A stretch of DNA of 63,999 nt, filler included, from Stramenopiles sp. TOSAG23-3 (Eukaryota): assembly GCA_900128585.1 (NCBI GenBank). It is 16 parts of 16 records of this genome, joined end to end, with 100 filler letters (N's around TTAATTAATTAA, not from the genome) between each part and the next. Parts side by side here need not be neighbours in the genome. Positions count along the whole stretch, not along the records: positions 1 to 3,946 come from LT644016.1; 15 more parts are not named here. One strand, 5' to 3'. How positions within the stretch are numbered: the stretch's first letter is position 1; every line of letters begins with the position of its first letter. A program made the position numbers and the translations under genes. The notes beneath the pieces were generated by a model. The model made no database searches and was not told the DNA's origin. It saw nothing but the letters and a program-made list of their open reading frames with translations. Positions 1 through 63,999 of the stretch are shown here, piece by piece.

Positions 1-431
1 ACTCCCTGCTAGTTTTTTAATTAAAAAAAGTTCACACACATACGCACCCCTCTGGACACAAAACCGGTTAAGTACAATAGACTAATATAAGCTTTATAAA
101 ATAATATTTTATATAATAATACACAATACACTATAATATTAATACTGTAAATAGACATCTTCTTCTTTAAAAAAATTAAAAAATATAATAATAATTCTCA
201 TCTTCTAAATAATAAGCCCGCCGCCCTATCACAAATAATACTACTTGGTATACGCTAATTTACGCACTTGTAAATACTCTAAATTACAGTTGGTAGCGTT
301 CTCATGTAAGACACACATTGTACACAACAAGCCCCCTTACCCGTCTAAGTCCCCAACAATTTCCCTCAACTAAGAGCACCGACACTGGACGTTAACGCTG
401 GACTGACTAGTCATTGCAACATTTGAGCGGA

Positions 432-1431
432 TCATTGTGTTTTCTTTCTCTTCTCTTCATCCTCCTTCCCCGAATTGTGCTCTACCAAATTGTTGATGTA
501 CCCATACCGAGAGAAAAAGACAAACAATCGCCGGTACCACACGAACTGGCTATAGTGGGCGGCCATAGCAGCGTGATTAGTCCAGAGTTTCGGAGAATAG
601 AACATGGCACCGGGGTCCCAAGCCGATAAGAATATATCACAGATTCCGGAATATTTTCGCAAAAAACTGGTGCTTGCTAGAGTCCACAAGCGAAAGTCCT
701 CGTGTTTGTCTTGAAACGCTTTGTCATCAACCATATTCTTTACGCCCAACCAAGTCGCAATATGGTTTGGATGACCTGAAACTCCTTGATTGTCAAACGT
801 AATGATACTATTTATATTCCATTTATCTACAGATGTAGATACCGCAGATGCCACGGCCGCAGGTTCCCATACCTCCTCAAACCCATCTTGCAGTTTTAGA
901 TCGTCAACGACTTGGACTTTTTCAGTGTCAATTCCTAAAATTTTGCAACTGTTAAATAACTCCTTTGTCCTGGTGTCCCCCAGGCCATCGGCCTGTTTGA
1001 AAAAAGAAAACGATTATTAAAAATGTTAAATTACAGTTGCAGCCAGCGTGTCGCGCCCTATTCCTTTGTTCGCCGTATGAGCAAAAGGGTGGGTGGGTGC
1101 AGTCTAATGGGGGGATACTTACGTTTCCGGAAGACAAACACAAAAGGTGCGAGCGGTAGCCTGGGTAACCGTTCAAAGATAGTATGGTTGGTACAAAAAA
1201 CATCGCTTCGTCGTCTGGGTGTGCAATGACAAACAGTACATTGCGGCTTCTTTCAGCTTTCTCTTTCCCATATTTTTTCACTCTTGCAATATGGGTGTCC
1301 ATTTGCTCTGTAGCTCTCCGCATAACGCCAGCAAACGCAAGAATTAGCCCACAGTTCAAAGCAAGCAATCCCCATCGCAGCGGTCCTAAGTAGTCCCCTA
1401 TGCTGCTGGGGAACGAATCTACGAGGCTCAT
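432..1431 (-). CDS. PIGL: N-acetylglucosaminyl-phosphatidylinositol de-N-acetylase (GPI biosynthesis), 2 exons: 1431-1123 and 992-432
   Basis: N-terminal TM, then VIAHPDDEAMFFVPTI and ITFDNQGVSGHPNH motifs, and C-terminal HYSQFVWYRRLF. A phase-0 intron at 1122-993 (GTAAGT...TTTTCAAACAG) joins LCLSSGN to ADGLGDTRTKEL. Confidence 0.95.
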
Positions 1432-1671
1432 TTCTTACCGCACTATTCCGTTGGACACCGTCAGTTTGTTTGGCTCGAAAAGGTGAGGCTCTTCTTATGG
1501 ATGCCATCCCATCAATCTTCGCTCTCGTTTCGACTTGCTTACCGTACACTAATTACTGTAGGTGATACATAGTAACAAAAAAATGTTGTTACGTATTGAA
1601 TCACTTATTGTCGTCTTAAAAAGCTCTAGTTCCAACTCGGTTTGGTAGTATTATAGTAGGTAAAAGTATTT

Positions 1672-1917
1672 TACTTTGCACGATTACGAGGAGTGCACAG
1701 GGGGGGGGGTATTACCTCTCGGCGTGCACACACCTTTTTACCAACTTGTTTAATGCTGTGTTTATATTCCCTCATCCCTAACATTATATTGTATGCTCTG
1801 ATTATATTGTAGACTTAATAATATAAACACAGCATTAAACAAGTTGGTTAAAAATGTGAAAAAAAGGTGTGTGCACGCCGCGAGGTACGGTACCTGGTAC
1901 CCCCTTCGTGCAAAGTA
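1672..1917. repeat. Imperfect long inverted repeat (foldback/MITE-like)
   Basis: TACTTTGCACGA (1672-1683) pairs with TCGTGCAAAGTA (1906-1917). CGGCGTGCACACACCTTTTT..CCAACTTGTTTAATGCTGTGTTTATATT (1720-1768) pairs with 1820-1880. The central spacer is about 50 nt. Confidence 0.85.
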
Positions 1918-2213
1918 CAATAGGAAGAGAGGGGGGGGGAGGGGTTTCAAAGAGGTCCCACCGTCCCACCACGCTCTTCTCCTGTGGTTTATTAACTATT
2001 TCAACTTTTTCGTAGACTGGACTATTCTATTGTACAAGTACAACTATATCAATCCCATCGAAAGCATATTACATGCCTTCACGGGGGGGGCAGGGCCATT
2101 TCTACAAATAATACCAAGGTACCGTTAGTTGTTTCACTGAATTGTCGATAGAATGGTAGTAGGAGACTCATTTCATTGTTTTGATAGGATAGTTGTATAC
2201 AATATGCGAGCTC

Positions 2214-2505
2214 TGTTCGTACTTTGCTTACAAATATCACAACAGTACAACAAAAAGAAACTCACCACGTGAAAAAAAAAAGAAAAAACAGCCTCAGAAT
2301 GGGTATTATGAGTGTACCGATTATGAGTTAGTAGACACTGGAGGAAGAAGTCAACTTTGGATATACGAGATTTGTTCGTGCTTACAAATATCACAACAGT
2401 ACAACAAAAAGAAACTCACGTGAAAAAAAGAAAAAACAGCCTCAGCGGGATGGGTATGAGTACCAATTATGAGTGGGACACCGGAGGAAGAAGTCGATTT
2501 TTGAT
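2214..2505. repeat. Diverged tandem duplication, unit ~155-160 bp
   Basis: GCTTACAAATATCACAACAGTACAACAAAAAGAAACTCAC...CAGCCTCAG...GGAGGAAGAAGTC occurs twice in succession. Confidence 0.85.
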
Positions 2506-2933
2506 TCGATGACATCGTTACAGGACACATTGTCGAGGATTAGACTAACCGCAGTACGCACAATGAAGGTAGTGTGGACTAAACAATAAGAGTAAATCGA
2601 TCAATAAAAACAAAGGAGCAGAAACAAATCGTGGTACAAGAAGGAAGTAAAGTGACAAAAAAAATTATATTGCAAGGAAGGATGAATCCTAAGTGGTTTG
2701 CAATCAAATGGAAGACACTGTGATTAACAGTGTTACACACAGTAAATAAAAAAACATATTATATAGTATGCTTTAAGATTCTCATTTTATATCAGTCAGT
2801 GATTCTTCGAAATCCAAAATTGTTTTCCAAATAATGTTTTTTTATTTCTGTAATTTTCGCTGTTTGTCAATTGTTACGTTCCAATAAGTTTTTATAGAGG
2901 TGATATGTAGTAAGCAAATCGATCTTTCTCCCA

Positions 2934-3314
2934 ATCAAAGTCCCTGAAAGTTTCTCCATTTTTTGGAGACTCCTGCTAGTAAATCACTTCTTCAAGCTCA
3001 TCAGAGTTACTTGAAGAATCAGACTCCACGTTATCGCCAAAGTTAAAACAGCGGCTAGATTTGTTTTTTGATTGCCTGGTTCTGTTCGACTCTTGCGATG
3101 TTGGGGGTGATAGATTATCAAAGTCCCTGAAGGTTTGTCCACGTTTTGGTGAATCCTGAGGGTAAATCACTTCTTCAAACTCATCAGAGTTACTTGGTGA
3201 ATCAGTCTCCACGGTATCACCAAAGTTCGAACAGCGGCTAGATTTTTTTTTGATTGCCTGACTATGTTCGACTCTTGCGATGGTGGGGGGGATACAATCA
3301 GATATTGGAAACAT
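2934..3314 (-). pseudogene. Orphan ORF built of 183-bp (61-codon) Ser/acidic repeats, with a premature stop
   Basis: AAATCACTTCTTCAA recurs at 2981 and 3164 (period 183). EEVIYPQDSPKRGQTFRDFD recurs as EEVIY*QESPKNGETFRDFD past the stop. A homolog lies at 60316-60480. Confidence 0.6.
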
Positions 3315-3357
3315 TTACTTTTATAATTTTGATAAAACTGGGTTTTTTTTCTTCTTT

Positions 3358-3396
3358 AAACAAAAATTGGCTGTTATTTAAGTAGTTAAAATTTAA
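3358..3396 (-). repeat. Dispersed ~43-nt motif, copy A
   Basis: Plus strand reads AAACAAAAATTGGCTGTTATTTAAGTAGTTAAAATTTAA. It lies about 44 nt upstream of the minus-strand ATG at 3314. Confidence 0.9.
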
Positions 3397-3535
3397 TCTT
3401 TCTCGTATACTGCGAACTTATCTCTACTGTTGTGATTTTAGTAATCAATATAGATTTTAGTAATCAGTATACCCATGTATAAAAAGAAAAAAGAAGGTGT
3501 CAGTTAAAGAACAATATCTCCTCCTATTGCAGATC

Positions 3536-3836
3536 CTCCCCAAGTTATGGTCAAGATTCCAATTGATTGGTCATAAAAGTACATAGCGGCATAAATGTTT
3601 TTGAGGGGCTCGTTTTCTGCGGTACTGCTCAATGAAATAATGATCGGTATTGAGTTTGATCGTTTCCTGTTCGTATACACATACTGATGTAAGTGTACCT
3701 TCTGGGAATCCTAAACGGCTAGTCCGGTCAGCGACTTCCAGGACATATTCGTATGTCTCTCCCAAGTTCTGGTCAAGATTCCAATTGATTGGTCTTAAAA
3801 GTACACAGCGGCATAAATGTTTTTGGGGGCTCGTTT
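3536..3836. repeat. Pair of ~80-bp direct repeats (3536-3616 and 3758-3836) within a degenerate minus-strand ORF cassette
   Basis: CCCAAGTT(A/C)TGGTCAAGATTCCAATTGATTGGTC(A/T)TAAAAGTACA(T/C)AGCGGCATAAATGTTTTTG...GGGGCTCGTTT occurs twice. Confidence 0.9.
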
Positions 3837-3861
3837 AGTGTCTGCATTTTTTTTTTAATTT

Positions 3862-3904
3862 AAAAACAAAAAATTGGCTGTTATTTAAGTAATTAAAATT
3901 TAGC
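3862..3904 (-). repeat. Dispersed ~43-nt motif, copy B (full length)
   Basis: AAAAACAAAAAATTGGCTGTTATTTAAGTAATTAAAATTTAGC. On the minus strand it is followed by an A-run and an ATG at 3847. Confidence 0.92.
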
Positions 3905-3946
3905 TTTCTCATGTACCGCGAAAATGAATCTGCTCCTTTTGTCCAT

Positions 3947-4046
3947 NNNNNNNNNNNNNNNNNNNNNNNNNNNNNNNNNNNNNNNNNNNNTTAATTAATT
4001 AANNNNNNNNNNNNNNNNNNNNNNNNNNNNNNNNNNNNNNNNNNNN
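3947..4046. other. Artificial contig-joining spacer (first of 15)
   Basis: N44-TTAATTAATTAA-N44, with stops in all six frames. The same spacer is at 7988-8087, 12029-12128, 16064-16163, 20099-20198, 24129-24228, 28157-28256, 32183-32282, 36201-36300, 40219-40318, 44224-44323, 48229-48328, 52225-52324, 56221-56320 and 60216-60315. Intervening contig lengths fall steadily from about 3.95 to 3.90 kb. Confidence 0.99.
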
Positions 4047-4234
4047 ATAGTGTTCTGAAAGAAGGGTGCCTCAAAAACCGCATTAAACATTTTATTACGT
4101 GCGCGCAGTAAATCTTTACAATCGTATGAGCTCGTAAAAATCTTAGATTCTTTATGATAGTTAATATGTCATATGTGACGCAAATTTCGAACCTGGACGC
4201 GAGATCGACGCTGTCAAATTGCATTTGCATATAC

Positions 4235-4262
4235 AAAAACAAGAAAAATTGGCTGTTATTTT
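4235..4262 (-). repeat. Dispersed motif, copy C (truncated)
   Basis: AAAAACAAGAAAAATTGGCTGTTATTTT, about 50 nt past the stop of the 4310-5785 gene. Confidence 0.85.
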
Positions 4263-4309
4263 ATACACATTTCACATAGCATCTGTTGGGGACTACTCCC
4301 CTCGCCTCT

Positions 4310-5785
4310 TTAAGCGTACTGCCCAAGAAGGAAGAGTCCGTATCGGACCCCACTCTCCAGTCGTGAGACACCATGCAAAATTTTGTTGTCGTGAATAGTG
4401 TAACTTCCCGCGCGGCGGGATGGGACCGTGATTTTTGCGTCTCTTCCATTGACGTAGACTAATTTTCCACCAACGTAATCCGTGTCACTGTTCAACGGGA
4501 CTTGCATGGTGAGCTGTGAATGGTCCGTGTGCAATTTAATCCATTCCCCATGACTGGCGCATCGTCGGATCTTGATTTCGTTGATAATGCCAGGGAATAA
4601 CTTGGTCAATGTCAACACATTTGGTTCTCCAATCAAATTAATCAGCGAGGCTCGGTCAAGATCAATCTTCAAATCGTTGCTATTGACCTGCAACAAATGC
4701 TGGCAATTTTTATGCTTTCGATCAGCATAACTCTTCAGAGTCTTGCACAACGACAATTCCAGAACAGTTTCTCTGCACGCAGTGAAAGTTGCATTCTGTT
4801 TTGTTTTGTTGTACTTCCCGATGCAATCCAGAGGAAGCGTGGCCTGTGGTGGCAGTGGGTTTGCATTCAGGAATTTGGCTCCGCATGTATCGTCCTCGTG
4901 CTGGGCGAAAACGCCTATGTCCCCAAATTCTTCTTGATGAACATCAATAATATCCCTATCCTCCAGTTCGAGAGAGGCTGGAGTGTCCCCATATGACAGT
5001 CTTTCTCCGTCCAACAGGAAATATAGGTTTCTAAGATCCTGGCTTGTTCGTTGCGCATATGCACGAAACACTTTACTCATTTGTGTTGAACGTTTTACGA
5101 TAAAGAATAAAGATTCATCACTCCAATCATCACGTAGATGGATGGTGAGACGTTGCTCCCCTCCGACCCCCCTCCCACTTCTGATCTTTTTTGGGTTTTT
5201 CTTCCTTGCCACTGCCGGGGACTTCCTCTTCTTTTTTTGGGCAGCGGCTACAGAGGTAGAAGTTTGCGGAAGCGTTGCCGCAGTAGCAGGCGCAGACGCC
5301 ACATCACCACCAAGCCTTGCTTTCACAGAACGGTATATTTTTAACCTTTCGACACTTATTGGAGTATCACCGCCTGACCTCAAGATCACGTCCACTTCCT
5401 CAAATAGCAGGTACTCGCTTGCTGTGATAGTTGCGCCACCCTGTGATGATGTCGGTAATGAAGTGTCAGCCACACCAGCAGGTTCATCGGATTCCAAATC
5501 CACAACGGCCCCGTGTTTATACGCATCAGCAGTATCTTGGGCCACTCTGTCATGAACTGTCATACTACGGACAGTTCTCACCCCTTGCTTGGTATTGTTC
5601 TTCTCTGGAAACAGGCTCCTCTTGACCACCAAAGTTTTGAGACGCTCCATCCAATATTTCTTGAGTTTCGGGCCGGTGGTGTAACACTCCGTGTCGCCCA
5701 AATCAAACAAACCTGCCTTTATCTCAGCAATAGTCATTCGTCCCAATTTCTTATTGCGAAACTTGAAATCGGCAGGGTCTGCCAT
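4310..5785 (-). CDS. Multidomain protein: SAP-like N-terminus + SUMO-like (Rad60-SLD) domain + 2OG-Fe(II) oxygenase
   Basis: SUMO-like segment LTIHLRD..LFFIVKRSTQMSKVFRAYAQR..LYFLLDGERL..DTPASLELEDRDIIDV. Oxygenase motifs LHTD, TMQVPLN..DYVGGKL, ILHGVSRLESGVRYGLFL (HxD...H...R). The N-terminal MTIAEIKAGL..KKYWMERL is weakly SAP-like. Confidence 0.8.
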   Translation of the reverse strand: MADPADFKFRNKKLGRMTIAEIKAGLFDLGDTECYTTGPKLKKYWMERLKTLVVKRSLFPEKNNTKQGVRTVRSMTVHDRVAQDTADAYKHGAVVDLESDEPAGVADTSLPTSSQGGATITASEYLLFEEVDVILRSGGDTPISVERLKIYRSVKARLGGDVASAPATAATLPQTSTSVAAAQKKKRKSPAVARKKNPKKIRSGRGVGGEQRLTIHLRDDWSDESLFFIVKRSTQMSKVFRAYAQRTSQDLRNLYFLLDGERLSYGDTPASLELEDRDIIDVHQEEFGDIGVFAQHEDDTCGAKFLNANPLPPQATLPLDCIGKYNKTKQNATFTACRETVLELSLCKTLKSYADRKHKNCQHLLQVNSNDLKIDLDRASLINLIGEPNVLTLTKLFPGIINEIKIRRCASHGEWIKLHTDHSQLTMQVPLNSDTDYVGGKLVYVNGRDAKITVPSRRAGSYTIHDNKILHGVSRLESGVRYGLFLLGQYA

Positions 5786-6140
5786 GGTGTCAATAACCTA
5801 CTTGCAAGGGTGGCTTGAAGAAATACTCAGTTTTTCTGTATAGATGATAGAGGTGAAATAAACCACTATGTTTATCCGCAATATCTTGCAACTAAATACA
5901 TAAAACACCTCATAAAGCCATTAATACATTTATCTTCTCTTCTATAACAGTCTTTTGTTTCTTCTACGAAGAAAAGGTATTACCGGTGGTGGTATGATGA
6001 TGGGAAGAATCAAAAATGAATCAACAACAATGAAGAAGAAGAAGTATTATAATTGTTTTCTACGGTGGTGTGTCTATATATATTATATAATATAAAATAG
6101 ATAGAAGAAGACGACGAAGAAAATCGCAAGCAGGGGGAGG

Positions 6141-6292
6141 AAATAACAGCCAATTTTCTTGTTTTTATTAAATTGGATTAAGTTTATTTTTAATCTATAG
6201 AGTCGTGGCCAATTGGATTCTTGACCAGAAATTGGGAAGGATCTGTGAACGGAGGAGATTATTGTTCTTGAACTGACACTCCCTTTTAACAC
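6141..6292 (+). repeat. Dispersed motif copy D plus a cassette homologous to 3496-3570
   Basis: AAATAACAGCCAATTTTCTTGTTTTT at 6141-6166. The reverse complement of ~6208-6280 (GTGTCAGTTCAAGAACAATAATCTCCTCC..CAGATCCTTCCCAATTTCTGGTCAAGAATCCAATTG) aligns with 3497-3567. Confidence 0.85.
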
Positions 6293-6350
6293 TGATATTC
6301 GTAAAAGAATTATTCTCTTCTACCCTTTACCATTTTGCTCTTAATTTCAC

Positions 6351-7928
6351 TCACGCTTCCGCGCGCGCCTTCTTTTTCTGAACATACTTGGCATGGCCGG
6401 TCTTTGCTACTTTCCGAAGTCCGGGCAGACAAACGACAACAAAACAACACGCCAGTTGAAGCACGACGACAAATGCTGACAGAATAACGCCAATGCCAGC
6501 GCTGGGCCGGTACAGGTCGCCCGTTGCATCCTTGTCCCCTGCTCGTAGCGTCAAAATTGTCCTTTCGTTGAACGAGAAAAGCCTGGTCCTTGGCCCCCAT
6601 CCAACGGTGCCTTCGCTGATGTACACCTGGGTTGAATCTAAGCGCGAGAGTCCGGCAAAGTAGCCCCTGTTTGCCAACCATATAGCAATGTGTAAGGGAA
6701 ACAGATGGCCTGCGTGCGTGTGCCCCGATATTTGAAGACTGACCTTCTCTTTCGCAGCCTCCTCAATTTGCAAAGGCTGATGGGCAATGAGAACCCTTGC
6801 CCTGCCGGAGGACGTTCCAGAAAGGGCCTCTTTCAACTTAGGGGAATGGCCTAAGTCTGGCACGCCGATCAAATCAAACGTCTCGTTGCAAGATGGGTTG
6901 TACGGCGTGCCCGGCACTGTCGTCCGATTGTTGTGGAGTGGCACGACGCCCTCATCCTTCCAAAATTTCTCCCAGTCCGCTCCGCTTCCACCATGAAGGT
7001 ACTCGTGGTTACCGGTGGAGAAGAAAATTCCAAACTTGGTCTTTAAATCTCTGGATATTGGGTACAAAGCCGGACCGACGTCGGAAGTTGGACCATCAGC
7101 CATGTCTCCGGATAAAATTGCGATGTCCGGCGACTCTTTGTTCATCAATTCAACCTGACGAGCTATTTCTGTTTTACCAATCAATGGGCCAGCATGAACG
7201 TCGGAGAACACACCAACTTTGAACCCGTCCAAGCACGGGGGCAGCTCCTTCAGGAACACATCGACTCTGACCGTTTTTCCTGCGTCATACCCATTTGCCA
7301 GCGATAAAATTGTAAACAACACGTAACAACAACCAGCCCCGAAAGATTTTCTCTGCTCAACTATCCGCCCCAGGTTGTCCGTCCCTGCGCCCTCTGCTTT
7401 GCGGACCCTCAAGAAGGCCAGCCTGGCGACGTCAATACAGTCCACTACGAATATGGCCAGCAACAGTATCAGGGTAGACCCCAGGAGGTTGTATGAGAAC
7501 GTCACGTACCCATTTGGCTCAACGCCAATTATTTTCAAGGACACTATTTGCGTCAGTGGGGTGGACGTAAACGCCAAAAATATGTACACGCCAAAAACGA
7601 GCTTCGCGATTGTTTCGCGGCGAAACGTCATCCTCCCCGCGACTATGAACGACTTTTTGCGTTCCGCCTCTGTGAAAAGCCACGGTTTACGAAATATTTT
7701 TTCCCATGCGTACAGCACGGAGACGTACAAAATTATTATAGAAATTGCAAAAATGGCGTTGCTGGTAGCAATCATAACTAAGACCATGATGAAAAGTGCC
7801 ACGTTACAAAGCAAACCCGCCGACGGGCAAACTGCATGTCCACGCGTTTCCGCACCATCGCCGGGCAACAGTTCCTTTTTTTCAATGTTCATGGGCGCGC
7901 CGGCGACAGTTGCAACGTTGTTGGACAT
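6351..7928 (-). CDS. Transmembrane calcineurin-like metallophosphoesterase (TMPPE/YkuE-like)
   Basis: Several N-terminal TM helices, the motifs SDVHAG, SGDMAD, TGNHE, IAHQP and SGHTHAG, and a C-terminal TM. Confidence 0.9.
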   Translation of the reverse strand: MSNNVATVAGAPMNIEKKELLPGDGAETRGHAVCPSAGLLCNVALFIMVLVMIATSNAIFAISIIILYVSVLYAWEKIFRKPWLFTEAERKKSFIVAGRMTFRRETIAKLVFGVYIFLAFTSTPLTQIVSLKIIGVEPNGYVTFSYNLLGSTLILLLAIFVVDCIDVARLAFLRVRKAEGAGTDNLGRIVEQRKSFGAGCCYVLFTILSLANGYDAGKTVRVDVFLKELPPCLDGFKVGVFSDVHAGPLIGKTEIARQVELMNKESPDIAILSGDMADGPTSDVGPALYPISRDLKTKFGIFFSTGNHEYLHGGSGADWEKFWKDEGVVPLHNNRTTVPGTPYNPSCNETFDLIGVPDLGHSPKLKEALSGTSSGRARVLIAHQPLQIEEAAKEKVSLQISGHTHAGHLFPLHIAIWLANRGYFAGLSRLDSTQVYISEGTVGWGPRTRLFSFNERTILTLRAGDKDATGDLYRPSAGIGVILSAFVVVLQLACCFVVVCLPGLRKVAKTGHAKYVQKKKARAEA

Positions 7929-8702
7929 GGTAAAGGCGGTTGGCTTGTGCGGTTGTTGGTTTCAATGGATAACTATTCGAAAAGAATNNNNNNNNNNNNN
8001 NNNNNNNNNNNNNNNNNNNNNNNNNNNNNNNTTAATTAATTAANNNNNNNNNNNNNNNNNNNNNNNNNNNNNNNNNNNNNNNNNNNNAAGAAGAAGAAGA
8101 AGAGCGAGAAGAGAAGAAGAGAGAGAGAGAGATTTTAGATTTTTTTTTCAGCAGCATTCATTATTCCTTCAAAAAAATAATATTATTTCTTCATCAATAT
8201 TATAACAACAAACAAACAAAACAACAACAAACAACAATTTATTTATTTATTGGGGAAGAAGAAGATATTAATTATATAAAATAATATATTTTTATCCTTT
8301 TCCTCTATACAAAATCCGATGTATTGTATCGGTTTTCAGTTAACTTTCAAATTTTTTTAGTTTCATTGTTCACAAAATTTTCACAATAAAATAGTTTAGT
8401 TGTTGCTATAAGAAGTAATTGAATAAAATATATCGTTGAAAATTTTAAATAGAAATCGATTCTCTCCTTCCTTCCTTGACAACAGTCATTTTAATTGTGT
8501 TTGTTTACATATACGTGCGTTTGAACGACCGTTCAATTTGGTAAGGTTTCAAAGGGGAGAAATAATCGTAGAGTGAATGTATATAGCATACATACGAATT
8601 ATATAAGAAAGAAAACGTTGGCGTTCTATCCTTCGACCGACCGACCGACCGACCGAGTGCGTTCGTTTCCAATTTTTTTAGTTTAGTGTGAAATAGAGAA
8701 AA

Positions 8703-9389
8703 ATGTCAACAAGTCCAGATAGTGCTAGGAGTGGGTATAGTACCACGTCCGTGGGGAGTAGTCGTTTGGGCGTTGGGCATTTAATAGATGAGGGGTATAG
8801 GTACCCATCTAGAGTCGAGCTGGCTGGTCGGTTTACGACGACACCAGTGCACCCTATGCGTGACATCCTATGGTCCGACAATAGAAAGTGGAGGCTCTGC
8901 CTCGCTGGCACTATGCTCACCATTGTTATGGCATTTTTTCGTAATGCACCGAGAACGCTGGAGGCACGCCTCCAGTTCTTTATCAACCTGGCATTCTATA
9001 TTGCCATCCTTGGTGCCATCGTCATTTTTCTTGTAATATTTGCGCGCCTGTATAACCCGGCAGAGCAGATAATCGGTTTCTTTAAGAAAAAGTTCAACCG
9101 CCGGCGGCGGCGCTCAAAGAAGTATTCGTACGAGAGGATGAAGAGACCGGCAGGGGTAGACGATGTACAGAACACCCTTGGCCTGAGCAAGAATGCGCGC
9201 AGGTATAGACCCCAGCCGCCGTCGACGCAATACCCTGGGGACAGCGCGGTTTTGGGCGGGAAAGATCTAGCGAAGGAGAGGCAGCGGCGCCAGTTCAACC
9301 AAGAACTGGTGGAAAAAAATGAAGAGTTCCGCGGGCTTGAATTCAAAGAGGAGGAGGACACCAGCGAGGACGACATGTACTACCCTTGA
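8703..9389 (+). CDS. Hypothetical membrane protein (2 TM)
   Basis: 228-aa ORF in a GC-rich island between AT-rich flanks, with two hydrophobic segments followed by a basic stretch. Confidence 0.65.
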   Translation: MSTSPDSARSGYSTTSVGSSRLGVGHLIDEGYRYPSRVELAGRFTTTPVHPMRDILWSDNRKWRLCLAGTMLTIVMAFFRNAPRTLEARLQFFINLAFYIAILGAIVIFLVIFARLYNPAEQIIGFFKKKFNRRRRRSKKYSYERMKRPAGVDDVQNTLGLSKNARRYRPQPPSTQYPGDSAVLGGKDLAKERQRRQFNQELVEKNEEFRGLEFKEEEDTSEDDMYYP

Positions 9390-9425
9390 GCGGAAAAGTA
9401 ATTCGTAAGACTTACGCACAAACAT

Positions 9426-9451
9426 AAAACAAGAAAATTGGCTGTTATTTA
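9426..9451 (-). repeat. Dispersed motif, copy E (truncated)
   Basis: AAAACAAGAAAATTGGCTGTTATTTA, between two convergent gene ends. Confidence 0.85.
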
Positions 9452-9748
9452 TATAATTTGTTTTGTTTTTTATATAATATGCAGGACCAGACAAATGTAC
9501 GTCATGATACGTATACATGTATTATACGAAAAGTAAGTTTTTATAAGAAATATTTTAATATAAATTTTATCCACCCAATGATGAACTTTATACACTTGTT
9601 AAAACTTACGAAAATGTTTGTGTAAGAGCTTTACATGTTACGACGCATTGCGCCCGCAAGGCTCCTGCTTCTTGCGCAATGTACCCACAGTTGAAAATCA
9701 AATTGCACTGCACCTGCACCCCGTACGTACATGCTCCCGCCCGTCCCC

Positions 9749-11608
9749 TCACTTTTTGCTGTAGCGCGGTTCGGGCGAAGCTTTCCTTCCCTTTGGTGGG
9801 CTTTTCTTGACGATCGGCTTCTTGCTCCCCGGTATGTACCTTTCCGTGGTCGTGCGGTCCCATCCAAACACACTTTTCTTTGGGGATGTGCTGTCGTCCC
9901 CGTGAAGGCTGGTGGCAGACGAGTTGACTTCAATGTGCCTCACACCAGAGCTGCGCTCTGCGGCAGCAATGCTTGCACTCTTCTTCATCTTCTTCCTGGC
10001 CGTCTTCCGCTTTGCGGGGGGGGAGGGCGTGCTGGACTTGGACTCTTGCCGGCTTTCCTCGCGCGGCGTTGTTTCGGGCGGGTCCGTCGCCACTATGACC
10101 GCCTCCTTCACTTGAGCCACTAATTCCCCAATGCTTTCTTGGTCGGCCATGTCTACTACCTCCCTCCGCGCCTCCTCCACCGCGGTGTGGATGCGGCTTG
10201 GGGAGACGGGCTTCAAAAACGCACGCAAACTGGTCGGCCTCCTCGACGGGGAGTGGTCCCCCGTCTTTTTCTTGCCGTTCGTCTTCCCACGCCCATTCTT
10301 GGCAGCGGGGGCGGCGGTGCTTTCTATTAGGTGCACTGGGGCATCTTTCAGGGCTTCCAAGGCGCTGTCGATTTGCTCCAGCTTTTGCTTCACAATGCGT
10401 TCCCGGCGCATGCTCGCCAGCACGTCGTTGGACTTCAGGGTCGGCTCCCGCTTGGACTTCTCCTTGTTGACGTCGGCCGGGTCGACCAGTATGTAGGTCC
10501 CGCGGCGCTCGTCAAAGACCAGGCCCGTGGGCGCCGTATGCTCCCGCAAATCCTGGTGCTCGACCAGCTTCGTTTCCAAATCTACGAGAACCTCGCTCTC
10601 GCCCTCCTCCGGGCAATACGCGTTCGGGGCGTCGGGGACGCGGGCGGATGTGGGCTTGCCGTCGGGCGCCTCGCCGGTCTTCTGCCCGTACAGTTCGGCG
10701 TGGGCCTCTTGCCGTATCTCGTCCATCATGTCGGCCATGATGTCGTTCACCCGGTCCTCTTCCTCCTCCGTGAGAAGGACCTGCCGGCCCATCTGCGCGC
10801 TCCGCTTGTTCACGGCGTCGACCCTTGAGGGCGACGTGCCGTCGTTCTCGCTAGGGCTGACCGGGGCCGGCTTCGTCCTGCGCCTCACGGGCTCCGCCAC
10901 CTCGCCGTCCTCGTCCTCGTCCTCGCCGCCCCCCTCGCTCCCCTTCAGCTTGCTCTTGCTCTCCAAATACTTCATCTCCGCCTTCTCCAGCTCCATGTCC
11001 AGCTCTTGGATTCTCCCCAGTCCCAACTCCAACTTCTTCTTCATCTTTCGCTCCTCCTCTTCGTTTGGGTGCTCCAGGACCTGAGTGGAGATGAACTTTC
11101 TCCACCCCGCCTCCCGCTTCGCCTCCTTTTCGGCGTCCGAGTCGAAGCTGTCGGGAAAGTCGACGAGCTTGTCCCCCGCCTCATCCGTCCGGCCCCGCAC
11201 CTCCTTCACGTAGGCCTCAAGCTCGGCGCGCATCTTCGCCTGCTCGTCGTTTACTGCGTTCAAACGCTCCTCGATCTTTCCCATGCCAGATACGGGGGTC
11301 GGGGCCGACGGGACGCCCGTGATAAAGGTCGGGTCCGAGGCGACAGTCCCCTCGCCGCCCCCTCCCTCCTCCTCGGGAGCGGTGTACTTTCCCTCGTACC
11401 GCCTGTCGACCGATCCGGAATCTGGGCCTGGAACGTTTTCCCCCCACGCTTCGTTCTTCACGTGTATGGGAGCTTGCGATGCCGATTGATCGTTTCGTTT
11501 CGTCGGCCCAGCCTCTGCCCCGGAACCACCATTACCAACAACGTTGGCAAGGGACCCGCCCAGTGCGTTCACGTCTTTCAACGCCTGCCGCGGGGTCAAG
11601 CTCGCCAT
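9749..11608 (-). CDS. Coiled-coil protein resembling fibrous sheath-interacting protein 1 (FSIP1-like)
   Basis: Motifs GLGRIQELDMEL, LTEEEEDRVNDIM, NAYCPEE..LVDLETKL and LASMRRER..KLEQIDSALEAL appear in FSIP1-like order. First ATG is at 11608. Confidence 0.6.
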   Translation of the reverse strand: MASLTPRQALKDVNALGGSLANVVGNGGSGAEAGPTKRNDQSASQAPIHVKNEAWGENVPGPDSGSVDRRYEGKYTAPEEEGGGGEGTVASDPTFITGVPSAPTPVSGMGKIEERLNAVNDEQAKMRAELEAYVKEVRGRTDEAGDKLVDFPDSFDSDAEKEAKREAGWRKFISTQVLEHPNEEEERKMKKKLELGLGRIQELDMELEKAEMKYLESKSKLKGSEGGGEDEDEDGEVAEPVRRRTKPAPVSPSENDGTSPSRVDAVNKRSAQMGRQVLLTEEEEDRVNDIMADMMDEIRQEAHAELYGQKTGEAPDGKPTSARVPDAPNAYCPEEGESEVLVDLETKLVEHQDLREHTAPTGLVFDERRGTYILVDPADVNKEKSKREPTLKSNDVLASMRRERIVKQKLEQIDSALEALKDAPVHLIESTAAPAAKNGRGKTNGKKKTGDHSPSRRPTSLRAFLKPVSPSRIHTAVEEARREVVDMADQESIGELVAQVKEAVIVATDPPETTPREESRQESKSSTPSPPAKRKTARKKMKKSASIAAAERSSGVRHIEVNSSATSLHGDDSTSPKKSVFGWDRTTTERYIPGSKKPIVKKSPPKGRKASPEPRYSKK

Positions 11609-11974
11609 CCTGTTTTGAATGGGAAGGATGGATGGATAGAAGGAAGAAAAGAAACGTAACAAAAACCAATATAAACGTAATCAATGTTTTTGTAAAAAGG
11701 CAATCATTACATTAAATTAATTATACTATGTTCACTTCTTTCTCTCTTCCTTTTGAATTATCAATTGTATATTATTACAAGTGAGTTTGGTCTTCTTTTT
11801 AAGTGTCAAGAAGTGTCATTTACATATATAATAATTTTAAAATATTTAATAATAATAAAATTGTTGTTTGTTTTTTTCATTTTCTTATTCTATTTCCATG
11901 TTATTTTATTATATAATTGATTGTGCGATCACCTTCTTCTTCCTACCTCTACCGTTACATTTCAAAAATAATAA

Positions 11975-11975
<1 letters not shown>

Positions 11976-12026
<51 letters not shown>

Positions 12027-12028
12027 AA
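11976..12028 (+). repeat. (GAAA)n microsatellite at contig end
   Basis: Directly visible. Similar tracts: (TTTC)n 15987-16063, (TTC)n 16164-16240, and a TC-rich tract at ~50270-50720. Confidence 0.95.
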
Positions 12029-12336
12029 NNNNNNNNNNNNNNNNNNNNNNNNNNNNNNNNNNNNNNNNNNNNTTAATTAATTAANNNNNNNNNNNNNNNN
12101 NNNNNNNNNNNNNNNNNNNNNNNNNNNNTGGCGACAAAAATTGTACGATACAATTGAACTTTATAATTTGGTTTGATTAGTCCACAGTTTCTGTTTTCGC
12201 CTTAGAAGAAATTTACTTTATTCATAATATAGTGAGATTAATTGTCTTTCTTTTTTAGAGGCAACGTTCTTCTTTTAAAAAAAAACAAATAATAATTATT
12301 TCATATTAATAAAATACCCTATTATTATCACTATTA

Positions 12337-13980
12337 TTATAATGACGTCTCCGGAGCGCACCATAGTTTCCATGTCCGGTCAAACCCTGCGGTGTAAAAG
12401 GCGTCCTCCCGTTTCGAAATGTCGACTTTCATAACGTGCTTTTCGTGGCCCTGCAAGCGTTTCAAAAGATGATAGTTTCGGCCGGACCAGACGTTTACCA
12501 TGCAATCGTACCCTGCGGTGACGAGGTATTCTCCAGAGACGGGAGCAAACTTGACGCAGGAGACGAGGTGCGTGTGTGCTGGAATCGTGTAGACGGTTTT
12601 CATTTTCCTCAAATCCCAAATGCGCACGGTGTTGTCCATGCTTCCCGTTGCCACGACGAACCCGTTCGGGGAAAAGTCTACGGTCAGCGCTGGCTTTGCA
12701 TGGCCACACAGGCTCATTATACTCTTTCCCGAGCGCAAATCCCACAGCCTACCGTTGCTAGAGAGGCTGGTGGTGCAAACCAGGGACCCGTCGGGGTGAA
12801 ACGCAATGCCGTACACTTCGCGCGCATGGCCCTCCTGCAGCAGCAGCTCTTTCCCGACTTCCACGTCCCACAGGCGCCACGTTCGGTCGTAGGACGTCGT
12901 CCCTAAGAACCGCCCGGAGGGGTGCCACCCCAGCCGGCCCAGCCGGTCTTTGTGGCCGCTGAGGACGGCCAGCGGCTTTACGTACGTGACGTCTTTCTTT
13001 CGTCGCCGGACGGCGGTGTGCGGGAGCGCCGCGTCGGGCTCGTCGCCGTCGTCCACGTCCATGGCCTCGCCACCAGCAAAGTCAGCCCGGGGCCCGCGGG
13101 GCCACAGGATGGCGGTCCCGTCGACGGACGAGGACGCGAAGGAGAGCGTGTCGGCGCCGTCCGAGGCGTTCGGGCACGTTGCGACGTCTACGACGCGCTC
13201 CGTGTGGCCCTTCATCTTGCAGTGCCTGTTGTACGTTTCGGTGTCCCAGACGCTGCACAGCCCGTCCCAGGAGCTGGTGACCAAGGCCTTCCCGCCTGCG
13301 GTGAGGCTGCACGCTGACACGGGCCTGGTCCCGCCGATCTGGCTGGCCGCCACCCGCATCTTTCGGGCGTTCTTGACCAGGGCAATGGCCGTTCTATTCG
13401 TTTTGTCTCCGTTTTCGACGTGCTCCCTGTTGCGGCGGCGGCGCTCGTCGGCCCGTTCGAAGGAAAAGGCAGCTATGCTCTTCCTGGCCTTCACCAGGTA
13501 TTTGGGCGCCGGGTAGTAGAAGGTCTCCTTTCGCCGCGTCGTCGCCGCCGCGCCCTGACCGTCCATGTCAACGTCCCCGTCGCGGCGCTGCAGGTTCCCT
13601 GCGATCGCATCGGCAAGGCCATCTCTAATCTCTGCGTCAGGATTTTCCCGAAGCTGAGCTTTGGCCATGACCTTTTGGAGGCGCAGGCGACGGTCCGCCT
13701 TGTCTTCCCCATACATGATAATGGGCTCCCCCAACGATATGAGCTTCTCTTTCACTTCTTGGTCGTCCGTCGGTACGGCGATCCGGGTCGCCAACGACTG
13801 CACTTCCAGGGCCCTCAACTTTTCCGCATGCTCGTGCTGTGCTTGGAGCGTCTTATCGTCTAGCTCCAGTGTTTCCCTCTCCCGCACCATGCCTATGTTT
13901 ATGTGGCCCGCCTCGACGGCACGTTGCACCCCTGCCTGTTTTATCCCACCGTAGACAATCCTCTGTGAGTTGCCAGCCAT
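12337..13980 (-). CDS. PRPF4: U4/U6 snRNP protein Prp4 (PRP4 domain + WD40 repeats)
   Basis: PRP4 motif AVPTDDQEVKEKLISLGEPIIMYGEDKADRRLRL, then ASQIGGTRPVS and WD40 repeats including HPSGRFLGTTSYDRTWRLWD and ELLLQEGH. Likely start is MAGNSQ at 13980. Confidence 0.95.
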   Translation of the reverse strand: MAGNSQRIVYGGIKQAGVQRAVEAGHINIGMVRERETLELDDKTLQAQHEHAEKLRALEVQSLATRIAVPTDDQEVKEKLISLGEPIIMYGEDKADRRLRLQKVMAKAQLRENPDAEIRDGLADAIAGNLQRRDGDVDMDGQGAAATTRRKETFYYPAPKYLVKARKSIAAFSFERADERRRRNREHVENGDKTNRTAIALVKNARKMRVAASQIGGTRPVSACSLTAGGKALVTSSWDGLCSVWDTETYNRHCKMKGHTERVVDVATCPNASDGADTLSFASSSVDGTAILWPRGPRADFAGGEAMDVDDGDEPDAALPHTAVRRRKKDVTYVKPLAVLSGHKDRLGRLGWHPSGRFLGTTSYDRTWRLWDVEVGKELLLQEGHAREVYGIAFHPDGSLVCTTSLSSNGRLWDLRSGKSIMSLCGHAKPALTVDFSPNGFVVATGSMDNTVRIWDLRKMKTVYTIPAHTHLVSCVKFAPVSGEYLVTAGYDCMVNVWSGRNYHLLKRLQGHEKHVMKVDISKREDAFYTAGFDRTWKLWCAPETSL

Positions 13981-15436
13981 GATGACGACAGTGGTAGTGG
14001 TGGAAAAGAAACAGTAAACAAAACAAAAAACCCAAGTTCGTGAGTGTGAAGGAAAGAAAAAGTTCGATAATAATTTCTTAATCTTGAGCCGGACGGACCT
14101 GACCTTAATTCTTTCAAACGGGTTATATATTCCATTCCACATAATTTGTTTTGTGGTTGGTGAAATGGTTTCGATTGAGCCTTGAGCCTTTTTTGGGGAA
14201 AATCATGATAGGACTGAGTGACTGACTGAGTGATTAAGAGCTTATTATTTCTGATCTTCTTCTCTGCTGTGTGGTGTTAGACTGTAGGGCTGTGGGAGGA
14301 TAATATTTTTGAATAGGAAAAATTCAATGTAAACTAATAATGTATTTATATTATTTATTCCAACTTCTTCTTCGAATAAATAAAAACATCACAAATAAAA
14401 TCATATTGGCTATATTAAGTATACAAATATATTTTAAAATCTAAAATAGAATTAATGAAACGTGATATTCATCATGAATGAATGATCTAAAATTTTAAAA
14501 TGAATGTTTTTTTCAGTTATGAATAGTTTTAATTGATGACGACATTTTAACAATTTTGGTGACGAGATGGATATTGTAAATTTAAACGTTATCTCTAATT
14601 TAAATATATATTTATATTAAATTTACTTTAATTATAATACTATTTAATAATTAAAACTAAATTTATTCCACAATATGTATAATATCGTAGAATTTAAACA
14701 ATTTTAAACAACAAATAGAAGACAATTTGCCCCTTCCTTATTTCTATATTATTAATTAATAAAACCTAAATTATATAATTCTACAAAATAAGGGGGGGCA
14801 AAAAGCAAGCCGGGGGTGGGCAATATAAATATCCATAATTAAGGATATATATATTATATTAATTATCAATACTGTGTATATATAAAAGAGGTATATTTTA
14901 TCACTTTTTTAATTCTATTTCTTTATTCTTAAATATCATTTATAATAAATCATTTAAATTACTATATTTAAAATGGCTTTATCTATTCCAAATGGTCTCC
15001 TATCGATATCTCTATAAACACATATCCTTAATTGTGGATTATCTTGTCCAGCCCGATGATGTGGCAATAGGCAATAGGAACTAATCTGGGGCGGAGGAGG
15101 GCAAGCAACGCAAGGAGGCGGTAAGTTTCACGTTTAAAGTTAGAAAAGGATAGAGAGGGAAAGATAAGCAAATAGCCAAGTGTATGCCTTCTGAGCCATC
15201 GTTCCGGTTTTCGATTGATTTTGTATACGCAACTTGTTGTTCGTGTCTTACACATCCTTTTATAATACGACGACGTCTTGGTTGTTTGTGTACCACACGC
15301 GTGAGAAGAGGCCAGGATAATATAGAGCGTGAAGGGACCAGGCAGTCTCGTTCGTTCTTTCGTTAGTTAGTTTATTAGTTCGCTGGGGGCTAGTTGGTTA
15401 GTTGGCATTTTGTAGCAAGTCTGAAAAGCGTTTGCC

Positions 15437-15926
15437 ATGAGTTCATTAGCAGACCCGTTGGGTTCCGACCCGGGCGTGGAATTCACAGAAGAAGAGTTAG
15501 CAGGCATTGCAGAACTTCGTAAAAGGTTGAAGGAATTTACCGATGAGCCGGGCGACACCCTTGCCAAGGATTACATAAAAGAGGACACGACAATGTGGCG
15601 GTACGTCCTTGCACAGTCCAGGGAGGACGACCCCATGGAAAATTCCACAGAAATGTTCCGATTGAGTATTGCGTGGAGGAAAGAAATTAGGCTCTTGTCC
15701 CACATGGTACCGGAGTGGCGCGGGGGCCCCCCGGGCGTCAGCGAGACGACCAAGGAGGCCAAGGGGGAGAGGGCCGCCGGGGCGCCCACGGCGGCAACGG
15801 CGCGGGCAAGGCTGGGGGACCTCTGTTTTTACGCTGGCCTGCTGAAGGTAAAATCGAAGAACAATGGCCCTATGCTCGCTGAGAGGATGGGAGTCGTAGA
15901 TTTGGCGGGACTGTACAGGGATCAGT
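15437..15926 (+). CDS. CRAL-TRIO/Sec14-like protein, first exon (remainder beyond contig end)
   Basis: CRAL-TRIO N-like DTTMWRYVLAQ..STEMFRLSIAWRKE, then GPMLAERMGVVDLAGL. A GTAAGT donor is at 15927. Confidence 0.7.
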
Positions 15927-15985
15927 GTAAGTGCAATCGTTTTGACTTTTGACGACTGGGTCGACCAAGTATCCATACGTCGTGG

Positions 15986-16061
<76 letters not shown>

Positions 16062-16938
16062 TCNNNNNNNNNNNNNNNNNNNNNNNNNNNNNNNNNNNNN
16101 NNNNNNNTTAATTAATTAANNNNNNNNNNNNNNNNNNNNNNNNNNNNNNNNNNNNNNNNNNNNTCTTCTTCTTTCTTCTTCTTCTTCTTCTTCTTCTTCT
16201 TCTTCTTCTTCTTCTTCTTCTTCTTCTTCTTCTTCTTCTTTTGATTGTTGGCGGCTGCTGCTTGGTGCTTCGGTTGTTCCGTTCTATTCTCTATTCTCTG
16301 ATGGATGGAATTGGTGGTGTTGGCTGTTGTTGGCTCTATACATTAAAATGCCATTATTAAGTATCGTAATGTTAACTTATCGTGCCCTACTCCTAACACT
16401 GTATATCCTATGCGACGACATCCGACATCTCATTTATTATTATCATCATCATCACTTGGATTTTATACAAAAAAAATACAAAAAGATACGAACTACGAAC
16501 CGTACCCACTCCCAACCCCAAGCACCGATCCAAAACACAACAACAACATGTGGAGTTCGAAACCGAAAGGATCGAGTAAAAGAAAGAAATGAAAAGGGAC
16601 GACGCCAACGGCATTCCTCCAGAATAGCTGTGAAGGAAGAGACACTCCAGTGTTGTCTGGGCAGTACTGCATGCACGACGCGATCACATTATTATTTTTA
16701 TTGTTGAATTACTACTATTACTTGGTGGGATTATAATAAAATCTCATCATCATCATCATATAACGCAACTCACTTTACTAAAACCGAAGGAACGCTTTTT
16801 TATTACCCACTGTGTGCACAACCTGAGTGCTTGCACATTGAGATTTTGATTTTTTGCAACTTGTTTGAGATAGTTTGGAGATATATAAGAGCAATAAACA
16901 TTTTCGTTCCCGTTTCATATTTATAAGGGTCGTTGCAC

Positions 16939-19932
16939 ATGTATATGGTTTTGCGTTTCACCCAATATTGTTCGAAGGGGGGGCTTGGTCTTTTACTTTT
17001 GGCCTGTTTCGTTTTTGTATTTCTCAACGTTTGCCCTATTTTGGTGTCAGCGAAAAGGGGCACAGGAAAGGCGGCTTTTGCAGTAAGAAAATGGCATTTC
17101 TTAGGTCCGTGGACTGTTGGAAAGAATGAGCTGGACGGGGATCCGGCTGCTGCTCACGGGGGAATAGTTCAACTGTACAAAGAGAAAGGAAAACAGCAGA
17201 CGTTTTTCTCGGAAATGGCGGTCTTAGGAAAAATCAAATGGACAGAGCTGCCGCGCACATCTGGCGCCGTACCCGTATCCCCGCAAACCGTCAACTGGAA
17301 TAGACTGGTACAAGGGTTGAGCAGTGTTGAAGTGCAAGAATGGCAAGGGTGGGCAGTGGGACAATTTCGAACAGAGCGAAAACGAGAAACTGTAAATATC
17401 AACTGCAAAGGTGTCCGTACTTTTTTCGTTGATACTATGGAGCCTCTTGCCGGGGACATGTTTTCCACGGGTCGAATGTGGAACACAATATCGCTTGCCA
17501 AGGGCATTCATACCGTGTATGTTCGACTTAAGGTGAAAGGCAACGGCAATTTTCATTGTAGCATTGAACGGTACAACAGAAAAAGTTCCCAATTCCAGGT
17601 GTATGGTCCCGCTTTTACTCCTGACATGCTCGAGACGGTGGATGGCGGAGAGTATGTAATGATGGGGAATGCAATTTCCTTTCCGATTGTAAACTTGGGA
17701 AACAGGGTACTAGACGTGAGCATGTCTATAAAGCAGCAGGAGAGCAGCACCCACAAAGTCACGTTTTCGTCGGGACAGGCGAAACTACAGTTCCGTGTCG
17801 CCCGCGGTCAGTTGACAGTGCTGAACGCAAGGATCCGGGTGGAAGGTAGAGTTTCCAAAGCGGGGTGTCCCGTTACCTTTCGCGTCGTAGTTTCTTCAAA
17901 ATCTTTTGCAGCACAGCCAATAACGGTGCATTTGAGGTGCCGGCGGCTACATGAATCGTTCGTATTTACGTTTGAAGACCATGATGGGACTGTATCTCGA
18001 GCGGCGTCAATCGTTCCTTTGAAGGGTAGCAGCGCCGGGGGTGCCACCGGGTGCGCAAGCCATATAACCACCGGAGCGCGCAATTCCTCTTGCCCTGTAG
18101 TGCTGTCCCTACACGGCACAGGGGTGGACGTCCAAATGCAAGCGGACTCTTACAAATTCAAACCACCCGGGTCGTCCGACGAAACACCGTACACGTTTGG
18201 GGTGCAGAATGCATGGGTTGTCGCCGCAACGCGCCATGGGGCCCACAACTGGGAGTATACCGGCCACCTTTCCGCAATGACAGCGTTGGAGACGCTGCCC
18301 ACGCTCGTGCGACGAACGCACCCTGGCCTGCCAGCCGTGGATGCTTCTCGCGTTCTTTACACCGGGCATAGTATGGGTGGCCACGGCGCCTGGACACTGA
18401 TCACACACGGGACGGATAGGGCGATTGGCGGGGTGGTAATAGCAGGGTGGATTCGTAAGGAGCACTATGGGGATAGCAACCGCTTCTTTCTGCACGACGT
18501 CGGGCACGCGCACGTCGACCCTGGACTCAAGTCAATACTGGAGAGCACTTTTTCAGAGTACAATGCTGACCTTGTTGCCTCTGGCACCCGAGGGGTACCG
18601 ATTGTGATCCGTGTCGGCGCTCTCGACAGGGCAGTGCCACCGTGGCATTCGAGAAAAATGGCAAGGATATTGTCGGAGCATGGGGCCAACGTCGTATACG
18701 ACGAAGTGCAGGGAAAAGAACACTGGTGGTGGGACACTGACTATTCAAACGATGGTGGGGTCCTGAACGATCCAAAAGCAAGACATTGGTACGATTCCAT
18801 GATTGGCGACGGGCACCAAGGATTGCCCGCGTTGCCTTCTGAATTTGTCCTAACAGTCCTGAACCCTGCGGGATCGCATGGTCGGGGTGGATTCCGTGTT
18901 CTGCAGCAGCTTATACCGTACCGTTTATCGCAAGTACATGTCTCTATTCAGAGTGGAGATGAAAATGCTGTCCAATTGAGAACGTCCAACGTGCGTCGTT
19001 TTCGCGTCGATCTTACACAGCTATTTCGGAGCGAGGAGTTGGACAAGGAACAAAAGGTTTTGAAGTTTACGGTTAATGGCCATTCATTGGCACTGAAGTG
19101 GGACACGCCGCTGGCAGCACGTGATATTTGCCACTACGAGAACCCAAGGCTAGTGGAGATAGACTCACGGGGAGAAGAAGTGGACGGCGGCGCAGGCGGC
19201 GAGCCGACATGGCGCGTGTGCGACGAAGGGAGATACACGAAATCCGAGCGTGGGCCCAACACTTACGGGCCTGCGAGGCAGGTTTTTGCGAGCCCGTTTC
19301 GGGTGATTGTCGGTACGGATAACATTTGTGAAGCCATGGAAAGGATGGTACACGCAGCCGGCGCGTATATCGTTAACACCCACTTTACGTCCACGGACAC
19401 GTTTGCCACTCTAATGGAAGACTCGTCGTTCACGTACACGGCTGAGTCAACCAGCAGCAACCTGGTCTTCATTGGCGGGCCAGAACTAAACAAAGCCTCC
19501 TCAGATTACTTTCAAGACATTCGGGCTCGGAACTTGCCCCATCCCCCAATATCGTTTGAGAAGCATTCTGGAGATGACAAAGGGATTCACCCATTCAATC
19601 TGGGAAAATGCGTCTACAACGAAAGCGGCTACGGCCTGCTGTACATTGCCCCGTTATGGACTGGACTTGGCGACGATGGGGAAACGGGCCAGAATAAATT
19701 GGTTATGTTTTTGGCTGGAACAGACAGCATTGGGTTATCAAATATTTTACAGTTCGCAGAGCCAACAATACCGCCTATGATGCGTGCACCATTTACGAAC
19801 CAGGTACCAGATTATATTGTGGTGGGTCCACGAACGAAAGCATTCGGAGCCGGCGGTATTGTCGCCGCAGGATTTTGGGGAAATAAATGGGAGATTCAAC
19901 CCGAATCTTCGTATGGTACAGAGACGTGCTGA
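16939..19932 (+). CDS. Secreted or membrane-anchored alpha/beta-hydrolase (esterase/peptidase S9-like)
   Basis: N-terminal hydrophobic signal, LSLHGTGV, nucleophile elbow GHSMGG, GALDRAVPP and KEHWWWD. Single exon of about 1000 aa. Confidence 0.85.
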   Translation: MYMVLRFTQYCSKGGLGLLLLACFVFVFLNVCPILVSAKRGTGKAAFAVRKWHFLGPWTVGKNELDGDPAAAHGGIVQLYKEKGKQQTFFSEMAVLGKIKWTELPRTSGAVPVSPQTVNWNRLVQGLSSVEVQEWQGWAVGQFRTERKRETVNINCKGVRTFFVDTMEPLAGDMFSTGRMWNTISLAKGIHTVYVRLKVKGNGNFHCSIERYNRKSSQFQVYGPAFTPDMLETVDGGEYVMMGNAISFPIVNLGNRVLDVSMSIKQQESSTHKVTFSSGQAKLQFRVARGQLTVLNARIRVEGRVSKAGCPVTFRVVVSSKSFAAQPITVHLRCRRLHESFVFTFEDHDGTVSRAASIVPLKGSSAGGATGCASHITTGARNSSCPVVLSLHGTGVDVQMQADSYKFKPPGSSDETPYTFGVQNAWVVAATRHGAHNWEYTGHLSAMTALETLPTLVRRTHPGLPAVDASRVLYTGHSMGGHGAWTLITHGTDRAIGGVVIAGWIRKEHYGDSNRFFLHDVGHAHVDPGLKSILESTFSEYNADLVASGTRGVPIVIRVGALDRAVPPWHSRKMARILSEHGANVVYDEVQGKEHWWWDTDYSNDGGVLNDPKARHWYDSMIGDGHQGLPALPSEFVLTVLNPAGSHGRGGFRVLQQLIPYRLSQVHVSIQSGDENAVQLRTSNVRRFRVDLTQLFRSEELDKEQKVLKFTVNGHSLALKWDTPLAARDICHYENPRLVEIDSRGEEVDGGAGGEPTWRVCDEGRYTKSERGPNTYGPARQVFASPFRVIVGTDNICEAMERMVHAAGAYIVNTHFTSTDTFATLMEDSSFTYTAESTSSNLVFIGGPELNKASSDYFQDIRARNLPHPPISFEKHSGDDKGIHPFNLGKCVYNESGYGLLYIAPLWTGLGDDGETGQNKLVMFLAGTDSIGLSNILQFAEPTIPPMMRAPFTNQVPDYIVVGPRTKAFGAGGIVAAGFWGNKWEIQPESSYGTETC

Positions 19933-20199
19933 GTGAGTTTTTGAGAGAGTGAGGAGCCCAAGCCCCAAGCTAGCTGACTTGTAGAGTTCTACCAAGTATG
20001 ACGGGTTGTTTAAAATATTATAGGCATCAATTATTATTTCTACTACTGCTTATGCTGCAAAGTGTTATTTGATAATAGTAGCTGATGTTATTATTATTNN
20101 NNNNNNNNNNNNNNNNNNNNNNNNNNNNNNNNNNNNNNNNNNTTAATTAATTAANNNNNNNNNNNNNNNNNNNNNNNNNNNNNNNNNNNNNNNNNNNNA

Positions 20200-23100
20200 G
20201 TTGGAGGTTCTGGGAGACAATCTTTAACAAGACTTGCCGCATCGATTGCTGATTATGAATGCTTCCAAATTGAAATTAGTAAAAATTATACTACGGCTGA
20301 ATGGCGAGAGGACATGAAAAAGGTTCTGATTGGTGCAGGTACCGGTCAACGCCCCTTCGTTTTCTTATTTTCAGATACACAAATAGTTGAAGAATCATTC
20401 ATTGAAGATATCAATAATATTCTAAATTCTGGAGAAATCCCAAATCTCTTTTTAGCTGATGAAAAAATGGAAATTGTCGATCGCATTCGTGGAATAGCAA
20501 AAGCCACGTTTGGACGAAAGGCAGAATCAATGAATGCTGGTGATATGTACAACTTCTTTGTGAAAAGACTAAGAGATAGATTACACGTCATGCTTGCGTT
20601 TTCACCTATTGGTGATGCTTTTAGAGAGCGATTAAGAAAATTTCCTTCTTTGGTTAATTGTTGTACAATTGATTGGTTTATGGAATGGCCTTCTGATGCA
20701 TTAGTTGCAACAGCGGAAAGATTTTTGAACGACATCAAAGTAGACAGTGAAGAAATACGTGCGTCGATTGTTAACCTTTGTCAATTTTTTCATGACTTTA
20801 CTTTTGATTTGAGTAAAAAGTATTTACAGAAGCGTGGACGTCATAATTATGTGCCCCCAACATCTTATCTTGAACTTATCAAAGCGTATAAAATATCGCT
20901 ATCGGAAAAACAAATTGAAGTTCGCGCCGCACGGGATAGATATACAAATGGTGTGCAGAAAATTGAATTCGCCGGAGAGGCTGTTAGTAAAATGCAAGAT
21001 GAGTTAATAGCATTACAACCAGTTTTAAAACAAGCACAAATTGATACAGATAAACTCATGGTTGAGATCCAGGAAGCCCTTCCAGGTGTCGAAAAAATTA
21101 AAGCAAGTGTATCTAAAGAAGCTGCAGCGGCTCAAGTTGAGGCAGATAAATGTGCAGTGATGAAGAAGAGTTGTGAAGATGATCTTGCTGAAGCCATACC
21201 AGCTCTGAATGCTGCGATTAAAGCCCTCAATACATTGAAGCCTAGCGATATTAATGAAGTTAAATCTCTCAAAACACCTCCAGCAGGAGTAAAGTTGGTC
21301 ATGCAAGCTGTTTGCGTCATGATGAGTGTCAAGCCAGACAAAGTAAAAGATCCTGAAGGTGGAATGAAAAAAGTAAATGATTATTGGGGGCCTGCAAAGA
21401 AACTTATGTCAGATACAAAGTTTCTTGATAAACTCAAAAAATACGACAAGGACAATATCAATGCAAAAATCATGGAGAAAATACGAAATTCTGGCAATTA
21501 TTGTGGCAATCCGGATTTCACTCCAGCTGCTGCTAAGAAGTCGAGTCTCGCATGTGCTGGTATGTGTCAGTGGGTTTTAGCCATGGAAGTCTATGATAGA
21601 GTTGCTAAAGTTGTAGCGCCAAAGAAGCTTCAACTTAAGGCAGCCGAAAAAGAATTAGCTGTTGTTATGGCTGACTTGTCAAAGAAACAAGAAGAATTGG
21701 CAGTTGTTGAAGGGAAGCTAAAAACACTACAAGATAATTTTGAAGCCGCAAATAAAAAGAAGTCACAACTTGAGGCCGATGTTAAATTGTGTGCAGAAAA
21801 ATTAGAGAGGGCAAAAGAACTGATCACTGGTCTTGGCGGAGAGAAAGCTCGCTGGCAGGGTTTTGCAAATGATCTTACCATTCGTTTAACTAATTTAACG
21901 GGAGATGTTTTGATTTCGTCTGGTGTGATTGCATATCTTGGTAGTTTCACATCGGATTTCCGCAAAATAGCAACAGTTGAGTGGGCAAAACAGTGCAAAG
22001 ATAGAGGTATACCTTGCGCAGATGAACCATCTTTAAATTTTACCTTGGGGGATCCAATGGAAACGCAAGAATGGCAAATTTGTGGGCTACCTGCTGATGA
22101 TTTTTCGACTGATAATGCTGTAGTTGTCAAGAACTCACAACGATGGCCACTTATGATTGATCCTCAAGGTCAAGCAAATAAGTGGATTCGAAATATGGAA
22201 GAGAAGAATGCAGAGAATGAAGGTATGCCTCTTCAGGTCATTCGTCAGTCACAAAGTGATTTCCTTCGAACCATTGAAAACTCCGTACAATTTGGAAACC
22301 CTGTACTTTTAGAAAATGTACTAGAAGAATTAGATCCATCCCTTGAACCACTTCTTCTGAAACAAGTATTCAAACAGGGGGGCGTGTTATGTATTCGTCT
22401 GGGAGATTCCACTGTTGAATATAATTCAGAATTTCGATTTTACATTACAACAAAATTACCCAATCCTCATTATTTACCTGAAGTTGCTGTGAAAGTCACA
22501 GTTCTCAATTTCATGATTACCCCTTTGGGTCTGGAAGAGCAACTTGTTGGTATTGTTGTAGCAAAGGAGCGTCCTGATTTGGAGAAGCAAAAACAAGAAC
22601 TAATTGTAGCTTTTGCTAATAACAAGCGAATATTGAAAGAGACAGAAGACAAAATTTTACATATTCTGTCAACTTCTGAAGGTAATATTCTCGAAGATGC
22701 TAGTGCTATTGAAGCTATCAAGAGTTCGAAACTGGTCTCTGATGACATTAAAGCAAAACAAAAGGTTGCTGAAGAGACAGGGAAACAAATCGACGAGGCT
22801 CGTGCAGGTTATAAACCTGTATCATTTCGAGCACAACTTCTATTTTTCTGCATTGCTGATCTAGCTGCTGTCGAACCTGTTTATCAGTATTCCCTAGTTT
22901 GGTTTGTAAATTTGTTCATAATGGGCATTGAGAAGAGTGAAAAGAGCAAAAAACTTGAGCAACGTCTAGATAATTTGAATAGCTACTTTACATACTCGCT
23001 ATATTTGAACATCATGCGTTCACTATTAGAAAAAGATAAGCTTCTTTTTTCTTTCATCCTAACGGTTAAAATAAATAAAGGTGCTGGTAATATGGACCCT

Positions 23101-24128
23101 GCAGAGTGGTATTTCTTATTGACCGGTGGAGTTGCTATGGATAACCCTCATATGAATCCGTCAGGTAAAGGTGGTTGGCTCTCTGAGAAATCATGGGGTG
23201 AAGTTTGTCGACTTAGTGATATGCCGGCTTTTAAAGGTCTTCGGGATCACTTTTTGAGTAATACAGAACAATGGCAAGCAATGTACGACATTACTGAAGC
23301 TCACGAGGCACCTCTACCAGATGATTGGAAGCACTTAAGCTCATTTCAATTCCTTCTTGTCTTACGATGTATCCGCCCTGATAAAGTAATGCTTGCGGTA
23401 CAAAATTATGTAATTGGACAACTTGGAAAGAAATTTGTAGAACCCCCTCCCTTTGATTTAGAAGCTTGTTACGATGATTCTACTTGCACAACACCACTAG
23501 TTTTTATTTTATCTCCAGGTTCTGATCCAATGGCGTCATTGCTTAAATATTCAGAAGAGCTTAAAATCAACCTTGATACCATATCTCTTGGCCAAGGCCA
23601 AGGACCTGTTGCTGTGCGTATGATCAATAAGGCAAAAGAAGCAGGTAGTTGGGTAATTCTTCAGAATTGTCATCTTGCAGTCAGTTGGATGAAGGATTTG
23701 GAGATTCTGTGCGAAAATTTGTCGCCGGATACTTGTAATAATAAGTTTCGACTATGGTTAACTACATATCCATCCCCAGATTTCCCAGTGTCGGTCCTTC
23801 AAAATGGCGTTAAAATGACAAATGAAGCACCTAAAGGTCTTCGAAATAATTTGATGGGTTCATACACAACAGATCCCATTTCAGATGAAACATTTTTCGA
23901 CAGTGTACGTAAAGGAAAGGAATTTAAACAGTTGCTGTACTCATTGTGCTTCTTCCATGCTTTGATTCAGGAGCGTAGGCAATTTGGAGCATTGGGTTGG
24001 AACATTCCTTATGAGTTCAATGAATCAGATCTACGAATATCTATAAGACAACTTGCTATTTTCCTTGATGACGATAAACCAGAAATGCCCTTCAAAGCAT
24101 TAAACTACACTGCAGGTGAATGTAATTA
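20200..24128 (+). CDS. Axonemal dynein heavy chain, internal fragment (AAA4-stalk/MTBD-AAA5-AAA6)
   Basis: VGGSGRQSLTRLA, FPSLVNCCTIDWF, RWPLMIDPQGQANKWI, ISLGQGQGP, WVILQNCHLA and GWNIPYEFNESD. The frame is open across the whole contig. Confidence 0.97.
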
Positions 24129-24228
24129 NNNNNNNNNNNNNNNNNNNNNNNNNNNNNNNNNNNNNNNNNNNNTTAATTAATTAANNNNNNNNNNNNNNNN
24201 NNNNNNNNNNNNNNNNNNNNNNNNNNNN

Positions 24229-27200
24229 GCGTCGCCTCGAGCAATACGTAAAGTGTTGACTTCGGTGGTGGATGTAGGGGATAGAGGAAAAGGTTGTTGT
24301 GACACCGGTGCAGACGTGAATCTGATAACGCAGAGAGCGCTTGAGTTTGAGTGCGTTAAGGTGATCAGAGAACACGACATCGATGTCAAGTTATCCTTTG
24401 TAGATGGTTCGACGGCGACAGCGAAAAAGGAAATTTTCTGTGAAATAACTGACAGTAAAGGTCGAAAAAGAAGGGATTGGTTTATCAAGCAGGAAATGGA
24501 AGATGTAGATATATTATTTGGCGTCACATTCATGGATGGACGCAACACTGAATTTAATTCGGCGCTAGGACTTATAACGACATGGGATTGGACAGGCAGT
24601 CCATTCGAGCTTCGGATGGAAAGGCGGTCCAGGAATAAATCGAGGACGAAATCCAGAAAGTTACAAGCGTTGGGAAAAAGGAGAGTGAATTGTAAACAAA
24701 AAGATTTTCGACGAGTGTTGAGGGTGGCCAAGTCGGTCGACCTAGGACCTGGTTGGAACCAAATTATGCAAAACGATTTGGGCATAAATTTGACAGGACA
24801 AGCGTTGGTGACAGAAAGTGTAAAATTGCGACTGGGAATGAGGGGATTGTCAATCCCAAATCAGATCTTTAATGATGCTGATACGCCGGTTAATATTTTT
24901 TCTGTAGTGCGAACGGAGATTCCAAGTCGAGTTTTGTTGGGGAGAGTAGACCCGCAGCCGAAATTATTGCGAGATTTAAATGGGAAAGAAAACCCAGCGT
25001 GGGATGTGCAGCGCATGTTCCGCCAAATGTTAAACGAAGAAATAGCGAATTTAAACGAGGGCGTGATAGACGAACCAACGCAAGATGCACCTTCTGGAGA
25101 CGAAGGGGGAGATTTTCCCTCTGGAGACGAAGGAGATGGCGATGGGGCGGACTTGGCAGATGAGGAACTTTCGTCCGATGACGAAGACAATCTGCAGCCA
25201 AAACCAGTGCGCAGGATGGGATTGAATCCAGCAGAAGAGGACCCGCCTGTTCAGTTCAAAGACGAAGACGTCGTCGAAGACGGGAAGCATTGGAAAACGT
25301 TATTGAATCGCGATCCAACTCTAGATCCACAGTACAGAGTGGTGACAGATGAGGAATTTAATGTGATTTGGAAAGAGCTAGAGCTCGATTCGAACACAGT
25401 GTTTGAAAAGGAGATGAACGACGAGGAAAGGGGCCAACTGACAAGTGTCTTGAAGGCCTATGCGCATGTCATGGCAAAGGAGGTACAGCCGATCGACAAG
25501 AGTGTGGGGGAACATGCGATTCCACTACAACCCGGTGCAGTTCCCGTGTCGTCTTATCAATACAGCTTGCGACCTGAGAATCAGGAAAGTGTACGCGAGT
25601 TTGTAAAAACGATGTTGAAAGCGGGGTTGATTAAGAAGTGTAGTTCACCTTGGAACTCACCTCTCTTAGTGACACCCAAACCAGATGGAACGCCACGAAT
25701 TTGTTTTGATGCAAGGAAATTAAATGCGGTAACGATCAAGGATCAATACCCAGTCTCCAGTGCGCAGTTGTGTCTTCGCCGACTCAGAGGCAGTTCGCTG
25801 TTTAGCACAGGCGATATGCTCAGTGGGTTTTGGCAGATTCCGCTTCGCTTGGAAGATCAATTAAAAACGGCATTTTCGACAGAGGATGGCCAATTTTGTT
25901 TTACGGTTATGCCCTTTGGGCTGGCCAATGCGTCAAATTGTTTTTGCCGAGTGATGTCGGATATCGTGGGCGAATTAAAACATCTGTTTTGTATTTTATA
26001 TATCGATGATTTTTTGTTGAATTATCGTGAACATGTTGATGCCGAAGAAGGCAGGTCCGAATTTGCAGTACACATAGAACAAATCGAAGCAATGCTTGCG
26101 GCGCTGAGCATAGCAGGGATGTCCCTGAAGGCGACCAAGTTGCATTTGCTGAGGAGGATAGTTAAGTTTCTAGGACACTTAGTAGACAGACATGGACTCA
26201 AAATGGATCCTGAGAAAGTTGCGTCAATTGTAAATGCTAAAGTTCCGACGACGAAGCGTGGCGTACGTGCATGGATTGGGATAGTAAACTACTACCGCCA
26301 TTTTGTTAAAAATATCGGAAAGATTTTACATCCGCTGTATGAATTGCTAAAGAAAAAGGCAAAGTGGAAGTGTGAAATTCCGAATGGTTCGAGGGCGTAT
26401 AAAGCGATTCAGGTAATAAAACGTTTGCTAACGCATGAACCGATAGTGTTAAGCCACCCGGATTTTACGAAGGATTTTGAGATCCAAACGGATGGTAGTA
26501 TCGCCGGCTTGGGAGCAGTACTGGTCCAGTATGAAGACGCCAAAAACGAGAAGGGCGAAGTGATTCTAGAGGCGGACGGTAAACCCAAGCAGGTCGAAAG
26601 AGTAATTGAATACGCCAGCAAGGCACTTAACGATGCAGAACGGAATTACACGGCGAGGGAGTTAGAGGCGCTTGCCCTACTCTTTGCTTGCAGAAAGTGG
26701 CATGCGTATTTAGGACGGAAATTTACGGCAGTAGTTGACCATAAGAACCTACTCCAGTTACAAGATTATGTTAAGCACAATAGGCGTTTGGCAAGGTGGG
26801 CGACGGGGCTGAGTCCCTACGATATTGAATTGAAGTATAGAAAAGGGGAGGATCACGTGCCCCCCGATTTCCTTTCAAGGTTGCCAACGTTTACGAATGA
26901 TGGACCCGCAGAAGGTGATCCAGTAATAAGAATCGTGTCGAGAAAAATATTTAACATCCAGAGAGAGGAAAGCGTGGTACATGAACACGATCCTGGAAAT
27001 AGACGCGGAAAGAAAGTATATGTGAAACTAAATCAGACGCCGGAGATAACGAGGGAGTTGATCTATGACGCGCAGCGCGAGGATCAGGCCTGGAGACAAA
27101 TTGCCGACGATTTAGAAAAACCGGAACGATTGCGAAAACTCCACCACTCGCATCTCTATAGGTTAGATGAGGATGGTGTGTTGTTGTTTGATGGAGTGAA

Positions 27201-28156
27201 GGCGAAAGGTGATGCAGACCTGGACCCAGATATAAATAAAATCAATAATCGCATTGTGATTCCGGAAGTTTTAAGAGACGCTGTGTTGTGGCATTACCAC
27301 GATCACATCTTGCAGCAGCATCGTAGCGCTCGCGCTATGTACGAGGATATGGCTATTTTGTATTTTTGGCCAGCGATGCAGTACGATATTAAGGACTATT
27401 GCAAGTCGTGCCCAGATTGTGCAAAGGCGAAGGTACGCAAAAAGTCCAGAAGCGATCGATTGAAGAGCATGTTGAATCGGATGCCATTTTCGGTACTCTT
27501 CTTGGATCATGTAGAAATCCCGGCGAAAAATAAATGGAACTATACACATATTTTGACGATGATGTGTGGCTTTACAAAATTTTTAATTGCGGTGCCGGTA
27601 ACGAGTGTAGAAAGTGGTACTTCGTGTAAAGAAGTATTTGACCGTGTGGTGTGTGGCCTTGGTCGCCTCCCACAGATAACGGTCGTGGACAATGGTTTCG
27701 ATTCGACGGAGTGGAGGGCGTTTTGTAAGGGTATAGGATCCAGTCCGATACCAACAACCCCGTTTAACCCGAGAGCGAACCAAGTGGAACGTCCACACAG
27801 TTTCCTAAAAGCGTTAATAAAAATAAATGCAGAGGCAATGGGACAAGACGTTTGGCCGCAGCTTATTCAAGCAGAAGTGCGAGCTTACAATACGTTGAAA
27901 GGCCCAGATAAGTTAAGTCCGATGGAGGTCCTGTTTGGATTCCAACCGGATCTGCCAATAGAACGGTTACTGTTTCCAACCACGAAGTCGCTCGTAGAGA
28001 GGACACGTGAACAGTTTCACGGTTATCTTTTGGAAGAGTTGCGTCGCAACCATCGTACACAGCATTTTGATCACCTGGCTAAAGCAGACAGTCGTGTCAT
28101 GCAAGCGATTCGAGATCCGAAGAGATTCGCTCCACCATTTGGCGTGGGCGATTGGG
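24229..28156 (+). mobile_element. Ty3/gypsy LTR retrotransposon pol (protease-RT-RNase H-integrase), both ends truncated by assembly
   Basis: Protease DTGAD. RT motifs SPWNSPLL, RICFDARKLN, FTVMPFGL and LYIDD. RNase H motifs TDGS..GLGAVL, ERNY..ELE and DHKNL. Integrase H-H-CxxC (HDHILQQH..CPDC), LDHV, VDNG and NQVER. Domain order is gypsy-type. Confidence 0.95.
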
Positions 28157-28327
28157 NNNNNNNNNNNNNNNNNNNNNNNNNNNNNNNNNNNNNNNNNNNN
28201 TTAATTAATTAANNNNNNNNNNNNNNNNNNNNNNNNNNNNNNNNNNNNNNNNNNNNTATATTATTAATAGCTAACAAAAGTCAATTTAAACTGTATCGGT
28301 AGGTCAAAAGAAGGTCTAGATTGTAGA

Positions 28328-28398
28328 GAGGGACAACAAGATCATCATTCACTTTTTGCGTGATACGAGGGACAACAAGATCATCATTCACTTTTTGC
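28328..28398. repeat. Short direct duplication (~32 bp x2)
   Basis: GAGGGACAACAAGATCATCATTCACTTTTTGC occurs twice. Confidence 0.85.
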
Positions 28399-28848
28399 TC
28401 ATGCAGGCCAAAATAGGGTATGTATGTATCAATGATACTTCTATGGATGAGTTGTACTTGTATTGAATATTAATATTGTAAGCATGTATTTTCTCTATAT
28501 ATGATTGGATTCGTACTTGTTGGAAGCTTTGTTGGCACTGTGAATGTATTCTCTTCTTTTACTAACACCACCCAGTCGAGCTACCAAGAATCATATCATC
28601 ATGACTGCTCGAAAAACTTCGAAGCAGAGACACCATTACCACCGTTGCACAGCACCACCGACAACGGAGTAGAGGCTAAAACATACTACTACGAATTGCG
28701 AGACGACAAATACATACTCGGTGCTAGCAAAATGACCACAACGTTTGACCACTCGCCAACGATTCTGATTTTTACAAATTTCCGCAATTTCACTATCACT
28801 AATAAGCACGATTAAGTTACACAATACACAAATCCACGCCTTAACCTG

Positions 28849-29748
28849 ATGAAACTTGGCCATATAGGCCTCGTCCTACTGGTCGTAGGGATCTTTGCGG
28901 CAGGCAGTCTCCTGGGGAACCGCCTGGGAAGGTCTTATGAAAAGAGACGGATGATAAGGATGGGTTGGGGTGCCAATGTCAGAGCCAAGGTCGGAGCCAA
29001 GGTGTCGTCGAACGCATCGTCCAGCGTCACGCTCAGAGGCACGGTCGGAGCCAAGGTCTACGGATTGGCCTTAACATGCGACAAAATAGAATACGTACCC
29101 TCCATGTCCTTTTTTAGAGAAATTTGGGAAGTGTTAGAAAAGAACAAACATCGTAATTATTTTAGTTGTGTATGTGAAACGCAGCTGAAACATGCTATTC
29201 GGCCTTGCAAAAAGTCCTATGGCTATGGGCTGTGTGTTGAAACCGCAGCCGCAAGGGGTACTACACTGTTAGTCGAACGCTGCGGAGCTGAAAATCCTAT
29301 TATTGCTGCCTGTCCTTTTAAGCGTACGGAAGGAATTACTCTCTTGATAGATGGGAAGGAAAACTTTCTTAAACTGTTATCACTTTTCTCGCCCCAACAG
29401 CAATGTGCACTTGCCAAGTGGGCTTATTGCGAAGATATAAACAACGAGGCATATGTGCACGTTATAGCAGGACCTTCTGGTTTAATTAATCACAGGCAAC
29501 AGGCCACTTACAAATTCACCTGTCCGGAGACGAATAAAACTGTACACAAAAAAGACGAGGATGACGAGGATGACGATGAAGACGAGGATAAATGTATTTT
29601 TGGAAAGGCAATCGTCGATCTTCCTGCGGGTGCTGAAATTTTGGAAAATTATTGCCACGATTACGATATGGAGCTACGGTGGCTTCGTACATTGAAAGCA
29701 ACAATGGCCATTGACACTATGGATGACCTGAACAGTTGTGTGAGGTAG
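28849..29748 (+). CDS. SET-domain protein with N-terminal signal peptide/anchor
   Basis: Hydrophobic N-terminus MKLGHIGLVLLVVGIFAAG. SET motifs GYGLCV..AARGT, GLINH and AIVDLPAGAEILENY. Confidence 0.7.
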   Translation: MKLGHIGLVLLVVGIFAAGSLLGNRLGRSYEKRRMIRMGWGANVRAKVGAKVSSNASSSVTLRGTVGAKVYGLALTCDKIEYVPSMSFFREIWEVLEKNKHRNYFSCVCETQLKHAIRPCKKSYGYGLCVETAAARGTTLLVERCGAENPIIAACPFKRTEGITLLIDGKENFLKLLSLFSPQQQCALAKWAYCEDINNEAYVHVIAGPSGLINHRQQATYKFTCPETNKTVHKKDEDDEDDDEDEDKCIFGKAIVDLPAGAEILENYCHDYDMELRWLRTLKATMAIDTMDDLNSCVR

Positions 29749-29751
29749 TCT

Positions 29752-29955
29752 ATGATTTTGGAAGACGAAGATATAGACTGCACCAAAAACCAAACTGATC
29801 TTCAAGTTGGAAAGGCAATCGTCGATCTTCCTGTGGGTGCTGAAATTTTGGAAAATTATTGTTCCGAATACAGCGACACGGAGGAACCACGGTGGTTTGG
29901 CGCATTGAAAGCGGCAATGGGCATTGACACTGAGAACTACGAAAAATGTATATAA
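29752..29955 (+). repeat. In-frame tandem duplicate of the SET C-terminal segment
   Basis: GGAAAGGCAATCGTCGATCTTCCTG(C/T)GGGTGCTGAAATTTTGGAAAATTATTG is repeated 207 bp downstream and encodes GKAIVDLPVGAEILENYC again. Confidence 0.85.
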
Positions 29956-30294
29956 TAGTAGTTCGTAGTAATTAGTAGAAGAGTCTTGGATTATATCGGA
30001 CCGTTCGGTACGCCTGACAGGGGCCATTTGTATAATATGTGTACGATAATAGGTGTCGCCTATAATGTGCGGCATGCCGTTCCTAGAGACAATTGGTGGG
30101 ACAAAACTTAGCTAATCTTCCTTATTAATAATACTAAATTACTACTAGTTATATTATTTTCATTATATAAAATATTATTAAGAATAATATTAATAAATTT
30201 ACTATATATAGGAACTCGAGTCGTGGCGAAATAAGTTGTTAATAGGTGCCGTCGATGTGTCAGCTCATTTGCCTTTACTTTCGCCACTTCCTTC

Positions 30295-31683
30295 CTAACC
30301 ATACTCTTCAGTGTCAACTGACAGGTAACTTTCAAACCCAAACTCCTCGTTATAATATACGGCTGCAACATCACACCTCGTTGCGTCAAGACGATCTCCA
30401 GTGAGCGTAAATTCCGAAAGAATACTTGAACGAGACGATTGTGGCAGCCATGAGACGGGTACCATATCAAGCTTGTCGAAGAAATTCTCTCGCCCCCCCG
30501 TATTATCAATAACGTTGCTTATTCGGTACTTTTCTAACGGCGGGTAGTCAATGGGTCCAACGGCGTCCATTCCCAACTTGTACGCACGTAACCACTCCTT
30601 CATCGAATAGTTTTTAGAAGGGTCCAAACTCCACAACATCGCCATGTAAAGTTTGTACATTACAGGCTGGGAATTCATACCTTCGGCGTCATCATCGGGT
30701 TCACTCAGGACGAAACGCTTACTAATTTTTAAACAATTGCGAATATAATTTTCTGGTCGAGGCCTGTCTTGGTTTGTAAAGTCGTATTCAATGTCCTCCA
30801 CGAGTAGGTCAAAGATATTTTTCTCTGTCTGTTTCTCAATGTATGCAAATGCATCGCCGACAACTATGGTTAACCGTGGGTCGTGCGCGCTGTTACCAGT
30901 AATTTTTTGCATAAATGGGTTGTATTTCCACATGTCAATCATGTTTTGGTCTAATTCCACTTGGGTCACTGATTCCACCCAAGGGTGTCTGAGTACCATT
31001 GTTGCACAGAGGCCATCCCCACCTCCTAATATTAAAATTCGTTTGGCTCTGCCCCGCTTTACTGGAAGCCCGCATTGTATGTAGTGGGATACCTCCCACT
31101 CCTCCGAATGCATTTGTATTTGCTGATTCAAATTTAATCTGTACTGTTCCGCGTCGCGAAAAATATCAATGTGCTGATAACGAGATTCCTTGTGGAAAAT
31201 ATGGGTTGAAATGGGGGGCGTTTTCCTATGAAAGCAGCACGCCAGAATAGCGTCGTAGCAGTTGTAAAACATATTTCTTGTCCGGTCAATCAATGCATTT
31301 GGTGAAATTCGCGGCTCCTGAAGTTTGCTGGAGAAAAACTTTAAATCCGTAATTGTTCGCCACAAGTAATGAGGCCTCCTCTCTTTCGCAGAATAGCTTA
31401 TGTATATCTTGCGTGTGCTAAAAACATTGCTTTGTAGGTAGTCCGTCGCACAAGACTGTCCATAGATTTCTAATTCTGAGGTAAGAAGTGGTCCGTCTTC
31501 AAACACAGAGCACTCCCCCGAAGTATAGTGTTTATCGTTGTAGCTAGGAAAGCAGACATCGGCGACGTTGGAATCCATCACGCTTAGTGAGTGCTGACAG
31601 AAGGAGTCTGAGAAGTACTCTCCGACGAGAACGGCCGCGGCACCCCCCATTAAGAAGAAGAACGAACTGAACACTGCAAGCAT
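30295..31683 (-). CDS. Spermidine-synthase-like aminopropyltransferase domain protein with predicted signal peptide
   Basis: ESRYQHIDIF, LNLNQQIQ, RILILGGGDG, VTQVELD, DPRLTIVVGDAFAYI and FDLLVED. The N-terminus MLAVFSSFFFLMGGAAA is followed by a Cys-containing region. Confidence 0.8.
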   Translation of the reverse strand: MLAVFSSFFFLMGGAAAVLVGEYFSDSFCQHSLSVMDSNVADVCFPSYNDKHYTSGECSVFEDGPLLTSELEIYGQSCATDYLQSNVFSTRKIYISYSAKERRPHYLWRTITDLKFFSSKLQEPRISPNALIDRTRNMFYNCYDAILACCFHRKTPPISTHIFHKESRYQHIDIFRDAEQYRLNLNQQIQMHSEEWEVSHYIQCGLPVKRGRAKRILILGGGDGLCATMVLRHPWVESVTQVELDQNMIDMWKYNPFMQKITGNSAHDPRLTIVVGDAFAYIEKQTEKNIFDLLVEDIEYDFTNQDRPRPENYIRNCLKISKRFVLSEPDDDAEGMNSQPVMYKLYMAMLWSLDPSKNYSMKEWLRAYKLGMDAVGPIDYPPLEKYRISNVIDNTGGRENFFDKLDMVPVSWLPQSSRSSILSEFTLTGDRLDATRCDVAAVYYNEEFGFESYLSVDTEEYG

Positions 31684-33313
31684 GTGTCCTTCTTATGCCA
31701 GTTTGCAAGACCGTCACAACAAGTGTAAGCGATAAGAAAATAAAGGAAAACACTTTTCACGGCCGTACAGTCACAATTAACTCTACAAACCAAAACATGT
31801 TCGAAATGTGGTCAATCAAAAGCTATTAATTAATTATTACTTTACAATAATAAAAAAAAGATGGGCAATTTGGAGTACGGGCAGACTGACTGCTGACTGC
31901 AAGAAGTGTTTTTTTTCTGAGGAAGCCACTTTCATCTTCCCCTTCTTTTATCACATGTTTAAGGATTTTCATGTATTTATATAACATACGCGTAGCATTA
32001 AAGTGATTAACATATCATAGCATTGTTGTTGTAACAAATAACGACGAGATGCGAGAAATATTTAAGATGAGAAAAAGAAGGAAGGAGAAACTTCAAAAAA
32101 GGAGGGGAGAAACTTGAAAAACGGAAAAGGGGGGGGGGGGATTTGCTGGCTATAAACAGCCAGTGAGACAAAGTGTAATTAANNNNNNNNNNNNNNNNNN
32201 NNNNNNNNNNNNNNNNNNNNNNNNNNTTAATTAATTAANNNNNNNNNNNNNNNNNNNNNNNNNNNNNNNNNNNNNNNNNNNNTGATCTAGTTTAATACAA
32301 GTGGTTTGGTGGGAAGAGGAGGAGGAGTTGATTCCCACCTGTTGCTGCTGCTCGTACACCCGTACCCGTACGTGAACCTGTATTAAAAGTATACCGGTAG
32401 TATAATATTAATATTAATACTATTACAACCAACCAGACTGCAACAGAAGAATCCAATAAAAAAATGCTCAAAACAAAGAACAAAAGGTGATGAAGAAGGA
32501 TGATGATGAAACATCCTTCTATCTTTAGCCTATTATAAGTAATAATATAAAAAAATTGTTATTATTTTAACTACTAATAATTCTCCATCGTTGAAGTCAT
32601 CTCAATCAATATTTTATTATTATATTTTCTTCTTCTTCTAGTGTGGTGTGCTGTGTGTAGCGTGTTGTGGTAGTGTTGTGTTTTGCTGTGTGTAGCGTGC
32701 TGTGGTAGTGTTGTGTGGTGCTGTGTGTCGCACGACGACAATCACACGTTACACGCGTAGAAGAACAACCTTTATTATAACGGCGGTGATCCGGCGGGGG
32801 AAGGTCCCGACAAGTAGGATGAGGTACTTGCTACGATACGAGCCGTGTGGTGAACAACCCGTTTCCCATGATATACACTACGAATTGTCCCATTATGAGT
32901 CATCAAGGAAATACCATTGCTGAAAAGGAATAAATATTCGGGTATATTCACCGAGTTATTTTTCAGGAGAGGTGGTGGTTGGAAAACCACCCATCATCTC
33001 GCAGCGTAGCAGCTTTTTTTTTGTTGATTATTTTATTATATATGGTTGATTATTTCGCCTAGGTACGGACTAGCAAGGCGAGCTAGTTGACCGACGCGTA
33101 CCAAATTATATGTGATGATCATTTCGATCAATATGATGCACATACTCGGATGGGTTGGTAAATTGTTTCAGGGTTTCAAATACGATGCGTATTTTGAAAG
33201 TTGACCCAGAGTTAATCTCTATTTTGAAACGTTTACAACATTTCAACAAACATTCACACCTTCAATTATTTTTCGTCACAGTTTTCGCTGTATAGTTTGT
33301 ATTCGAAGAGGAG

Positions 33314-34592
33314 ATGGTGAACGTTTGCCATAAATTGTTGTTTTGTTTGTGGCTATGCTTGGTGGTCATAAGCTGTGCAAGGGCCAGAGACTGCTTGGTC
33401 TTCAATTATACTGGTACAGAACAAAATGTTACAGTTCCTGCTAATGTTGTGTCGATTACATTCTATTTATGGGGGGCGCAAGGTGGAGATGGTGCAGCCG
33501 TGGAGAATAATGGTTACTGCTTAACTGGGGGTAACGGTGGACGTGGCGGTTTCGCATCTGCAGCCTCGTTATTCTTCTCCGCAGGCGAAATGTTCTATAT
33601 TTACGTTGGTGGTAAAGGAAGAAATGCCGTGCCAGGTGACAACCAAGCTGGTGGAGGTTGGAATGGTGGCGGTGGGACAAAAGATACACATGAAGGAGCT
33701 CCAGGTACTGAAGGACCTTGCAACCCGGGTGAGGGAGGCGGTGCCAGTGATATTAGGTATGGTAACAATACATTAACGGACAGAATAATTGTATCAGGTG
33801 GTGGGGGGGGTGCAAGTGGATACTATAGCAAAAATGGTGGGGAAGGCGGAGGATTAGTTGGACAACATGGTGGTGGGAGAGTGGATGGATCTGGTGCGTT
33901 TTATGGATTTGGTGGCACACAGACTGCTGGTGGCGCAAGAGCGCCCTTTAATAAATATAACAGCGCAATTCCAGGTGGATTTGGTAACGGCGGATATGGT
34001 GATGGAAACTGTGGAGGTGGTGGAGGCGGTGGAGGATACTACGGAGGAGGGGGGGGGGAAACTAGAAGGGGGTGGGGGAGGAGGCTCATCGTTTTATAAT
34101 GTCTCTTACTTCACATCTGCAACGACAGTGTCAGGCAATCACACCGGCAATGGTAGAATCCAAATGTGCTTCAAATGCAAGTATGGGCATATGGGAGCTC
34201 ATTTTGAAGCTGCTAACAAATATTCATGCACCCCATGGATGAATTGCTCCCCTGGCCATTACATCTCCACTAACGGCACAAGCAGTACTGACCGTACATG
34301 TTCACCTTGCAGCACAGGTAAATACTCCACTTCCGCCAACGCTTTTCAATGCAATCCGTGGACCAATTGTGCAGCAGGGGAAAAGATAGCTGCAAACGGA
34401 ACAAGCAGTACCGACCGTACATGTTCACCTTGCAGCGCAGGTAAATACTCCACTTCCACCAATGTTTTCTCCTGCATCGCCTCGACGAAAAAGACGTTGC
34501 GATCTGTTGACGATGACGAATTGAATGCTGGGGTAAGAATGGTCCTAGGTATATCACCATTCCTGTGCTTGGTGTTTGCCATGGCATTTTAG
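33314..34592 (+). CDS. Secreted glycine-rich (ALK/LTK-type) domain + two TNFR-like Cys repeats + hydrophobic tail; frameshift in a G10 run
   Basis: Signal peptide, FNYTGTEQNVTVP, LWGAQGG, GGGASDIR and RIIVSGGGGG. Deleting one G from 34049-34058 joins GGYYGGGGG to KLEGGGGGGSSFY and then two NGTSSTDRTCSPCS.GKYSTS repeats. Confidence 0.85.
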
Positions 34593-35037
34593 ATGAGAAC
34601 GTTTTGGCAACAAGACACTATTATTGTGGTGGTAGTTAACCGGATTGCTATAAGGAGGCTTCCACGCTGACACTCGAGAATATATTTTTGAATTTTTATT
34701 TTATTTCGTAGTTAATTTTTAATTATTTTAAGGAACCAAAGAGACCAGCTTCTCTATCCGATGAACCAAACGTGTACTACTACACAATTTTTTATATTGT
34801 TAAAATGTTACTCTTATTTTTTATAAAATTTTATACACACTGTGAAACTATAAACCTATGAAACGAATATTGAATTATCTTAAAATCGACTACGATTAAA
34901 CACTACGTCCATATAGAGAGATGGTAAACTCAATATGCTTCTTGTCTTCAACGAGGGTCGTATCAAGCGTATTTAAAAGTGCTATAAAAATTACAAAGAA
35001 GAAACTCTCATAAATATATTCTCCTAGACGCCACGTT

Positions 35038-36007
35038 TCATTCGTCCTGCACCTCATCTAACACTTCTTGTAGGTCATACATGCCACCGAATGAGGGCCG
35101 CCGGGAGTGAATCGTTTTGAAGTTGTTGCTCTTTGGCAATGCGGGCGAATCGTACGCATACGAGCTACGGCGTCGGCTGTCTACAATGTTCAAGTCGACG
35201 TTGTCTTCCATCGCGCCTTTGATGGCAATGTCTAAATCACTGTTTTGTTTTATCGCGATAGAACTATTTCTACGATGTAATTTTCTGCTCGAGCGCTCCT
35301 GCTGATCGGACGCAACATTAACATGCCCTTTGTCAATCTCGCGTGTGATGTCGATGGCATTAGGCCGAAGAACAAGATCCAAGATACCAGCTGGAAAAGG
35401 AATGTCCACATGTTCCATGCATTGGTTTCAAACAGCACTTTGCATTGCATGGTTGCAATCAAACAGAAACAAACCATTGTCCCAAAACACGCCAAACCGT
35501 CGTACTAGTTTACCCGCATCCATAAGCATCAGCTTTTTCAAGTTGGCCTTAACGCACATGGGCGTGGTTTAGTTTACTCTCCCTTGCAACGGATATTTCC
35601 AATGTTTTGCTGTATAGTTTCATTTCATTCAGCACGTTTTCTGCTTCCTTTATGTGCATATTGTACTTTTCTTTCAAAGCACGCTGTACTCTTGCCTTAT
35701 CGTTGTTGTCGGACTGGAGTAACAATTCTAAACGGCGCTCCTCGCGCTGTCTTTGATGCCTCTCTTTGTGCAATAGTGCATTCGACAAACAAAACCCGAC
35801 GTTTCTGTGCCTTGACCTCCACCGTTTACGTTTTTTGCGTTTGTGCCGTGTCACGGTCAATGCTTTAGCGGCTTTAATGTGTTTATTGTGGTGCCTCAGA
35901 ATGTGTTTGTGCTCCCATACCGCTAAGGCCCCTGCCTTAAAATGAGTCCCTACTTCAGGGCGCTGCAAATATTCTAATGTTCCAAACGACATTCCTGTCT
36001 TACGCAC
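35038..36007 (-). pseudogene. Disrupted ORF (basic/coiled-coil region, then a possible PH-like segment)
   Basis: A frame change occurs near 35570. The frame reading ANLKKLMLMDAGKLVRRFGVFWDNGLFLFD has an in-frame TGA at 35428-35430, then continues into the 35038-35418 ORF. Confidence 0.45.
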
Positions 36008-36867
36008 CCCGCCGTTCTCTCAGTCTTGCTTCATAAAATAGTTGGGGGGTGTGTCTGTATTTATTCTTTCTACTCAGAAGAAATCACAATCTTTCGTCAT
36101 TGTTCACTAGATATGTAATTTTGATCTAGTTTAATACAAGTGGTTTGGTGGGAAGAGGAGGAGGAGTTGATTCCCACCTGTTGCTGCTGCTCGTACACCC
36201 NNNNNNNNNNNNNNNNNNNNNNNNNNNNNNNNNNNNNNNNNNNNTTAATTAATTAANNNNNNNNNNNNNNNNNNNNNNNNNNNNNNNNNNNNNNNNNNNN
36301 AAGGGTAACATATTCTGGGATTCATGGTTGTATCACACTGATAATCTTATTTACAAGTATCAATTTGCCAGAAACGACAAATATTATAACATAAGTACAT
36401 TAATCCTTAACTTTTAATTATCTTTTATAGCCGTTTCATCGATTATATTGAAGCGAAGTATAAATAAGGAGAAGGAAATATTTTATTATTTATTAAGGTA
36501 TTATAATACTAAAATCAGTTTTTTTAGATTTAGATTTCGGCCTGTTTGTTGTTGTGTGTTGTGTGTGTCCATCAAAGCAGTTATTATAATAAAAAAAATA
36601 ATAATATTATCTTCTTTCTTCTATTCTTGCCCTTCTTCTTCTGTGTGTGTCTTTCTTGTTGGCAACAATGTTATTGTTGTTGTTAAAGACTGGTTTCTTC
36701 GTTATTTTATCATGAATTTTCAAATAGATAAATAAGACCACTGCATCACATTCCAATCCTTCCTTCCCGCCGACACTACCCAATGACCATTTACTTCTCA
36801 CCGTGCAGCCCAAATTTGCCTACCTCAATTTCAAGCAGAAACCTTTCGTCGCTTTGTTAAATTTCCC

Positions 36868-38463
36868 ATGGAACTTGCTCCCAATAAGAACAACAACGGC
36901 GATGCTGGGGAAGAAGGGCGCGTGGCAGGGGAGGGCAAGTTGGGTGCACCCCCCGACACGGCAGTGCCTATGCACCTGCCCACTAAGGGGGGAGAAAACG
37001 GCACTGGGGCGGCCGCAGGCTCGGGGAAAGCGAGGCCTCGCGTATTTTGGATGGACTGGTGCAGGTCGCAGAGTGTGTTTAATGTTGTAGCAGGGCACAT
37101 ATGGTGGGACGTGAAAGACTTGGCCGGCCTGGCCGACGACAGCAACGTTTATTTGCCGCCCTGGGACGAGCAAACTAGGATTATCGAATACGCAGTGGAC
37201 CAAGGGACATTCCATACGATCCCCATGTTTTTTCTTGTCACGGGATACTTGACCTCCATGGGACTCACGGTTGACGACCGCGGCATAAAACGTTTCTTGA
37301 CGCGGCGCGTCCTGCGCATATTACCGCCGTACCTGGCGGGCGCGCTCTTGTGGGCGTTCGTCCAAAGTGTGTTTCGGGGCGCCCCTGTGACTGTCGGGCT
37401 GTTCCTGTTTTCCCATCTCTGGTTCCTATGGGCCCTGGCCCTGATTCAGCTGGCCTGCCTCCCTTTCTGCGTGATGGCACGCTTCGTTTTAGACCGCACC
37501 GTGCCTTGGACGCAAGAAAAGAAAAAAATGTTTGGGATTATGTTCGCCGTGAACCTGGTCTTCAACGTGGTGTTCGCAGTGGTGATGGAAGTCTTGTTCC
37601 ACTTGCTCGACGATGGCCGGGGGGCGTGGTTGTTTGCGCTTCCCTTCGTGTCACACGTCCCTTTGGCATTTTATTACTTGGGGAACCTCCTGCTTCGCAA
37701 CGCCGTGGGGCAAGACGGCGGCGAGGGCAACAGTCGCAACCGCTTCTACGCTGACCTTCTGCACCTCTTCGGCTCGCTCCTGGTGCCCCTGTCGTCTTTC
37801 ATATTTTTGGGGGCCAACGACGTCTGCCCACTCTCGATTTGCAAAAAGTACCAGTGGGTGTCCCAAAACTTGGTGTATGCATTGGACTTGATCATCGTCT
37901 GCAACCTCACCGGCTTTGTTGCAGGCGAGACAAGACTTCAGTTTCAGCGTGTCATGACTGCCACGAAGTGGAACGAACTGGTCCCTATCCTGGCGCTGCT
38001 CGTGTCGTGTTTTTGGCCCCATTTCACGTACTGGGCCCCGCAATACATTCGCCGGACCATGTTTTTAATGACGTACCAGTCTACTCCAAAGCCTGGGTCT
38101 CTGGTTGGGTACAACCAGTCCAATACTGACCCGGCTATGAACAGTGGCCTTGCCCCAAGCTGGGCAATTGCCAGGATGTGGTTCTGGAGCATCATGATCA
38201 TCCTGTTTGCCAAAGGTTATTGCAATTTTGCATTCCATAAAAAATTTCACGTCCACTTGACCCAGAGTGGTATGATCCTGTACATATTCCACCGATTCTA
38301 CGACCCGTCCGTTGCTGCTGTCATGTACAACGCAGGAGTAAAGGAACCGGCGCTTTTAACTTACGTGCTGATTTTAATTACCCTAGCGCTGTGCTACCTA
38401 ACGTATGCGCTTATTATGACCAACAAATGGACGAGGGGGCTCTTTGGTGTCCTGCGCGTTTGA
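36868..38463 (+). CDS. Acyltransferase-3 (OpgC/OafA-like) multi-pass membrane protein
   Basis: RVFWMDWCRS..VVAGH, IPMFFLVTGY, FLTRRVLRILPP, SHLWFLWAL and MILYIFH, with about 10 TM segments. Confidence 0.85.
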   Translation: MELAPNKNNNGDAGEEGRVAGEGKLGAPPDTAVPMHLPTKGGENGTGAAAGSGKARPRVFWMDWCRSQSVFNVVAGHIWWDVKDLAGLADDSNVYLPPWDEQTRIIEYAVDQGTFHTIPMFFLVTGYLTSMGLTVDDRGIKRFLTRRVLRILPPYLAGALLWAFVQSVFRGAPVTVGLFLFSHLWFLWALALIQLACLPFCVMARFVLDRTVPWTQEKKKMFGIMFAVNLVFNVVFAVVMEVLFHLLDDGRGAWLFALPFVSHVPLAFYYLGNLLLRNAVGQDGGEGNSRNRFYADLLHLFGSLLVPLSSFIFLGANDVCPLSICKKYQWVSQNLVYALDLIIVCNLTGFVAGETRLQFQRVMTATKWNELVPILALLVSCFWPHFTYWAPQYIRRTMFLMTYQSTPKPGSLVGYNQSNTDPAMNSGLAPSWAIARMWFWSIMIILFAKGYCNFAFHKKFHVHLTQSGMILYIFHRFYDPSVAAVMYNAGVKEPALLTYVLILITLALCYLTYALIMTNKWTRGLFGVLRV

Positions 38464-38570
38464 TATTTATTATTTTTTAATTTTTTTTCACAAACAGTGT
38501 AGTCAGTACAGGTACTATCTATGTTAGTACTTTAAAAGTAAAGATATGTTAAGTATTAGATTATACACAA

Positions 38571-39835
38571 CTAAACAACCTCATCTGGGTCGTCCATGTC
38601 GTCCGCACTTGCTGCAGCAGCACTAGACCCGGATCCTTCTTCGCTTCCTGTCGCCGATCCAGAACCAGTACCAGAACCAGTGCCAGAACCGGAACCCTCT
38701 TCGCTACCCGTCGCCGATCCAGAACCAGTACCAGAACCAGACCCTTCTTCCGAACCAGACCCTTCGACGGAGCCAGACCCTTCTTCGGAGCCAGACCCTT
38801 CTTCCGAACCAGAGCCTTCGACGGAGCCAGACCCTTCGACGGAGCCAGACCCTTCTTCCGAGCCAGATCCTTCTTCCGAACCAGACCCTTCTTCCGAGCC
38901 AGACCCTTCGACGGAGCCAGATCCTTCTTCGGAGCCAGATCCTTCATCTTTCTTGACAAGCTTTTTCATACCTTTCTTAGCCTTTTTCATGCTTTTCTTG
39001 GTCAGTTTCATTGATTTCTTCTTCTTCTTCGGCTTTGGTTTCTCTTCGGAGCCAGACCCTTCTTCCGAACCAGACCCTTCTTCCGAACCAGACCCTTCGA
39101 CGGAGCCAGACCCTTCTTCCGAACCAGACCCTTCTTCCGAACCAGACCCTTCTTCGGAGCCAGACCCTTCTTCCGAACCAGACCCTTCTTCCGAGCCAGA
39201 GCCTTCTACTGAACCAGACCCTTCTACTGAACCAGACCCTTCTTCCGAGCCAGACCCTTCTACGGATCCAGACCCTTCGACGGAGCCAGATCCTTCTTCC
39301 GAACCAGATCCTTCTTCGGAGCCAGACCCTTCTTCCGAGCCAGATCCTTCATCTTTCTTGACAAGCTTTTTCATACCTTTCTTAGCCTTTTTCATGCTTT
39401 TCTTGGTCAGTTTCATTTGCTAACCATTGACTTCTTCTTCTTCTTCGGCTTTGGTTTCTCTTCGGAGCCAGATCCTTCTACAGAGCCAGACCCTTCTTCC
39501 GAACCAGATCCTTCGACGGAGCCAGACCCTTCTTCCGAACCAGACCCTTCGACGGAGCCAGACCCTTCTTCCGAACCAGATCCTTCGACGGAGCCAGACC
39601 CTTCTTCCGCGCCCGTTGCTCCGGTGCTCGCGCCCGTTGCTCCGGTGCTCGCGCCTGTGGCGTCGGTTGTTTGTTCGTCTTCATCATCATTTTCTTTTGC
39701 AACCTGTCTTGCTTCTTCTTCTTTTCCGGGCCCTGACGCCAACTGCTCGCCCTTGGAGTGGCGTAATAAGCCAGCATCGCTCACAACCACAAAAGCGAGA
39801 AGCAGTATTAAAAGTGAATACAACGTTAACTTCAT
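38571..39835 (-). CDS. Secreted low-complexity repeat protein ([12 protein letters not shown] hexapeptides alternating with Lys/Met-rich blocks); frame break at 39414-39427
   Basis: Signal peptide [21 protein letters not shown], 18-bp repeat arrays, and two copies of [31 protein letters not shown]. The first copy carries 11 extra nt (ATG-GTTAGCAA-ATG). Confidence 0.8.
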
Positions 39836-40360
39836 CCTTCAATACGGTTCGATTTCTTTCCTTCGCTTTTATTGCAAACGTTCGATACTCTACCTTTTAT
39901 TTTTTCCCGTTATTGAGGTGAAGCCAAAAATTACACTCTATTCCACCGATAGACTCTTTCTACAATTGTACAAACCTCCCTCATACACCAAAGTTCCACC
40001 GGTTCAGAATTCAGAATGTACACAAGTTTCTCGCTCCCAAGGTCATAATAATTTCATTTTTTTTATTATTATTAAGAAGTACCAACCCCGCTACACCGTT
40101 TAATACTAGAGCGCTCTATTGCATCAAAAATCCTCCCCCCCCTTTTTATTGATCATGTTAACTTATAGGTCAATGACATCACCTTCCTCGTTTCATAATA
40201 CTTACTAAAATAATTTAANNNNNNNNNNNNNNNNNNNNNNNNNNNNNNNNNNNNNNNNNNNNTTAATTAATTAANNNNNNNNNNNNNNNNNNNNNNNNNN
40301 NNNNNNNNNNNNNNNNNNGGGGGGGGGGGGTTATGATAAAGATCGGTTATGCTTTGTGCT

Positions 40361-40425
40361 TAAGATATTTTAAAAACAAGAAAATTGGCTGTTATTTAAG
40401 TAATTAAATTTAGCTAAGATATTTT
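40361..40425 (-). mobile_element. Solo full-length 43-nt motif (40372-40414) flanked by the 11-bp direct repeat TAAGATATTTT
   Basis: TAAGATATTTT-AAAAACAAGAAAATTGGCTGTTATTTAAGTAATTAAATTTAGC-TAAGATATTTT, read directly from the sequence. Confidence 0.75.
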
Positions 40426-40479
40426 TATTTATTAAGACCACCCGGTCACTCTCGTTCCTCCTTTAAAGTACTACTCGCA

Positions 40480-42468
40480 TCAAACGGCAGGGCTCGAGTT
40501 GAATTTCGCACGCTCCTCAATTTCCTTCATTACTCTCAAAACCATCTCGTCGTTGTACGGTAGACTGGCCACTTGGACACCAACAGGCATTCCTTTACTC
40601 CCTTGAGTCTCTTCCATAGCGGCCTTGTCCAAAGAATCGTTCGCCGGCGTTCCCACATAAACGCCGTCTTCGTCTTCCCGTACCTGGGTCACTGGCACAA
40701 CACCACATGGCCAGTCCAGGAGATTCCACATGGTATTATAATGGAATGACGCTTGCAACTTTCGAAACCCACCATGCGTCAATGCTGGCAAGGACGATCC
40801 TGGGGATACGATTACGTCAAGCTCCAGCGCTTTGGCCATATGAACCCACTTTTCTTGGTAGCTCTTCATTTTTGCCACCAGTCCCCAGTACTCGTACGTA
40901 CTCCTCGCGCCCAAACAGCGGTTTAGCATTGCTTTTCGCGGTTCTCCCAACACGTATTTCAATACGGCCGAAATGGGTGCTCGCAGCAAGTTCGGGATAA
41001 GGCTGTACATGTATATCATTTTGTAGTTTTCAACAAACTGCTCTCCGTACAGCCCTTCCCGCATGGACCGCAGCTGCCCATCGCTAGACAAAAGCCCTGC
41101 GTACAGGCCAAAGCCCTCTGCACTGGACGGCACGGCATCGTAAATGTCAATGCATTCGTGCCCAAGGGCGTATAGGTGGTCGACGGCCTCGTGTACGGCC
41201 CTATTGCATGCCGGGGAGGACGGGAAGTATGGCGAAGATGCGAAATAGCCGATCCGTAGCCGACGTTTCCCGGTTAGGATATCCTTACGCCACGGAACTG
41301 GAGGGCGGTAAGGATCGTGGCTCCACATCATTCGTCCCTTTCGCGGCTCCAGCATCGCCCGCGTGTACAGTACAATGTCGTCGACGGACCTCGCCATGGG
41401 CCCGCTCGTTGATCTGATAGCCAGTTGCCCGTTTTGGCCATTGTATCGTGGGGCGCGCATGCCAAGTTTCGTCAGCCGAGTTGATGTCGGCTTCAACCCA
41501 CAAATCCCACAAAAGTGAGCCGGTATTCGTATCGACCCCCCGATGTCCGTGCCAATTCCAAGGGGGGATGCATGAGCGGCAATCAGGCCTCCTTCGCCTC
41601 CTGAACTTCCACCCACCGTCCGCCCGAAGTTGTGCGGGTTGAACGACCGACCAAACACGTTATTGTCGGTTTCTGGGACCATCATTGCTTGGGGGACATT
41701 AGAGCGAATGAATGGAATGGCCCCTTGCTCGTGGATGATCTGAAGGTATTTTCCGTCCTTCTCTGCGGGGGAAAAAAGGAAGGCAGGGCAACCGCACGTG
41801 GTGTCGTACCCTTCTTGGTGGAAAAGGTCCTTGATCGACACTGGAAGCCCCAACATTGGAGGCTCTTTTACCCCTTTGTTATTGGAATCGTTTCTCCAGG
41901 CATCCACCATGTCTGCCGCTTGAAGGGCTTCGATGAAACAGAATTCCGTCCCACAGTTTAAAATCTCTTGAATCCCTGCAGCCCGAGCGCAGAACGCAGT
42001 AATAATTTCCCGACAGGTCAACTCCTTCGAACGCATCTTGGCGAGCAGAGTTGTTGCGGACATATGGATGATGTCGGACTCTTTTGGGGGCCGCAAGCCG
42101 TCCAATTTAAGAATTGTCACTACACGCGCGTTGCGTTCCTTTACTTTCACCACCTTCTCTTTCGCAAGTTCCCGCAAAACGGCCCTTCGTTGCCTTGTCC
42201 GGTAATATGCCAAAACTTTGGGGAGAAGAAAAAGGACACTGAACACCCCAGCACCTACAGTGGAGGGGGCAACTGTCGCATTTTTTCGAGCACTGTACAG
42301 TTTGAATATTTTCGTCAACACGTACGACGATATCAAACTAACCGAAAAAGATGGGGCGTCGTCTCCCATGTCTACTTTCGGTGCATCAAGCACAGGGTGA
42401 GGGGACAAACGTGGGGACGCGGACGGGGGCGGCACCGCGTCTTTCATGTCCTTTGAACTTTCAGCCAT
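40480..42468 (-). CDS. Fatty-acid amide hydrolase-like amidase
   Basis: GLPVSIKD, amidase signature GGSSGGEG and GTDIGGSIRIPAHFCG, and GMPVGVQV. Likely start is MAESS at 42468. Confidence 0.92.
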   Translation of the reverse strand: MAESSKDMKDAVPPPSASPRLSPHPVLDAPKVDMGDDAPSFSVSLISSYVLTKIFKLYSARKNATVAPSTVGAGVFSVLFLLPKVLAYYRTRQRRAVLRELAKEKVVKVKERNARVVTILKLDGLRPPKESDIIHMSATTLLAKMRSKELTCREIITAFCARAAGIQEILNCGTEFCFIEALQAADMVDAWRNDSNNKGVKEPPMLGLPVSIKDLFHQEGYDTTCGCPAFLFSPAEKDGKYLQIIHEQGAIPFIRSNVPQAMMVPETDNNVFGRSFNPHNFGRTVGGSSGGEGGLIAAHASPLGIGTDIGGSIRIPAHFCGICGLKPTSTRLTKLGMRAPRYNGQNGQLAIRSTSGPMARSVDDIVLYTRAMLEPRKGRMMWSHDPYRPPVPWRKDILTGKRRLRIGYFASSPYFPSSPACNRAVHEAVDHLYALGHECIDIYDAVPSSAEGFGLYAGLLSSDGQLRSMREGLYGEQFVENYKMIYMYSLIPNLLRAPISAVLKYVLGEPRKAMLNRCLGARSTYEYWGLVAKMKSYQEKWVHMAKALELDVIVSPGSSLPALTHGGFRKLQASFHYNTMWNLLDWPCGVVPVTQVREDEDGVYVGTPANDSLDKAAMEETQGSKGMPVGVQVASLPYNDEMVLRVMKEIEERAKFNSSPAV

Positions 42469-42969
42469 TGCAAACAAATAACCTCTTTGACTCTATCTAT
42501 ATCAGGTGTAATAAAGAAAAGTACATATGATTCTAGACAACATAACACACTGTACGTAAAACGATGTTCCTTTTCTTTACATTGGCCATCTCTTATGATT
42601 TTTTTATCCTCATGGCAACGGTTTGGATTCCTCATCATTCAAAACAAAAAAATTCCAAAAATAAAAAATGAAGAAGAAGAAGGGGGGGGGGGGGGTGGTA
42701 CCCCTTGGTAGGAGGAAGGGTTTCTTCTCTTCCTCCTCCTTCTTCTAGATTATTAAGAAGAAGAAGAGATATGAGATATGATAGAAGAAATATTTATTAC
42801 CGTAATGTGTTTTGATGAGAAGATATAAAGGAGAAAAGAGAAGAGAATAAAAAGCGCGAAGCATGAAGATGAAGGTTGGATTTGAAGTAGTATCATATTT
42901 GATTTAAAATGAGAGTGTCTTAAAACATACTATATAATTTGTTTTTTCATATGATGAATAAAATTTAAT

Positions 42970-44223
42970 TTAAAATCTGAGCTGGCAGAAGAGTGCAACC
43001 CCAGCTTTTGCCCATTTCTCTGAATCAGCCAATTTAACAGCTTGATTCGTTTCACTTACAAGACTGTCTCGAAAGATTGTGGGTTCTGCGCTGGGCAACT
43101 CAACCCAGAATACGAAATTGGTACTGTGCCCGGTTGTACTCAAAAGACCTGCGCGGGTAAGCGTTTTGTACACGGGGCATCGGTAAATCTTCTCCATTGT
43201 GTATGGCCGGCTTTGAACAGGGTTGAGGTGCATTATTGGCAAAGCACTGTAGAGTTCTCGTGGGTGAGAATCCGCCAGTACATGCGTTTCCTTGCAAAAC
43301 CTTGCCCCCTCTAACTGAAGGCCCCAGATGTAACAACCATCTTCTGGCTTAGCTTCGACGTCACTGCCGTCGTCTTTAAAGTTGTCTTTCATCAAAAAGT
43401 CGTACTCGATTTGATCGATAGGCAATTGGTACTTTCTCGCAAAATTCTGCCTGACACCCGTCAAGAACGCTTGCGGGAAGAAAAATCCACTTATCCACAT
43501 GACTTTTGGCGTCCCGAACTCAACCCAATCGGTCATCATCTTTACGCGGTCCCATAATTCGTCTACCCAGGCCGACAACGGCTTGAGAGAAACGTATGCG
43601 ACACTCTCCCAGACGCCAGGGACAAGGTTGGCATAAAAACTGTTTGCAACGTCTTCCAAGTCGGTACTCATGACCTGAAGTCCTTGGACCGCCAACTGCA
43701 CTCCCTTTAAGGTCGTTTTCATTGCTCGAAGGAGGCGATTAAATTTTTCCTGTTCTTGCACCAAAACGGTGTTCATACTCTCGTTGTAAGTTATGGGGTA
43801 CAGCAACTTGGTCGCGTCGCCTTCCATGTAACCTTCATCAGGCGCAGGTAGATGATCTTCGATCTTCTTGGCAATTGCAAGAATCTGATCGCTTTGCGAC
43901 ATTCCGGCCCCGCCACTACTTCGCGGCTGCAAGGAGCGAATAGTGCCAAGCATGTTATAAGTGTCGTTCTCTGCACAAGTAATGTCTGCGTTTTTATGCA
44001 TGGAGAATACTTCTGGTGCTGGGACAATCGGTAGATTATCAATGTACTCGTTGTAGCTGCTCAAGGGGTGCTCGTCATCGACCGGCGGGCTAATGTACGT
44101 CCCACTTGTGCTAAGTTTAAACCCCTCGTCTAGAATTTCAGGCCGGTAATAACTTCGCAATATAATGTCCACTGTGCGGATATCTTTATCGTCCGTCACA
44201 CGCCCCCCGTAGTTGATTAGAGA
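42970..44223 (-). CDS. Axonemal dynein heavy chain, C-terminal fragment
   Basis: NYGGRVTDD, PEVFSMHKNADIT, WISGFFFPQAFLTG, GLQLEGARF and CPVYKT..RAGLLSTTGHSTNFV. Confidence 0.96.
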   Translation of the reverse strand, partial: SLINYGGRVTDDKDIRTVDIILRSYYRPEILDEGFKLSTSGTYISPPVDDEHPLSSYNEYIDNLPIVPAPEVFSMHKNADITCAENDTYNMLGTIRSLQPRSSGGAGMSQSDQILAIAKKIEDHLPAPDEGYMEGDATKLLYPITYNESMNTVLVQEQEKFNRLLRAMKTTLKGVQLAVQGLQVMSTDLEDVANSFYANLVPGVWESVAYVSLKPLSAWVDELWDRVKMMTDWVEFGTPKVMWISGFFFPQAFLTGVRQNFARKYQLPIDQIEYDFLMKDNFKDDGSDVEAKPEDGCYIWGLQLEGARFCKETHVLADSHPRELYSALPIMHLNPVQSRPYTMEKIYRCPVYKTLTRAGLLSTTGHSTNFVFWVELPSAEPTIFRDSLVSETNQAVKLADSEKWAKAGVALFCQLRF

Positions 44224-44527
44224 NNNNNNNNNNNNNNNNNNNNNNNNNNNNNNNNNNNNNNNNNNNNTTAATTAATTAANNNNNNNNNNNNNNNNNNNNN
44301 NNNNNNNNNNNNNNNNNNNNNNNTTGTATTGTTTTGTCTATCTCACATTTCATATCAATGCTGTATATATGTATGGAAAGATGGAAAAGAACAAAATAAG
44401 AAAAGAAACCCTTCTCACTTTTGGTTAAAAAAAACAATACTTTAAATCACTGGAATGGAAGAGAATTCCAAGATAGTAACAAAACCACAATGGGTCAAGT
44501 TGTGAAATAGTTTGTCTTTTATTTTCA

Positions 44528-45559
44528 CTATAATGTGCAATAGGGGGTTCGCAAACCCCCTCGACCAGGGGCTGTCCCCACTCGTCCCACTCTTAGGATT
44601 TCATTATTGAAGGAGGATTGCACATTCTGAAACTTGGGCTTGGAAGAACAAAGGACATCAAACTTGCAGGACGCAAAGTTACATTTAGTTGGAAACACAG
44701 GGTGTGCAAAGAAGACAAGATCAAATTGACGGAAATGAACAAACAACAAAACCCCGCCACATGATCGCCTTTCAACGAAATCTTCTAAACCTTTCTGCAT
44801 TTGTTCTGGCAATTTTTGTACTGAATTTTGTATAGTATTGAATTGCTGGTCTTGTTTATCCATTCTTGCATTTATTGCTTTAAACTCACTACGCATTTCT
44901 TGGTGCATTTCTGCCTTCTCCTTCATTGCATAATGTTCTCGGGGGCCTTCCTCCGATTCATTTGTTTTTTCCAGGTTCTCACATGTCCATTCATGCTCCA
45001 TGTACACTCTGATGAACCTGTATGCACAACAAATTCCTTTCACTTCCACATCCATCATATCAATCTCTTTCAGTAAATTTTCTTCTACTTCTTTTTGGCT
45101 TTCGTTCTCTTCTATGGTCACGTATTTGTCAAAGGCAATATGCAGATCATTGATGGTACCAGCCGAAAATAATTCTTTCATTTTACTAACAGCCATTTTA
45201 TATTCTTCACAACAATTCTCAGCTACCACAATTGTTGAAATTTTTGACTTCAAGCATTTAATTTCATCCCCAGGCAAACCTGCTCCAACCCAGGAATTAT
45301 CATTCCCAACGAGCCCTTCCATTTTTCCAGTTTGATTTTCACTCAAAATATTTGCTTTTAGCCAACATCGAATAATGGCCTTTTTTGTGATATTGTCCCA
45401 CGATGTAGTAATCAATTTCAATGCATCTACGCCCACTTGTTCAAATTTTGCCATTGCATTCAGTAAACCATATTTGTAAAATTGCTTCAGGGCCTCGCCC
45501 TCGAAATTCTGCTGCCTACGCCTGTCATGTGTACTTTTTGTTTGCATTTGTACGTGCAA
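44528..45559 (-). mobile_element. Degenerate pogo/Tc5-like (DDE_1) transposase C-terminal remnant fused to unrelated sequence
   Basis: DALKLITTSWDNITKKAIIRCWLKANIL matches the C-terminal W..I...I..CW.KA.IL signature of pogo/Tigger-family transposases. The catalytic core is not visible. Confidence 0.55.
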
Positions 45560-45845
45560 AGGTCACACTGGTGCCAGACAGTGCCTATCTCATGAATGTC
45601 CGATAAATGTGGTCACATTGGTGCCTATCTCTCAAATGTTGTTGCACAATATTTTTTTTGCTTTTTAAGTTTACCATTCCAATTCGGATTGTCATTGCTC
45701 AAAGGTGTATACTCCCATGAAACTGATTTCCCAAGAAAGTCCTCCCTTATGTTTTTGGGCTCCAACCGCAATCTCTTGTTCTCTTGTTCCAACGATTGAT
45801 TTGTGTCTTCCAGCTTTGCACATGTCCATTCATGCTCCTTGTACA

Positions 45846-46154
45846 TCATGATGAACCTATATGCACTACATATTGCCTAATCTTAAACTCGACAGACTTC
45901 CCTATGTACTTTTTACCATTAAGTACATTTGTGAGCCTGTAGATGACCCCCCAGCGTTGTTTCTCCTGTTTGATCTGTTTAGGCCCTTTATGCTTCCAGA
46001 TCACAAACTTTGTACATCTTAATTTCCCTAGTGACATCAGAAATCTCTCCTCCAACATGTCTTTCTGCAACTTATCAAACAATATCCGCTGAAAATGTTT
46101 TTTTCCCTCCATTCTTTCCCATTTAGGAATAGTCTTGCTTTCAGTGGGTTCCAA
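45846..46154 (-). pseudogene. Truncated GIY-YIG endonuclease fragment
   Basis: GVIYRLTNVLNGKKYIGKSVEFKIR gives the GIY-x-YIG motif plus the conserved Arg. The ORF stops before the catalytic Glu region. Confidence 0.65.
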
Positions 46155-47130
46155 ATTAATGTTTGATTTATCCCGAGCGAGAAGGGATCCTCAGTTTTTA
46201 GATTTTTTTCCCCCTCGTTATATACATCAATACAGCATTGTAGTAAATGGTTCCCTCATAGGAAATGTTAAATAAGACTACTTATTACAGTAAATAAATG
46301 AGCAATTTCATACAAATATATGAAAGCCAATGGTATGACAATGTTTTATATAATATACTTTACATACATACTATTTTCTTTGTTCTTTCCCTGTTTCGTA
46401 CGTCATACTCTAAAAGAATGACATATGTACAATATGTAAATATTAATAATACGTTCGTTAACAAATGGGAAAGAGTCTAACATGAACACACCATACAGTA
46501 AAAACAGACGTACGTTCGATTTTGGTCATTTTATTCATCATAGGGAAAAAGCATGTTTTACTACACCATTTATTACCTTTTTAAGTACAAATAAATGACC
46601 AATTATCAAATTAGTTGTAGTTGTTAATAATACAGTGTATACTACACATAGGATATAAAACATAATCTAATCCTAAGTTATATATCCCTATATAAATATC
46701 ATATAATAAGTATACAATTTTGTATACTTATTTTACATTTTTTTCTTTTTTTTTTTTTTTTTTCGATCGAAGAAAGAAGAAGAAAAGAAGAAGAAAAGAA
46801 AAAAAGAAGAAATTTTAATTAATCTTCATCATCGTAAGTGTCATAAGTGTTTACGAGAGAGAGAGAGTTTGAAGGAAGGAAAAAAAGAAAGATAGATAGA
46901 TAGGTAGATAAATACTTTCACGGGAATAAACAAAGTATTCGACTGAATTCATAGTTTTATTTATCCATCGATACATTTGTCGTGTTTAGTGTAAAGCAGA
47001 GTGGAAAGGCTTGACACGGGACGTGACGGACGGACATTCTCTTCGACCAAGTTCAGACCGACCTTTTTGTTTTAGAAAGAGAGAGTGGGTGCTTGGCGTT
47101 CTACGTCTGGTGATCTATCTGTGAATTATT

Positions 47131-47859
47131 ATGCCTGGATCGCCGAGTCGTGACAAACCATTGTTGGATGGGAGAAATCCTCCCGCCCCATCCCATTATG
47201 GCGGTGGGAAAAGAGAACAGAAAAAAAAGTCGACCTTGTGGTTGGTCTTGATGATGGTCCTCTTGGTCTTTTTGGGTACATTAAATTTTATTTTGGTCAA
47301 GGCCATGTACAACGCTTTTGGGTCCAAGTACGCCTTTTTTGCAAACCAAGGCGTCAACTTGCTGTACGTTGCATACAGCGGGGGAATGCTGTACCAGCGC
47401 GCGACGTGCACGAACGACATCAAACCGGGCATGAAACTCTTTTCACATTATCGTTTCTTCTACCTGGCCGTCTTGGACGGGCTTGGCACGTTTTTCACCG
47501 CGATGGGGGCCGTGTACACGCCGATACAGTACCAGCCCATTTTGAACCAGACCCTTATCCCGTGCACGATGATCGCCTCGTACCTGTTCCTGCGCCACCG
47601 GTACCGCTACGGCGCCCTGGCAGGGGCCACGATGATTTTCATCGGCGCCTGCGTCAGCGTCGGCCCCGCGCTCCTCGGGGACGAGCGCGAGAACACGACC
47701 GAGTACCGGTGGTACGCGTGCGTCATTTATGCCGCCTCCAACATTCCGATGGCCCTGTCGGCCGTGTACAAAGAGAGCGTCTTCCGTGCCAGGAAACCGC
47801 TGAACGTGTGGTACCTTTGTTACTGGGTGTCATTTTACCAGTTTTTCGTGTCCTTCTGA
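47131..47859 (+). CDS. CRT-like (chloroquine resistance transporter family) protein, C-terminally truncated
   Basis: GTLNFILVKAMY, YAFFANQ, LAVLDGLG, ILNQTLIPCTMIASYLFL, SNIPMALSAVYKE and WVSFYQF. It stops after about 7-8 of the expected 10 TMs. Confidence 0.8.
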   Translation: MPGSPSRDKPLLDGRNPPAPSHYGGGKREQKKKSTLWLVLMMVLLVFLGTLNFILVKAMYNAFGSKYAFFANQGVNLLYVAYSGGMLYQRATCTNDIKPGMKLFSHYRFFYLAVLDGLGTFFTAMGAVYTPIQYQPILNQTLIPCTMIASYLFLRHRYRYGALAGATMIFIGACVSVGPALLGDERENTTEYRWYACVIYAASNIPMALSAVYKESVFRARKPLNVWYLCYWVSFYQFFVSF

Positions 47860-48228
47860 ACGAGGAGTACGCCGGCGCGATTGGAAGGATCATGGCCCCC
47901 GTCTTCGTCATCGTTGCCCTCGTCTGGGTCCTTTTCTGCATACTGAGCGCCCGGCTCTGCCTTCGAGAAGCGAGTCAGAACAATAGCAACGTGGCCGTGG
48001 GCATTGTCGTGCAGGTGATTGCCTGCTGCCTTGTCGGCCTCCTCAGCACCCAAGGGGGGCTCGTGGTCGCGAAGCTCCAGGGCGTCGCGGACTATTCGTG
48101 GCGGGTAGCCCTGACGCCGATCTGGATCCTTGACAGCCTGTGCGCGTGCGCGACCCTGACTATTCTTGGGGCGGTCTTCAAGGACGACGACTTGCACAAC
48201 CCGGCGGCTGCAAACCTGTACGCGATCG
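47858..48228 (+). CDS. TMEM185/TMEM203-like membrane protein fragment
   Basis: LVVAKLQGVADYSWRVALTPIWILDSL. It is in a different frame from the CRT-like ORF and runs off the contig. Confidence 0.5.
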
Positions 48229-48665
48229 NNNNNNNNNNNNNNNNNNNNNNNNNNNNNNNNNNNNNNNNNNNNTTAATTAATTAANNNNNNNNNNNNNNNN
48301 NNNNNNNNNNNNNNNNNNNNNNNNNNNNTTATTATTTCCTTATTTTCATATATTTCGTTTTCGTTTTCGTTAATTTTTGGTCCCTGGACTAGTATCAGCA
48401 GGGGATTCTTCTTCCATCCCATCCCCATCACCCTCCTCTCCTCTTCCTTCTTCGTCGTCGTACCGTACTACCGGTGCAGCAGGTACGAACGTACAAAATA
48501 TACGAACTTCGTAACAAAAATATTATTATTATTTATTATTTATTATATTATTTTTTTATTTATAAAAAAATTGAATAAAATAATAATTGATATGGAGAAG
48601 AAAGAATGTGATGATGGGGTGGAGGAAGAAGAACCACCCTCCTCCTTTGGTAGAATAACAACACT

Positions 48666-50039
48666 TCATACCCCCAAGATACGTTTCAAGTAATCGTTTA
48701 CAAACATTCCATCTGGGTCTAGTTGTTTACGAAGGGTTTTGAAGGAATCCAATTGTTGGTAGACGGGTGCAATGTCTTTTGCAGTGGCCCAGTTCATTTT
48801 CCCCCAGTGCGGTCGTCCACCATACTTTGTCGCTATCCTTTCTAGTCCCTTGGCGTAGGCGTCGAAAATTTCCGAAGGGCCCGTCTTTGTGGCGCTTCCA
48901 AGAACAATATTCGAAAGGACGGCAATTGCCCCGGGGTACATCGGGCTCATCCAAGGCTCGTTTTCGGTGCGTGCAGCGTACCGAAGGCCTGTAAACAGGG
49001 CACACGGTCCCTGGACTTTGGAATTGCACTGTTGCCCAAGCGACCCTTTCATTGAATTCTGGAACTCCATGAACTCGTCCACCAACTTTTCGCTGTCTTG
49101 CACGTTCACAAAGTACTCCATTTCCGTGTACTTGGTGGCATCGTCGGCTTCATGGCACAACGCTTTGAACGACCAGTCGGTGCACGTTTTATTCTGCCCA
49201 TGCACCAAATTGCTAAACTCTTCCAAGGACCCTGGCCAGCACGGGACTATTGGCGTGTCGTTCGGCACCACTTCCCGGAGCAAGAGGGTCGCATTGTCGG
49301 TGTAGGGGGTGTAGTACCATTGGAGCCGTTCGTACTGCTCGTAAAGTCGTGGCAGGTCATTCAGCAGATTCTTGAGGCTGTACGGCATCGCTGTCCGCTT
49401 CAATTTGAACTTGGGAACTATCCGAAGGGTCGTCTCGGTGACAATCCCCAAGGCGCCTAGGCCCACACGCCCAGCATCAAAAATGTCTTGGTTTTCGTCC
49501 CGGCTGGCGTTGACGAACGTACCGTTCGCGAGCAAAATCTTCATTCCCACTATCGCAGTGCTCATGCTTCCAATGTTTTTCCCCGTCCCGTGCGTCCCTG
49601 TCTGGGTGGCCCCAGCAATCGATTGCTGGGCAATGGCGCCGGTGTTTATGAGCGCAAACCCAGCCTCCAAAAGCCGGTCGTTCAGAACGTGCACGCGTAT
49701 GCCAGACTGGACCACCACCACGCTCGCTTCTGGGTCTATTCGAAGGACGCCATTGAGGAAGTCCAAGTTGAGCAACACCGCCGCTGGCGTTTCCGTGAGC
49801 GTAATTGGAGAAAATGAGTGGCCCGACCCGACCACCTTTACTTGGTGGTTGTTCGCATGAGCACTCCTGACTATTTGGACCAGCTCAAGCTCGCTCTTTG
49901 GTTGAACAAACGCGGAAGGGTGGCAAACTTGAAGCCCGTCCCAGTCCGTCCAAGTGACCCCGTCCACCACACAACCAACACAAGCAAGGAGAACAACCAC
50001 GGCGATGAGGCGGCGACTCAGCAAACCCTTTCTCTTCAT
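48666..50039 (-). CDS. Aldonolactone oxidase (L-gulonolactone/D-arabinonolactone oxidase family) with signal peptide
   Basis: FAD-binding VVGSGHSFS (covalent-His position), QSIAGATQTGTHGTG, GLGALGIV, EMEYFV and GGRPHWGK. Confidence 0.9.
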   Translation of the reverse strand: MKRKGLLSRRLIAVVVLLACVGCVVDGVTWTDWDGLQVCHPSAFVQPKSELELVQIVRSAHANNHQVKVVGSGHSFSPITLTETPAAVLLNLDFLNGVLRIDPEASVVVVQSGIRVHVLNDRLLEAGFALINTGAIAQQSIAGATQTGTHGTGKNIGSMSTAIVGMKILLANGTFVNASRDENQDIFDAGRVGLGALGIVTETTLRIVPKFKLKRTAMPYSLKNLLNDLPRLYEQYERLQWYYTPYTDNATLLLREVVPNDTPIVPCWPGSLEEFSNLVHGQNKTCTDWSFKALCHEADDATKYTEMEYFVNVQDSEKLVDEFMEFQNSMKGSLGQQCNSKVQGPCALFTGLRYAARTENEPWMSPMYPGAIAVLSNIVLGSATKTGPSEIFDAYAKGLERIATKYGGRPHWGKMNWATAKDIAPVYQQLDSFKTLRKQLDPDGMFVNDYLKRILGV

Positions 50040-50997
50040 TATTAAATTGGCGGGGGAAAGTAGAAGTAGGCGTTGGTTTGTATTTATCTATTCGATTTTC
50101 ACACCTATAGAAGATTATCACATTTAAATTTTCATTCGTATATTAATCATCAGATTTATGTACAATCTATATAATTCACCTTTCTTTTTACAATTAATTT
50201 TTATTGCAATGAAGAAGAAGTAGAAGTCACTATATATTAATAGCACTAAGAAGAAGAAGAAGAATCTCATCTTCTTCTTTTCTCATCTCATTCTCTTCTT
50301 GTTTTCCTTCTTCTCTTCTTCTCCTTCTTCTCTTCTTCTCTTCTTCTCTTCTTTTCTCTTCTTCTTTTCTCTTCTTCTTTTCTCTTCTTCTCTTCTTCTC
50401 TTCTTCTCTTCTTTTCTCTTCTTCTCTTCTTCTCTTCTTCTTTTCTCATCTCATTCTCTTCTTGCTTCTCTTCTTCTCTTCTTCATTCTTCTTCATTCTT
50501 CTTCTCTTCGTCTCTTCCGATTTTATTATTATTATTATTTATATAACAGTTTCATGATGTATTTATTTACTTATTTATATTGAATATTGAAGTTTCAACT
50601 AACCAACTCTTCTTTCTTCTTCTTCTTCTTCTTCTTTCTTCTTCTTTCTTCTTTCTTCTTCTTTCTTCTTCTTTCTTCTTTCTTCTTTCTTCTTCTTTCT
50701 TCTTTCTTCTTCTTCTTTCATTTTTTAAAATATTTGTACAAAAAATATAATAATAACAACACAACAAGGAGGAGGGGGGGGGTTAAATAATAATAATAAA
50801 TAATAATCATCTCATCTCACATTCTTTTCCTTTTTTTAACGTATACACATTTGAATATTTCACCATCCGTCTCATAATTTTCATTACCACAAAAATATTG
50901 GGGTGTACGATAAAGGTGTACCTCCCTTGTCCTCATTTCCATACAGATTTTTGTCATTCTTTGCTCGTTGGAAAGGTTTGGTGGTGGTGGTTGCAAG

Positions 50998-52056
50998 ATG
51001 GCGAGTAACTCATCGGTCGTGGCGGCGGCTGGGAAACGAAGCACCGTGTCGAAGCACTTTATGTGCTACCTGCTTCGGTCCTTGAACCCGAAACACCCAC
51101 GGAGCACTTACATAGGCTTTGCAGTTCATCCAAAGCGAAGAATTAGACAGCACAATGGGGAGATAAAGGGTGGAGCGTACCGGACGAAACGAAAAGGTCC
51201 GTGGGAGATGTGTGCTGTGGTCCAAGGGTTCCCGAACAAAGTCTGCGCGCTTCAGTTCGAATGGGCGTGGACGAACCCGACGAAGAGCCGTTTGCTCCGC
51301 TCGTACATTCCAAAAACGAAGAAGTACGGGTGCAGGGAGAAGATTAATTTGCTGACGACGATGCTTGCGATCGACCCTTGGAAGAACTACGGTTTGAAGG
51401 TCCACTTTAACTGCGAGGATGTGAGAAAGATGTGGGACCAGCTGGCTGCGAAAAAAATCAACTCAAACGCTTCGGGGGTGGCGGAGCGGTCCGTCGACCT
51501 CACGGCCGTCCCCGTGACCCTGGGGTCCATGGACATGCTGGACGTGTACGTGGACAAACAGACTGAAAAGGACCGGGGAAAGCATGCGCCGCCTGAGTCC
51601 CAAACAGGGATTCCCTCGACGCCAGACGCGTTCGAAAAAAATTCCGTCGCGAAAAGCTGCGTTTTCTGCGCCGAGGACATATTCTCTATCAGAGGTTTTG
51701 CCAAATGTCCAAAGTGCAGTATTCAGGCACACTTGGGGTGCATGGCCGAACATTTCTTAGAAGACCCAGAGGACTTGTTGCCCAAGTCTGGCGAGTGCCC
51801 CTTCTGTGAAGCGGAAGTGGTGTGGTGCGACGTCGTTCAGAAAGGGGCAGAAGCCCGGCAGCCGTCGCCGCGCTACACTCCCGTTCGCCCCCCAAAGGGG
51901 CGCAAGAAGATGGCGAAGGAATCCAAGAAGAAGAAGACGACGAAGAAGAAGAAGAAAGTCATTAGGGCGGGCACGACCGCAAAACGGCGCGGTGGCATTA
52001 CTAACGCGGAGAACTTGGTCCCGCGGAACCAAATCATAATAATAGACGTGCTGTAG
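50998..52056 (+). CDS. SLX1: Structure-specific endonuclease subunit SLX1
   Basis: CYLLRS..TYIGF..PKRRIRQHNGEIKGGA.RT, ALQFEWAW, and a C-terminal C4HC3 zinc finger (CVFC..CPKC..HLGC..CPFC). Confidence 0.93.
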   Translation: MASNSSVVAAAGKRSTVSKHFMCYLLRSLNPKHPRSTYIGFAVHPKRRIRQHNGEIKGGAYRTKRKGPWEMCAVVQGFPNKVCALQFEWAWTNPTKSRLLRSYIPKTKKYGCREKINLLTTMLAIDPWKNYGLKVHFNCEDVRKMWDQLAAKKINSNASGVAERSVDLTAVPVTLGSMDMLDVYVDKQTEKDRGKHAPPESQTGIPSTPDAFEKNSVAKSCVFCAEDIFSIRGFAKCPKCSIQAHLGCMAEHFLEDPEDLLPKSGECPFCEAEVVWCDVVQKGAEARQPSPRYTPVRPPKGRKKMAKESKKKKTTKKKKKVIRAGTTAKRRGGITNAENLVPRNQIIIIDVL

Positions 52057-52186
52057 AGTGCAAAGGGGGCATAGGACCATGTACTACAAGTGTATTAATT
52101 GTAAGTAAAAGAGTATAGTGTGTTTGGACTTTTACGAGAGGCAGGCTTTTGTGAAGGAGAACGCTTGAGGAAAACTTTTTAATTTT

Positions 52187-52224
52187 AAACAAGAAAATTG
52201 GTTGTTATATTTAAGTAATTAAAA
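52187..52224 (-). repeat. Dispersed motif, copy G (runs into contig end)
   Basis: AAACAAGAAAATTGGTTGTTATATTTAAGTAATTAAAA, about 130 nt after the SLX1 stop. Confidence 0.85.
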
Positions 52225-52325
52225 NNNNNNNNNNNNNNNNNNNNNNNNNNNNNNNNNNNNNNNNNNNNTTAATTAATTAANNNNNNNNNNNNNNNNNNNN
52301 NNNNNNNNNNNNNNNNNNNNNNNNC

Positions 52326-53781
52326 GCTGGGGCGAACGGCACGCAACGTGGGACACCGTCGGGCTCTGGGAAGCCCAGGCGTTCCCACAAGCAGCGAAAG
52401 CGCAGGCGAACAAAGGCAAAGAAGCAGTCCTTGCAGATTATAGTTGGAAATTTTAGTTCGGAGATCGATCCTGTACTTTTGGTAGAACATTTCTCTGACC
52501 ACTGTGGCACTGCAAAAGCCTTCGATTTTGGCTACGCGGTGGGCCCAATAAATTTTGGTTTTATAACGTTCCATGACGTGGAGGCGGTGGAAAAAGCTAA
52601 ACTGTTGAACAATACATGTATATATGGGGAAACGGTAACGGTGACCGTGCAGAATCGCTCGAAGTCCAACACAAGCGCCGTTGAAATTAACAAGAAACTA
52701 ATTGTGAAGGAACTGCCGTACAGTTTTGACAATATAGAAGACATACATAACGAAATCTTTGCAATGACAGGGTTGAACCCCGTTAAAGTGGAGGTTTATA
52801 GAAACTGGAGAAAATTGTCGCGGGGGGTTGCTGGGGTCACTTTCGTGGACACCAAGGCAGCAATGGAAGCCAAAAAGAGGCTGACGGGAGACAGCGTCCT
52901 CATGAAGGGCCGAAGAATTTCGGTAGAGTACTACACGGCGAAGAACGAGAAGAAAAAGCCCCCAGGCACGCCCGTTTCCATAGGAAGTGACGGGGCCCGG
53001 AGCCATAGTGGTTCTATCGACAGCACGACCTCGACGGTGGTGCTCTCGAAGACTTCCGTAACCCCGGAACACTTCAAGGATAGCAAGGGGGTGGAGGGTT
53101 CGCGGACGAATGCGAGCGTTGACGACGGCAGTCGGATGTTAACAAAGGGCATATCGCTTGTGTCTTCCAGTCTCGGAGACATTGGGGTGCACGATTTGCA
53201 CAACACTACCCACGAAGAGGTTAGTGAACTCTTGGGGCTGCTGGACAACGACGATATAGACCGAACGCATAACATGTCCTCGACAAGCTCCATAGACGCC
53301 GACAGCTCCAATGGTGAATACCACAGTGCTGGCGATCGTTCCCGCAGCCTTTCCTTTGGGCAGGAAAGCAGCGTGAGTTCTGGCGCGGGCTCGCCAATAT
53401 TCTGGTCTTCGTATGGGGGGGGAAGTATCACTGGCCTACAGGCTTTGTCGCTGGGATCGCCTCGTGGACTGAGCGGTACCGCTCAGGGGGTACCAAAGAG
53501 CGCCCCCACCGTCGGGGAGAAGAACGGGGCCTGCCAACTCCAAAACCGCAGCCCCCCCCCCTAACGCGTTCAAAATCATGAATAGCATGCGGGCATACGG
53601 AACCAGGGGCGAAGGAAACAGCCCCCCCGCGGTCCCGTGGCGACGTCGAAGCGGCATCGTCAAGCACAGTGGCAGTGATTCAGGTTTTCAGGCGTCCAGC
53701 AGTAAGACTGGGGGGTCCATGTTGTACGCGAAAGGACCAGACGGGTCGAGAGGGTTTACATTGAAACGGAGTCGCTCGTAA
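52326..53781 (+). CDS. Two-RRM RNA-binding protein with a C-terminal SUZ-C-like motif; 5' partial; frameshift in a C10 run
   Basis: RRM1 IIVGNF..FGFITF and RRM2 LIVKELPY..SRGVAGVTF. Deleting one C at 53552-53561 joins to NAFKIMNSMR..YAKGPDGSRGF. Confidence 0.8.
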
Positions 53782-54130
53782 ATGAAGAGGAGTGGATAAG
53801 AAAATAAGAGTATCACACGAAACGTACGCGATTAAGTTATCTTTTTGCTTCAAGAGCTCAAAGTCTGGTATTATCACCGTGTTTTCTCCCCACAGATCCC
53901 AGAAAACACACACTGTGTTGATCCAGCTCCCTTTTCGTGGCGCAAAACAATTAGTTACACCATACACCAGTAAGAATTCTTATGGTAATACGTATGATAG
54001 TTAAAAAACACAAAATATATGATAGTTAATATCATACGATGTTAACACGTTCTATTTTATGCAAACGGCCAGTAACGACCTCAAGGCCGCACTCTCGTCT
54101 GGGAATATGTACAGTTGAAAGTGGGCGGTT

Positions 54131-54643
54131 TCAGAATGAAAACATCCTCTCCCTCATCATTGTAGGCAGTCGGATCGTCATATCGTTCTTGTGAAGAACA
54201 GAAATGCTGCACCGACGACGCACAGTTTCTTTGTAAGCCGTCTGGAGTCTTCGGTAAAAATCAGACACGTCTGCAGGCTTAGGATTCAGCGTGCTTACGT
54301 CCAATCCCCAGTCTAACTTGGTCCGTTTCTTCCACAAGTCGTCACTTCTAAACTTGCCCCACCGCCGTGAAACGAGGGGAATCGCCAAAAATGTTTCTTT
54401 GGTTACAAATTGCAGTAAGTATGCGAGCAAAAAATCATCCTTTTCAACCCTCGCAGCCGGGTCCTTCGTGCGGGACGACTCCTTCAACAGCCGACGCTCG
54501 TGAAGGACTTTGTGAAGCGCTGCCCAGCCAGGGTGAGGTATGATCGATGACATCGGGCAGTTGTGTTCGGAGGGACGCACACAAGAGTCACTTTCACACG
54601 ATGTATTCGACATTTCCAGAAGATCGTATCTATTAATTTCCAT
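54131..54643 (-). CDS. F-box-like protein
   Basis: DDFLLAYLLQFV..FLAIPLVSRRW...SDDLWK fits the F-box pattern. Confidence 0.6.
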   Translation of the reverse strand: MEINRYDLLEMSNTSCESDSCVRPSEHNCPMSSIIPHPGWAALHKVLHERRLLKESSRTKDPAARVEKDDFLLAYLLQFVTKETFLAIPLVSRRWGKFRSDDLWKKRTKLDWGLDVSTLNPKPADVSDFYRRLQTAYKETVRRRCSISVLHKNDMTIRLPTMMRERMFSF

Positions 54644-55384
54644 GCATGCTTCTACTCTACATTATGGCTTCAGTTCATTTCATGTGTTATCTGTATATTG
54701 AAGCTACATGTTGCATTTACTTACTACTATATACAACAAAACAAAAAATAAATAAAATCACATCAACAACATCACAGTGTGTTGTATTTAATATTATATT
54801 ATTATTAGGACGACTATTATTTAAATTATTTTTTTATTTATAACAAAAATAAATATTATTATACGAAGGTATTAATAATACTACAGAGCAAGACGGAAAA
54901 ATAATTTCTTCATCTCTTTCTTAAAAATAATTAATAGAGAATATAATTATTAATATTTAAAAAATATGAATAATAATAACCGCTCCTCCTCCCTCCTCCC
55001 CCCCCGCTGCGCCGCTGCGAATATTATTAATACAATATGGGTACAGGTACCAGGTACCGAACATGGAACGTGCGACGTGCGACAGGTTAAAACCTGTTTT
55101 TAAAAAAATATTATAGACACTGTATAATGTACATACTATGAGGATAATAAGTATATAATAATAGTTTACGACAAAATATTAAATATATTATACATATAAA
55201 TAGCATCTTAAAATAATTATTTTATTAAGATCAAGATTTTTATTTTTTATTTTCCTTTCTATGTTGTCGTAGTCGGATGATAGTGATTTCGTTATTTAAC
55301 TTGAGGGAGTTTTGGATCGATCTTCAAATTTATTAAGGTGTATCTTACTATTAAACTATGAAGCCCGACATTTTTCTATGTTCG

Positions 55385-56220
55385 TCACATTTTCACATTC
55401 ATCATCAACGTCCCGAACAGGAGAGACAGAAGCACATACACAGACGGCCCGTCTTGGTGCGCTTTGCTGTAGCAGCCATTGTTTGGTTTGGACGTATCTT
55501 TTACCATGTTCACTGCTCGATTTGATGAGCTCAAGCTCTTGCAACATTCTTCCGCAGTGTCCGCTTGCTTGCACCTCGATTTAGAACAGGCACGGAAGAG
55601 GCGGTCGCACCAATCTGGGCACACGTTCATATGAATCTCTTCGCCTTTCACGTAGTTGATATAATCACCCGCTCGGCCGCTATGCGTGGCGCAAGAAAAT
55701 AGACCCAACATTGTATCGCAGGGGTCTGTGTCATTGGAATCGAAAGGGGGAATGTATTGGCCAACCGTAACATCTGACATTGAGGTCGCGCCAAAGTTTG
55801 TATAGTTGAACGGGTACTTGACACAAGTTCCGAGCTTTTGCCACCTCCTCCAGCCGCATTCTTTCAACTCCACCCCCTTGGCAGGTTTCGCACGAAATAA
55901 AGATGCAGCAGCACCACCATGCTTCCCCGTCAATGTCAGGTTCACGATTGGGCAGGACCCCTCTACTTCGGAATAATCGTTAATGAAAAAAGTAGGGACA
56001 CTTGCGGCGATGGCGATTACGAATGCAAGGAAGGCGTACACGGCTGGCCCACAAGAGCGTTGTGTAGCGCCAGGGGCAGAGACGAGCGGGGTAACTGCAT
56101 CGGTTTCCTTGACCCGGAACGCCAAGCACTTTGATGCTTCTACAAGCAACCCTACAACTCGAAGGACCATTATCGGTACAAATACAACCATTTCTGCAAC
56201 TGCTAAATAACTGTCATCAC
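55385..56220 (-). CDS. Membrane protein with a folate-receptor-like Cys-rich domain, 5' partial
   Basis: TM segments, then CDTMLGLFSCAT..VCPDWCDRLFRACS, and a hydrophobic C-terminus. Confidence 0.55.
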
Positions 56221-56587
56221 NNNNNNNNNNNNNNNNNNNNNNNNNNNNNNNNNNNNNNNNNNNNTTAATTAATTAANNNNNNNNNNNNNNNNNNNNNNNN
56301 NNNNNNNNNNNNNNNNNNNNGACATTTTTAATATCCTCGTTTGTCGTCGTCCTCCTCCCTCTTCTTCTTATTTATTATTATTATTATTTTTTTATTAATA
56401 ATTATTATTATTTAAATTGATTATGGCCTTCTTTCTTTCGACGAGAATATATAAAATAAATGCTAAAATTTATAAGTAGAAATAAGTTCAGAGCACTTGT
56501 ATATTTCATTTTATCGCTAAAAAGTGATTTCGTGCAGATAAACGTCCTTCTCCGGTGTCTTGTGAGTGTCCTCCGTGTCCGAAAAGT

Positions 56588-57223
56588 ATGTCGACACCAG
56601 TTCTCCCGTACGTTCAGGACGACGCCCAAGCTATCAAAGCCATCTTGGCCTCTATGGGTGTTGCTAGCTATGAGGCAAGTGTTATTCCCCAGCTGCTGGC
56701 GTTTAAAAAGATCTACACCACCAACATCATAAAGCGAGCGCAAAAGATCGCAATGCATGCAAACCCGCATGGCAGTACCATGATTAAGCCCAGTGACGTA
56801 AGCCTTGCTATAAAGAGTGGGGGAAACGCGAGGCGTGCGGACGCAGGTACCCACGGTGCCCTGCTAGAAACCGCCCAAATTGTAAATCGAAAACCTATAG
56901 AAAGGATCTCACAAACGTTTGGGCTGATAATACCGAAAAACGCCCCTGCGGCCGTATGCCCTCTAAACGAGAACTATATCGTTACTGTAAATGAGCCATT
57001 GGACCCGACGACGAACGCGGAGAAAAGTGCAACGTCCAAGGTGTCTGCGGACGACTCGAACGGGGACGCGGTAGAGAACGGTGACTCTAGTGGAGACTCT
57101 GCTGTAGACGTCACCATTGCCAGCTCCAGTAGATCGAGGCGTGATGGTAGCAACAGTAGGAAAAGATCGGCGCCGGACGACAGTGTGATCGATGCGTTCG
57201 AAACGAAGAAGCAGCGCACGTGA
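56588..57223 (+). CDS. TAF9: TFIID subunit 9 (histone fold)
   Basis: DAQAIKAILASMGVASYEASVIPQLLAF..YTTNII..A..HA, DVSLAI, LLETAQIVNRKPI and LNENY. Confidence 0.88.
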   Translation: MSTPVLPYVQDDAQAIKAILASMGVASYEASVIPQLLAFKKIYTTNIIKRAQKIAMHANPHGSTMIKPSDVSLAIKSGGNARRADAGTHGALLETAQIVNRKPIERISQTFGLIIPKNAPAAVCPLNENYIVTVNEPLDPTTNAEKSATSKVSADDSNGDAVENGDSSGDSAVDVTIASSSRSRRDGSNSRKRSAPDDSVIDAFETKKQRT

Positions 57224-57500
57224 TTGCGCTTTGGCTTGTTTTGTCCGTGCCTTGAGCAAGTGCGTTGAATTTTTTTTTAATTCAACAGAGTAGTACTCAA
57301 ATAAAACACACAAAAAAAACAAAAGTAAAAATTACGAAGTACTGGTAAAAAGTAAGAAAATAATCCTAAAAATTGTCTGTATTCATGGCGTAAATGCGTA
57401 ATAATGCGTTCGTACTTGCTGTGTAATTTTCAAAGCAGATATTTTACAACTGTCATGGAACTGGCACAGTGACTCCCACAAGGTCAATGCGGCAACCCCC

Positions 57501-59795
57501 TTATTTGCGCACCATGTTGTATTTTTTTGATATTCTACCGAACGTGACGGCGAGGACATCCGGGAAGTGGTCCGCGGCCATGCGAGGCCCTACTATTATT
57601 TCTTGGAACTCCTTGGTATTGTCTTCGACCCAGTTCAATTCGTACTCTCGGTTCGGGTCGCAGCAAAGTGCGTTTAAGCAAGCACATCTGCGGGACATGC
57701 ACGACGTGGCCTCGGAGAGTTGGGTCGCATGGATAAGTTTTCCACCGTGGTAAAACGGTCGCACGGGTACTGGGAGGTCCCCCGCCGAACCTGCGTCGGT
57801 CGGCGCGTCGCCCGCTGCCGTCGGCAAGGCCTTTTCAATTGGGATATAACACCCGCAGGCCCCTGCCGACAGGGCTTTGTACTTCTTTACGTTCGAGAGC
57901 TTCAGCAACTCCACGACTCTGTTCCTGAATTGCCACACGTTCCGGGGACTGAGACGAGCTACAAGATCGATGCCCACCGTTATTCCGACCTGGTGCGAAG
58001 CAGTCTGAGCTATGAGCCCCTCGCTCAGCACTGGGACGGACGAATAGCAAAGGGTCTGAATGTCAGGGATTTGGCTCTTTAACATCAGGGAGGATATGCA
58101 TGCGACGCCCGCCCCGAGAGAGTGTCCGCAGAAAACGTAGGAGTATTCCTTGGCTTTGTCTGGGATGGAGTTGTCCCCAGGCACCGACACCCCGTCCGCC
58201 AGGTGGGTTGGCGACGTTACTCCAGGGAGAAGCCCCCGCTTGCGCAGGGTACTGATGGACGCAACGGCAGTGTCGAACATTCCCTTGTGGCAGGACTGCC
58301 CAACGCCGTCAAAACCCCACGCTTTGCCGACATCGTCCAATGGCATCTCTTCTGCGACAACATCAGTGATGCAATCGTCCAGCGATATGGTTCCTCGAAA
58401 GGCAACCACAATTTTCTTCTTTTCATGATCGAGCAAGACCGCAAAGGGCGAATGAAGAACGGTGTCCTTGAACGAAATGTACAATACGTCCTCGTCCCTG
58501 ACCTTGCTCTCCTTTTTGAACGCTGCATACTGAAGCCCGTAACGATAGATGCAGTTAGAGCACGACTTCGATACGCATGAGCTCGGGCGTACGAACTTGC
58601 TCCCCTGCGCGCAGCAGCACAGCGCGTTTGAACAGCACAGCAGGTTGCACCCGCCGCACGTTGCCAGACGCTTGTACGTGAAGAGCAGGTCGCCGTAAAT
58701 GCCCAGAGCGTACTTGTAATAGTACAGCAAGTCTTCCAGGACATGCCTGTCGTTGGCTTCGTCGAACGTTACCGCCCTGCTCTTCAGCTGAAAATGATAC
58801 TTTCGCTTCGTTTGCCGCTCTATCGCTCTCACCTTCTTCACCTTCTCGTGGTCACGAAAGCTCGTCTCGGCTGCTCCCGAATGCAGGAGTTGCTCGGCGC
58901 CGGTTGCCTCCCTGATTTCCTTGTCGAGATCGACCCCGTCCTTCGCGTTACCATTCTCGCCCGAGCCCTTAAGCAGTTCCCCGATGATCTCGCGGTCTCG
59001 GCTTTCTTGCTCCAGGCTTATTAGCCACGCGCCCAGCGCGATGTCGTCCATGGTCAGGTCGACATCTTTGTATATGAGAGACAGCAATCGACCGATCACG
59101 TCGTACGCCGCCACTGCCCCCCCGGTATCGACAAAGCAGCCGCAAAACCATCGGCACTTCTTCGTGCAATACGTCTCAAGCTGTTCGTCTGGGGCGGTTC
59201 CATCGCGGACCGATACGCGGACTTCCCCAGCACCTGTCCCGTCCGTGCCGACGCTCTCGTGGGTCGGGTAAGATGTACCAGGCGGAAGCCTTCGGTGGCA
59301 TACGCACAGCAAAATGTTAAAGTACACGAAGTAAGCACAGAGCAGCGTCTGGATCACGATCGCTGCCTCGAAGACCACGAGCGACGGCTGTCCAATTGCA
59401 GCGCAGGGAGCCGACGACGGCACAATCGTGGCAAACCAAATTAAACCGACGACGTTGCAGGCAATAGTCAACGCACCGAGCAGAGACTTCAGTACCAGAA
59501 GGCACGGAACGCTCCGTCTCTGTTCGGTTTCCCTCGGGAGGCCTTTTTGGGAGTGAAAAATCAACAGCGCAGACACGAACCACCAGGAAATAGTCAACAG
59601 AAGAAAGGACACGACGAAGAGGACACCACCTTGCCCGCAGCTCTGCAAGGTTTCAAACCCTGCACTATCTGCTGCAACAGCAACAATGCCAAGAATCAAC
59701 AGCACCAAACCGCACATGTTATCAGCCGCAGAAAAAAAGACGCAAAAATCTGTAGAGAAGCCGAAGCGGGTGTTGCAAACGTTTGTTGTCGGCAT
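57501..59795 (-). CDS. sn1-specific diacylglycerol lipase (DAGL-like; 4 TM + class 3 lipase)
   Basis: Four N-terminal TMs, DLTMDDIALG, PFAVLLDHEKKKIVVAFRGTISLDDCITD, HKGM, GHSLGAG, DLVARLS and MAADHFPD. Confidence 0.9.
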   Translation of the reverse strand: MPTTNVCNTRFGFSTDFCVFFSAADNMCGLVLLILGIVAVAADSAGFETLQSCGQGGVLFVVSFLLLTISWWFVSALLIFHSQKGLPRETEQRRSVPCLLVLKSLLGALTIACNVVGLIWFATIVPSSAPCAAIGQPSLVVFEAAIVIQTLLCAYFVYFNILLCVCHRRLPPGTSYPTHESVGTDGTGAGEVRVSVRDGTAPDEQLETYCTKKCRWFCGCFVDTGGAVAAYDVIGRLLSLIYKDVDLTMDDIALGAWLISLEQESRDREIIGELLKGSGENGNAKDGVDLDKEIREATGAEQLLHSGAAETSFRDHEKVKKVRAIERQTKRKYHFQLKSRAVTFDEANDRHVLEDLLYYYKYALGIYGDLLFTYKRLATCGGCNLLCCSNALCCCAQGSKFVRPSSCVSKSCSNCIYRYGLQYAAFKKESKVRDEDVLYISFKDTVLHSPFAVLLDHEKKKIVVAFRGTISLDDCITDVVAEEMPLDDVGKAWGFDGVGQSCHKGMFDTAVASISTLRKRGLLPGVTSPTHLADGVSVPGDNSIPDKAKEYSYVFCGHSLGAGVACISSLMLKSQIPDIQTLCYSSVPVLSEGLIAQTASHQVGITVGIDLVARLSPRNVWQFRNRVVELLKLSNVKKYKALSAGACGCYIPIEKALPTAAGDAPTDAGSAGDLPVPVRPFYHGGKLIHATQLSEATSCMSRRCACLNALCCDPNREYELNWVEDNTKEFQEIIVGPRMAADHFPDVLAVTFGRISKKYNMVRK

Positions 59796-60315
59796 CTTCG
59801 GAAGACAACCGCTCAATCACGCAGGTGCTAAGACAGTTACAATGTTCACGCAGTTGAGGTCTTGGAGTATAAGCGTTCGAAATAAGTGAAACGATAACAC
59901 TATAGATCCATTTTGCTTTCTTTTGTTTCCGGAAAACTCTTGTGTGAACATCATACTCTCAAACTCGTAACGTAATTCGGATTCGTAAAAAATGTGTGGA
60001 AGCTCATTGTGTTGTTTTAACATGATCACACCATATAAAATCATAAATTAAAATTTACAAAAAGGAAAATCTTTTTTTTCCCTTTTTTTCTTTTTTTTCA
60101 CAGACAACCACCCAGTCTATTCAATGTACTTTGGACCATTTTTGTTAAAAAATAAAAGGACGACCGTCGTTGGTTTTTTTTAAGTAAAAGGCCATGATAG
60201 ACAGATGTTCTACAANNNNNNNNNNNNNNNNNNNNNNNNNNNNNNNNNNNNNNNNNNNNTTAATTAATTAANNNNNNNNNNNNNNNNNNNNNNNNNNNNN
60301 NNNNNNNNNNNNNNN

Positions 60316-60790
60316 ACTCATCAGAGTCACTTGGAGAATCAATCATCCCTTTATTGCCAGAACTCGAATAGCGGCTGGACTTGTGTTGTGATTGCCTGGA
60401 TCCGTACGACTCTTTTGGTGTGTTGGGGGGGGGGTAGGTTATCAGCGTCTCTGGAGTTGGGTCCAAATTCTGGAAAGCCCAGCCGGTGAAGCACTCGGTT
60501 ACACTTAGCGGAGGTAGCTGGAGAATCCCTTTCCACATCATTCCCGGAGTTCAAACAGTGGCTAATTTGTTATGGTTGCCTGGCTCTGGCTGTTATATAT
60601 ATATATTATTTACAACACAAATTGGCTTTTATTTTTTAAAATAAATTAAAATTTAGCCTATTCATATTATTAATATTATATAAATATAGATTTGAGTAAA
60701 TTAAATTTATCTTCATGTACCGCGAAAATGAATCTGCTCCTTTTGTCCATTATCGGTTTACGTTCCTTCATGTACTGCGAACAAATCTTT
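60316..60790 (-). repeat. Second copy of the contig-1 cassette: 61-codon-repeat homolog + motif copy H + upstream block
   Basis: 60316-60480 aligns with 2996-3157. A degenerate motif is at 60612-60657. CATGTACCGCGAAAATGAATCTGCTCCTTTTGTCCAT at 60714-60750 is identical to 3910-3946. Confidence 0.85.
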
Positions 60791-61009
60791 TAATTATCAT
60801 ATTCTTTAAAAAGTTTAAATTAAAAATTTATTGCGACACATTTAAAGTTTATGCCCTCCACAAATCACTTCAACTTAACCAGTGCCAGATGTCCTTAACT
60901 CGGAAACAACAAGCGCACACCCACTGTTGGAAATTATATCTTAACATGTACAAAAATATTTGTAATCTCCGATTTGTCAACAACGACTAGACACACAAAA
61001 AACGCTACA

Positions 61010-61921
61010 TTACCCTGAAAAATCCTGCAAGATGATGTACAAAAAGTTATCCGCGTGGCCCAGGGCGTTGCATAGCGGCAAGACAGGTTCATCTAGGGAA
61101 ACCTCAATCCCTTGAACGACGACCCGTCTGTCCGTTGCATTCAACGCGTTAGGGTATATGGTGACGATGGCGTCTTCTACAGTATGTAGCTCTGCTTCGC
61201 CCTCGTTCGCCCCTTCCGTCATCGCCCGAAAGGGACTGATCGGATGTTGGTACAGCACGAACGACCGGTCTTTTCTATTCGACACAATCAGCCGCACGGG
61301 CAACCGCTTCACTTCACTATTTTCTCCCCCCTTTATCAGTTTCTCGTTGATACGCCAGAACAGTTCGCTATTGTTTGTCTGCACTGCATTCCACAGTTGC
61401 TCTTGGTCGTCTTTCGGCAAGTCCAAAACGTGTTTGGACGATTTGAAACGAACGTAAACGGCCTGCTTCAGTTCCATCATAAAATTCAACCTTGCCGCTT
61501 CTAGGTTGTCGAACCGCACTAATTGGTCCTCTGGGAATGCCTGAAAATGCACAATAACTTTCCAAGGCAGCTTGTCCGTTTCAAAGTTCCCCGTCGCATC
61601 AAACAGCACCCCTACTGGGAGGTGCCACCTCAACGGTTGCCCTTTGCTCTCAAACCATACGTTTCGAAACATGACCCGTGAAGGGTCCTCGCCGGAGTCT
61701 TGCTTTCCCAACATTGGCGGGGCATATTTTTCCCGAAAATGCTCAACCACATCTACCGCAAGTAGCGGCAAGTACGACATACGGGGGACCAACTTCAGCG
61801 CGGGCTCTGGAGGTTTCATAGTCGTGACCTCGTTGTACGCAAGTTCAAAGATAACCGGTATCCGTCCTTCCCATACGTTTTGAAAGAAACCATCCTTCGC
61901 CGTTGGTGTCGCCGTCGACAT
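61010..61921 (-). CDS. ATG5: Autophagy protein 5
   Basis: VWEGRIPV, VPRMSYLPL, WFESKGQPLRWHLPVGVLFD, LPWKVIVHF, FMMELKQA and HADNFLYI. Confidence 0.95.
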   Translation of the reverse strand: MSTATPTAKDGFFQNVWEGRIPVIFELAYNEVTTMKPPEPALKLVPRMSYLPLLAVDVVEHFREKYAPPMLGKQDSGEDPSRVMFRNVWFESKGQPLRWHLPVGVLFDATGNFETDKLPWKVIVHFQAFPEDQLVRFDNLEAARLNFMMELKQAVYVRFKSSKHVLDLPKDDQEQLWNAVQTNNSELFWRINEKLIKGGENSEVKRLPVRLIVSNRKDRSFVLYQHPISPFRAMTEGANEGEAELHTVEDAIVTIYPNALNATDRRVVVQGIEVSLDEPVLPLCNALGHADNFLYIILQDFSG

Positions 61922-62589
61922 GGTTCAGACTATGTAATATCTATCAACGATACCAGACTAAGCAACAACCAAGGAGGGTGGTCTACCTCCAAATTCTAAA
62001 AATCCCGATGTTTGCCGTTATTTCTTTCGAAATGCATTCTGGATTCGGGATAATTATTAATTATATACAATAGTTAATATATTTTATTATACTACTTTTA
62101 TAAATTAATTATTATTAGAAGAAGAAGAGAGAGAACAAGATATTTTTTTATACCAGTATTAAAATATTAATAATAAGTAGTATTATTATGGTTTTCAATT
62201 TTCAATAATAATTTTTTTTCTTCTTCTACTTCGGCGGCGAATCTAAAAAAGCTCTATGATAATTAAGGAATATATATCATATATTATATATTTGTGAAAC
62301 AAACTAGTTTTATTACATTATTATTAATAACAATACTTTTATAATATAATTTGAGTCCTTAACTGGGCTTAAATGTTTTCATTGGATGGAATAAGGAAGG
62401 AAGGAAGGAAGCAGGAGGAGAACGAAGAATAATAATATAAAATATAATAATAATAAAATGAAAAAAATGTGTTTTTGTTGATTCTTCCAATTTGTAAATG
62501 ACGGGGAAACAAATATAAAGAAAGCAAAAACCAAAACAACGACAATAAAAACAGAAACGACATCGAAACCCAATCATTAAACGATAGTC

Positions 62590-63579
62590 CTATTCCACCG
62601 TTCCTTTGAGTTGAAAGTATTGAACCGCACCAGTAAACTCCCCCGACTGCGTCACAATGGCCTTCTCGTGACTTGCAGAAGATACCAACTCTTTCTTGCC
62701 CAGGTCCTTTCTACCGCTTGCTCTAGCACGATGCTGTTTGTATTGGACGGTATGCCCAGTGGTCGATTGCATCGTAACAACGAATTCGTTGAAGTTTAAC
62801 GTCGACCCACCGCTTTCCCTGGATTCATCCGCACATCGAACGGCACACACGACATTGTCTCCACCATCGAAGGAATTGATTTCCATGAACCAGTTTTCGT
62901 GGTTGTTGTCCCTGCTTCCCAAGTTGGTATGGGACGCCATCTGGTTCACGTGTGGGGCGACCTTTGCATATCCTTGGGCGCCACAGAATTCAGGATGGCC
63001 TACAACTAAAGAATAAACGCACGTCGATGTTTCGGAAACACTGATGATGTCCAACTTTTCAGCGCATGAGTATGACACGGTGGCCTGACGCTGGGGGCGC
63101 CCTGTCACGGCCGCGCAAACGTCCCCTCCCACGTACTTTTGTGAACGAGCAGTATCGGTGGCCAGCTTCTCCGGTGCTTTTCCTAGAAAGAACACGTCAC
63201 CTTTATGGGATTGTTTGACGGATTTCCCAATGCATACTTCGTACCTCCAAAACCCTTTGTTGGAACCACCGCATTGCCCATGTAGCTTCTCTAAAACGTC
63301 CTTGGTGGTCTTCTTTTTGTCCGTTTTCTTTCCCTCTGTACTAACAACCGGTGCCTCATGGACAATTTTCTTCGTCGCAGACGTCGCGAACTGGAACGAG
63401 CAAGATACCTCGACACCGTTCCGAACCGTTGTCTTCACGGTCTTTGTCGTGTGATCTTCTTTGCTTATAAAAAATGCGACGGCGTCCCCTACCTGCTGGC
63501 CTTCACCAGCAAACGTAAGAGGTAAACACACCAACAACACAATGGCAACGAATGCGTGCCTAAGCATTGTGCGTTTCAT
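62590..63579 (-). CDS. ER lectin-like protein with an MRH (OS-9/PRKCSH) domain and signal peptide
   Basis: Signal peptide, GFWRYEVCIGKSVKQSH, YVGGDVC and VSETSTCVYSL. Confidence 0.8.
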   Translation of the reverse strand: MKRTMLRHAFVAIVLLVCLPLTFAGEGQQVGDAVAFFISKEDHTTKTVKTTVRNGVEVSCSFQFATSATKKIVHEAPVVSTEGKKTDKKKTTKDVLEKLHGQCGGSNKGFWRYEVCIGKSVKQSHKGDVFFLGKAPEKLATDTARSQKYVGGDVCAAVTGRPQRQATVSYSCAEKLDIISVSETSTCVYSLVVGHPEFCGAQGYAKVAPHVNQMASHTNLGSRDNNHENWFMEINSFDGGDNVVCAVRCADESRESGGSTLNFNEFVVTMQSTTGHTVQYKQHRARASGRKDLGKKELVSSASHEKAIVTQSGEFTGAVQYFQLKGTVE

Positions 63580-63999
63580 ATATATGGTATCCAACTGCGT
63601 TTATATTATTTATCCCGCACAAGAACGACGCTTTTGAGATATACAATATAGAAGTACGAATTTGAAAGTGTGCGTGTTTTTAAATTGAAACGTACACTTT
63701 TGTGTTTCTTGCTTTGAAATGATGCAACAATGATGCTTTTTCAACAACGTTCTCTTTTAAGCTATCTATTTCTTTTCTCTATTCGTGTGATTTGATTTTG
63801 ATTTGTAGAGATTCGATATGATAAATGGTGGATTTCTGATTTCATAACAAACAAAAAAACAACAATCATCATTCATCAATCATCATCTCCTCCCATCCAT
63901 CCATCAACCTTGGTATTTATATATTAATAATGTAGATCTAATAAAAATTATTTAAATTTTATTATTTAATTAAAAAAAATAATCAAAAAAATAAAAAAA

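Follow-up and report, generated by a model that had tools for sequence, protein, structure and literature searches.

A short repeat with a constant 3′ end, found mainly behind genes of an uncultured marine protist, is probably the terminus of a retroposon family

At positions 3862-3904 of the DNA analysed here (the window: 63,999 nucleotides, filler included, from the assembly GCA_900128585.1, Stramenopiles sp. TOSAG23-3) lies one copy of a dispersed sequence of about 43 nucleotides, which the initial annotation had described as fixed at one end and biased towards the 3′ flanks of genes. What kind of element repeats itself in this way, and how does it come to lie behind genes? Three origins had been put forward: reverse-transcribed copies of a spliced leader or other small RNA, the terminus of a mobile element, and a viral promoter carried by endogenised fragments. 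In our view the motif probably marks the conserved 3′ end of short non-LTR-type retroposons, a family that depends on an enzyme supplied in trans and inserts into 3′ flanks. This reading draws on observations of the repeat itself, its fixed end, its truncations, its duplications and their target consensus, its location bias and its presence in RNA libraries; reverse transcription and the trans-acting enzyme are what we infer from them. Membership of the L1 or SINE families in the narrow sense is not claimed, the tail being atypical. The motif string is absent from the main text of the literature searched, and no report of such a motif in stramenopiles was found there. The family is previously undescribed as judged from that literature.

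Copies in the window and their host

The window consists of 16 unlinked contigs of 3684-3946 nt each, separated by N spacers. These contigs bear long unbroken ORFs for ordinary eukaryotic proteins, including an axonemal dynein heavy chain, a WD40 protein, an amidase, a Rad60-SLD protein, an SLX1-like protein and ATG5. The dynein fragment is 85% identical to a EukProt protein, and its best named relatives (57-60%) are stramenopiles, namely brown algae, a thraustochytrid, Triparma and oomycetes. The amidase has an identical counterpart (100%) among JGI metagenome proteins, with the next relative at 53%; a related locus that would allow comparison of amidase orthologues was absent among the metagenome matches listed. 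The DNA and RNA runs that contain the window stretch are marine metagenomes, and ORFs of at least 120 amino acids (aa) cover 69% of the sequence studied (window and metagenome loci listed). We take the element to reside in the nuclear genome of a marine stramenopile that is intron-poor and uncultured.

The 16-mer AATAACAGCCAATTTT occurs in the window six times exactly and twice with two mismatches (Table 1), against an expectation of 0.14 matches (mean of 100 dinucleotide-preserving shuffles, none of which reached eight). The eight copies therefore lie where the initial annotation had placed them, on six of the 16 unlinked contigs (1, 2, 3, 11, 13 and 16). An nhmmer profile of the 50-nt element recovered the same eight sites together with one weak extra site (6.5 bits, contig 16), and degenerate copies in the window grade continuously in profile score.

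Table 1. Copies of the repeat and target-site duplications in the window. The second column gives the position of AATAACAGCCAATTTT, exact unless mismatches are stated.
Positions (strand)	Core position (strand)	Feature	Setting	Basis
3343-3416 (-)	3363-3378 (-)	Second, more diverged family-2-like copy, contig 1		84% to 3847-3922; 25.6 bits
3858-3946 (-)	3870-3885 (-)	Longer 'family 2' copy, ..GGAGCAGATTCATTTTCGCGGTACATGAGAAAGCTAAATTTTAATTACTTA + core + T-run		5′ part lost at contig end
4236-4262 (-)	4245-4260 (-)	27-nt minimal copy: core + T-run	48 nt beyond stop of Rad60-SLD ORF (4310-5785, minus; Pfam)	Sequence read
6141-6166 (+)	6142-6157 (+)	Short copy in tandem intergenic region, antisense to both genes	~185 nt beyond stop of metallophosphoesterase ORF (6351-7928, minus), 356 nt before next ATG	Duplication undetected
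9426-9451 (-)	9434-9449 (-)	Short copy between convergent ORFs 8703-9389 (+) and 9749-11662 (-)	37 nt from stop of 8703-9389 (+) ORF	Duplication undetected
40361-40371 (-)		Downstream 11-bp target-site duplication AAAATATCTTA, immediately after T5 run		Read directly
40372-40414 (-)	40381-40396 (-)	43-nt copy read as a 5′-truncated retroposon, GCTAAATTT...CTTGTTTTT	55 nt beyond amidase stop codon (40480-40482), same sense as amidase gene	Exact core; nhmmer 38 bits
40415-40425 (-)		Upstream 11-bp target-site duplication AAAATATCTTA		Read directly
52187-52224 (-)	52194-52209 (-), two mismatches	Copy cut by contig end	~130 nt beyond stop of SLX1-like ORF (50968-52056, plus), antisense to that ORF	Core match and profile
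60612-60780 (-)	60618-60633 (-), two mismatches	Old, degenerate family-2 copy	Upstream end ~230 nt and core ~375 nt past stop of ATG5 ORF (61010-61921, minus)	Upstream homology to contig 1

The fixed end described by the initial annotation proved to be one end and not the other. The CTTGTTTT(T) end is constant, whereas only the copy at 40372-40414 truly starts with GCTAAA; it begins there because the AAAATATCTTA duplications bound it. The copy at 3862-3904 had been given the same start; its homology in fact reaches upstream to the contig end, with 3883-3946 matching 60690-60750 at 89%. One of the eight window copies thus carries a long duplication (11 bp) and one, at 4236-4262, lies between 6-bp direct repeats of TATACA (plus strand; 4230-4235 and 4263-4268), which at 6 bp alone are weak evidence. 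In the other six, duplications are undetectable or the copy is cut by a contig end.

Constant tail, variable 5′ ends and duplicated targets

For a larger sample, public metagenome contigs were scanned for exact matches to the 20-mer AATAACAGCCAATTTTCTTG, which gave at least 120 loci. Among the matches listed, the extended element is recognised in 115 of 120 loci by its 50-nt profile (at least 25 bits); the other five (L051, L057, L076, L093 and L120) resemble chance matches, two of them on bacterial DNA. In the pair L057/L076, the 20-mer lies inside an apparent intron of another organism. The window and the 120 loci listed together provide 211 copies with no more than one core mismatch (204 distinct), for which the consensus is tTAATTTTaaTTAcTTA-AATAACAGCCAATTTT-CTTGTTTTTAatta. 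Since an exact 20-mer served to select the loci, the near-perfect core in this set says nothing about constraint. The terminus of the element consists of the core AATAACAGCCAATTTTCTTG followed by T4-5, often with TTAATTTTAATTACTTA before the core, and the core itself is a weak quasi-palindrome (AAATAACAG and CTTGTTTTT).

On its two sides the core behaves differently. Homology continues directly upstream in 97 of the 211 copies and directly downstream in 27 (window and loci listed), most of the latter being one locus assembled twice. For 91 of the 97 upstream matches the best partner is non-orthologous, over 25-600 nt (median 72). At least four upstream families, with 26, 19, 12 and 7 members, are mutually different and meet on identical last ~45 nt; within a family the 5′ ends are variable, and the alignment of family 1 steps down in 5′ truncation. 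The long members of one family (L021 and L090) consist of the 3′ UTR of a small Ser/Asp-rich ORF together with the 3′ part of the ORF itself, and 5′-truncated copies of this sequence occur elsewhere (L035 and L018), each with its own duplications.

Target-site duplications could be assessed in 142 copies, namely those with a clear ...G-T-run tail and flanks of at least 100 nt upstream and at least 50 nt downstream, duplicates being dropped; the other 69 of the 211 were unassessable. The word right after the T-run is repeated within 400 nt upstream in 35 of the 142 copies for 8-mers, 30 for 9-mers and 28 for 10-mers, against 2-6, 1-5 and 0-3, respectively, for control words taken 15-45 nt further on. 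Perfect repeats of at least 9 nt are found in 38 of the 142, or in 34 once four with element-derived words are removed, which leaves 108 assessable copies without a clean perfect duplication of that length. The 34 clean duplications measure 9-15 bp, with a mode of 11, and start straight after the T-run in 25 cases and after one or two added letters (A, AA or C) in nine. At the other end, the upstream duplication abuts the start of family homology, as in ...AAAGTTACTTCG/aagctaaatttt... and ...GTGTTGTGTTC/atatgcaagcaatg... (the slash marks the junction). Elements bounded by duplications are 26-336 nt long, the shortest copies being of 26-28 nt, and in 29 of the 34 duplication-bearing copies the T-run has a length of four or five, with 0-2 A afterwards. 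The 34 target sites follow the pattern T-rich/AA: T stands at -1 in 21 and A at +2 in 25, and A stands at +1 in 29, a position that is in part forced by the definition of the T-run end.

Target-primed reverse transcription has as its signature a 3′ end that stays fixed, 5′ ends truncated to graded extents, duplications of variable length and a nick site in A/T. By this process, an RNA ending in the tail would be copied into DNA at a nicked T-rich/AA target, with the enzyme given in trans by a putative endonuclease/reverse-transcriptase element. Reverse transcription would begin at the tail, so that the tail would be kept in every copy, and would often halt early, leaving 5′-truncated copies of 26 to over 330 nt; filling in of the staggered target cut would produce the duplications of 9-15 bp. 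Several tail-bearing RNAs may have been copied, one of them the 3′ part of the small Ser/Asp-rich gene, and this would give several 'families' with only the last ~45 nt in common. Among the origins proposed in the initial annotation, the terminus of a mobile element is the one borne out by the fixed 3′ end, the variable 5′ truncation and the perfect 9-15 bp duplications.

A reverse transcriptase or endonuclease gene with this tail was not found in the 821 kb around motif copies in the loci listed. The word [FY]xDD occurs in 25 ORFs of at least 200 aa, two in the window and 23 in the loci listed; none of these 23 is a reverse transcriptase, and all those that match Pfam are host-type proteins. 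The sole reverse transcriptase in the window belongs to a Ty3/gypsy pol on contig 7, and the motif is absent nearby. The 3′ tail is a run of T4-5, and neither poly(A) nor a short tandem or simple repeat. Empty-site alleles, which the initial annotation had proposed to look for in reads, did not appear among the five useful overlaps between loci, all of which bear the same copies. In the L004/contig-8 pair, the flank is paralogous.

A Pol III-derived SINE was considered and rejected. ARAGORN predicted no gene in 10 loci with long copies, and Rfam at E≤1 returned nothing relevant for seven loci, its only matches being sub-threshold, miRNA-like ones at an inverted pair; a tRNA-, 5S- or 7SL-like head was accordingly absent from the loci searched. 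Internal T4 runs would also be expected to stop Pol III.

Location relative to genes, and alternative readings

With ORFs of at least 120 aa taken as a proxy for genes, the motif lies inside an ORF in 3 of the 211 copies. The downstream neighbour is on the opposite strand for 158 copies, on the same strand for 17 and absent for 33, and the upstream neighbour is on the same strand for 142, on the opposite strand for 19 and absent for 47. Where the downstream ORF is on the same strand (17 of 175), it is mostly at least 300 nt away. Sorted by the orientation of their ORFs, the intergenic regions that contain the motif number 65 of 107 (convergent), 24 of 144 (tandem) and 2 of 64 (divergent) in the window and loci listed, so the bias towards gene 3′ flanks noted in the initial annotation is much stronger in the larger sample. 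In regions that were not ascertained through the motif, the corresponding counts are 5 of 38, 5 of 116 and 0 of 59. In tandem regions, 16 copies are sense and 15 antisense; they tend to be close to the stop of the gene upstream (median 155 nt) and well short of the ATG that follows (median 549 nt). Stop-to-copy distances have a 10th percentile of 33 nt and a 90th of 303 nt. Clustering of the 230 flanking ORFs yields 186 groups, none with more than four members, and the neighbours are therefore unrelated host genes, such as those for the amidase, the SLX1-like protein, ATG5 and dynein, and not a transposon protein. The stretch ~50-250 nt behind stop codons is where nearly all insertions lie and, it seems, where they arise, as a rule at about 100-150 nt; they are chiefly between convergent genes and take either orientation.

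Copies with intact duplications are presumably the youngest. Those with two neighbours (n=22) comprise 17 in convergent, 4 in tandem and 1 in divergent regions, against 57, 18 and 1 of the remaining copies (n=76), and the nearest facing stop lies at a median of 104 nt for copies with intact duplications versus 118 nt for the rest. The bias among the youngest copies favours an insertion-site preference, or very fast removal elsewhere, over slow sorting. With copies masked, AT content is 0.647 in convergent, 0.651 in tandem and 0.665 in divergent regions, and the words TTAAA/TTTAA occur at 9.5, 7.2 and 8.3 per kb, respectively. Since these densities are similar, the sequence taste of an endonuclease alone cannot explain a roughly 30-fold difference in location. 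New copies also insert beside old ones, which strengthens the clustering: 76 neighbouring pairs of copies lie no more than 800 nt apart, and four duplications consist of element sequence. Active aiming of the retroposon at transcription-termination zones, with copies that may since have been co-opted as bidirectional 3′-end or mRNA-control modules, is a tentative proposal that we think rather doubtful. The integration machinery or the tail RNA would then recognise termination or 3′-processing complexes, R-loops or the chromatin of convergent pairs, and new insertions would fall 50-250 nt beyond stops. As between targeting and selection, the location bias does not prove targeting.

Four RNA libraries, drawn from three studies and including an oligo-dT-primed one, likewise yield contigs with the motif, its T-run side joined to many different sequences. 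Many RNA-library contigs match 6141-6174, and the summed RNA contig depth over 6027-6290 is 52-148, versus 5-7 in the neighbouring gene body (three metatranscriptome libraries). The RNA data are k=31 contigs, which carry neither strand nor true transcript ends, and the contig ends at 6140-6142, 30-31 nt into shared sequence, are as k=31 assembly breaks would give. The motif in these contigs fits elements in the 3′ UTRs of opposite-strand genes or in read-through transcripts. A 157-nt RNA contig that ends at 6174, near the 6141-6166 copy, has a low depth of 2.7 and is uninformative; gaps between RNA contigs, for example at 4971-5366, carry no meaning.

A strong association with stop codons regardless of orientation, and a motif joined to many sequences in RNA libraries, would likewise suit a functional 3′-end element under selection (a bidirectional terminator, a poly(A)-site cassette or a 3′-UTR module), the spread of which would be secondary or due to duplication. 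An antisense ATTAAA ~20 nt before the element end and a sense AATAAC...TTGTTTTT point in the same direction. Precedents exist: poly(A) sites in Blastocystis are defined by a downstream TGTTTGTT (PMC4159000), and SIDER retroposons in Leishmania 3′ UTRs govern mRNA fate (PMC2323293, PMC2943621). However, target duplications together with graded 5′ truncation are marks of insertion rather than of a conserved site, degenerate copies grade continuously in score, and few of the non-ascertained convergent and tandem regions contain the motif, all of which makes a functional 3′-end element an unlikely explanation. Three narrower candidates of this kind were rejected: a general poly(A) or termination signal, on the minority of regions occupied, the presence of both orientations and the spread of distances from the stop; a downstream element of the Blastocystis type, on the absence of strand bias in TGTTTTT (19 sense vs 23 antisense of 103 tandem 3′ flanks); and an RNA hairpin or terminator, on eight folds, none of which is distinct from shuffles (z -1.91 to +0.46). 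A selected 3′-end function is possible as a secondary co-option, on the analogy of SIDER elements.

The remaining alternatives concern the origin of the motif. Some RNA contigs begin or end with it and then diverge (1-33 of a 1436-nt contig, 680-713 of a 714-nt contig), as might a spliced leader or other small RNA, gene or relic, whose genomic copies would be retro-copied mRNA 5′ ends; there is also a loose likeness to AGCCATTTTGG, which the dinoflagellate spliced leader contains. Such an origin is highly improbable. The 3′ end of an opposite-strand gene follows the motif in 158 of the 175 copies with a downstream neighbour, so that 3′ UTRs explain the RNA contigs, the ends of which fall at the expected k=31 breaks. 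The copies lie in both orientations and have at least four upstream families, and at the place where the initial annotation had suggested looking for a GT donor, the core is followed instead by the T-run and then the duplicated target. The Rfam search that it had also suggested gave no gathering-score match in the window, and the host is by its dynein a stramenopile, a group in which we know of no leader trans-splicing. What holds of the earlier small-RNA proposal is that the copies look reverse-transcribed; the spliced leader does not. A terminal inverted repeat of a DNA transposon or MITE, to which the weak quasi-palindromic core and the 19 of 76 neighbouring pairs (no more than 800 nt apart) that are inverted and outward-facing might be referred, is very unlikely: same-orientation pairs are commoner (48 of 76), the inverted pairs have neither a common length (48-562 nt) nor a common flanking repeat, the duplications of variable length surround single copies with a variable other end, and there is no transposase near the copies among flanking ORFs of the loci listed. 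Finally, the antisense AAAATTGG is close to AAAATTGA, the early motif of mimivirus-like viruses, as a promoter carried by endogenised fragments of giant or other viruses would be. The 25-mer, however, matches no viral contig, the 15 viral contigs that match a 17-mer have neither the tail nor an upstream extension, the flanks contain ordinary cellular genes, and copies ahead of an ORF are very rare in either orientation. The likelihood of a viral promoter is negligible, and as far as the collections searched reach it is already refuted. A promoter or leader ahead of genes was also rejected more generally, the neighbour counts being contrary to it, and the ATG within 45 nt that had been noted after four window copies is no signal: ORFs of at least 50 aa start within 150 nt in 36 of 203 copies in the sense and 28 of 203 in the antisense direction.

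Known systems and biological meaning

The reading as a retroposon tail invites comparison with the 'stringent' LINE/SINE pairs, such as eel UnaL2/UnaSINE1, in which LINE-dependent retroposons have a common 3′ tail that is specifically recognised. Like LINE-dependent retroposons, the present element has a constant 3′ end, graded 5′ truncation and variable duplications of 9-15 bp; its T-rich/AA target is like the sites of APE-type endonucleases, and its unrelated 5′ bodies on one ~45-nt tail are like the stringent pairs. It is unlike LINEs and SINEs in ending in T4-5 in place of a poly(A) or short-repeat tail, in having no Pol III-type head in the loci searched and no partner LINE among the loci listed, in its copies down to 26-28 nt, and in the confinement of its insertions to 3′ flanks.

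Retrotransposons that target particular regions include Ty3 and the Dictyostelium TRE at Pol III genes, Tf1 at promoters and R2 in rDNA. The present element resembles them in occupying one class of genomic site and sparing coding sequence in a compact genome, and differs in the sites themselves, ~50-250 nt past stops and chiefly in convergent pairs. To our knowledge, the zone behind stop codons is not among the classical target classes of retrotransposons, and we know of no description of non-LTR elements that target transcription-termination zones.

In compact protist genomes, retroposons behind genes have a precedent in Leishmania. SIDER1 and SIDER2 are extinct, degenerate 3′-UTR retroposons of ~0.5 kb with a demonstrated role in mRNA decay and translation (PMC2323293, PMC2689281, PMC2943621). 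The two systems are alike in consisting of truncated, non-autonomous remnants that lie mainly downstream of coding regions and appear in transcripts. The present element is much shorter, occurs in both orientations, has perfect duplications in 34 of 142 copies and is known from sequence alone. The downstream TGTTTGTT of Blastocystis belongs to ~96% of poly(A) sites at a fixed distance of 4 nt (PMC4159000). The likeness lies in a stramenopile host and a T/G-rich word behind genes, with TTGTTTTT within two changes of TGTTTGTT, and the difference in an element found at a minority of 3′ ends, with a strand-unbiased T-run word and bounded by target duplications.

To find a spliced leader or a viral promoter in a stramenopile would have been highly unexpected; that tempting but mistaken reading is now removed. 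It is replaced by that of a retroposon family, apparently recently active to judge from its intact duplications, whose host lineage is known solely through single cells and metagenomes. The family goes beyond routine repeat annotation in that it lacks the usual A-tail and that stubs of 26-28 nt can insert, and also in its location. The element also accounts for contig breaks in these assemblies and provides a lineage-specific metagenome marker for this protist. Even the youngest copies are nearly confined to positions behind stops, although the intergenic DNA on the promoter side has as high an AT content and as many target words. If this reflects true targeting, it would represent a new survival route for a mobile element in a 69%-coding genome and a ready source of 3′-UTR regulatory sequence. 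Were both targeting and co-option to hold, a SIDER-like regulatory layer would exist in an abundant, uncultured marine grazer.

Contig ends and repeats within the window

The motif, the constant 3′ end of the proposed retroposon family, lies no more than 300 nt from a contig end in five of its eight copies, which suggests that the motif repeat breaks the assembly. Short-period simple repeats occupy several contig ends, and they are common to more than one contig. Contig 7, which is taken up throughout by a Ty3/gypsy-type pol ORF, holds no motif copies, and the internal repeat array of contig 10 coincides with overlapping ORFs on both strands.

Self-comparison of the window revealed that the 79 bases at the start of contig 9 (32283-36200) are identical to the 79 bases at its end, a pattern typical of molecules that are circular or repeated in tandem. 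The domains found in the ORFs of this contig, however, are of the ALK/LTK glycine-rich and TNFR cysteine-rich types, and a small circular virus is the less likely explanation; an assembly overlap or a repeat is more likely.

Features located in the window and in metagenome loci (L-numbers)
Feature	Location	Strand or orientation	Basis
Dense internal repeat array, 80-95% identity	window 38734-39613, contig 10		self-comparison
Ty3/gypsy-type pol ORF, near full-length (RT, RNase H, integrase)	window 24253-28155, contig 7	+	domain matches
Poly-C run, start of contig 11	window 40319-40330
Contig ends with simple repeats	window 11974-12028, 15986-16063, 16164-16240
AGTTCGCAGTACAT	window 3397-3416 and 60720-60780; 3′ flanks of many loci	either strand
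Word pair TATATAATTTGTTTTT/CTTAAAACATA	window about 9452-9480; intergenic regions of L016, L029, L031, L039, L021, L007	either orientation
Small Ser/Asp/Glu-rich ORF	window 2976-3314	-
Small Ser/Asp/Glu-rich ORF	L021 1400-2245	-
Small Ser/Asp/Glu-rich ORF	L035 4163-4408	+

Recurring words of 3′ flanks

The word AGTTCGCAGTACAT, part of the upstream body in families 0 and 2 (groups of copies alike upstream of the core), is strongly specific for 3′ flanks across many loci on either strand. With the core masked, TGCGAACT was counted in 35 of 433 3′ flanks versus 1 of 403 5′ flanks. The words TATATAATTTGTTTTT and CTTAAAACATA recur in 3′ flanks as a second pair, and ACAAATTA was counted in 26 of 433 3′ flanks versus 2 of 403 5′ flanks. 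This pair may represent a further repeat family, or a genuine 3′-end signal.

The core 20-mer is also present without the tail in two metagenome contigs that are 95% identical to each other (L057, 9650-10050; L076, 2010-2420). Here it is conserved between both and sits in an apparent GT...AG intron of a different organism, where its occurrence is probably due to chance.

A small Ser/Asp/Glu-rich ORF family

The small Ser/Asp/Glu-rich ORFs form a family with the repeated unit ..SSRC.FG..DS.S.SDE.EEVIY. The 3′ part of this family's mRNA appears to have been retro-copied along with the tail.

What the first reader, a model, noticed from the sequence alone, without database searches (positions are those of the whole stretch)
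40361..40425. Solo motif copy inside an 11-bp target-site-like duplication
Seen: TAAGATATTTT flanks both sides of an exact 43-nt copy, 66 nt beyond the amidase stop. Known: duplications of this length arise from staggered-cut insertion such as target-primed reverse transcription. This is the best evidence that the 43-mer is itself the inserted unit, and it defines its boundaries. It is very short for a mobile element and has neither terminal inverted repeats nor a poly(A) tail, ending instead in a T-run like a Pol III transcript.
Basis: partly seen in the sequence, partly recalled or inferred. Interest (0 to 1): 0.7.

Follow-up and report, generated by a model that had tools for sequence, protein, structure and literature searches.

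The report
Truncated retroposon copy, polymorphic insertion
The 43-base insert with an 11-base duplication beside an amidase gene of a marine protist is a severely shortened copy of a very abundant retroposon family, and wild relatives still carry the uninterrupted site.

Summary
The 11-nt direct repeat TAAGATATTTT (40361-71, 40415-25) around a 43-nt stretch (40372-40414) is real. The stretch is not an exact copy of anything else in the window, but it belongs to a motif family with 8 copies there.

The window is a chain of about 3.9-kb contigs of a marine eukaryote joined by N linkers. The finding lies 42 nt from a contig end.

Three results support an insertion:
- A marine-metagenome contig carries this locus with one TAAGATATTTT and no 43-mer, an empty site.
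- Among 83 family copies from metagenome contigs, 23 have flanking repeats of 10 nt or more, against 3.6 expected by permutation.
- The inserts are 22 to about 335 nt long. They all share the end ...AACAGCCAATTTTCTTGTTTT and differ at the other end.

A shared 3' end, variable 5' truncation and 10-15-nt duplications are the signature of target-primed reverse transcription. The 43-mer is therefore a 5'-truncated copy, not the whole element.

The tail ends in TTGTTTT(T) rather than poly(A), as RTE-clade LINEs and Au-like SINEs do. No reverse transcriptase partner and no Pol III-type head were found. Copies lie mostly between convergent gene ends.

Verdict: a new family of a known kind, apparently recently mobile, of moderate interest.

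The parts
40361..40371 (.). Target-site duplication, left copy (TAAGATATTTT)
   Evidence: Exact 11-mer. It is the only copy present in the empty-site contig of run X6.
40372..40414 (-). Inserted 43-nt retroposon copy, 5'-truncated. The sense strand is the minus strand: GCTAAATTT...AACAGCCAATTTTCTTGTTTTT-3'.
   Evidence: It is absent from the X6 contig, which joins 40371 to 40433. It shares its 3' end with 83-90 family copies.
40415..40425 (.). Target-site duplication, right copy (TAAGATATTTT)
40480..42477 (-). Amidase gene (665 aa). The insertion lies in its 3' flank, and the element's sense runs the same way as the gene.
   Evidence: An RNA-library contig of run X15 covers 40418-40753 with no differences.
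3355..3397 (-). Family copy: tail followed by a longer body (...TCTCGTATACTGCGAAC...) inside a cluster of retroposon fragments
3862..3946 (-). Family copy: tail plus body ...TTTCTCATGTACCGCGAAAATGAATCTG..., cut off by the contig end
   Evidence: (cluster with L037, L042, L087 and others).
4237..4261 (-). Short (about 25-nt) family copy, 49 nt from the stop of the minus-strand Rad60-SLD gene (4310-5785)
   Evidence: Only a 5-nt flanking repeat (TATAC) is visible.
6141..6165 (+). Short (about 25-nt) family copy between two tandem minus-strand genes
   Evidence: No flanking repeat is seen.
9426..9450 (-). Short (about 25-nt) family copy between convergent ORFs 8703-9389(+) and 9749-11662(-). It abuts a short copy of the second tail family.
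52186..52224 (-). Diverged family copy 130 nt past the SLX1 stop, cut off by the contig end
60610..60657 (-). Degenerate family copy
   Evidence: (family D15).

Best explanation
The 43 nt at 40372-40414 are a severely 5'-truncated copy of a non-LTR-type retroposon family of an uncultured marine flagellated eukaryote.

Proposed mechanism (inferred): an RNA whose 3' end is ...GCUAAAUUUAAUUACUUAAAUAACAGCCAAUUUUCUUGUUUU(U) is copied into DNA at a staggered chromosomal break by target-primed reverse transcription. Synthesis starts at the RNA's 3' end and usually stops early. Copies therefore share the T-run end, vary at the other end (22 to at least about 335 nt), and are flanked by 10-15-nt target-site duplications, here TAAGATATTTT.

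Shown: the duplication, the shared end with variable length, the orthologous empty site, and one nested insertion with paralogous empty sites.

Inferred: the RNA intermediate, the polarity, and the enzyme. I expect an endonuclease-plus-reverse-transcriptase LINE carrying the same tail; none was found.

Copies accumulate in the spacers between convergent gene ends. The longer copies look like the 3' ends of mRNA-like transcripts (end of an ORF, 3' UTR, then the tail), so the tail of about 25-43 nt appears to be the part that the machinery recognises.
For: 1. Empty site. Record 17 of DNA run X6 (3741 nt) matches 40319-40371 with 2 differences and 40433-41118 with 1 difference. Between them it reads TATTTA where the window has 61 nt. 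That gives a single TAAGATATTTT, no 43-mer, and one T fewer in the adjoining TATTTAT. An 11-nt repeat cannot be collapsed by a 31-mer assembly (my reasoning).

2. Flanking repeats are general. Repeats of 10 nt or more occur in 16 of 79 copies within 120 nt, against 1.9 expected, and in 23 of 83 copies within 700 nt, against 3.6 expected. One search lists 25 rows out of 90 copies. I set 4 aside as tandem or motif-internal (L009 twice, L042, L070), which leaves 21 with repeats of 10-15 nt.

3. One constant end, one variable end. Conservation begins sharply 8-9 nt before the core. The number of other copies aligned falls with distance from the tail, for example 88, 22, 16, 16, 13, 9, 4, 2, 0 per 50-nt bin. 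Inserts bounded by duplications are 22-335 nt long.

4. Nested insertion. In L049 a 296-nt copy sits inside the tail of another copy with a 15-nt duplication. The rebuilt uninterrupted site matches 8 other loci across the junction.

5. Polarity. In the longer subfamilies the strand that ends in the T-run carries ORF ends (...SDEEVDYGSS...*...LCRCVLLRPINWNLDQNLGRICNRRRYCS*) followed by a 3' UTR and the tail.

6. Abundance. There are 8 copies in 62.4 kb of window sequence. In the four runs laid, 1087 contigs matched, nearly all on the motif alone.

7. Precedent. [quoted passage not shown] A second family in these loci also ends in ...AATTTGTTTTTT (26 copies).
Against: - No reverse transcriptase or endonuclease gene was found next to any copy: none among the 79 ORFs scanned around family copies (31, 48). 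The only reverse transcriptase in the window is a Ty3/gypsy pol with integrase, which would not give variable 10-15-nt duplications (established knowledge).
- No whole genome is held for the window, and the contigs behind the loci could not be searched further.
- No RNA ending at the T-run has been shown. The runs laid are assembled contigs and cannot show RNA ends.
- The tail RNA has no significant fold (-2.1 kcal/mol, z -0.34), although stringent LINE tails often have a hairpin.
- No tRNA, 5S or 7SL head was found: Rfam gave 0 hits in 5 loci and ARAGORN gave 0 genes in 8 loci.
- Most copies (60 of 83) show no repeat of 10 nt or more. Of the 8 window copies only this one has a long duplication.
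- The empty allele could in principle be a deletion between the two repeats.
Confidence: 0.75

Rival explanations
1. The motif is a conserved cis-acting signal of the host, such as a 3'-end, polyadenylation or termination element shared by convergent genes. It would be kept by selection rather than spread by insertion, and the 11-nt repeat would be incidental.
For: Copies lie overwhelmingly where gene 3' ends face them. The left neighbour's stop faces the motif in 35 cases against 7, and the right neighbour's in 31 against 5 (binomial p about 1e-5). Of 30 copies with ORFs on both sides, 22 lie between convergent genes and none between divergent genes. Read on either strand, the motif contains ATTAAA-like or AATAA-like hexamers (sequence). 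It is present in contigs of RNA libraries joined to many different flanks.
Against: A signal kept by selection does not explain four observations: the 10-15-nt duplications at 6 times the chance rate, inserts of 22-335 nt sharing one end, an orthologous empty site at a locus whose gene is intact, and insertion into another copy of itself. The location bias is equally explained by target preference or by selection against insertions in promoters. The two ideas are not exclusive: inserted copies could later be used as signals.
Confidence: 0.08
2. The motif is the terminal inverted repeat of a small DNA transposon (MITE-like), and solo copies are broken ends.
For: Some loci show two motif copies in inverted orientation around about 300 nt or less (L049, L030/L031, L017, L051).
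Against: The best case, L049, resolves into a nested insertion with a 15-nt duplication, and its rebuilt site matches 8 intact tails. Duplications vary from 10 to 15 nt instead of having a fixed length. Solo copies, including this one, have their own duplications and only one element end. No transposase was found among the 79 neighbouring ORFs.
Confidence: 0.05
3. The copies are made from RNA, but not by a dedicated LINE partner. Transcripts ending in the tail would be copied by another cellular or retroelement reverse transcriptase, or captured at DNA breaks during repair.
For: No partner LINE was found. The longer copies look like 3' parts of ordinary mRNA-like transcripts with ORF ends, not like a LINE or a Pol III-type SINE. 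One copy (L121) carries A7 after ...CTTTGT instead of the T-run.
Against: Staggered 10-15-nt duplications and a precisely conserved 3' terminus across at least four bodies and a second tail family ending in the same TTGTTTT(T) point to an enzyme that recognises this end and nicks DNA, as LINE machinery does. Capture at breaks does not usually make duplications (established knowledge). Only about 1.5 kb on each side of 80 loci (less for the rest) and one 62-kb window were examined, so a rare full-length LINE would easily be missed.
Confidence: 0.1
4. The 11-nt repeat is a chance match in AT-rich DNA, and the shorter allele is an unrelated deletion.
For: The flanks are AT-rich. The X6 allele also differs by one extra T. 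Only one contig, at depth 3.7, shows it.
Against: The permutation control gives about 1% per copy for a repeat of 11 nt or more. The deletion endpoints coincide with the repeat and element boundaries to the base. Twenty other copies show the same architecture.
Confidence: 0.02

Closest known systems
RTE-clade LINEs and their Au-like or other RTE-related SINEs (PMC6007223: abstract, sections 12 and 18, and passages read)
   Same: The 3' end is not poly(A) but GTT-type or a T stretch; here it is ...CTTGTTTT(T), and ...AATTTGTTTTTT in a second family. Unrelated bodies share one specific 3'-terminal region. Duplications fall in the 7-15-bp range, with 10-12 commonest there and 10-15 here above my 10-nt cut-off. 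The first base of the duplication in element sense is T in 14 of 21 cases here, but those bases can equally be assigned to the element's T-run.
   Different: No RTE-type reverse transcriptase or endonuclease was found, no sequence similarity was tested, and no conserved 3' hairpin is predicted. No Pol III box A/B head was detected. The bodies carry ORF ends. Copies as short as 22-25 nt with duplications are common here.
L1-type target-primed reverse transcription products: 5'-truncated LINE copies, processed pseudogenes (recalled general knowledge; also the introduction of PMC6007223)
   Same: A constant 3' end, variable 5' truncation, duplications of variable length, AT-rich target sites, and presence/absence polymorphism.
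   Different: There is no poly(A) tail, so priming on a T-rich nick by an A tail is not the general rule here. The mobilised RNAs share a specific 25-43-nt tail, which indicates 'stringent' recognition.
Leishmania SIDER1/SIDER2 retroposons (PMC2689281 and PMC2943621: search listing and first lines of the abstracts only)
   Same: Very numerous short truncated retroposons in a protist with compact genes, lying in 3' untranslated or 3' flanking regions where they can affect mRNA fate.
   Different: SIDERs are described as extinct and degenerate. This family is nearly identical between copies and polymorphic in wild populations. The organism, sequence and size differ. No regulatory effect was tested here.
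MITEs (Stowaway/Tourist-type miniature DNA transposons; recalled)
   Same: Small, very numerous, AT-rich, close to genes.
   Different: There are no terminal inverted repeats, duplications are of variable length, and only one end is constant.

Membership tests
Non-LTR retroposon inserted by target-primed reverse transcription | Flanking target-site duplications of variable length (about 7-20 bp) | tested here: met
   The duplication is 11 nt at the finding. Repeats of 10 nt or more occur in 23 of 83 copies against 3.6 expected. After 4 ambiguous rows are set aside, 21 credible cases of 10-15 nt remain.
Non-LTR retroposon inserted by target-primed reverse transcription | Copies share the 3' end and are variably 5'-truncated | tested here: met
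   The boundary at the T-run end is sharp. Alignment depth decays with distance from that end. Insert lengths are 22-335 nt.
Non-LTR retroposon inserted by target-primed reverse transcription | Empty (pre-insertion) sites carry a single copy of the duplicated sequence | tested here: met
   An orthologous empty site is present in the X6 contig. The rebuilt site of the nested L049 insertion matches 8 other loci. Only these two loci could be tested.
Non-LTR retroposon inserted by target-primed reverse transcription | An autonomous element encoding reverse transcriptase and endonuclease, with the same 3' tail | tested here: inconclusive
   None of the 79 ORFs near copies is such an element. The window holds only a Ty3/gypsy pol. 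No whole genome is available.
Non-LTR retroposon inserted by target-primed reverse transcription | An RNA intermediate with the element's 3' end | not testable with these tools
   Only assembled contigs of RNA libraries were available, and these cannot show RNA ends.
SINE (canonical) | A 5' head derived from tRNA, 5S or 7SL RNA with an internal Pol III promoter | tested here: not met
   Rfam at E up to 1 gave 0 hits in 5 loci holding the longest copies. ARAGORN gave 0 genes in 8 loci. The true full-length 5' end is not established, so a head further upstream is not excluded.
SINE (canonical) | A 3' tail shared with a partner LINE | tested here: inconclusive
   The tail is shared by at least four different bodies, but no LINE was found.
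RTE-related retroposons | A 3' terminus of (GTT)n or a T stretch, with duplications mostly 10-12 bp (PMC6007223) | tested here: met
   The terminus is ...CTTGTTTT(T). Duplications are 10-15 nt, but my search ignored repeats under 10 nt, so the mode is not known.
RTE-related retroposons | RTE-clade reverse transcriptase/AP-endonuclease ORF, and a T stretch about 10 nt upstream of the duplication | not tested
   No reverse transcriptase was found to classify. The upstream T-stretch signature was not counted, because 21 sites in AT-rich DNA are too few.
MITE / TIR DNA transposon | Terminal inverted repeats and a duplication of fixed length | tested here: not met
   The 43-mer and the other solo inserts have no inverted termini. 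Duplications range from 10 to 15 nt. The apparent inverted pair in L049 is a nested insertion.

The most novel reading that the evidence does not exclude
The last 25-43 nt (...AAATAACAGCCAATTTTCTTGTTTT) form a self-sufficient, portable retroposition signal. Any transcript that ends in it is copied back into the genome, so host mRNA 3' ends become new repeat families. That would make 22-25-nt inserts with duplications among the smallest mobile units known. The copies would be directed to, or retained in, the spacers between convergent genes, where they act as shared 3'-end signals. The enzyme would not be a conventional LINE of a described clade.
Probability: 0.15. Interest if true: 0.7.

Novelty: new member of a known kind. 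Interest (0 to 1): 0.45.

Why it matters
The finding shows that an abundant, uncultured marine protist carries a retroposon family that appears recently mobile. Copies are nearly identical, and the one locus that could be checked differs between wild strains.

- The insertions are ready-made presence/absence markers for following strains in ocean metagenomes.
- The family adds a non-plant, non-animal case of retroposons that end in TTG/T-runs rather than poly(A). This bears on how such tails are recognised and primed.
- Many inserts of only 22-45 nt carry clear duplications. Routine repeat annotation would miss most of this family and would misread the copies as a conserved 3' motif.
- The concentration between convergent gene ends gives a concrete test: do such inserts supply or disturb 3'-end formation in a compact genome?
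- Practical warning for the scan: the window is a chain of unrelated contigs, so apparent neighbourhood across the N linkers is not real.

Tried and rejected
- **Whole-genome look-up.** No genome is held for the window. The metagenome records behind five loci are not held either, so neither all genomic copies nor a partner LINE could be searched.
- **Earlier scan notes.** None by place or by sequence.
- **Rfam and tRNA scans.** Rfam on the whole window gave 0 hits, and 0 hits on 5 loci at E up to 1. tRNA scans were also empty.
- **RNA fold of the 43-mer.** Not better than shuffles (z -0.34, 68 of 200 shuffles fold at least as well). The small hairpin I saw by eye (AACAG/CUUGUU) is not supported.
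- **Viral contigs.** 15 exact matches to the 17-mer, none with the family's flanking sequence, so these are chance matches and the family is not viral.
- **Promoter idea** (inverted CCAAT box plus TATTTAA box upstream of a small ORF). Dropped, because copies lie between convergent 3' ends, 0 of 30 lie between divergent genes, and the 'upstream' arrangement in L049 is a nested insertion.
- **Spliced-leader idea.** Dropped, because the motif is embedded in genomic DNA next to ordinary genes and carries duplications.
- **Asymmetry of RNA contigs** (long body, then motif, then contig end). Not informative. The same long-left, short-right pattern of loose ends is seen in the DNA runs, and it follows from assembly-graph branching in the repeated bodies.
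- **Summed word depth on the motif** (X6 9709 against 3.7; X8 45749 against 3.7; X15 2918 against 4.9; X17 1479 against 3.1). The tool states that this is no copy number, and I use it only as 'very many contigs'. X8, X15 and X17 give no cover across the junction.
- **Protein search for longer relatives** of the ORF in the fourth body type. 2 hits of 292-294 aa without Pfam domains and no reverse transcriptase. The Atlas gave nothing.
- **Literature.** No paper in the library holds either 17-mer. I made no search for the organism, so I do not claim that the family is undescribed under another name.
- **The other window copies.** 4237 has only a 5-nt repeat, 6141 and 9426 have none, and the rest are cut by contig ends or lie in a fragment cluster.

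Full report
**What the window is.** The window contains 32 runs of exactly 44 N. They pair up as N44-TTAATTAATTAA-N44 every 4 kb or so, and the pieces between them shrink steadily from 3946 to 3895 nt. It is therefore a chain of 16 separate contigs in order of size, joined by 100-nt linkers, and not contiguous DNA. The finding lies in contig 40319-44223, 42 nt from its start.

The genes are eukaryotic and apparently intron-poor. They include dynein heavy chain, ATG5, Prp19-like WD40, SLX1, a Ty3/gypsy pol and an amidase. G+C per 2-kb bin ranges from 0.35 to 0.56, and the spacers I read are AT-rich (my reading). No genome is held for the window. The contig with the finding is found nearly identical in many marine metagenomes and metatranscriptomes: 20 of 24 listed runs from 11 studies hold the contig or part of it. 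The organism is therefore a widespread marine protist, and the dynein genes suggest that it bears flagella.

**The observation.** TAAGATATTTT occurs exactly twice in the window, at 40361-40371 and 40415-40425. The two copies bracket the 43 nt at 40372-40414. The amidase ORF (40480-42477, minus strand) ends 66 nt away.

The 43-mer has no second copy in the window, even with 3 mismatches allowed, so 'exact copy' is not borne out there. Its core AAAATTGGCTGTTATTT, with up to 3 mismatches, occurs 8 times against 0.28 expected. The family consensus is AAAACAAGAAAATTGGCTGTTATTT, often continued by AAGTAATTAAA(A)TTTAGC.

**More copies.** About a third of the matches are chance hits in unrelated DNA. 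After removing these and duplicates, 79-90 copies remain, depending on the filter.

- Conservation starts abruptly 8-9 nt to the left of the core. The A-run is 69-78 of 79 there, and beyond it composition is only T/A-rich.
- To the right, the copies continue into at least four different repeated bodies, with 20, 11 and 8 members plus a fourth found separately. The remaining 30 or so continue into sequence shared with no other copy.
- The number of other copies that still align falls steadily with distance from the motif, for example 88, 22, 16, 16, 13, 9, 4, 2, 0 per 50 nt.

**Duplications.** I took the bases just left of the conserved edge and looked for them again to the right.

- Within 120 nt, 16 of 79 copies have a repeat of 10 nt or more. 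Pairing left flanks with the right flanks of other copies gives 1.9.
- Within 700 nt the figures are 23 of 83 against 3.6.
- The listing has 25 rows out of 90 copies. I set aside L009 (two rows, tandem copies), L042 (a 512-nt tandem duplication) and L070 (the repeat lies inside the motif).
- The other 21 have repeats of 10-15 nt around inserts of 22, 25, 25, 25, 41, 42, 43, 45, 61, 62, 79, 105, 125, 134, 149, 167, 175, 198, 296, 324 and 335 nt.

All these inserts begin at the same edge and end at different points. The 60 of 83 copies without such a repeat may be older, may have shorter duplications, or may run off the fetched DNA. I did not resolve this.

**Empty sites.** I laid contigs of two DNA and two RNA runs on 40319-41118. 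One 3741-nt contig of DNA run X6 matches 40319-40371 with 2 differences and 40433-41118 with 1 difference. Between the two it has TATTTA where the window has 61 nt. The window reads TAAGATATTTT[43-mer]TAAGATATTTT-TATTTAT-TAAGACC. The X6 contig therefore reads TAAGATATTTT-TATTTA-TAAGACC: one copy of the repeat, no 43-mer, and one T fewer. It rests on a single contig at depth 3.7. The other three runs do not cover the junction.

Independently, in L049 a 296-nt copy lies inside the tail of another copy, flanked by GCAGTACATTAATTT on both sides. After removal of the insert and one repeat copy, the rebuilt sequence matches 8 other loci right across the junction, for example 94% over 71 nt. The repeats are therefore made by insertion.

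**Mechanism.** One constant end, a variable other end and staggered duplications of variable length are what target-primed reverse transcription leaves behind. The constant end is the 3' end of the RNA, and the variable end is where cDNA synthesis stopped (established knowledge; the introduction of PMC6007223 was read).

The element's sense strand is therefore the complement of the strand I searched with, and it ends ...AAATAACAGCCAATTTTCTTGTTTT(T). At the finding this is the minus strand, the same strand as the amidase.

The longer copies support this polarity. On that strand they carry the end of an ORF (...SDEEVDYGSS...AWS...*, or ...HLCRCVLLRPINWNLDQNLGRICNRRRYCS*), then about 30-120 nt, then the tail. 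The 43-nt copy matches the subfamily whose tail reads ...GAAGCTAAATTTAATTAC and is cut right after GAA.

The RNA intermediate and the enzyme are inferred, not shown.

**What was not found.** None of the 79 ORFs next to family copies is a reverse transcriptase or endonuclease. They are ordinary genes such as MCM7, Sec24, glutamate-cysteine ligase, dynein, prolyl-tRNA synthetase and ODAD1. The window's only reverse transcriptase is a Ty3/gypsy pol with integrase.

The longest copies have no tRNA, 5S or 7SL-like part, and the tail RNA does not fold better than shuffled sequence. The family therefore fails the canonical SINE test as far as I could apply it, and its partner is unknown. Only about 1.5 kb on each side of 80 loci (less for the rest) and one 62-kb window were examined, so a rare full-length element could easily be missed.

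**Where copies lie**.
- The nearest ORF of 120 aa or more within 600 nt on the left faces the motif with its stop in 35 cases and with its start in 7.
- On the right the figures are 31 and 5. Both have binomial p of about 1e-5.
- Of 30 copies with ORFs on both sides within 800 nt, 22 lie between convergent genes, 8 between tandem genes and none between divergent genes.

Whether this reflects target choice (AT- or T-rich 3' spacers) or loss of insertions in promoters cannot be told. An RNA-library contig covers 40418-40753 without a difference, so the amidase 3' end, up to the edge of the element, is present in RNA-library contigs. RNA-library contigs also join the motif to many different flanks, but these are assembled contigs and may include DNA.

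**Comparison with known systems.** The closest described system is the RTE clade and its SINEs. According to PMC6007223 (abstract, sections 12 and 18, and passages read):
- plant RTE LINEs end in (GTT)n;
- Au-like SINEs share the LINE's 3' region and end in a T stretch;
- RTE duplications are 7-15 bp, most often 10-12;
- the first base of the duplication tends to match the repeated base of the tail.

Here the tail ends in CTTGTTTT(T). A second repeat family in the same loci ends in ...ACTATATAATTTGTTTTTT (26 copies). One copy lies at about 42890-42950, about 20 nt from the dynein stop codon. Duplications are 10-15 nt, and in element sense they start with T in 14 of 21 cases, although those T's could equally belong to the tail.

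Membership in the RTE group cannot be claimed without the reverse transcriptase. Leishmania SIDERs are a functional analogue, being truncated retroposons in the 3' UTRs of a protist (PMC2689281 and PMC2943621; listing and first lines of the abstracts only). They are described as extinct, whereas this family is polymorphic.

**Verdict.** This is an insertion with a target-site duplication, most likely made through RNA. The corrections are these:
- The 43-mer is a truncated copy and not the unit.
- It is not an exact repeat within the window.
- The window itself is a chain of contigs.

The thing is a new family of a known kind. Its notable points are the T-run tail outside plants and animals, the very short copies, the concentration between convergent genes and the insertion polymorphism in wild populations. 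No paper in the library contains the motif. I did not search by organism.

Noticed in passing
window 3947-4046 and 15 further places about 4 kb apart: N44-TTAATTAATTAA-N44 linkers join 16 contigs that are ordered by decreasing length (3946 down to 3895 nt). The window is a concatenated draft assembly, so features that seem to span or neighbour across a linker are not real neighbours.
   Followed up: yes
window about 42890-42950 (+ sense) and 9451-9470; 26 copies in loci L001-L130 and the window: A second dispersed repeat ends in ...GAGAGTCTTAAAACATACTATATAATTTGTTTTTT. It has the same TTGTTTT(T) terminus as the finding's family but a different tail. Some copies continue into a body related to the fourth body type. 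The copy at about 42890-42950 ends about 20 nt from the dynein heavy-chain stop codon.
   Followed up: partly
window 2400-3946 (end of the first contig) and 60316-60660: A cluster of retroposon fragments: a degenerate sense copy of the first body type at about 2440-2640; two 183-nt tandem units at 2934-3294 with a paralogue at 60316-60575, encoding S/D/E-rich peptide on the minus strand; two tail copies; and duplicated pieces of the fourth body type at 3470-3840.
   Followed up: partly
locus L041:1403-1825 (-), and the sense strand of the first and second body types: The longer copies carry the end of an ORF with repeated ...S(D/E)EEV(D/I)YGS... motifs. In L041 the ORF runs 141 codons with no Pfam hit. 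It may be the parent gene whose 3' end is being retroposed, or an element-encoded protein.
   Followed up: partly
locus L121, copy at 301 (+): In this copy the constant end reads ...CTTTGT followed by seven A (in element sense) instead of the usual T-run, inside a 12-nt duplication. This may come from a polyadenylated template.
   Followed up: no
window 24253-28156 (+): A Ty3/gypsy-type pol ORF (RVT_1, RNase H, integrase zinc-binding and core domains) fills almost a whole contig.
   Followed up: no
window 38600-39650: A long array of 18-nt tandem repeats (consensus about CGAACCAGACCCTTCTTC) lies inside overlapping ORFs on both strands. It is probably a low-complexity coding repeat.
   Followed up: no
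window 40319-40330, about 42670-42690, 40132-40144, and other contig ends: Intergenic G or C homopolymer runs of about 9-14 nt are frequent, often close to contig ends. The one at 40319-40330 lies within the stretch 40319-40371 that the X6 contig matches with 2 differences, so it is probably not only an artefact.
   Followed up: partly
window 11966-12028, 15986-16063, 16164-16240, 8088-8110: (AAAG)n, (CTTT)n, (CTT)n and (AAG)n microsatellites sit at contig ends and probably caused the assembly breaks.
   Followed up: no
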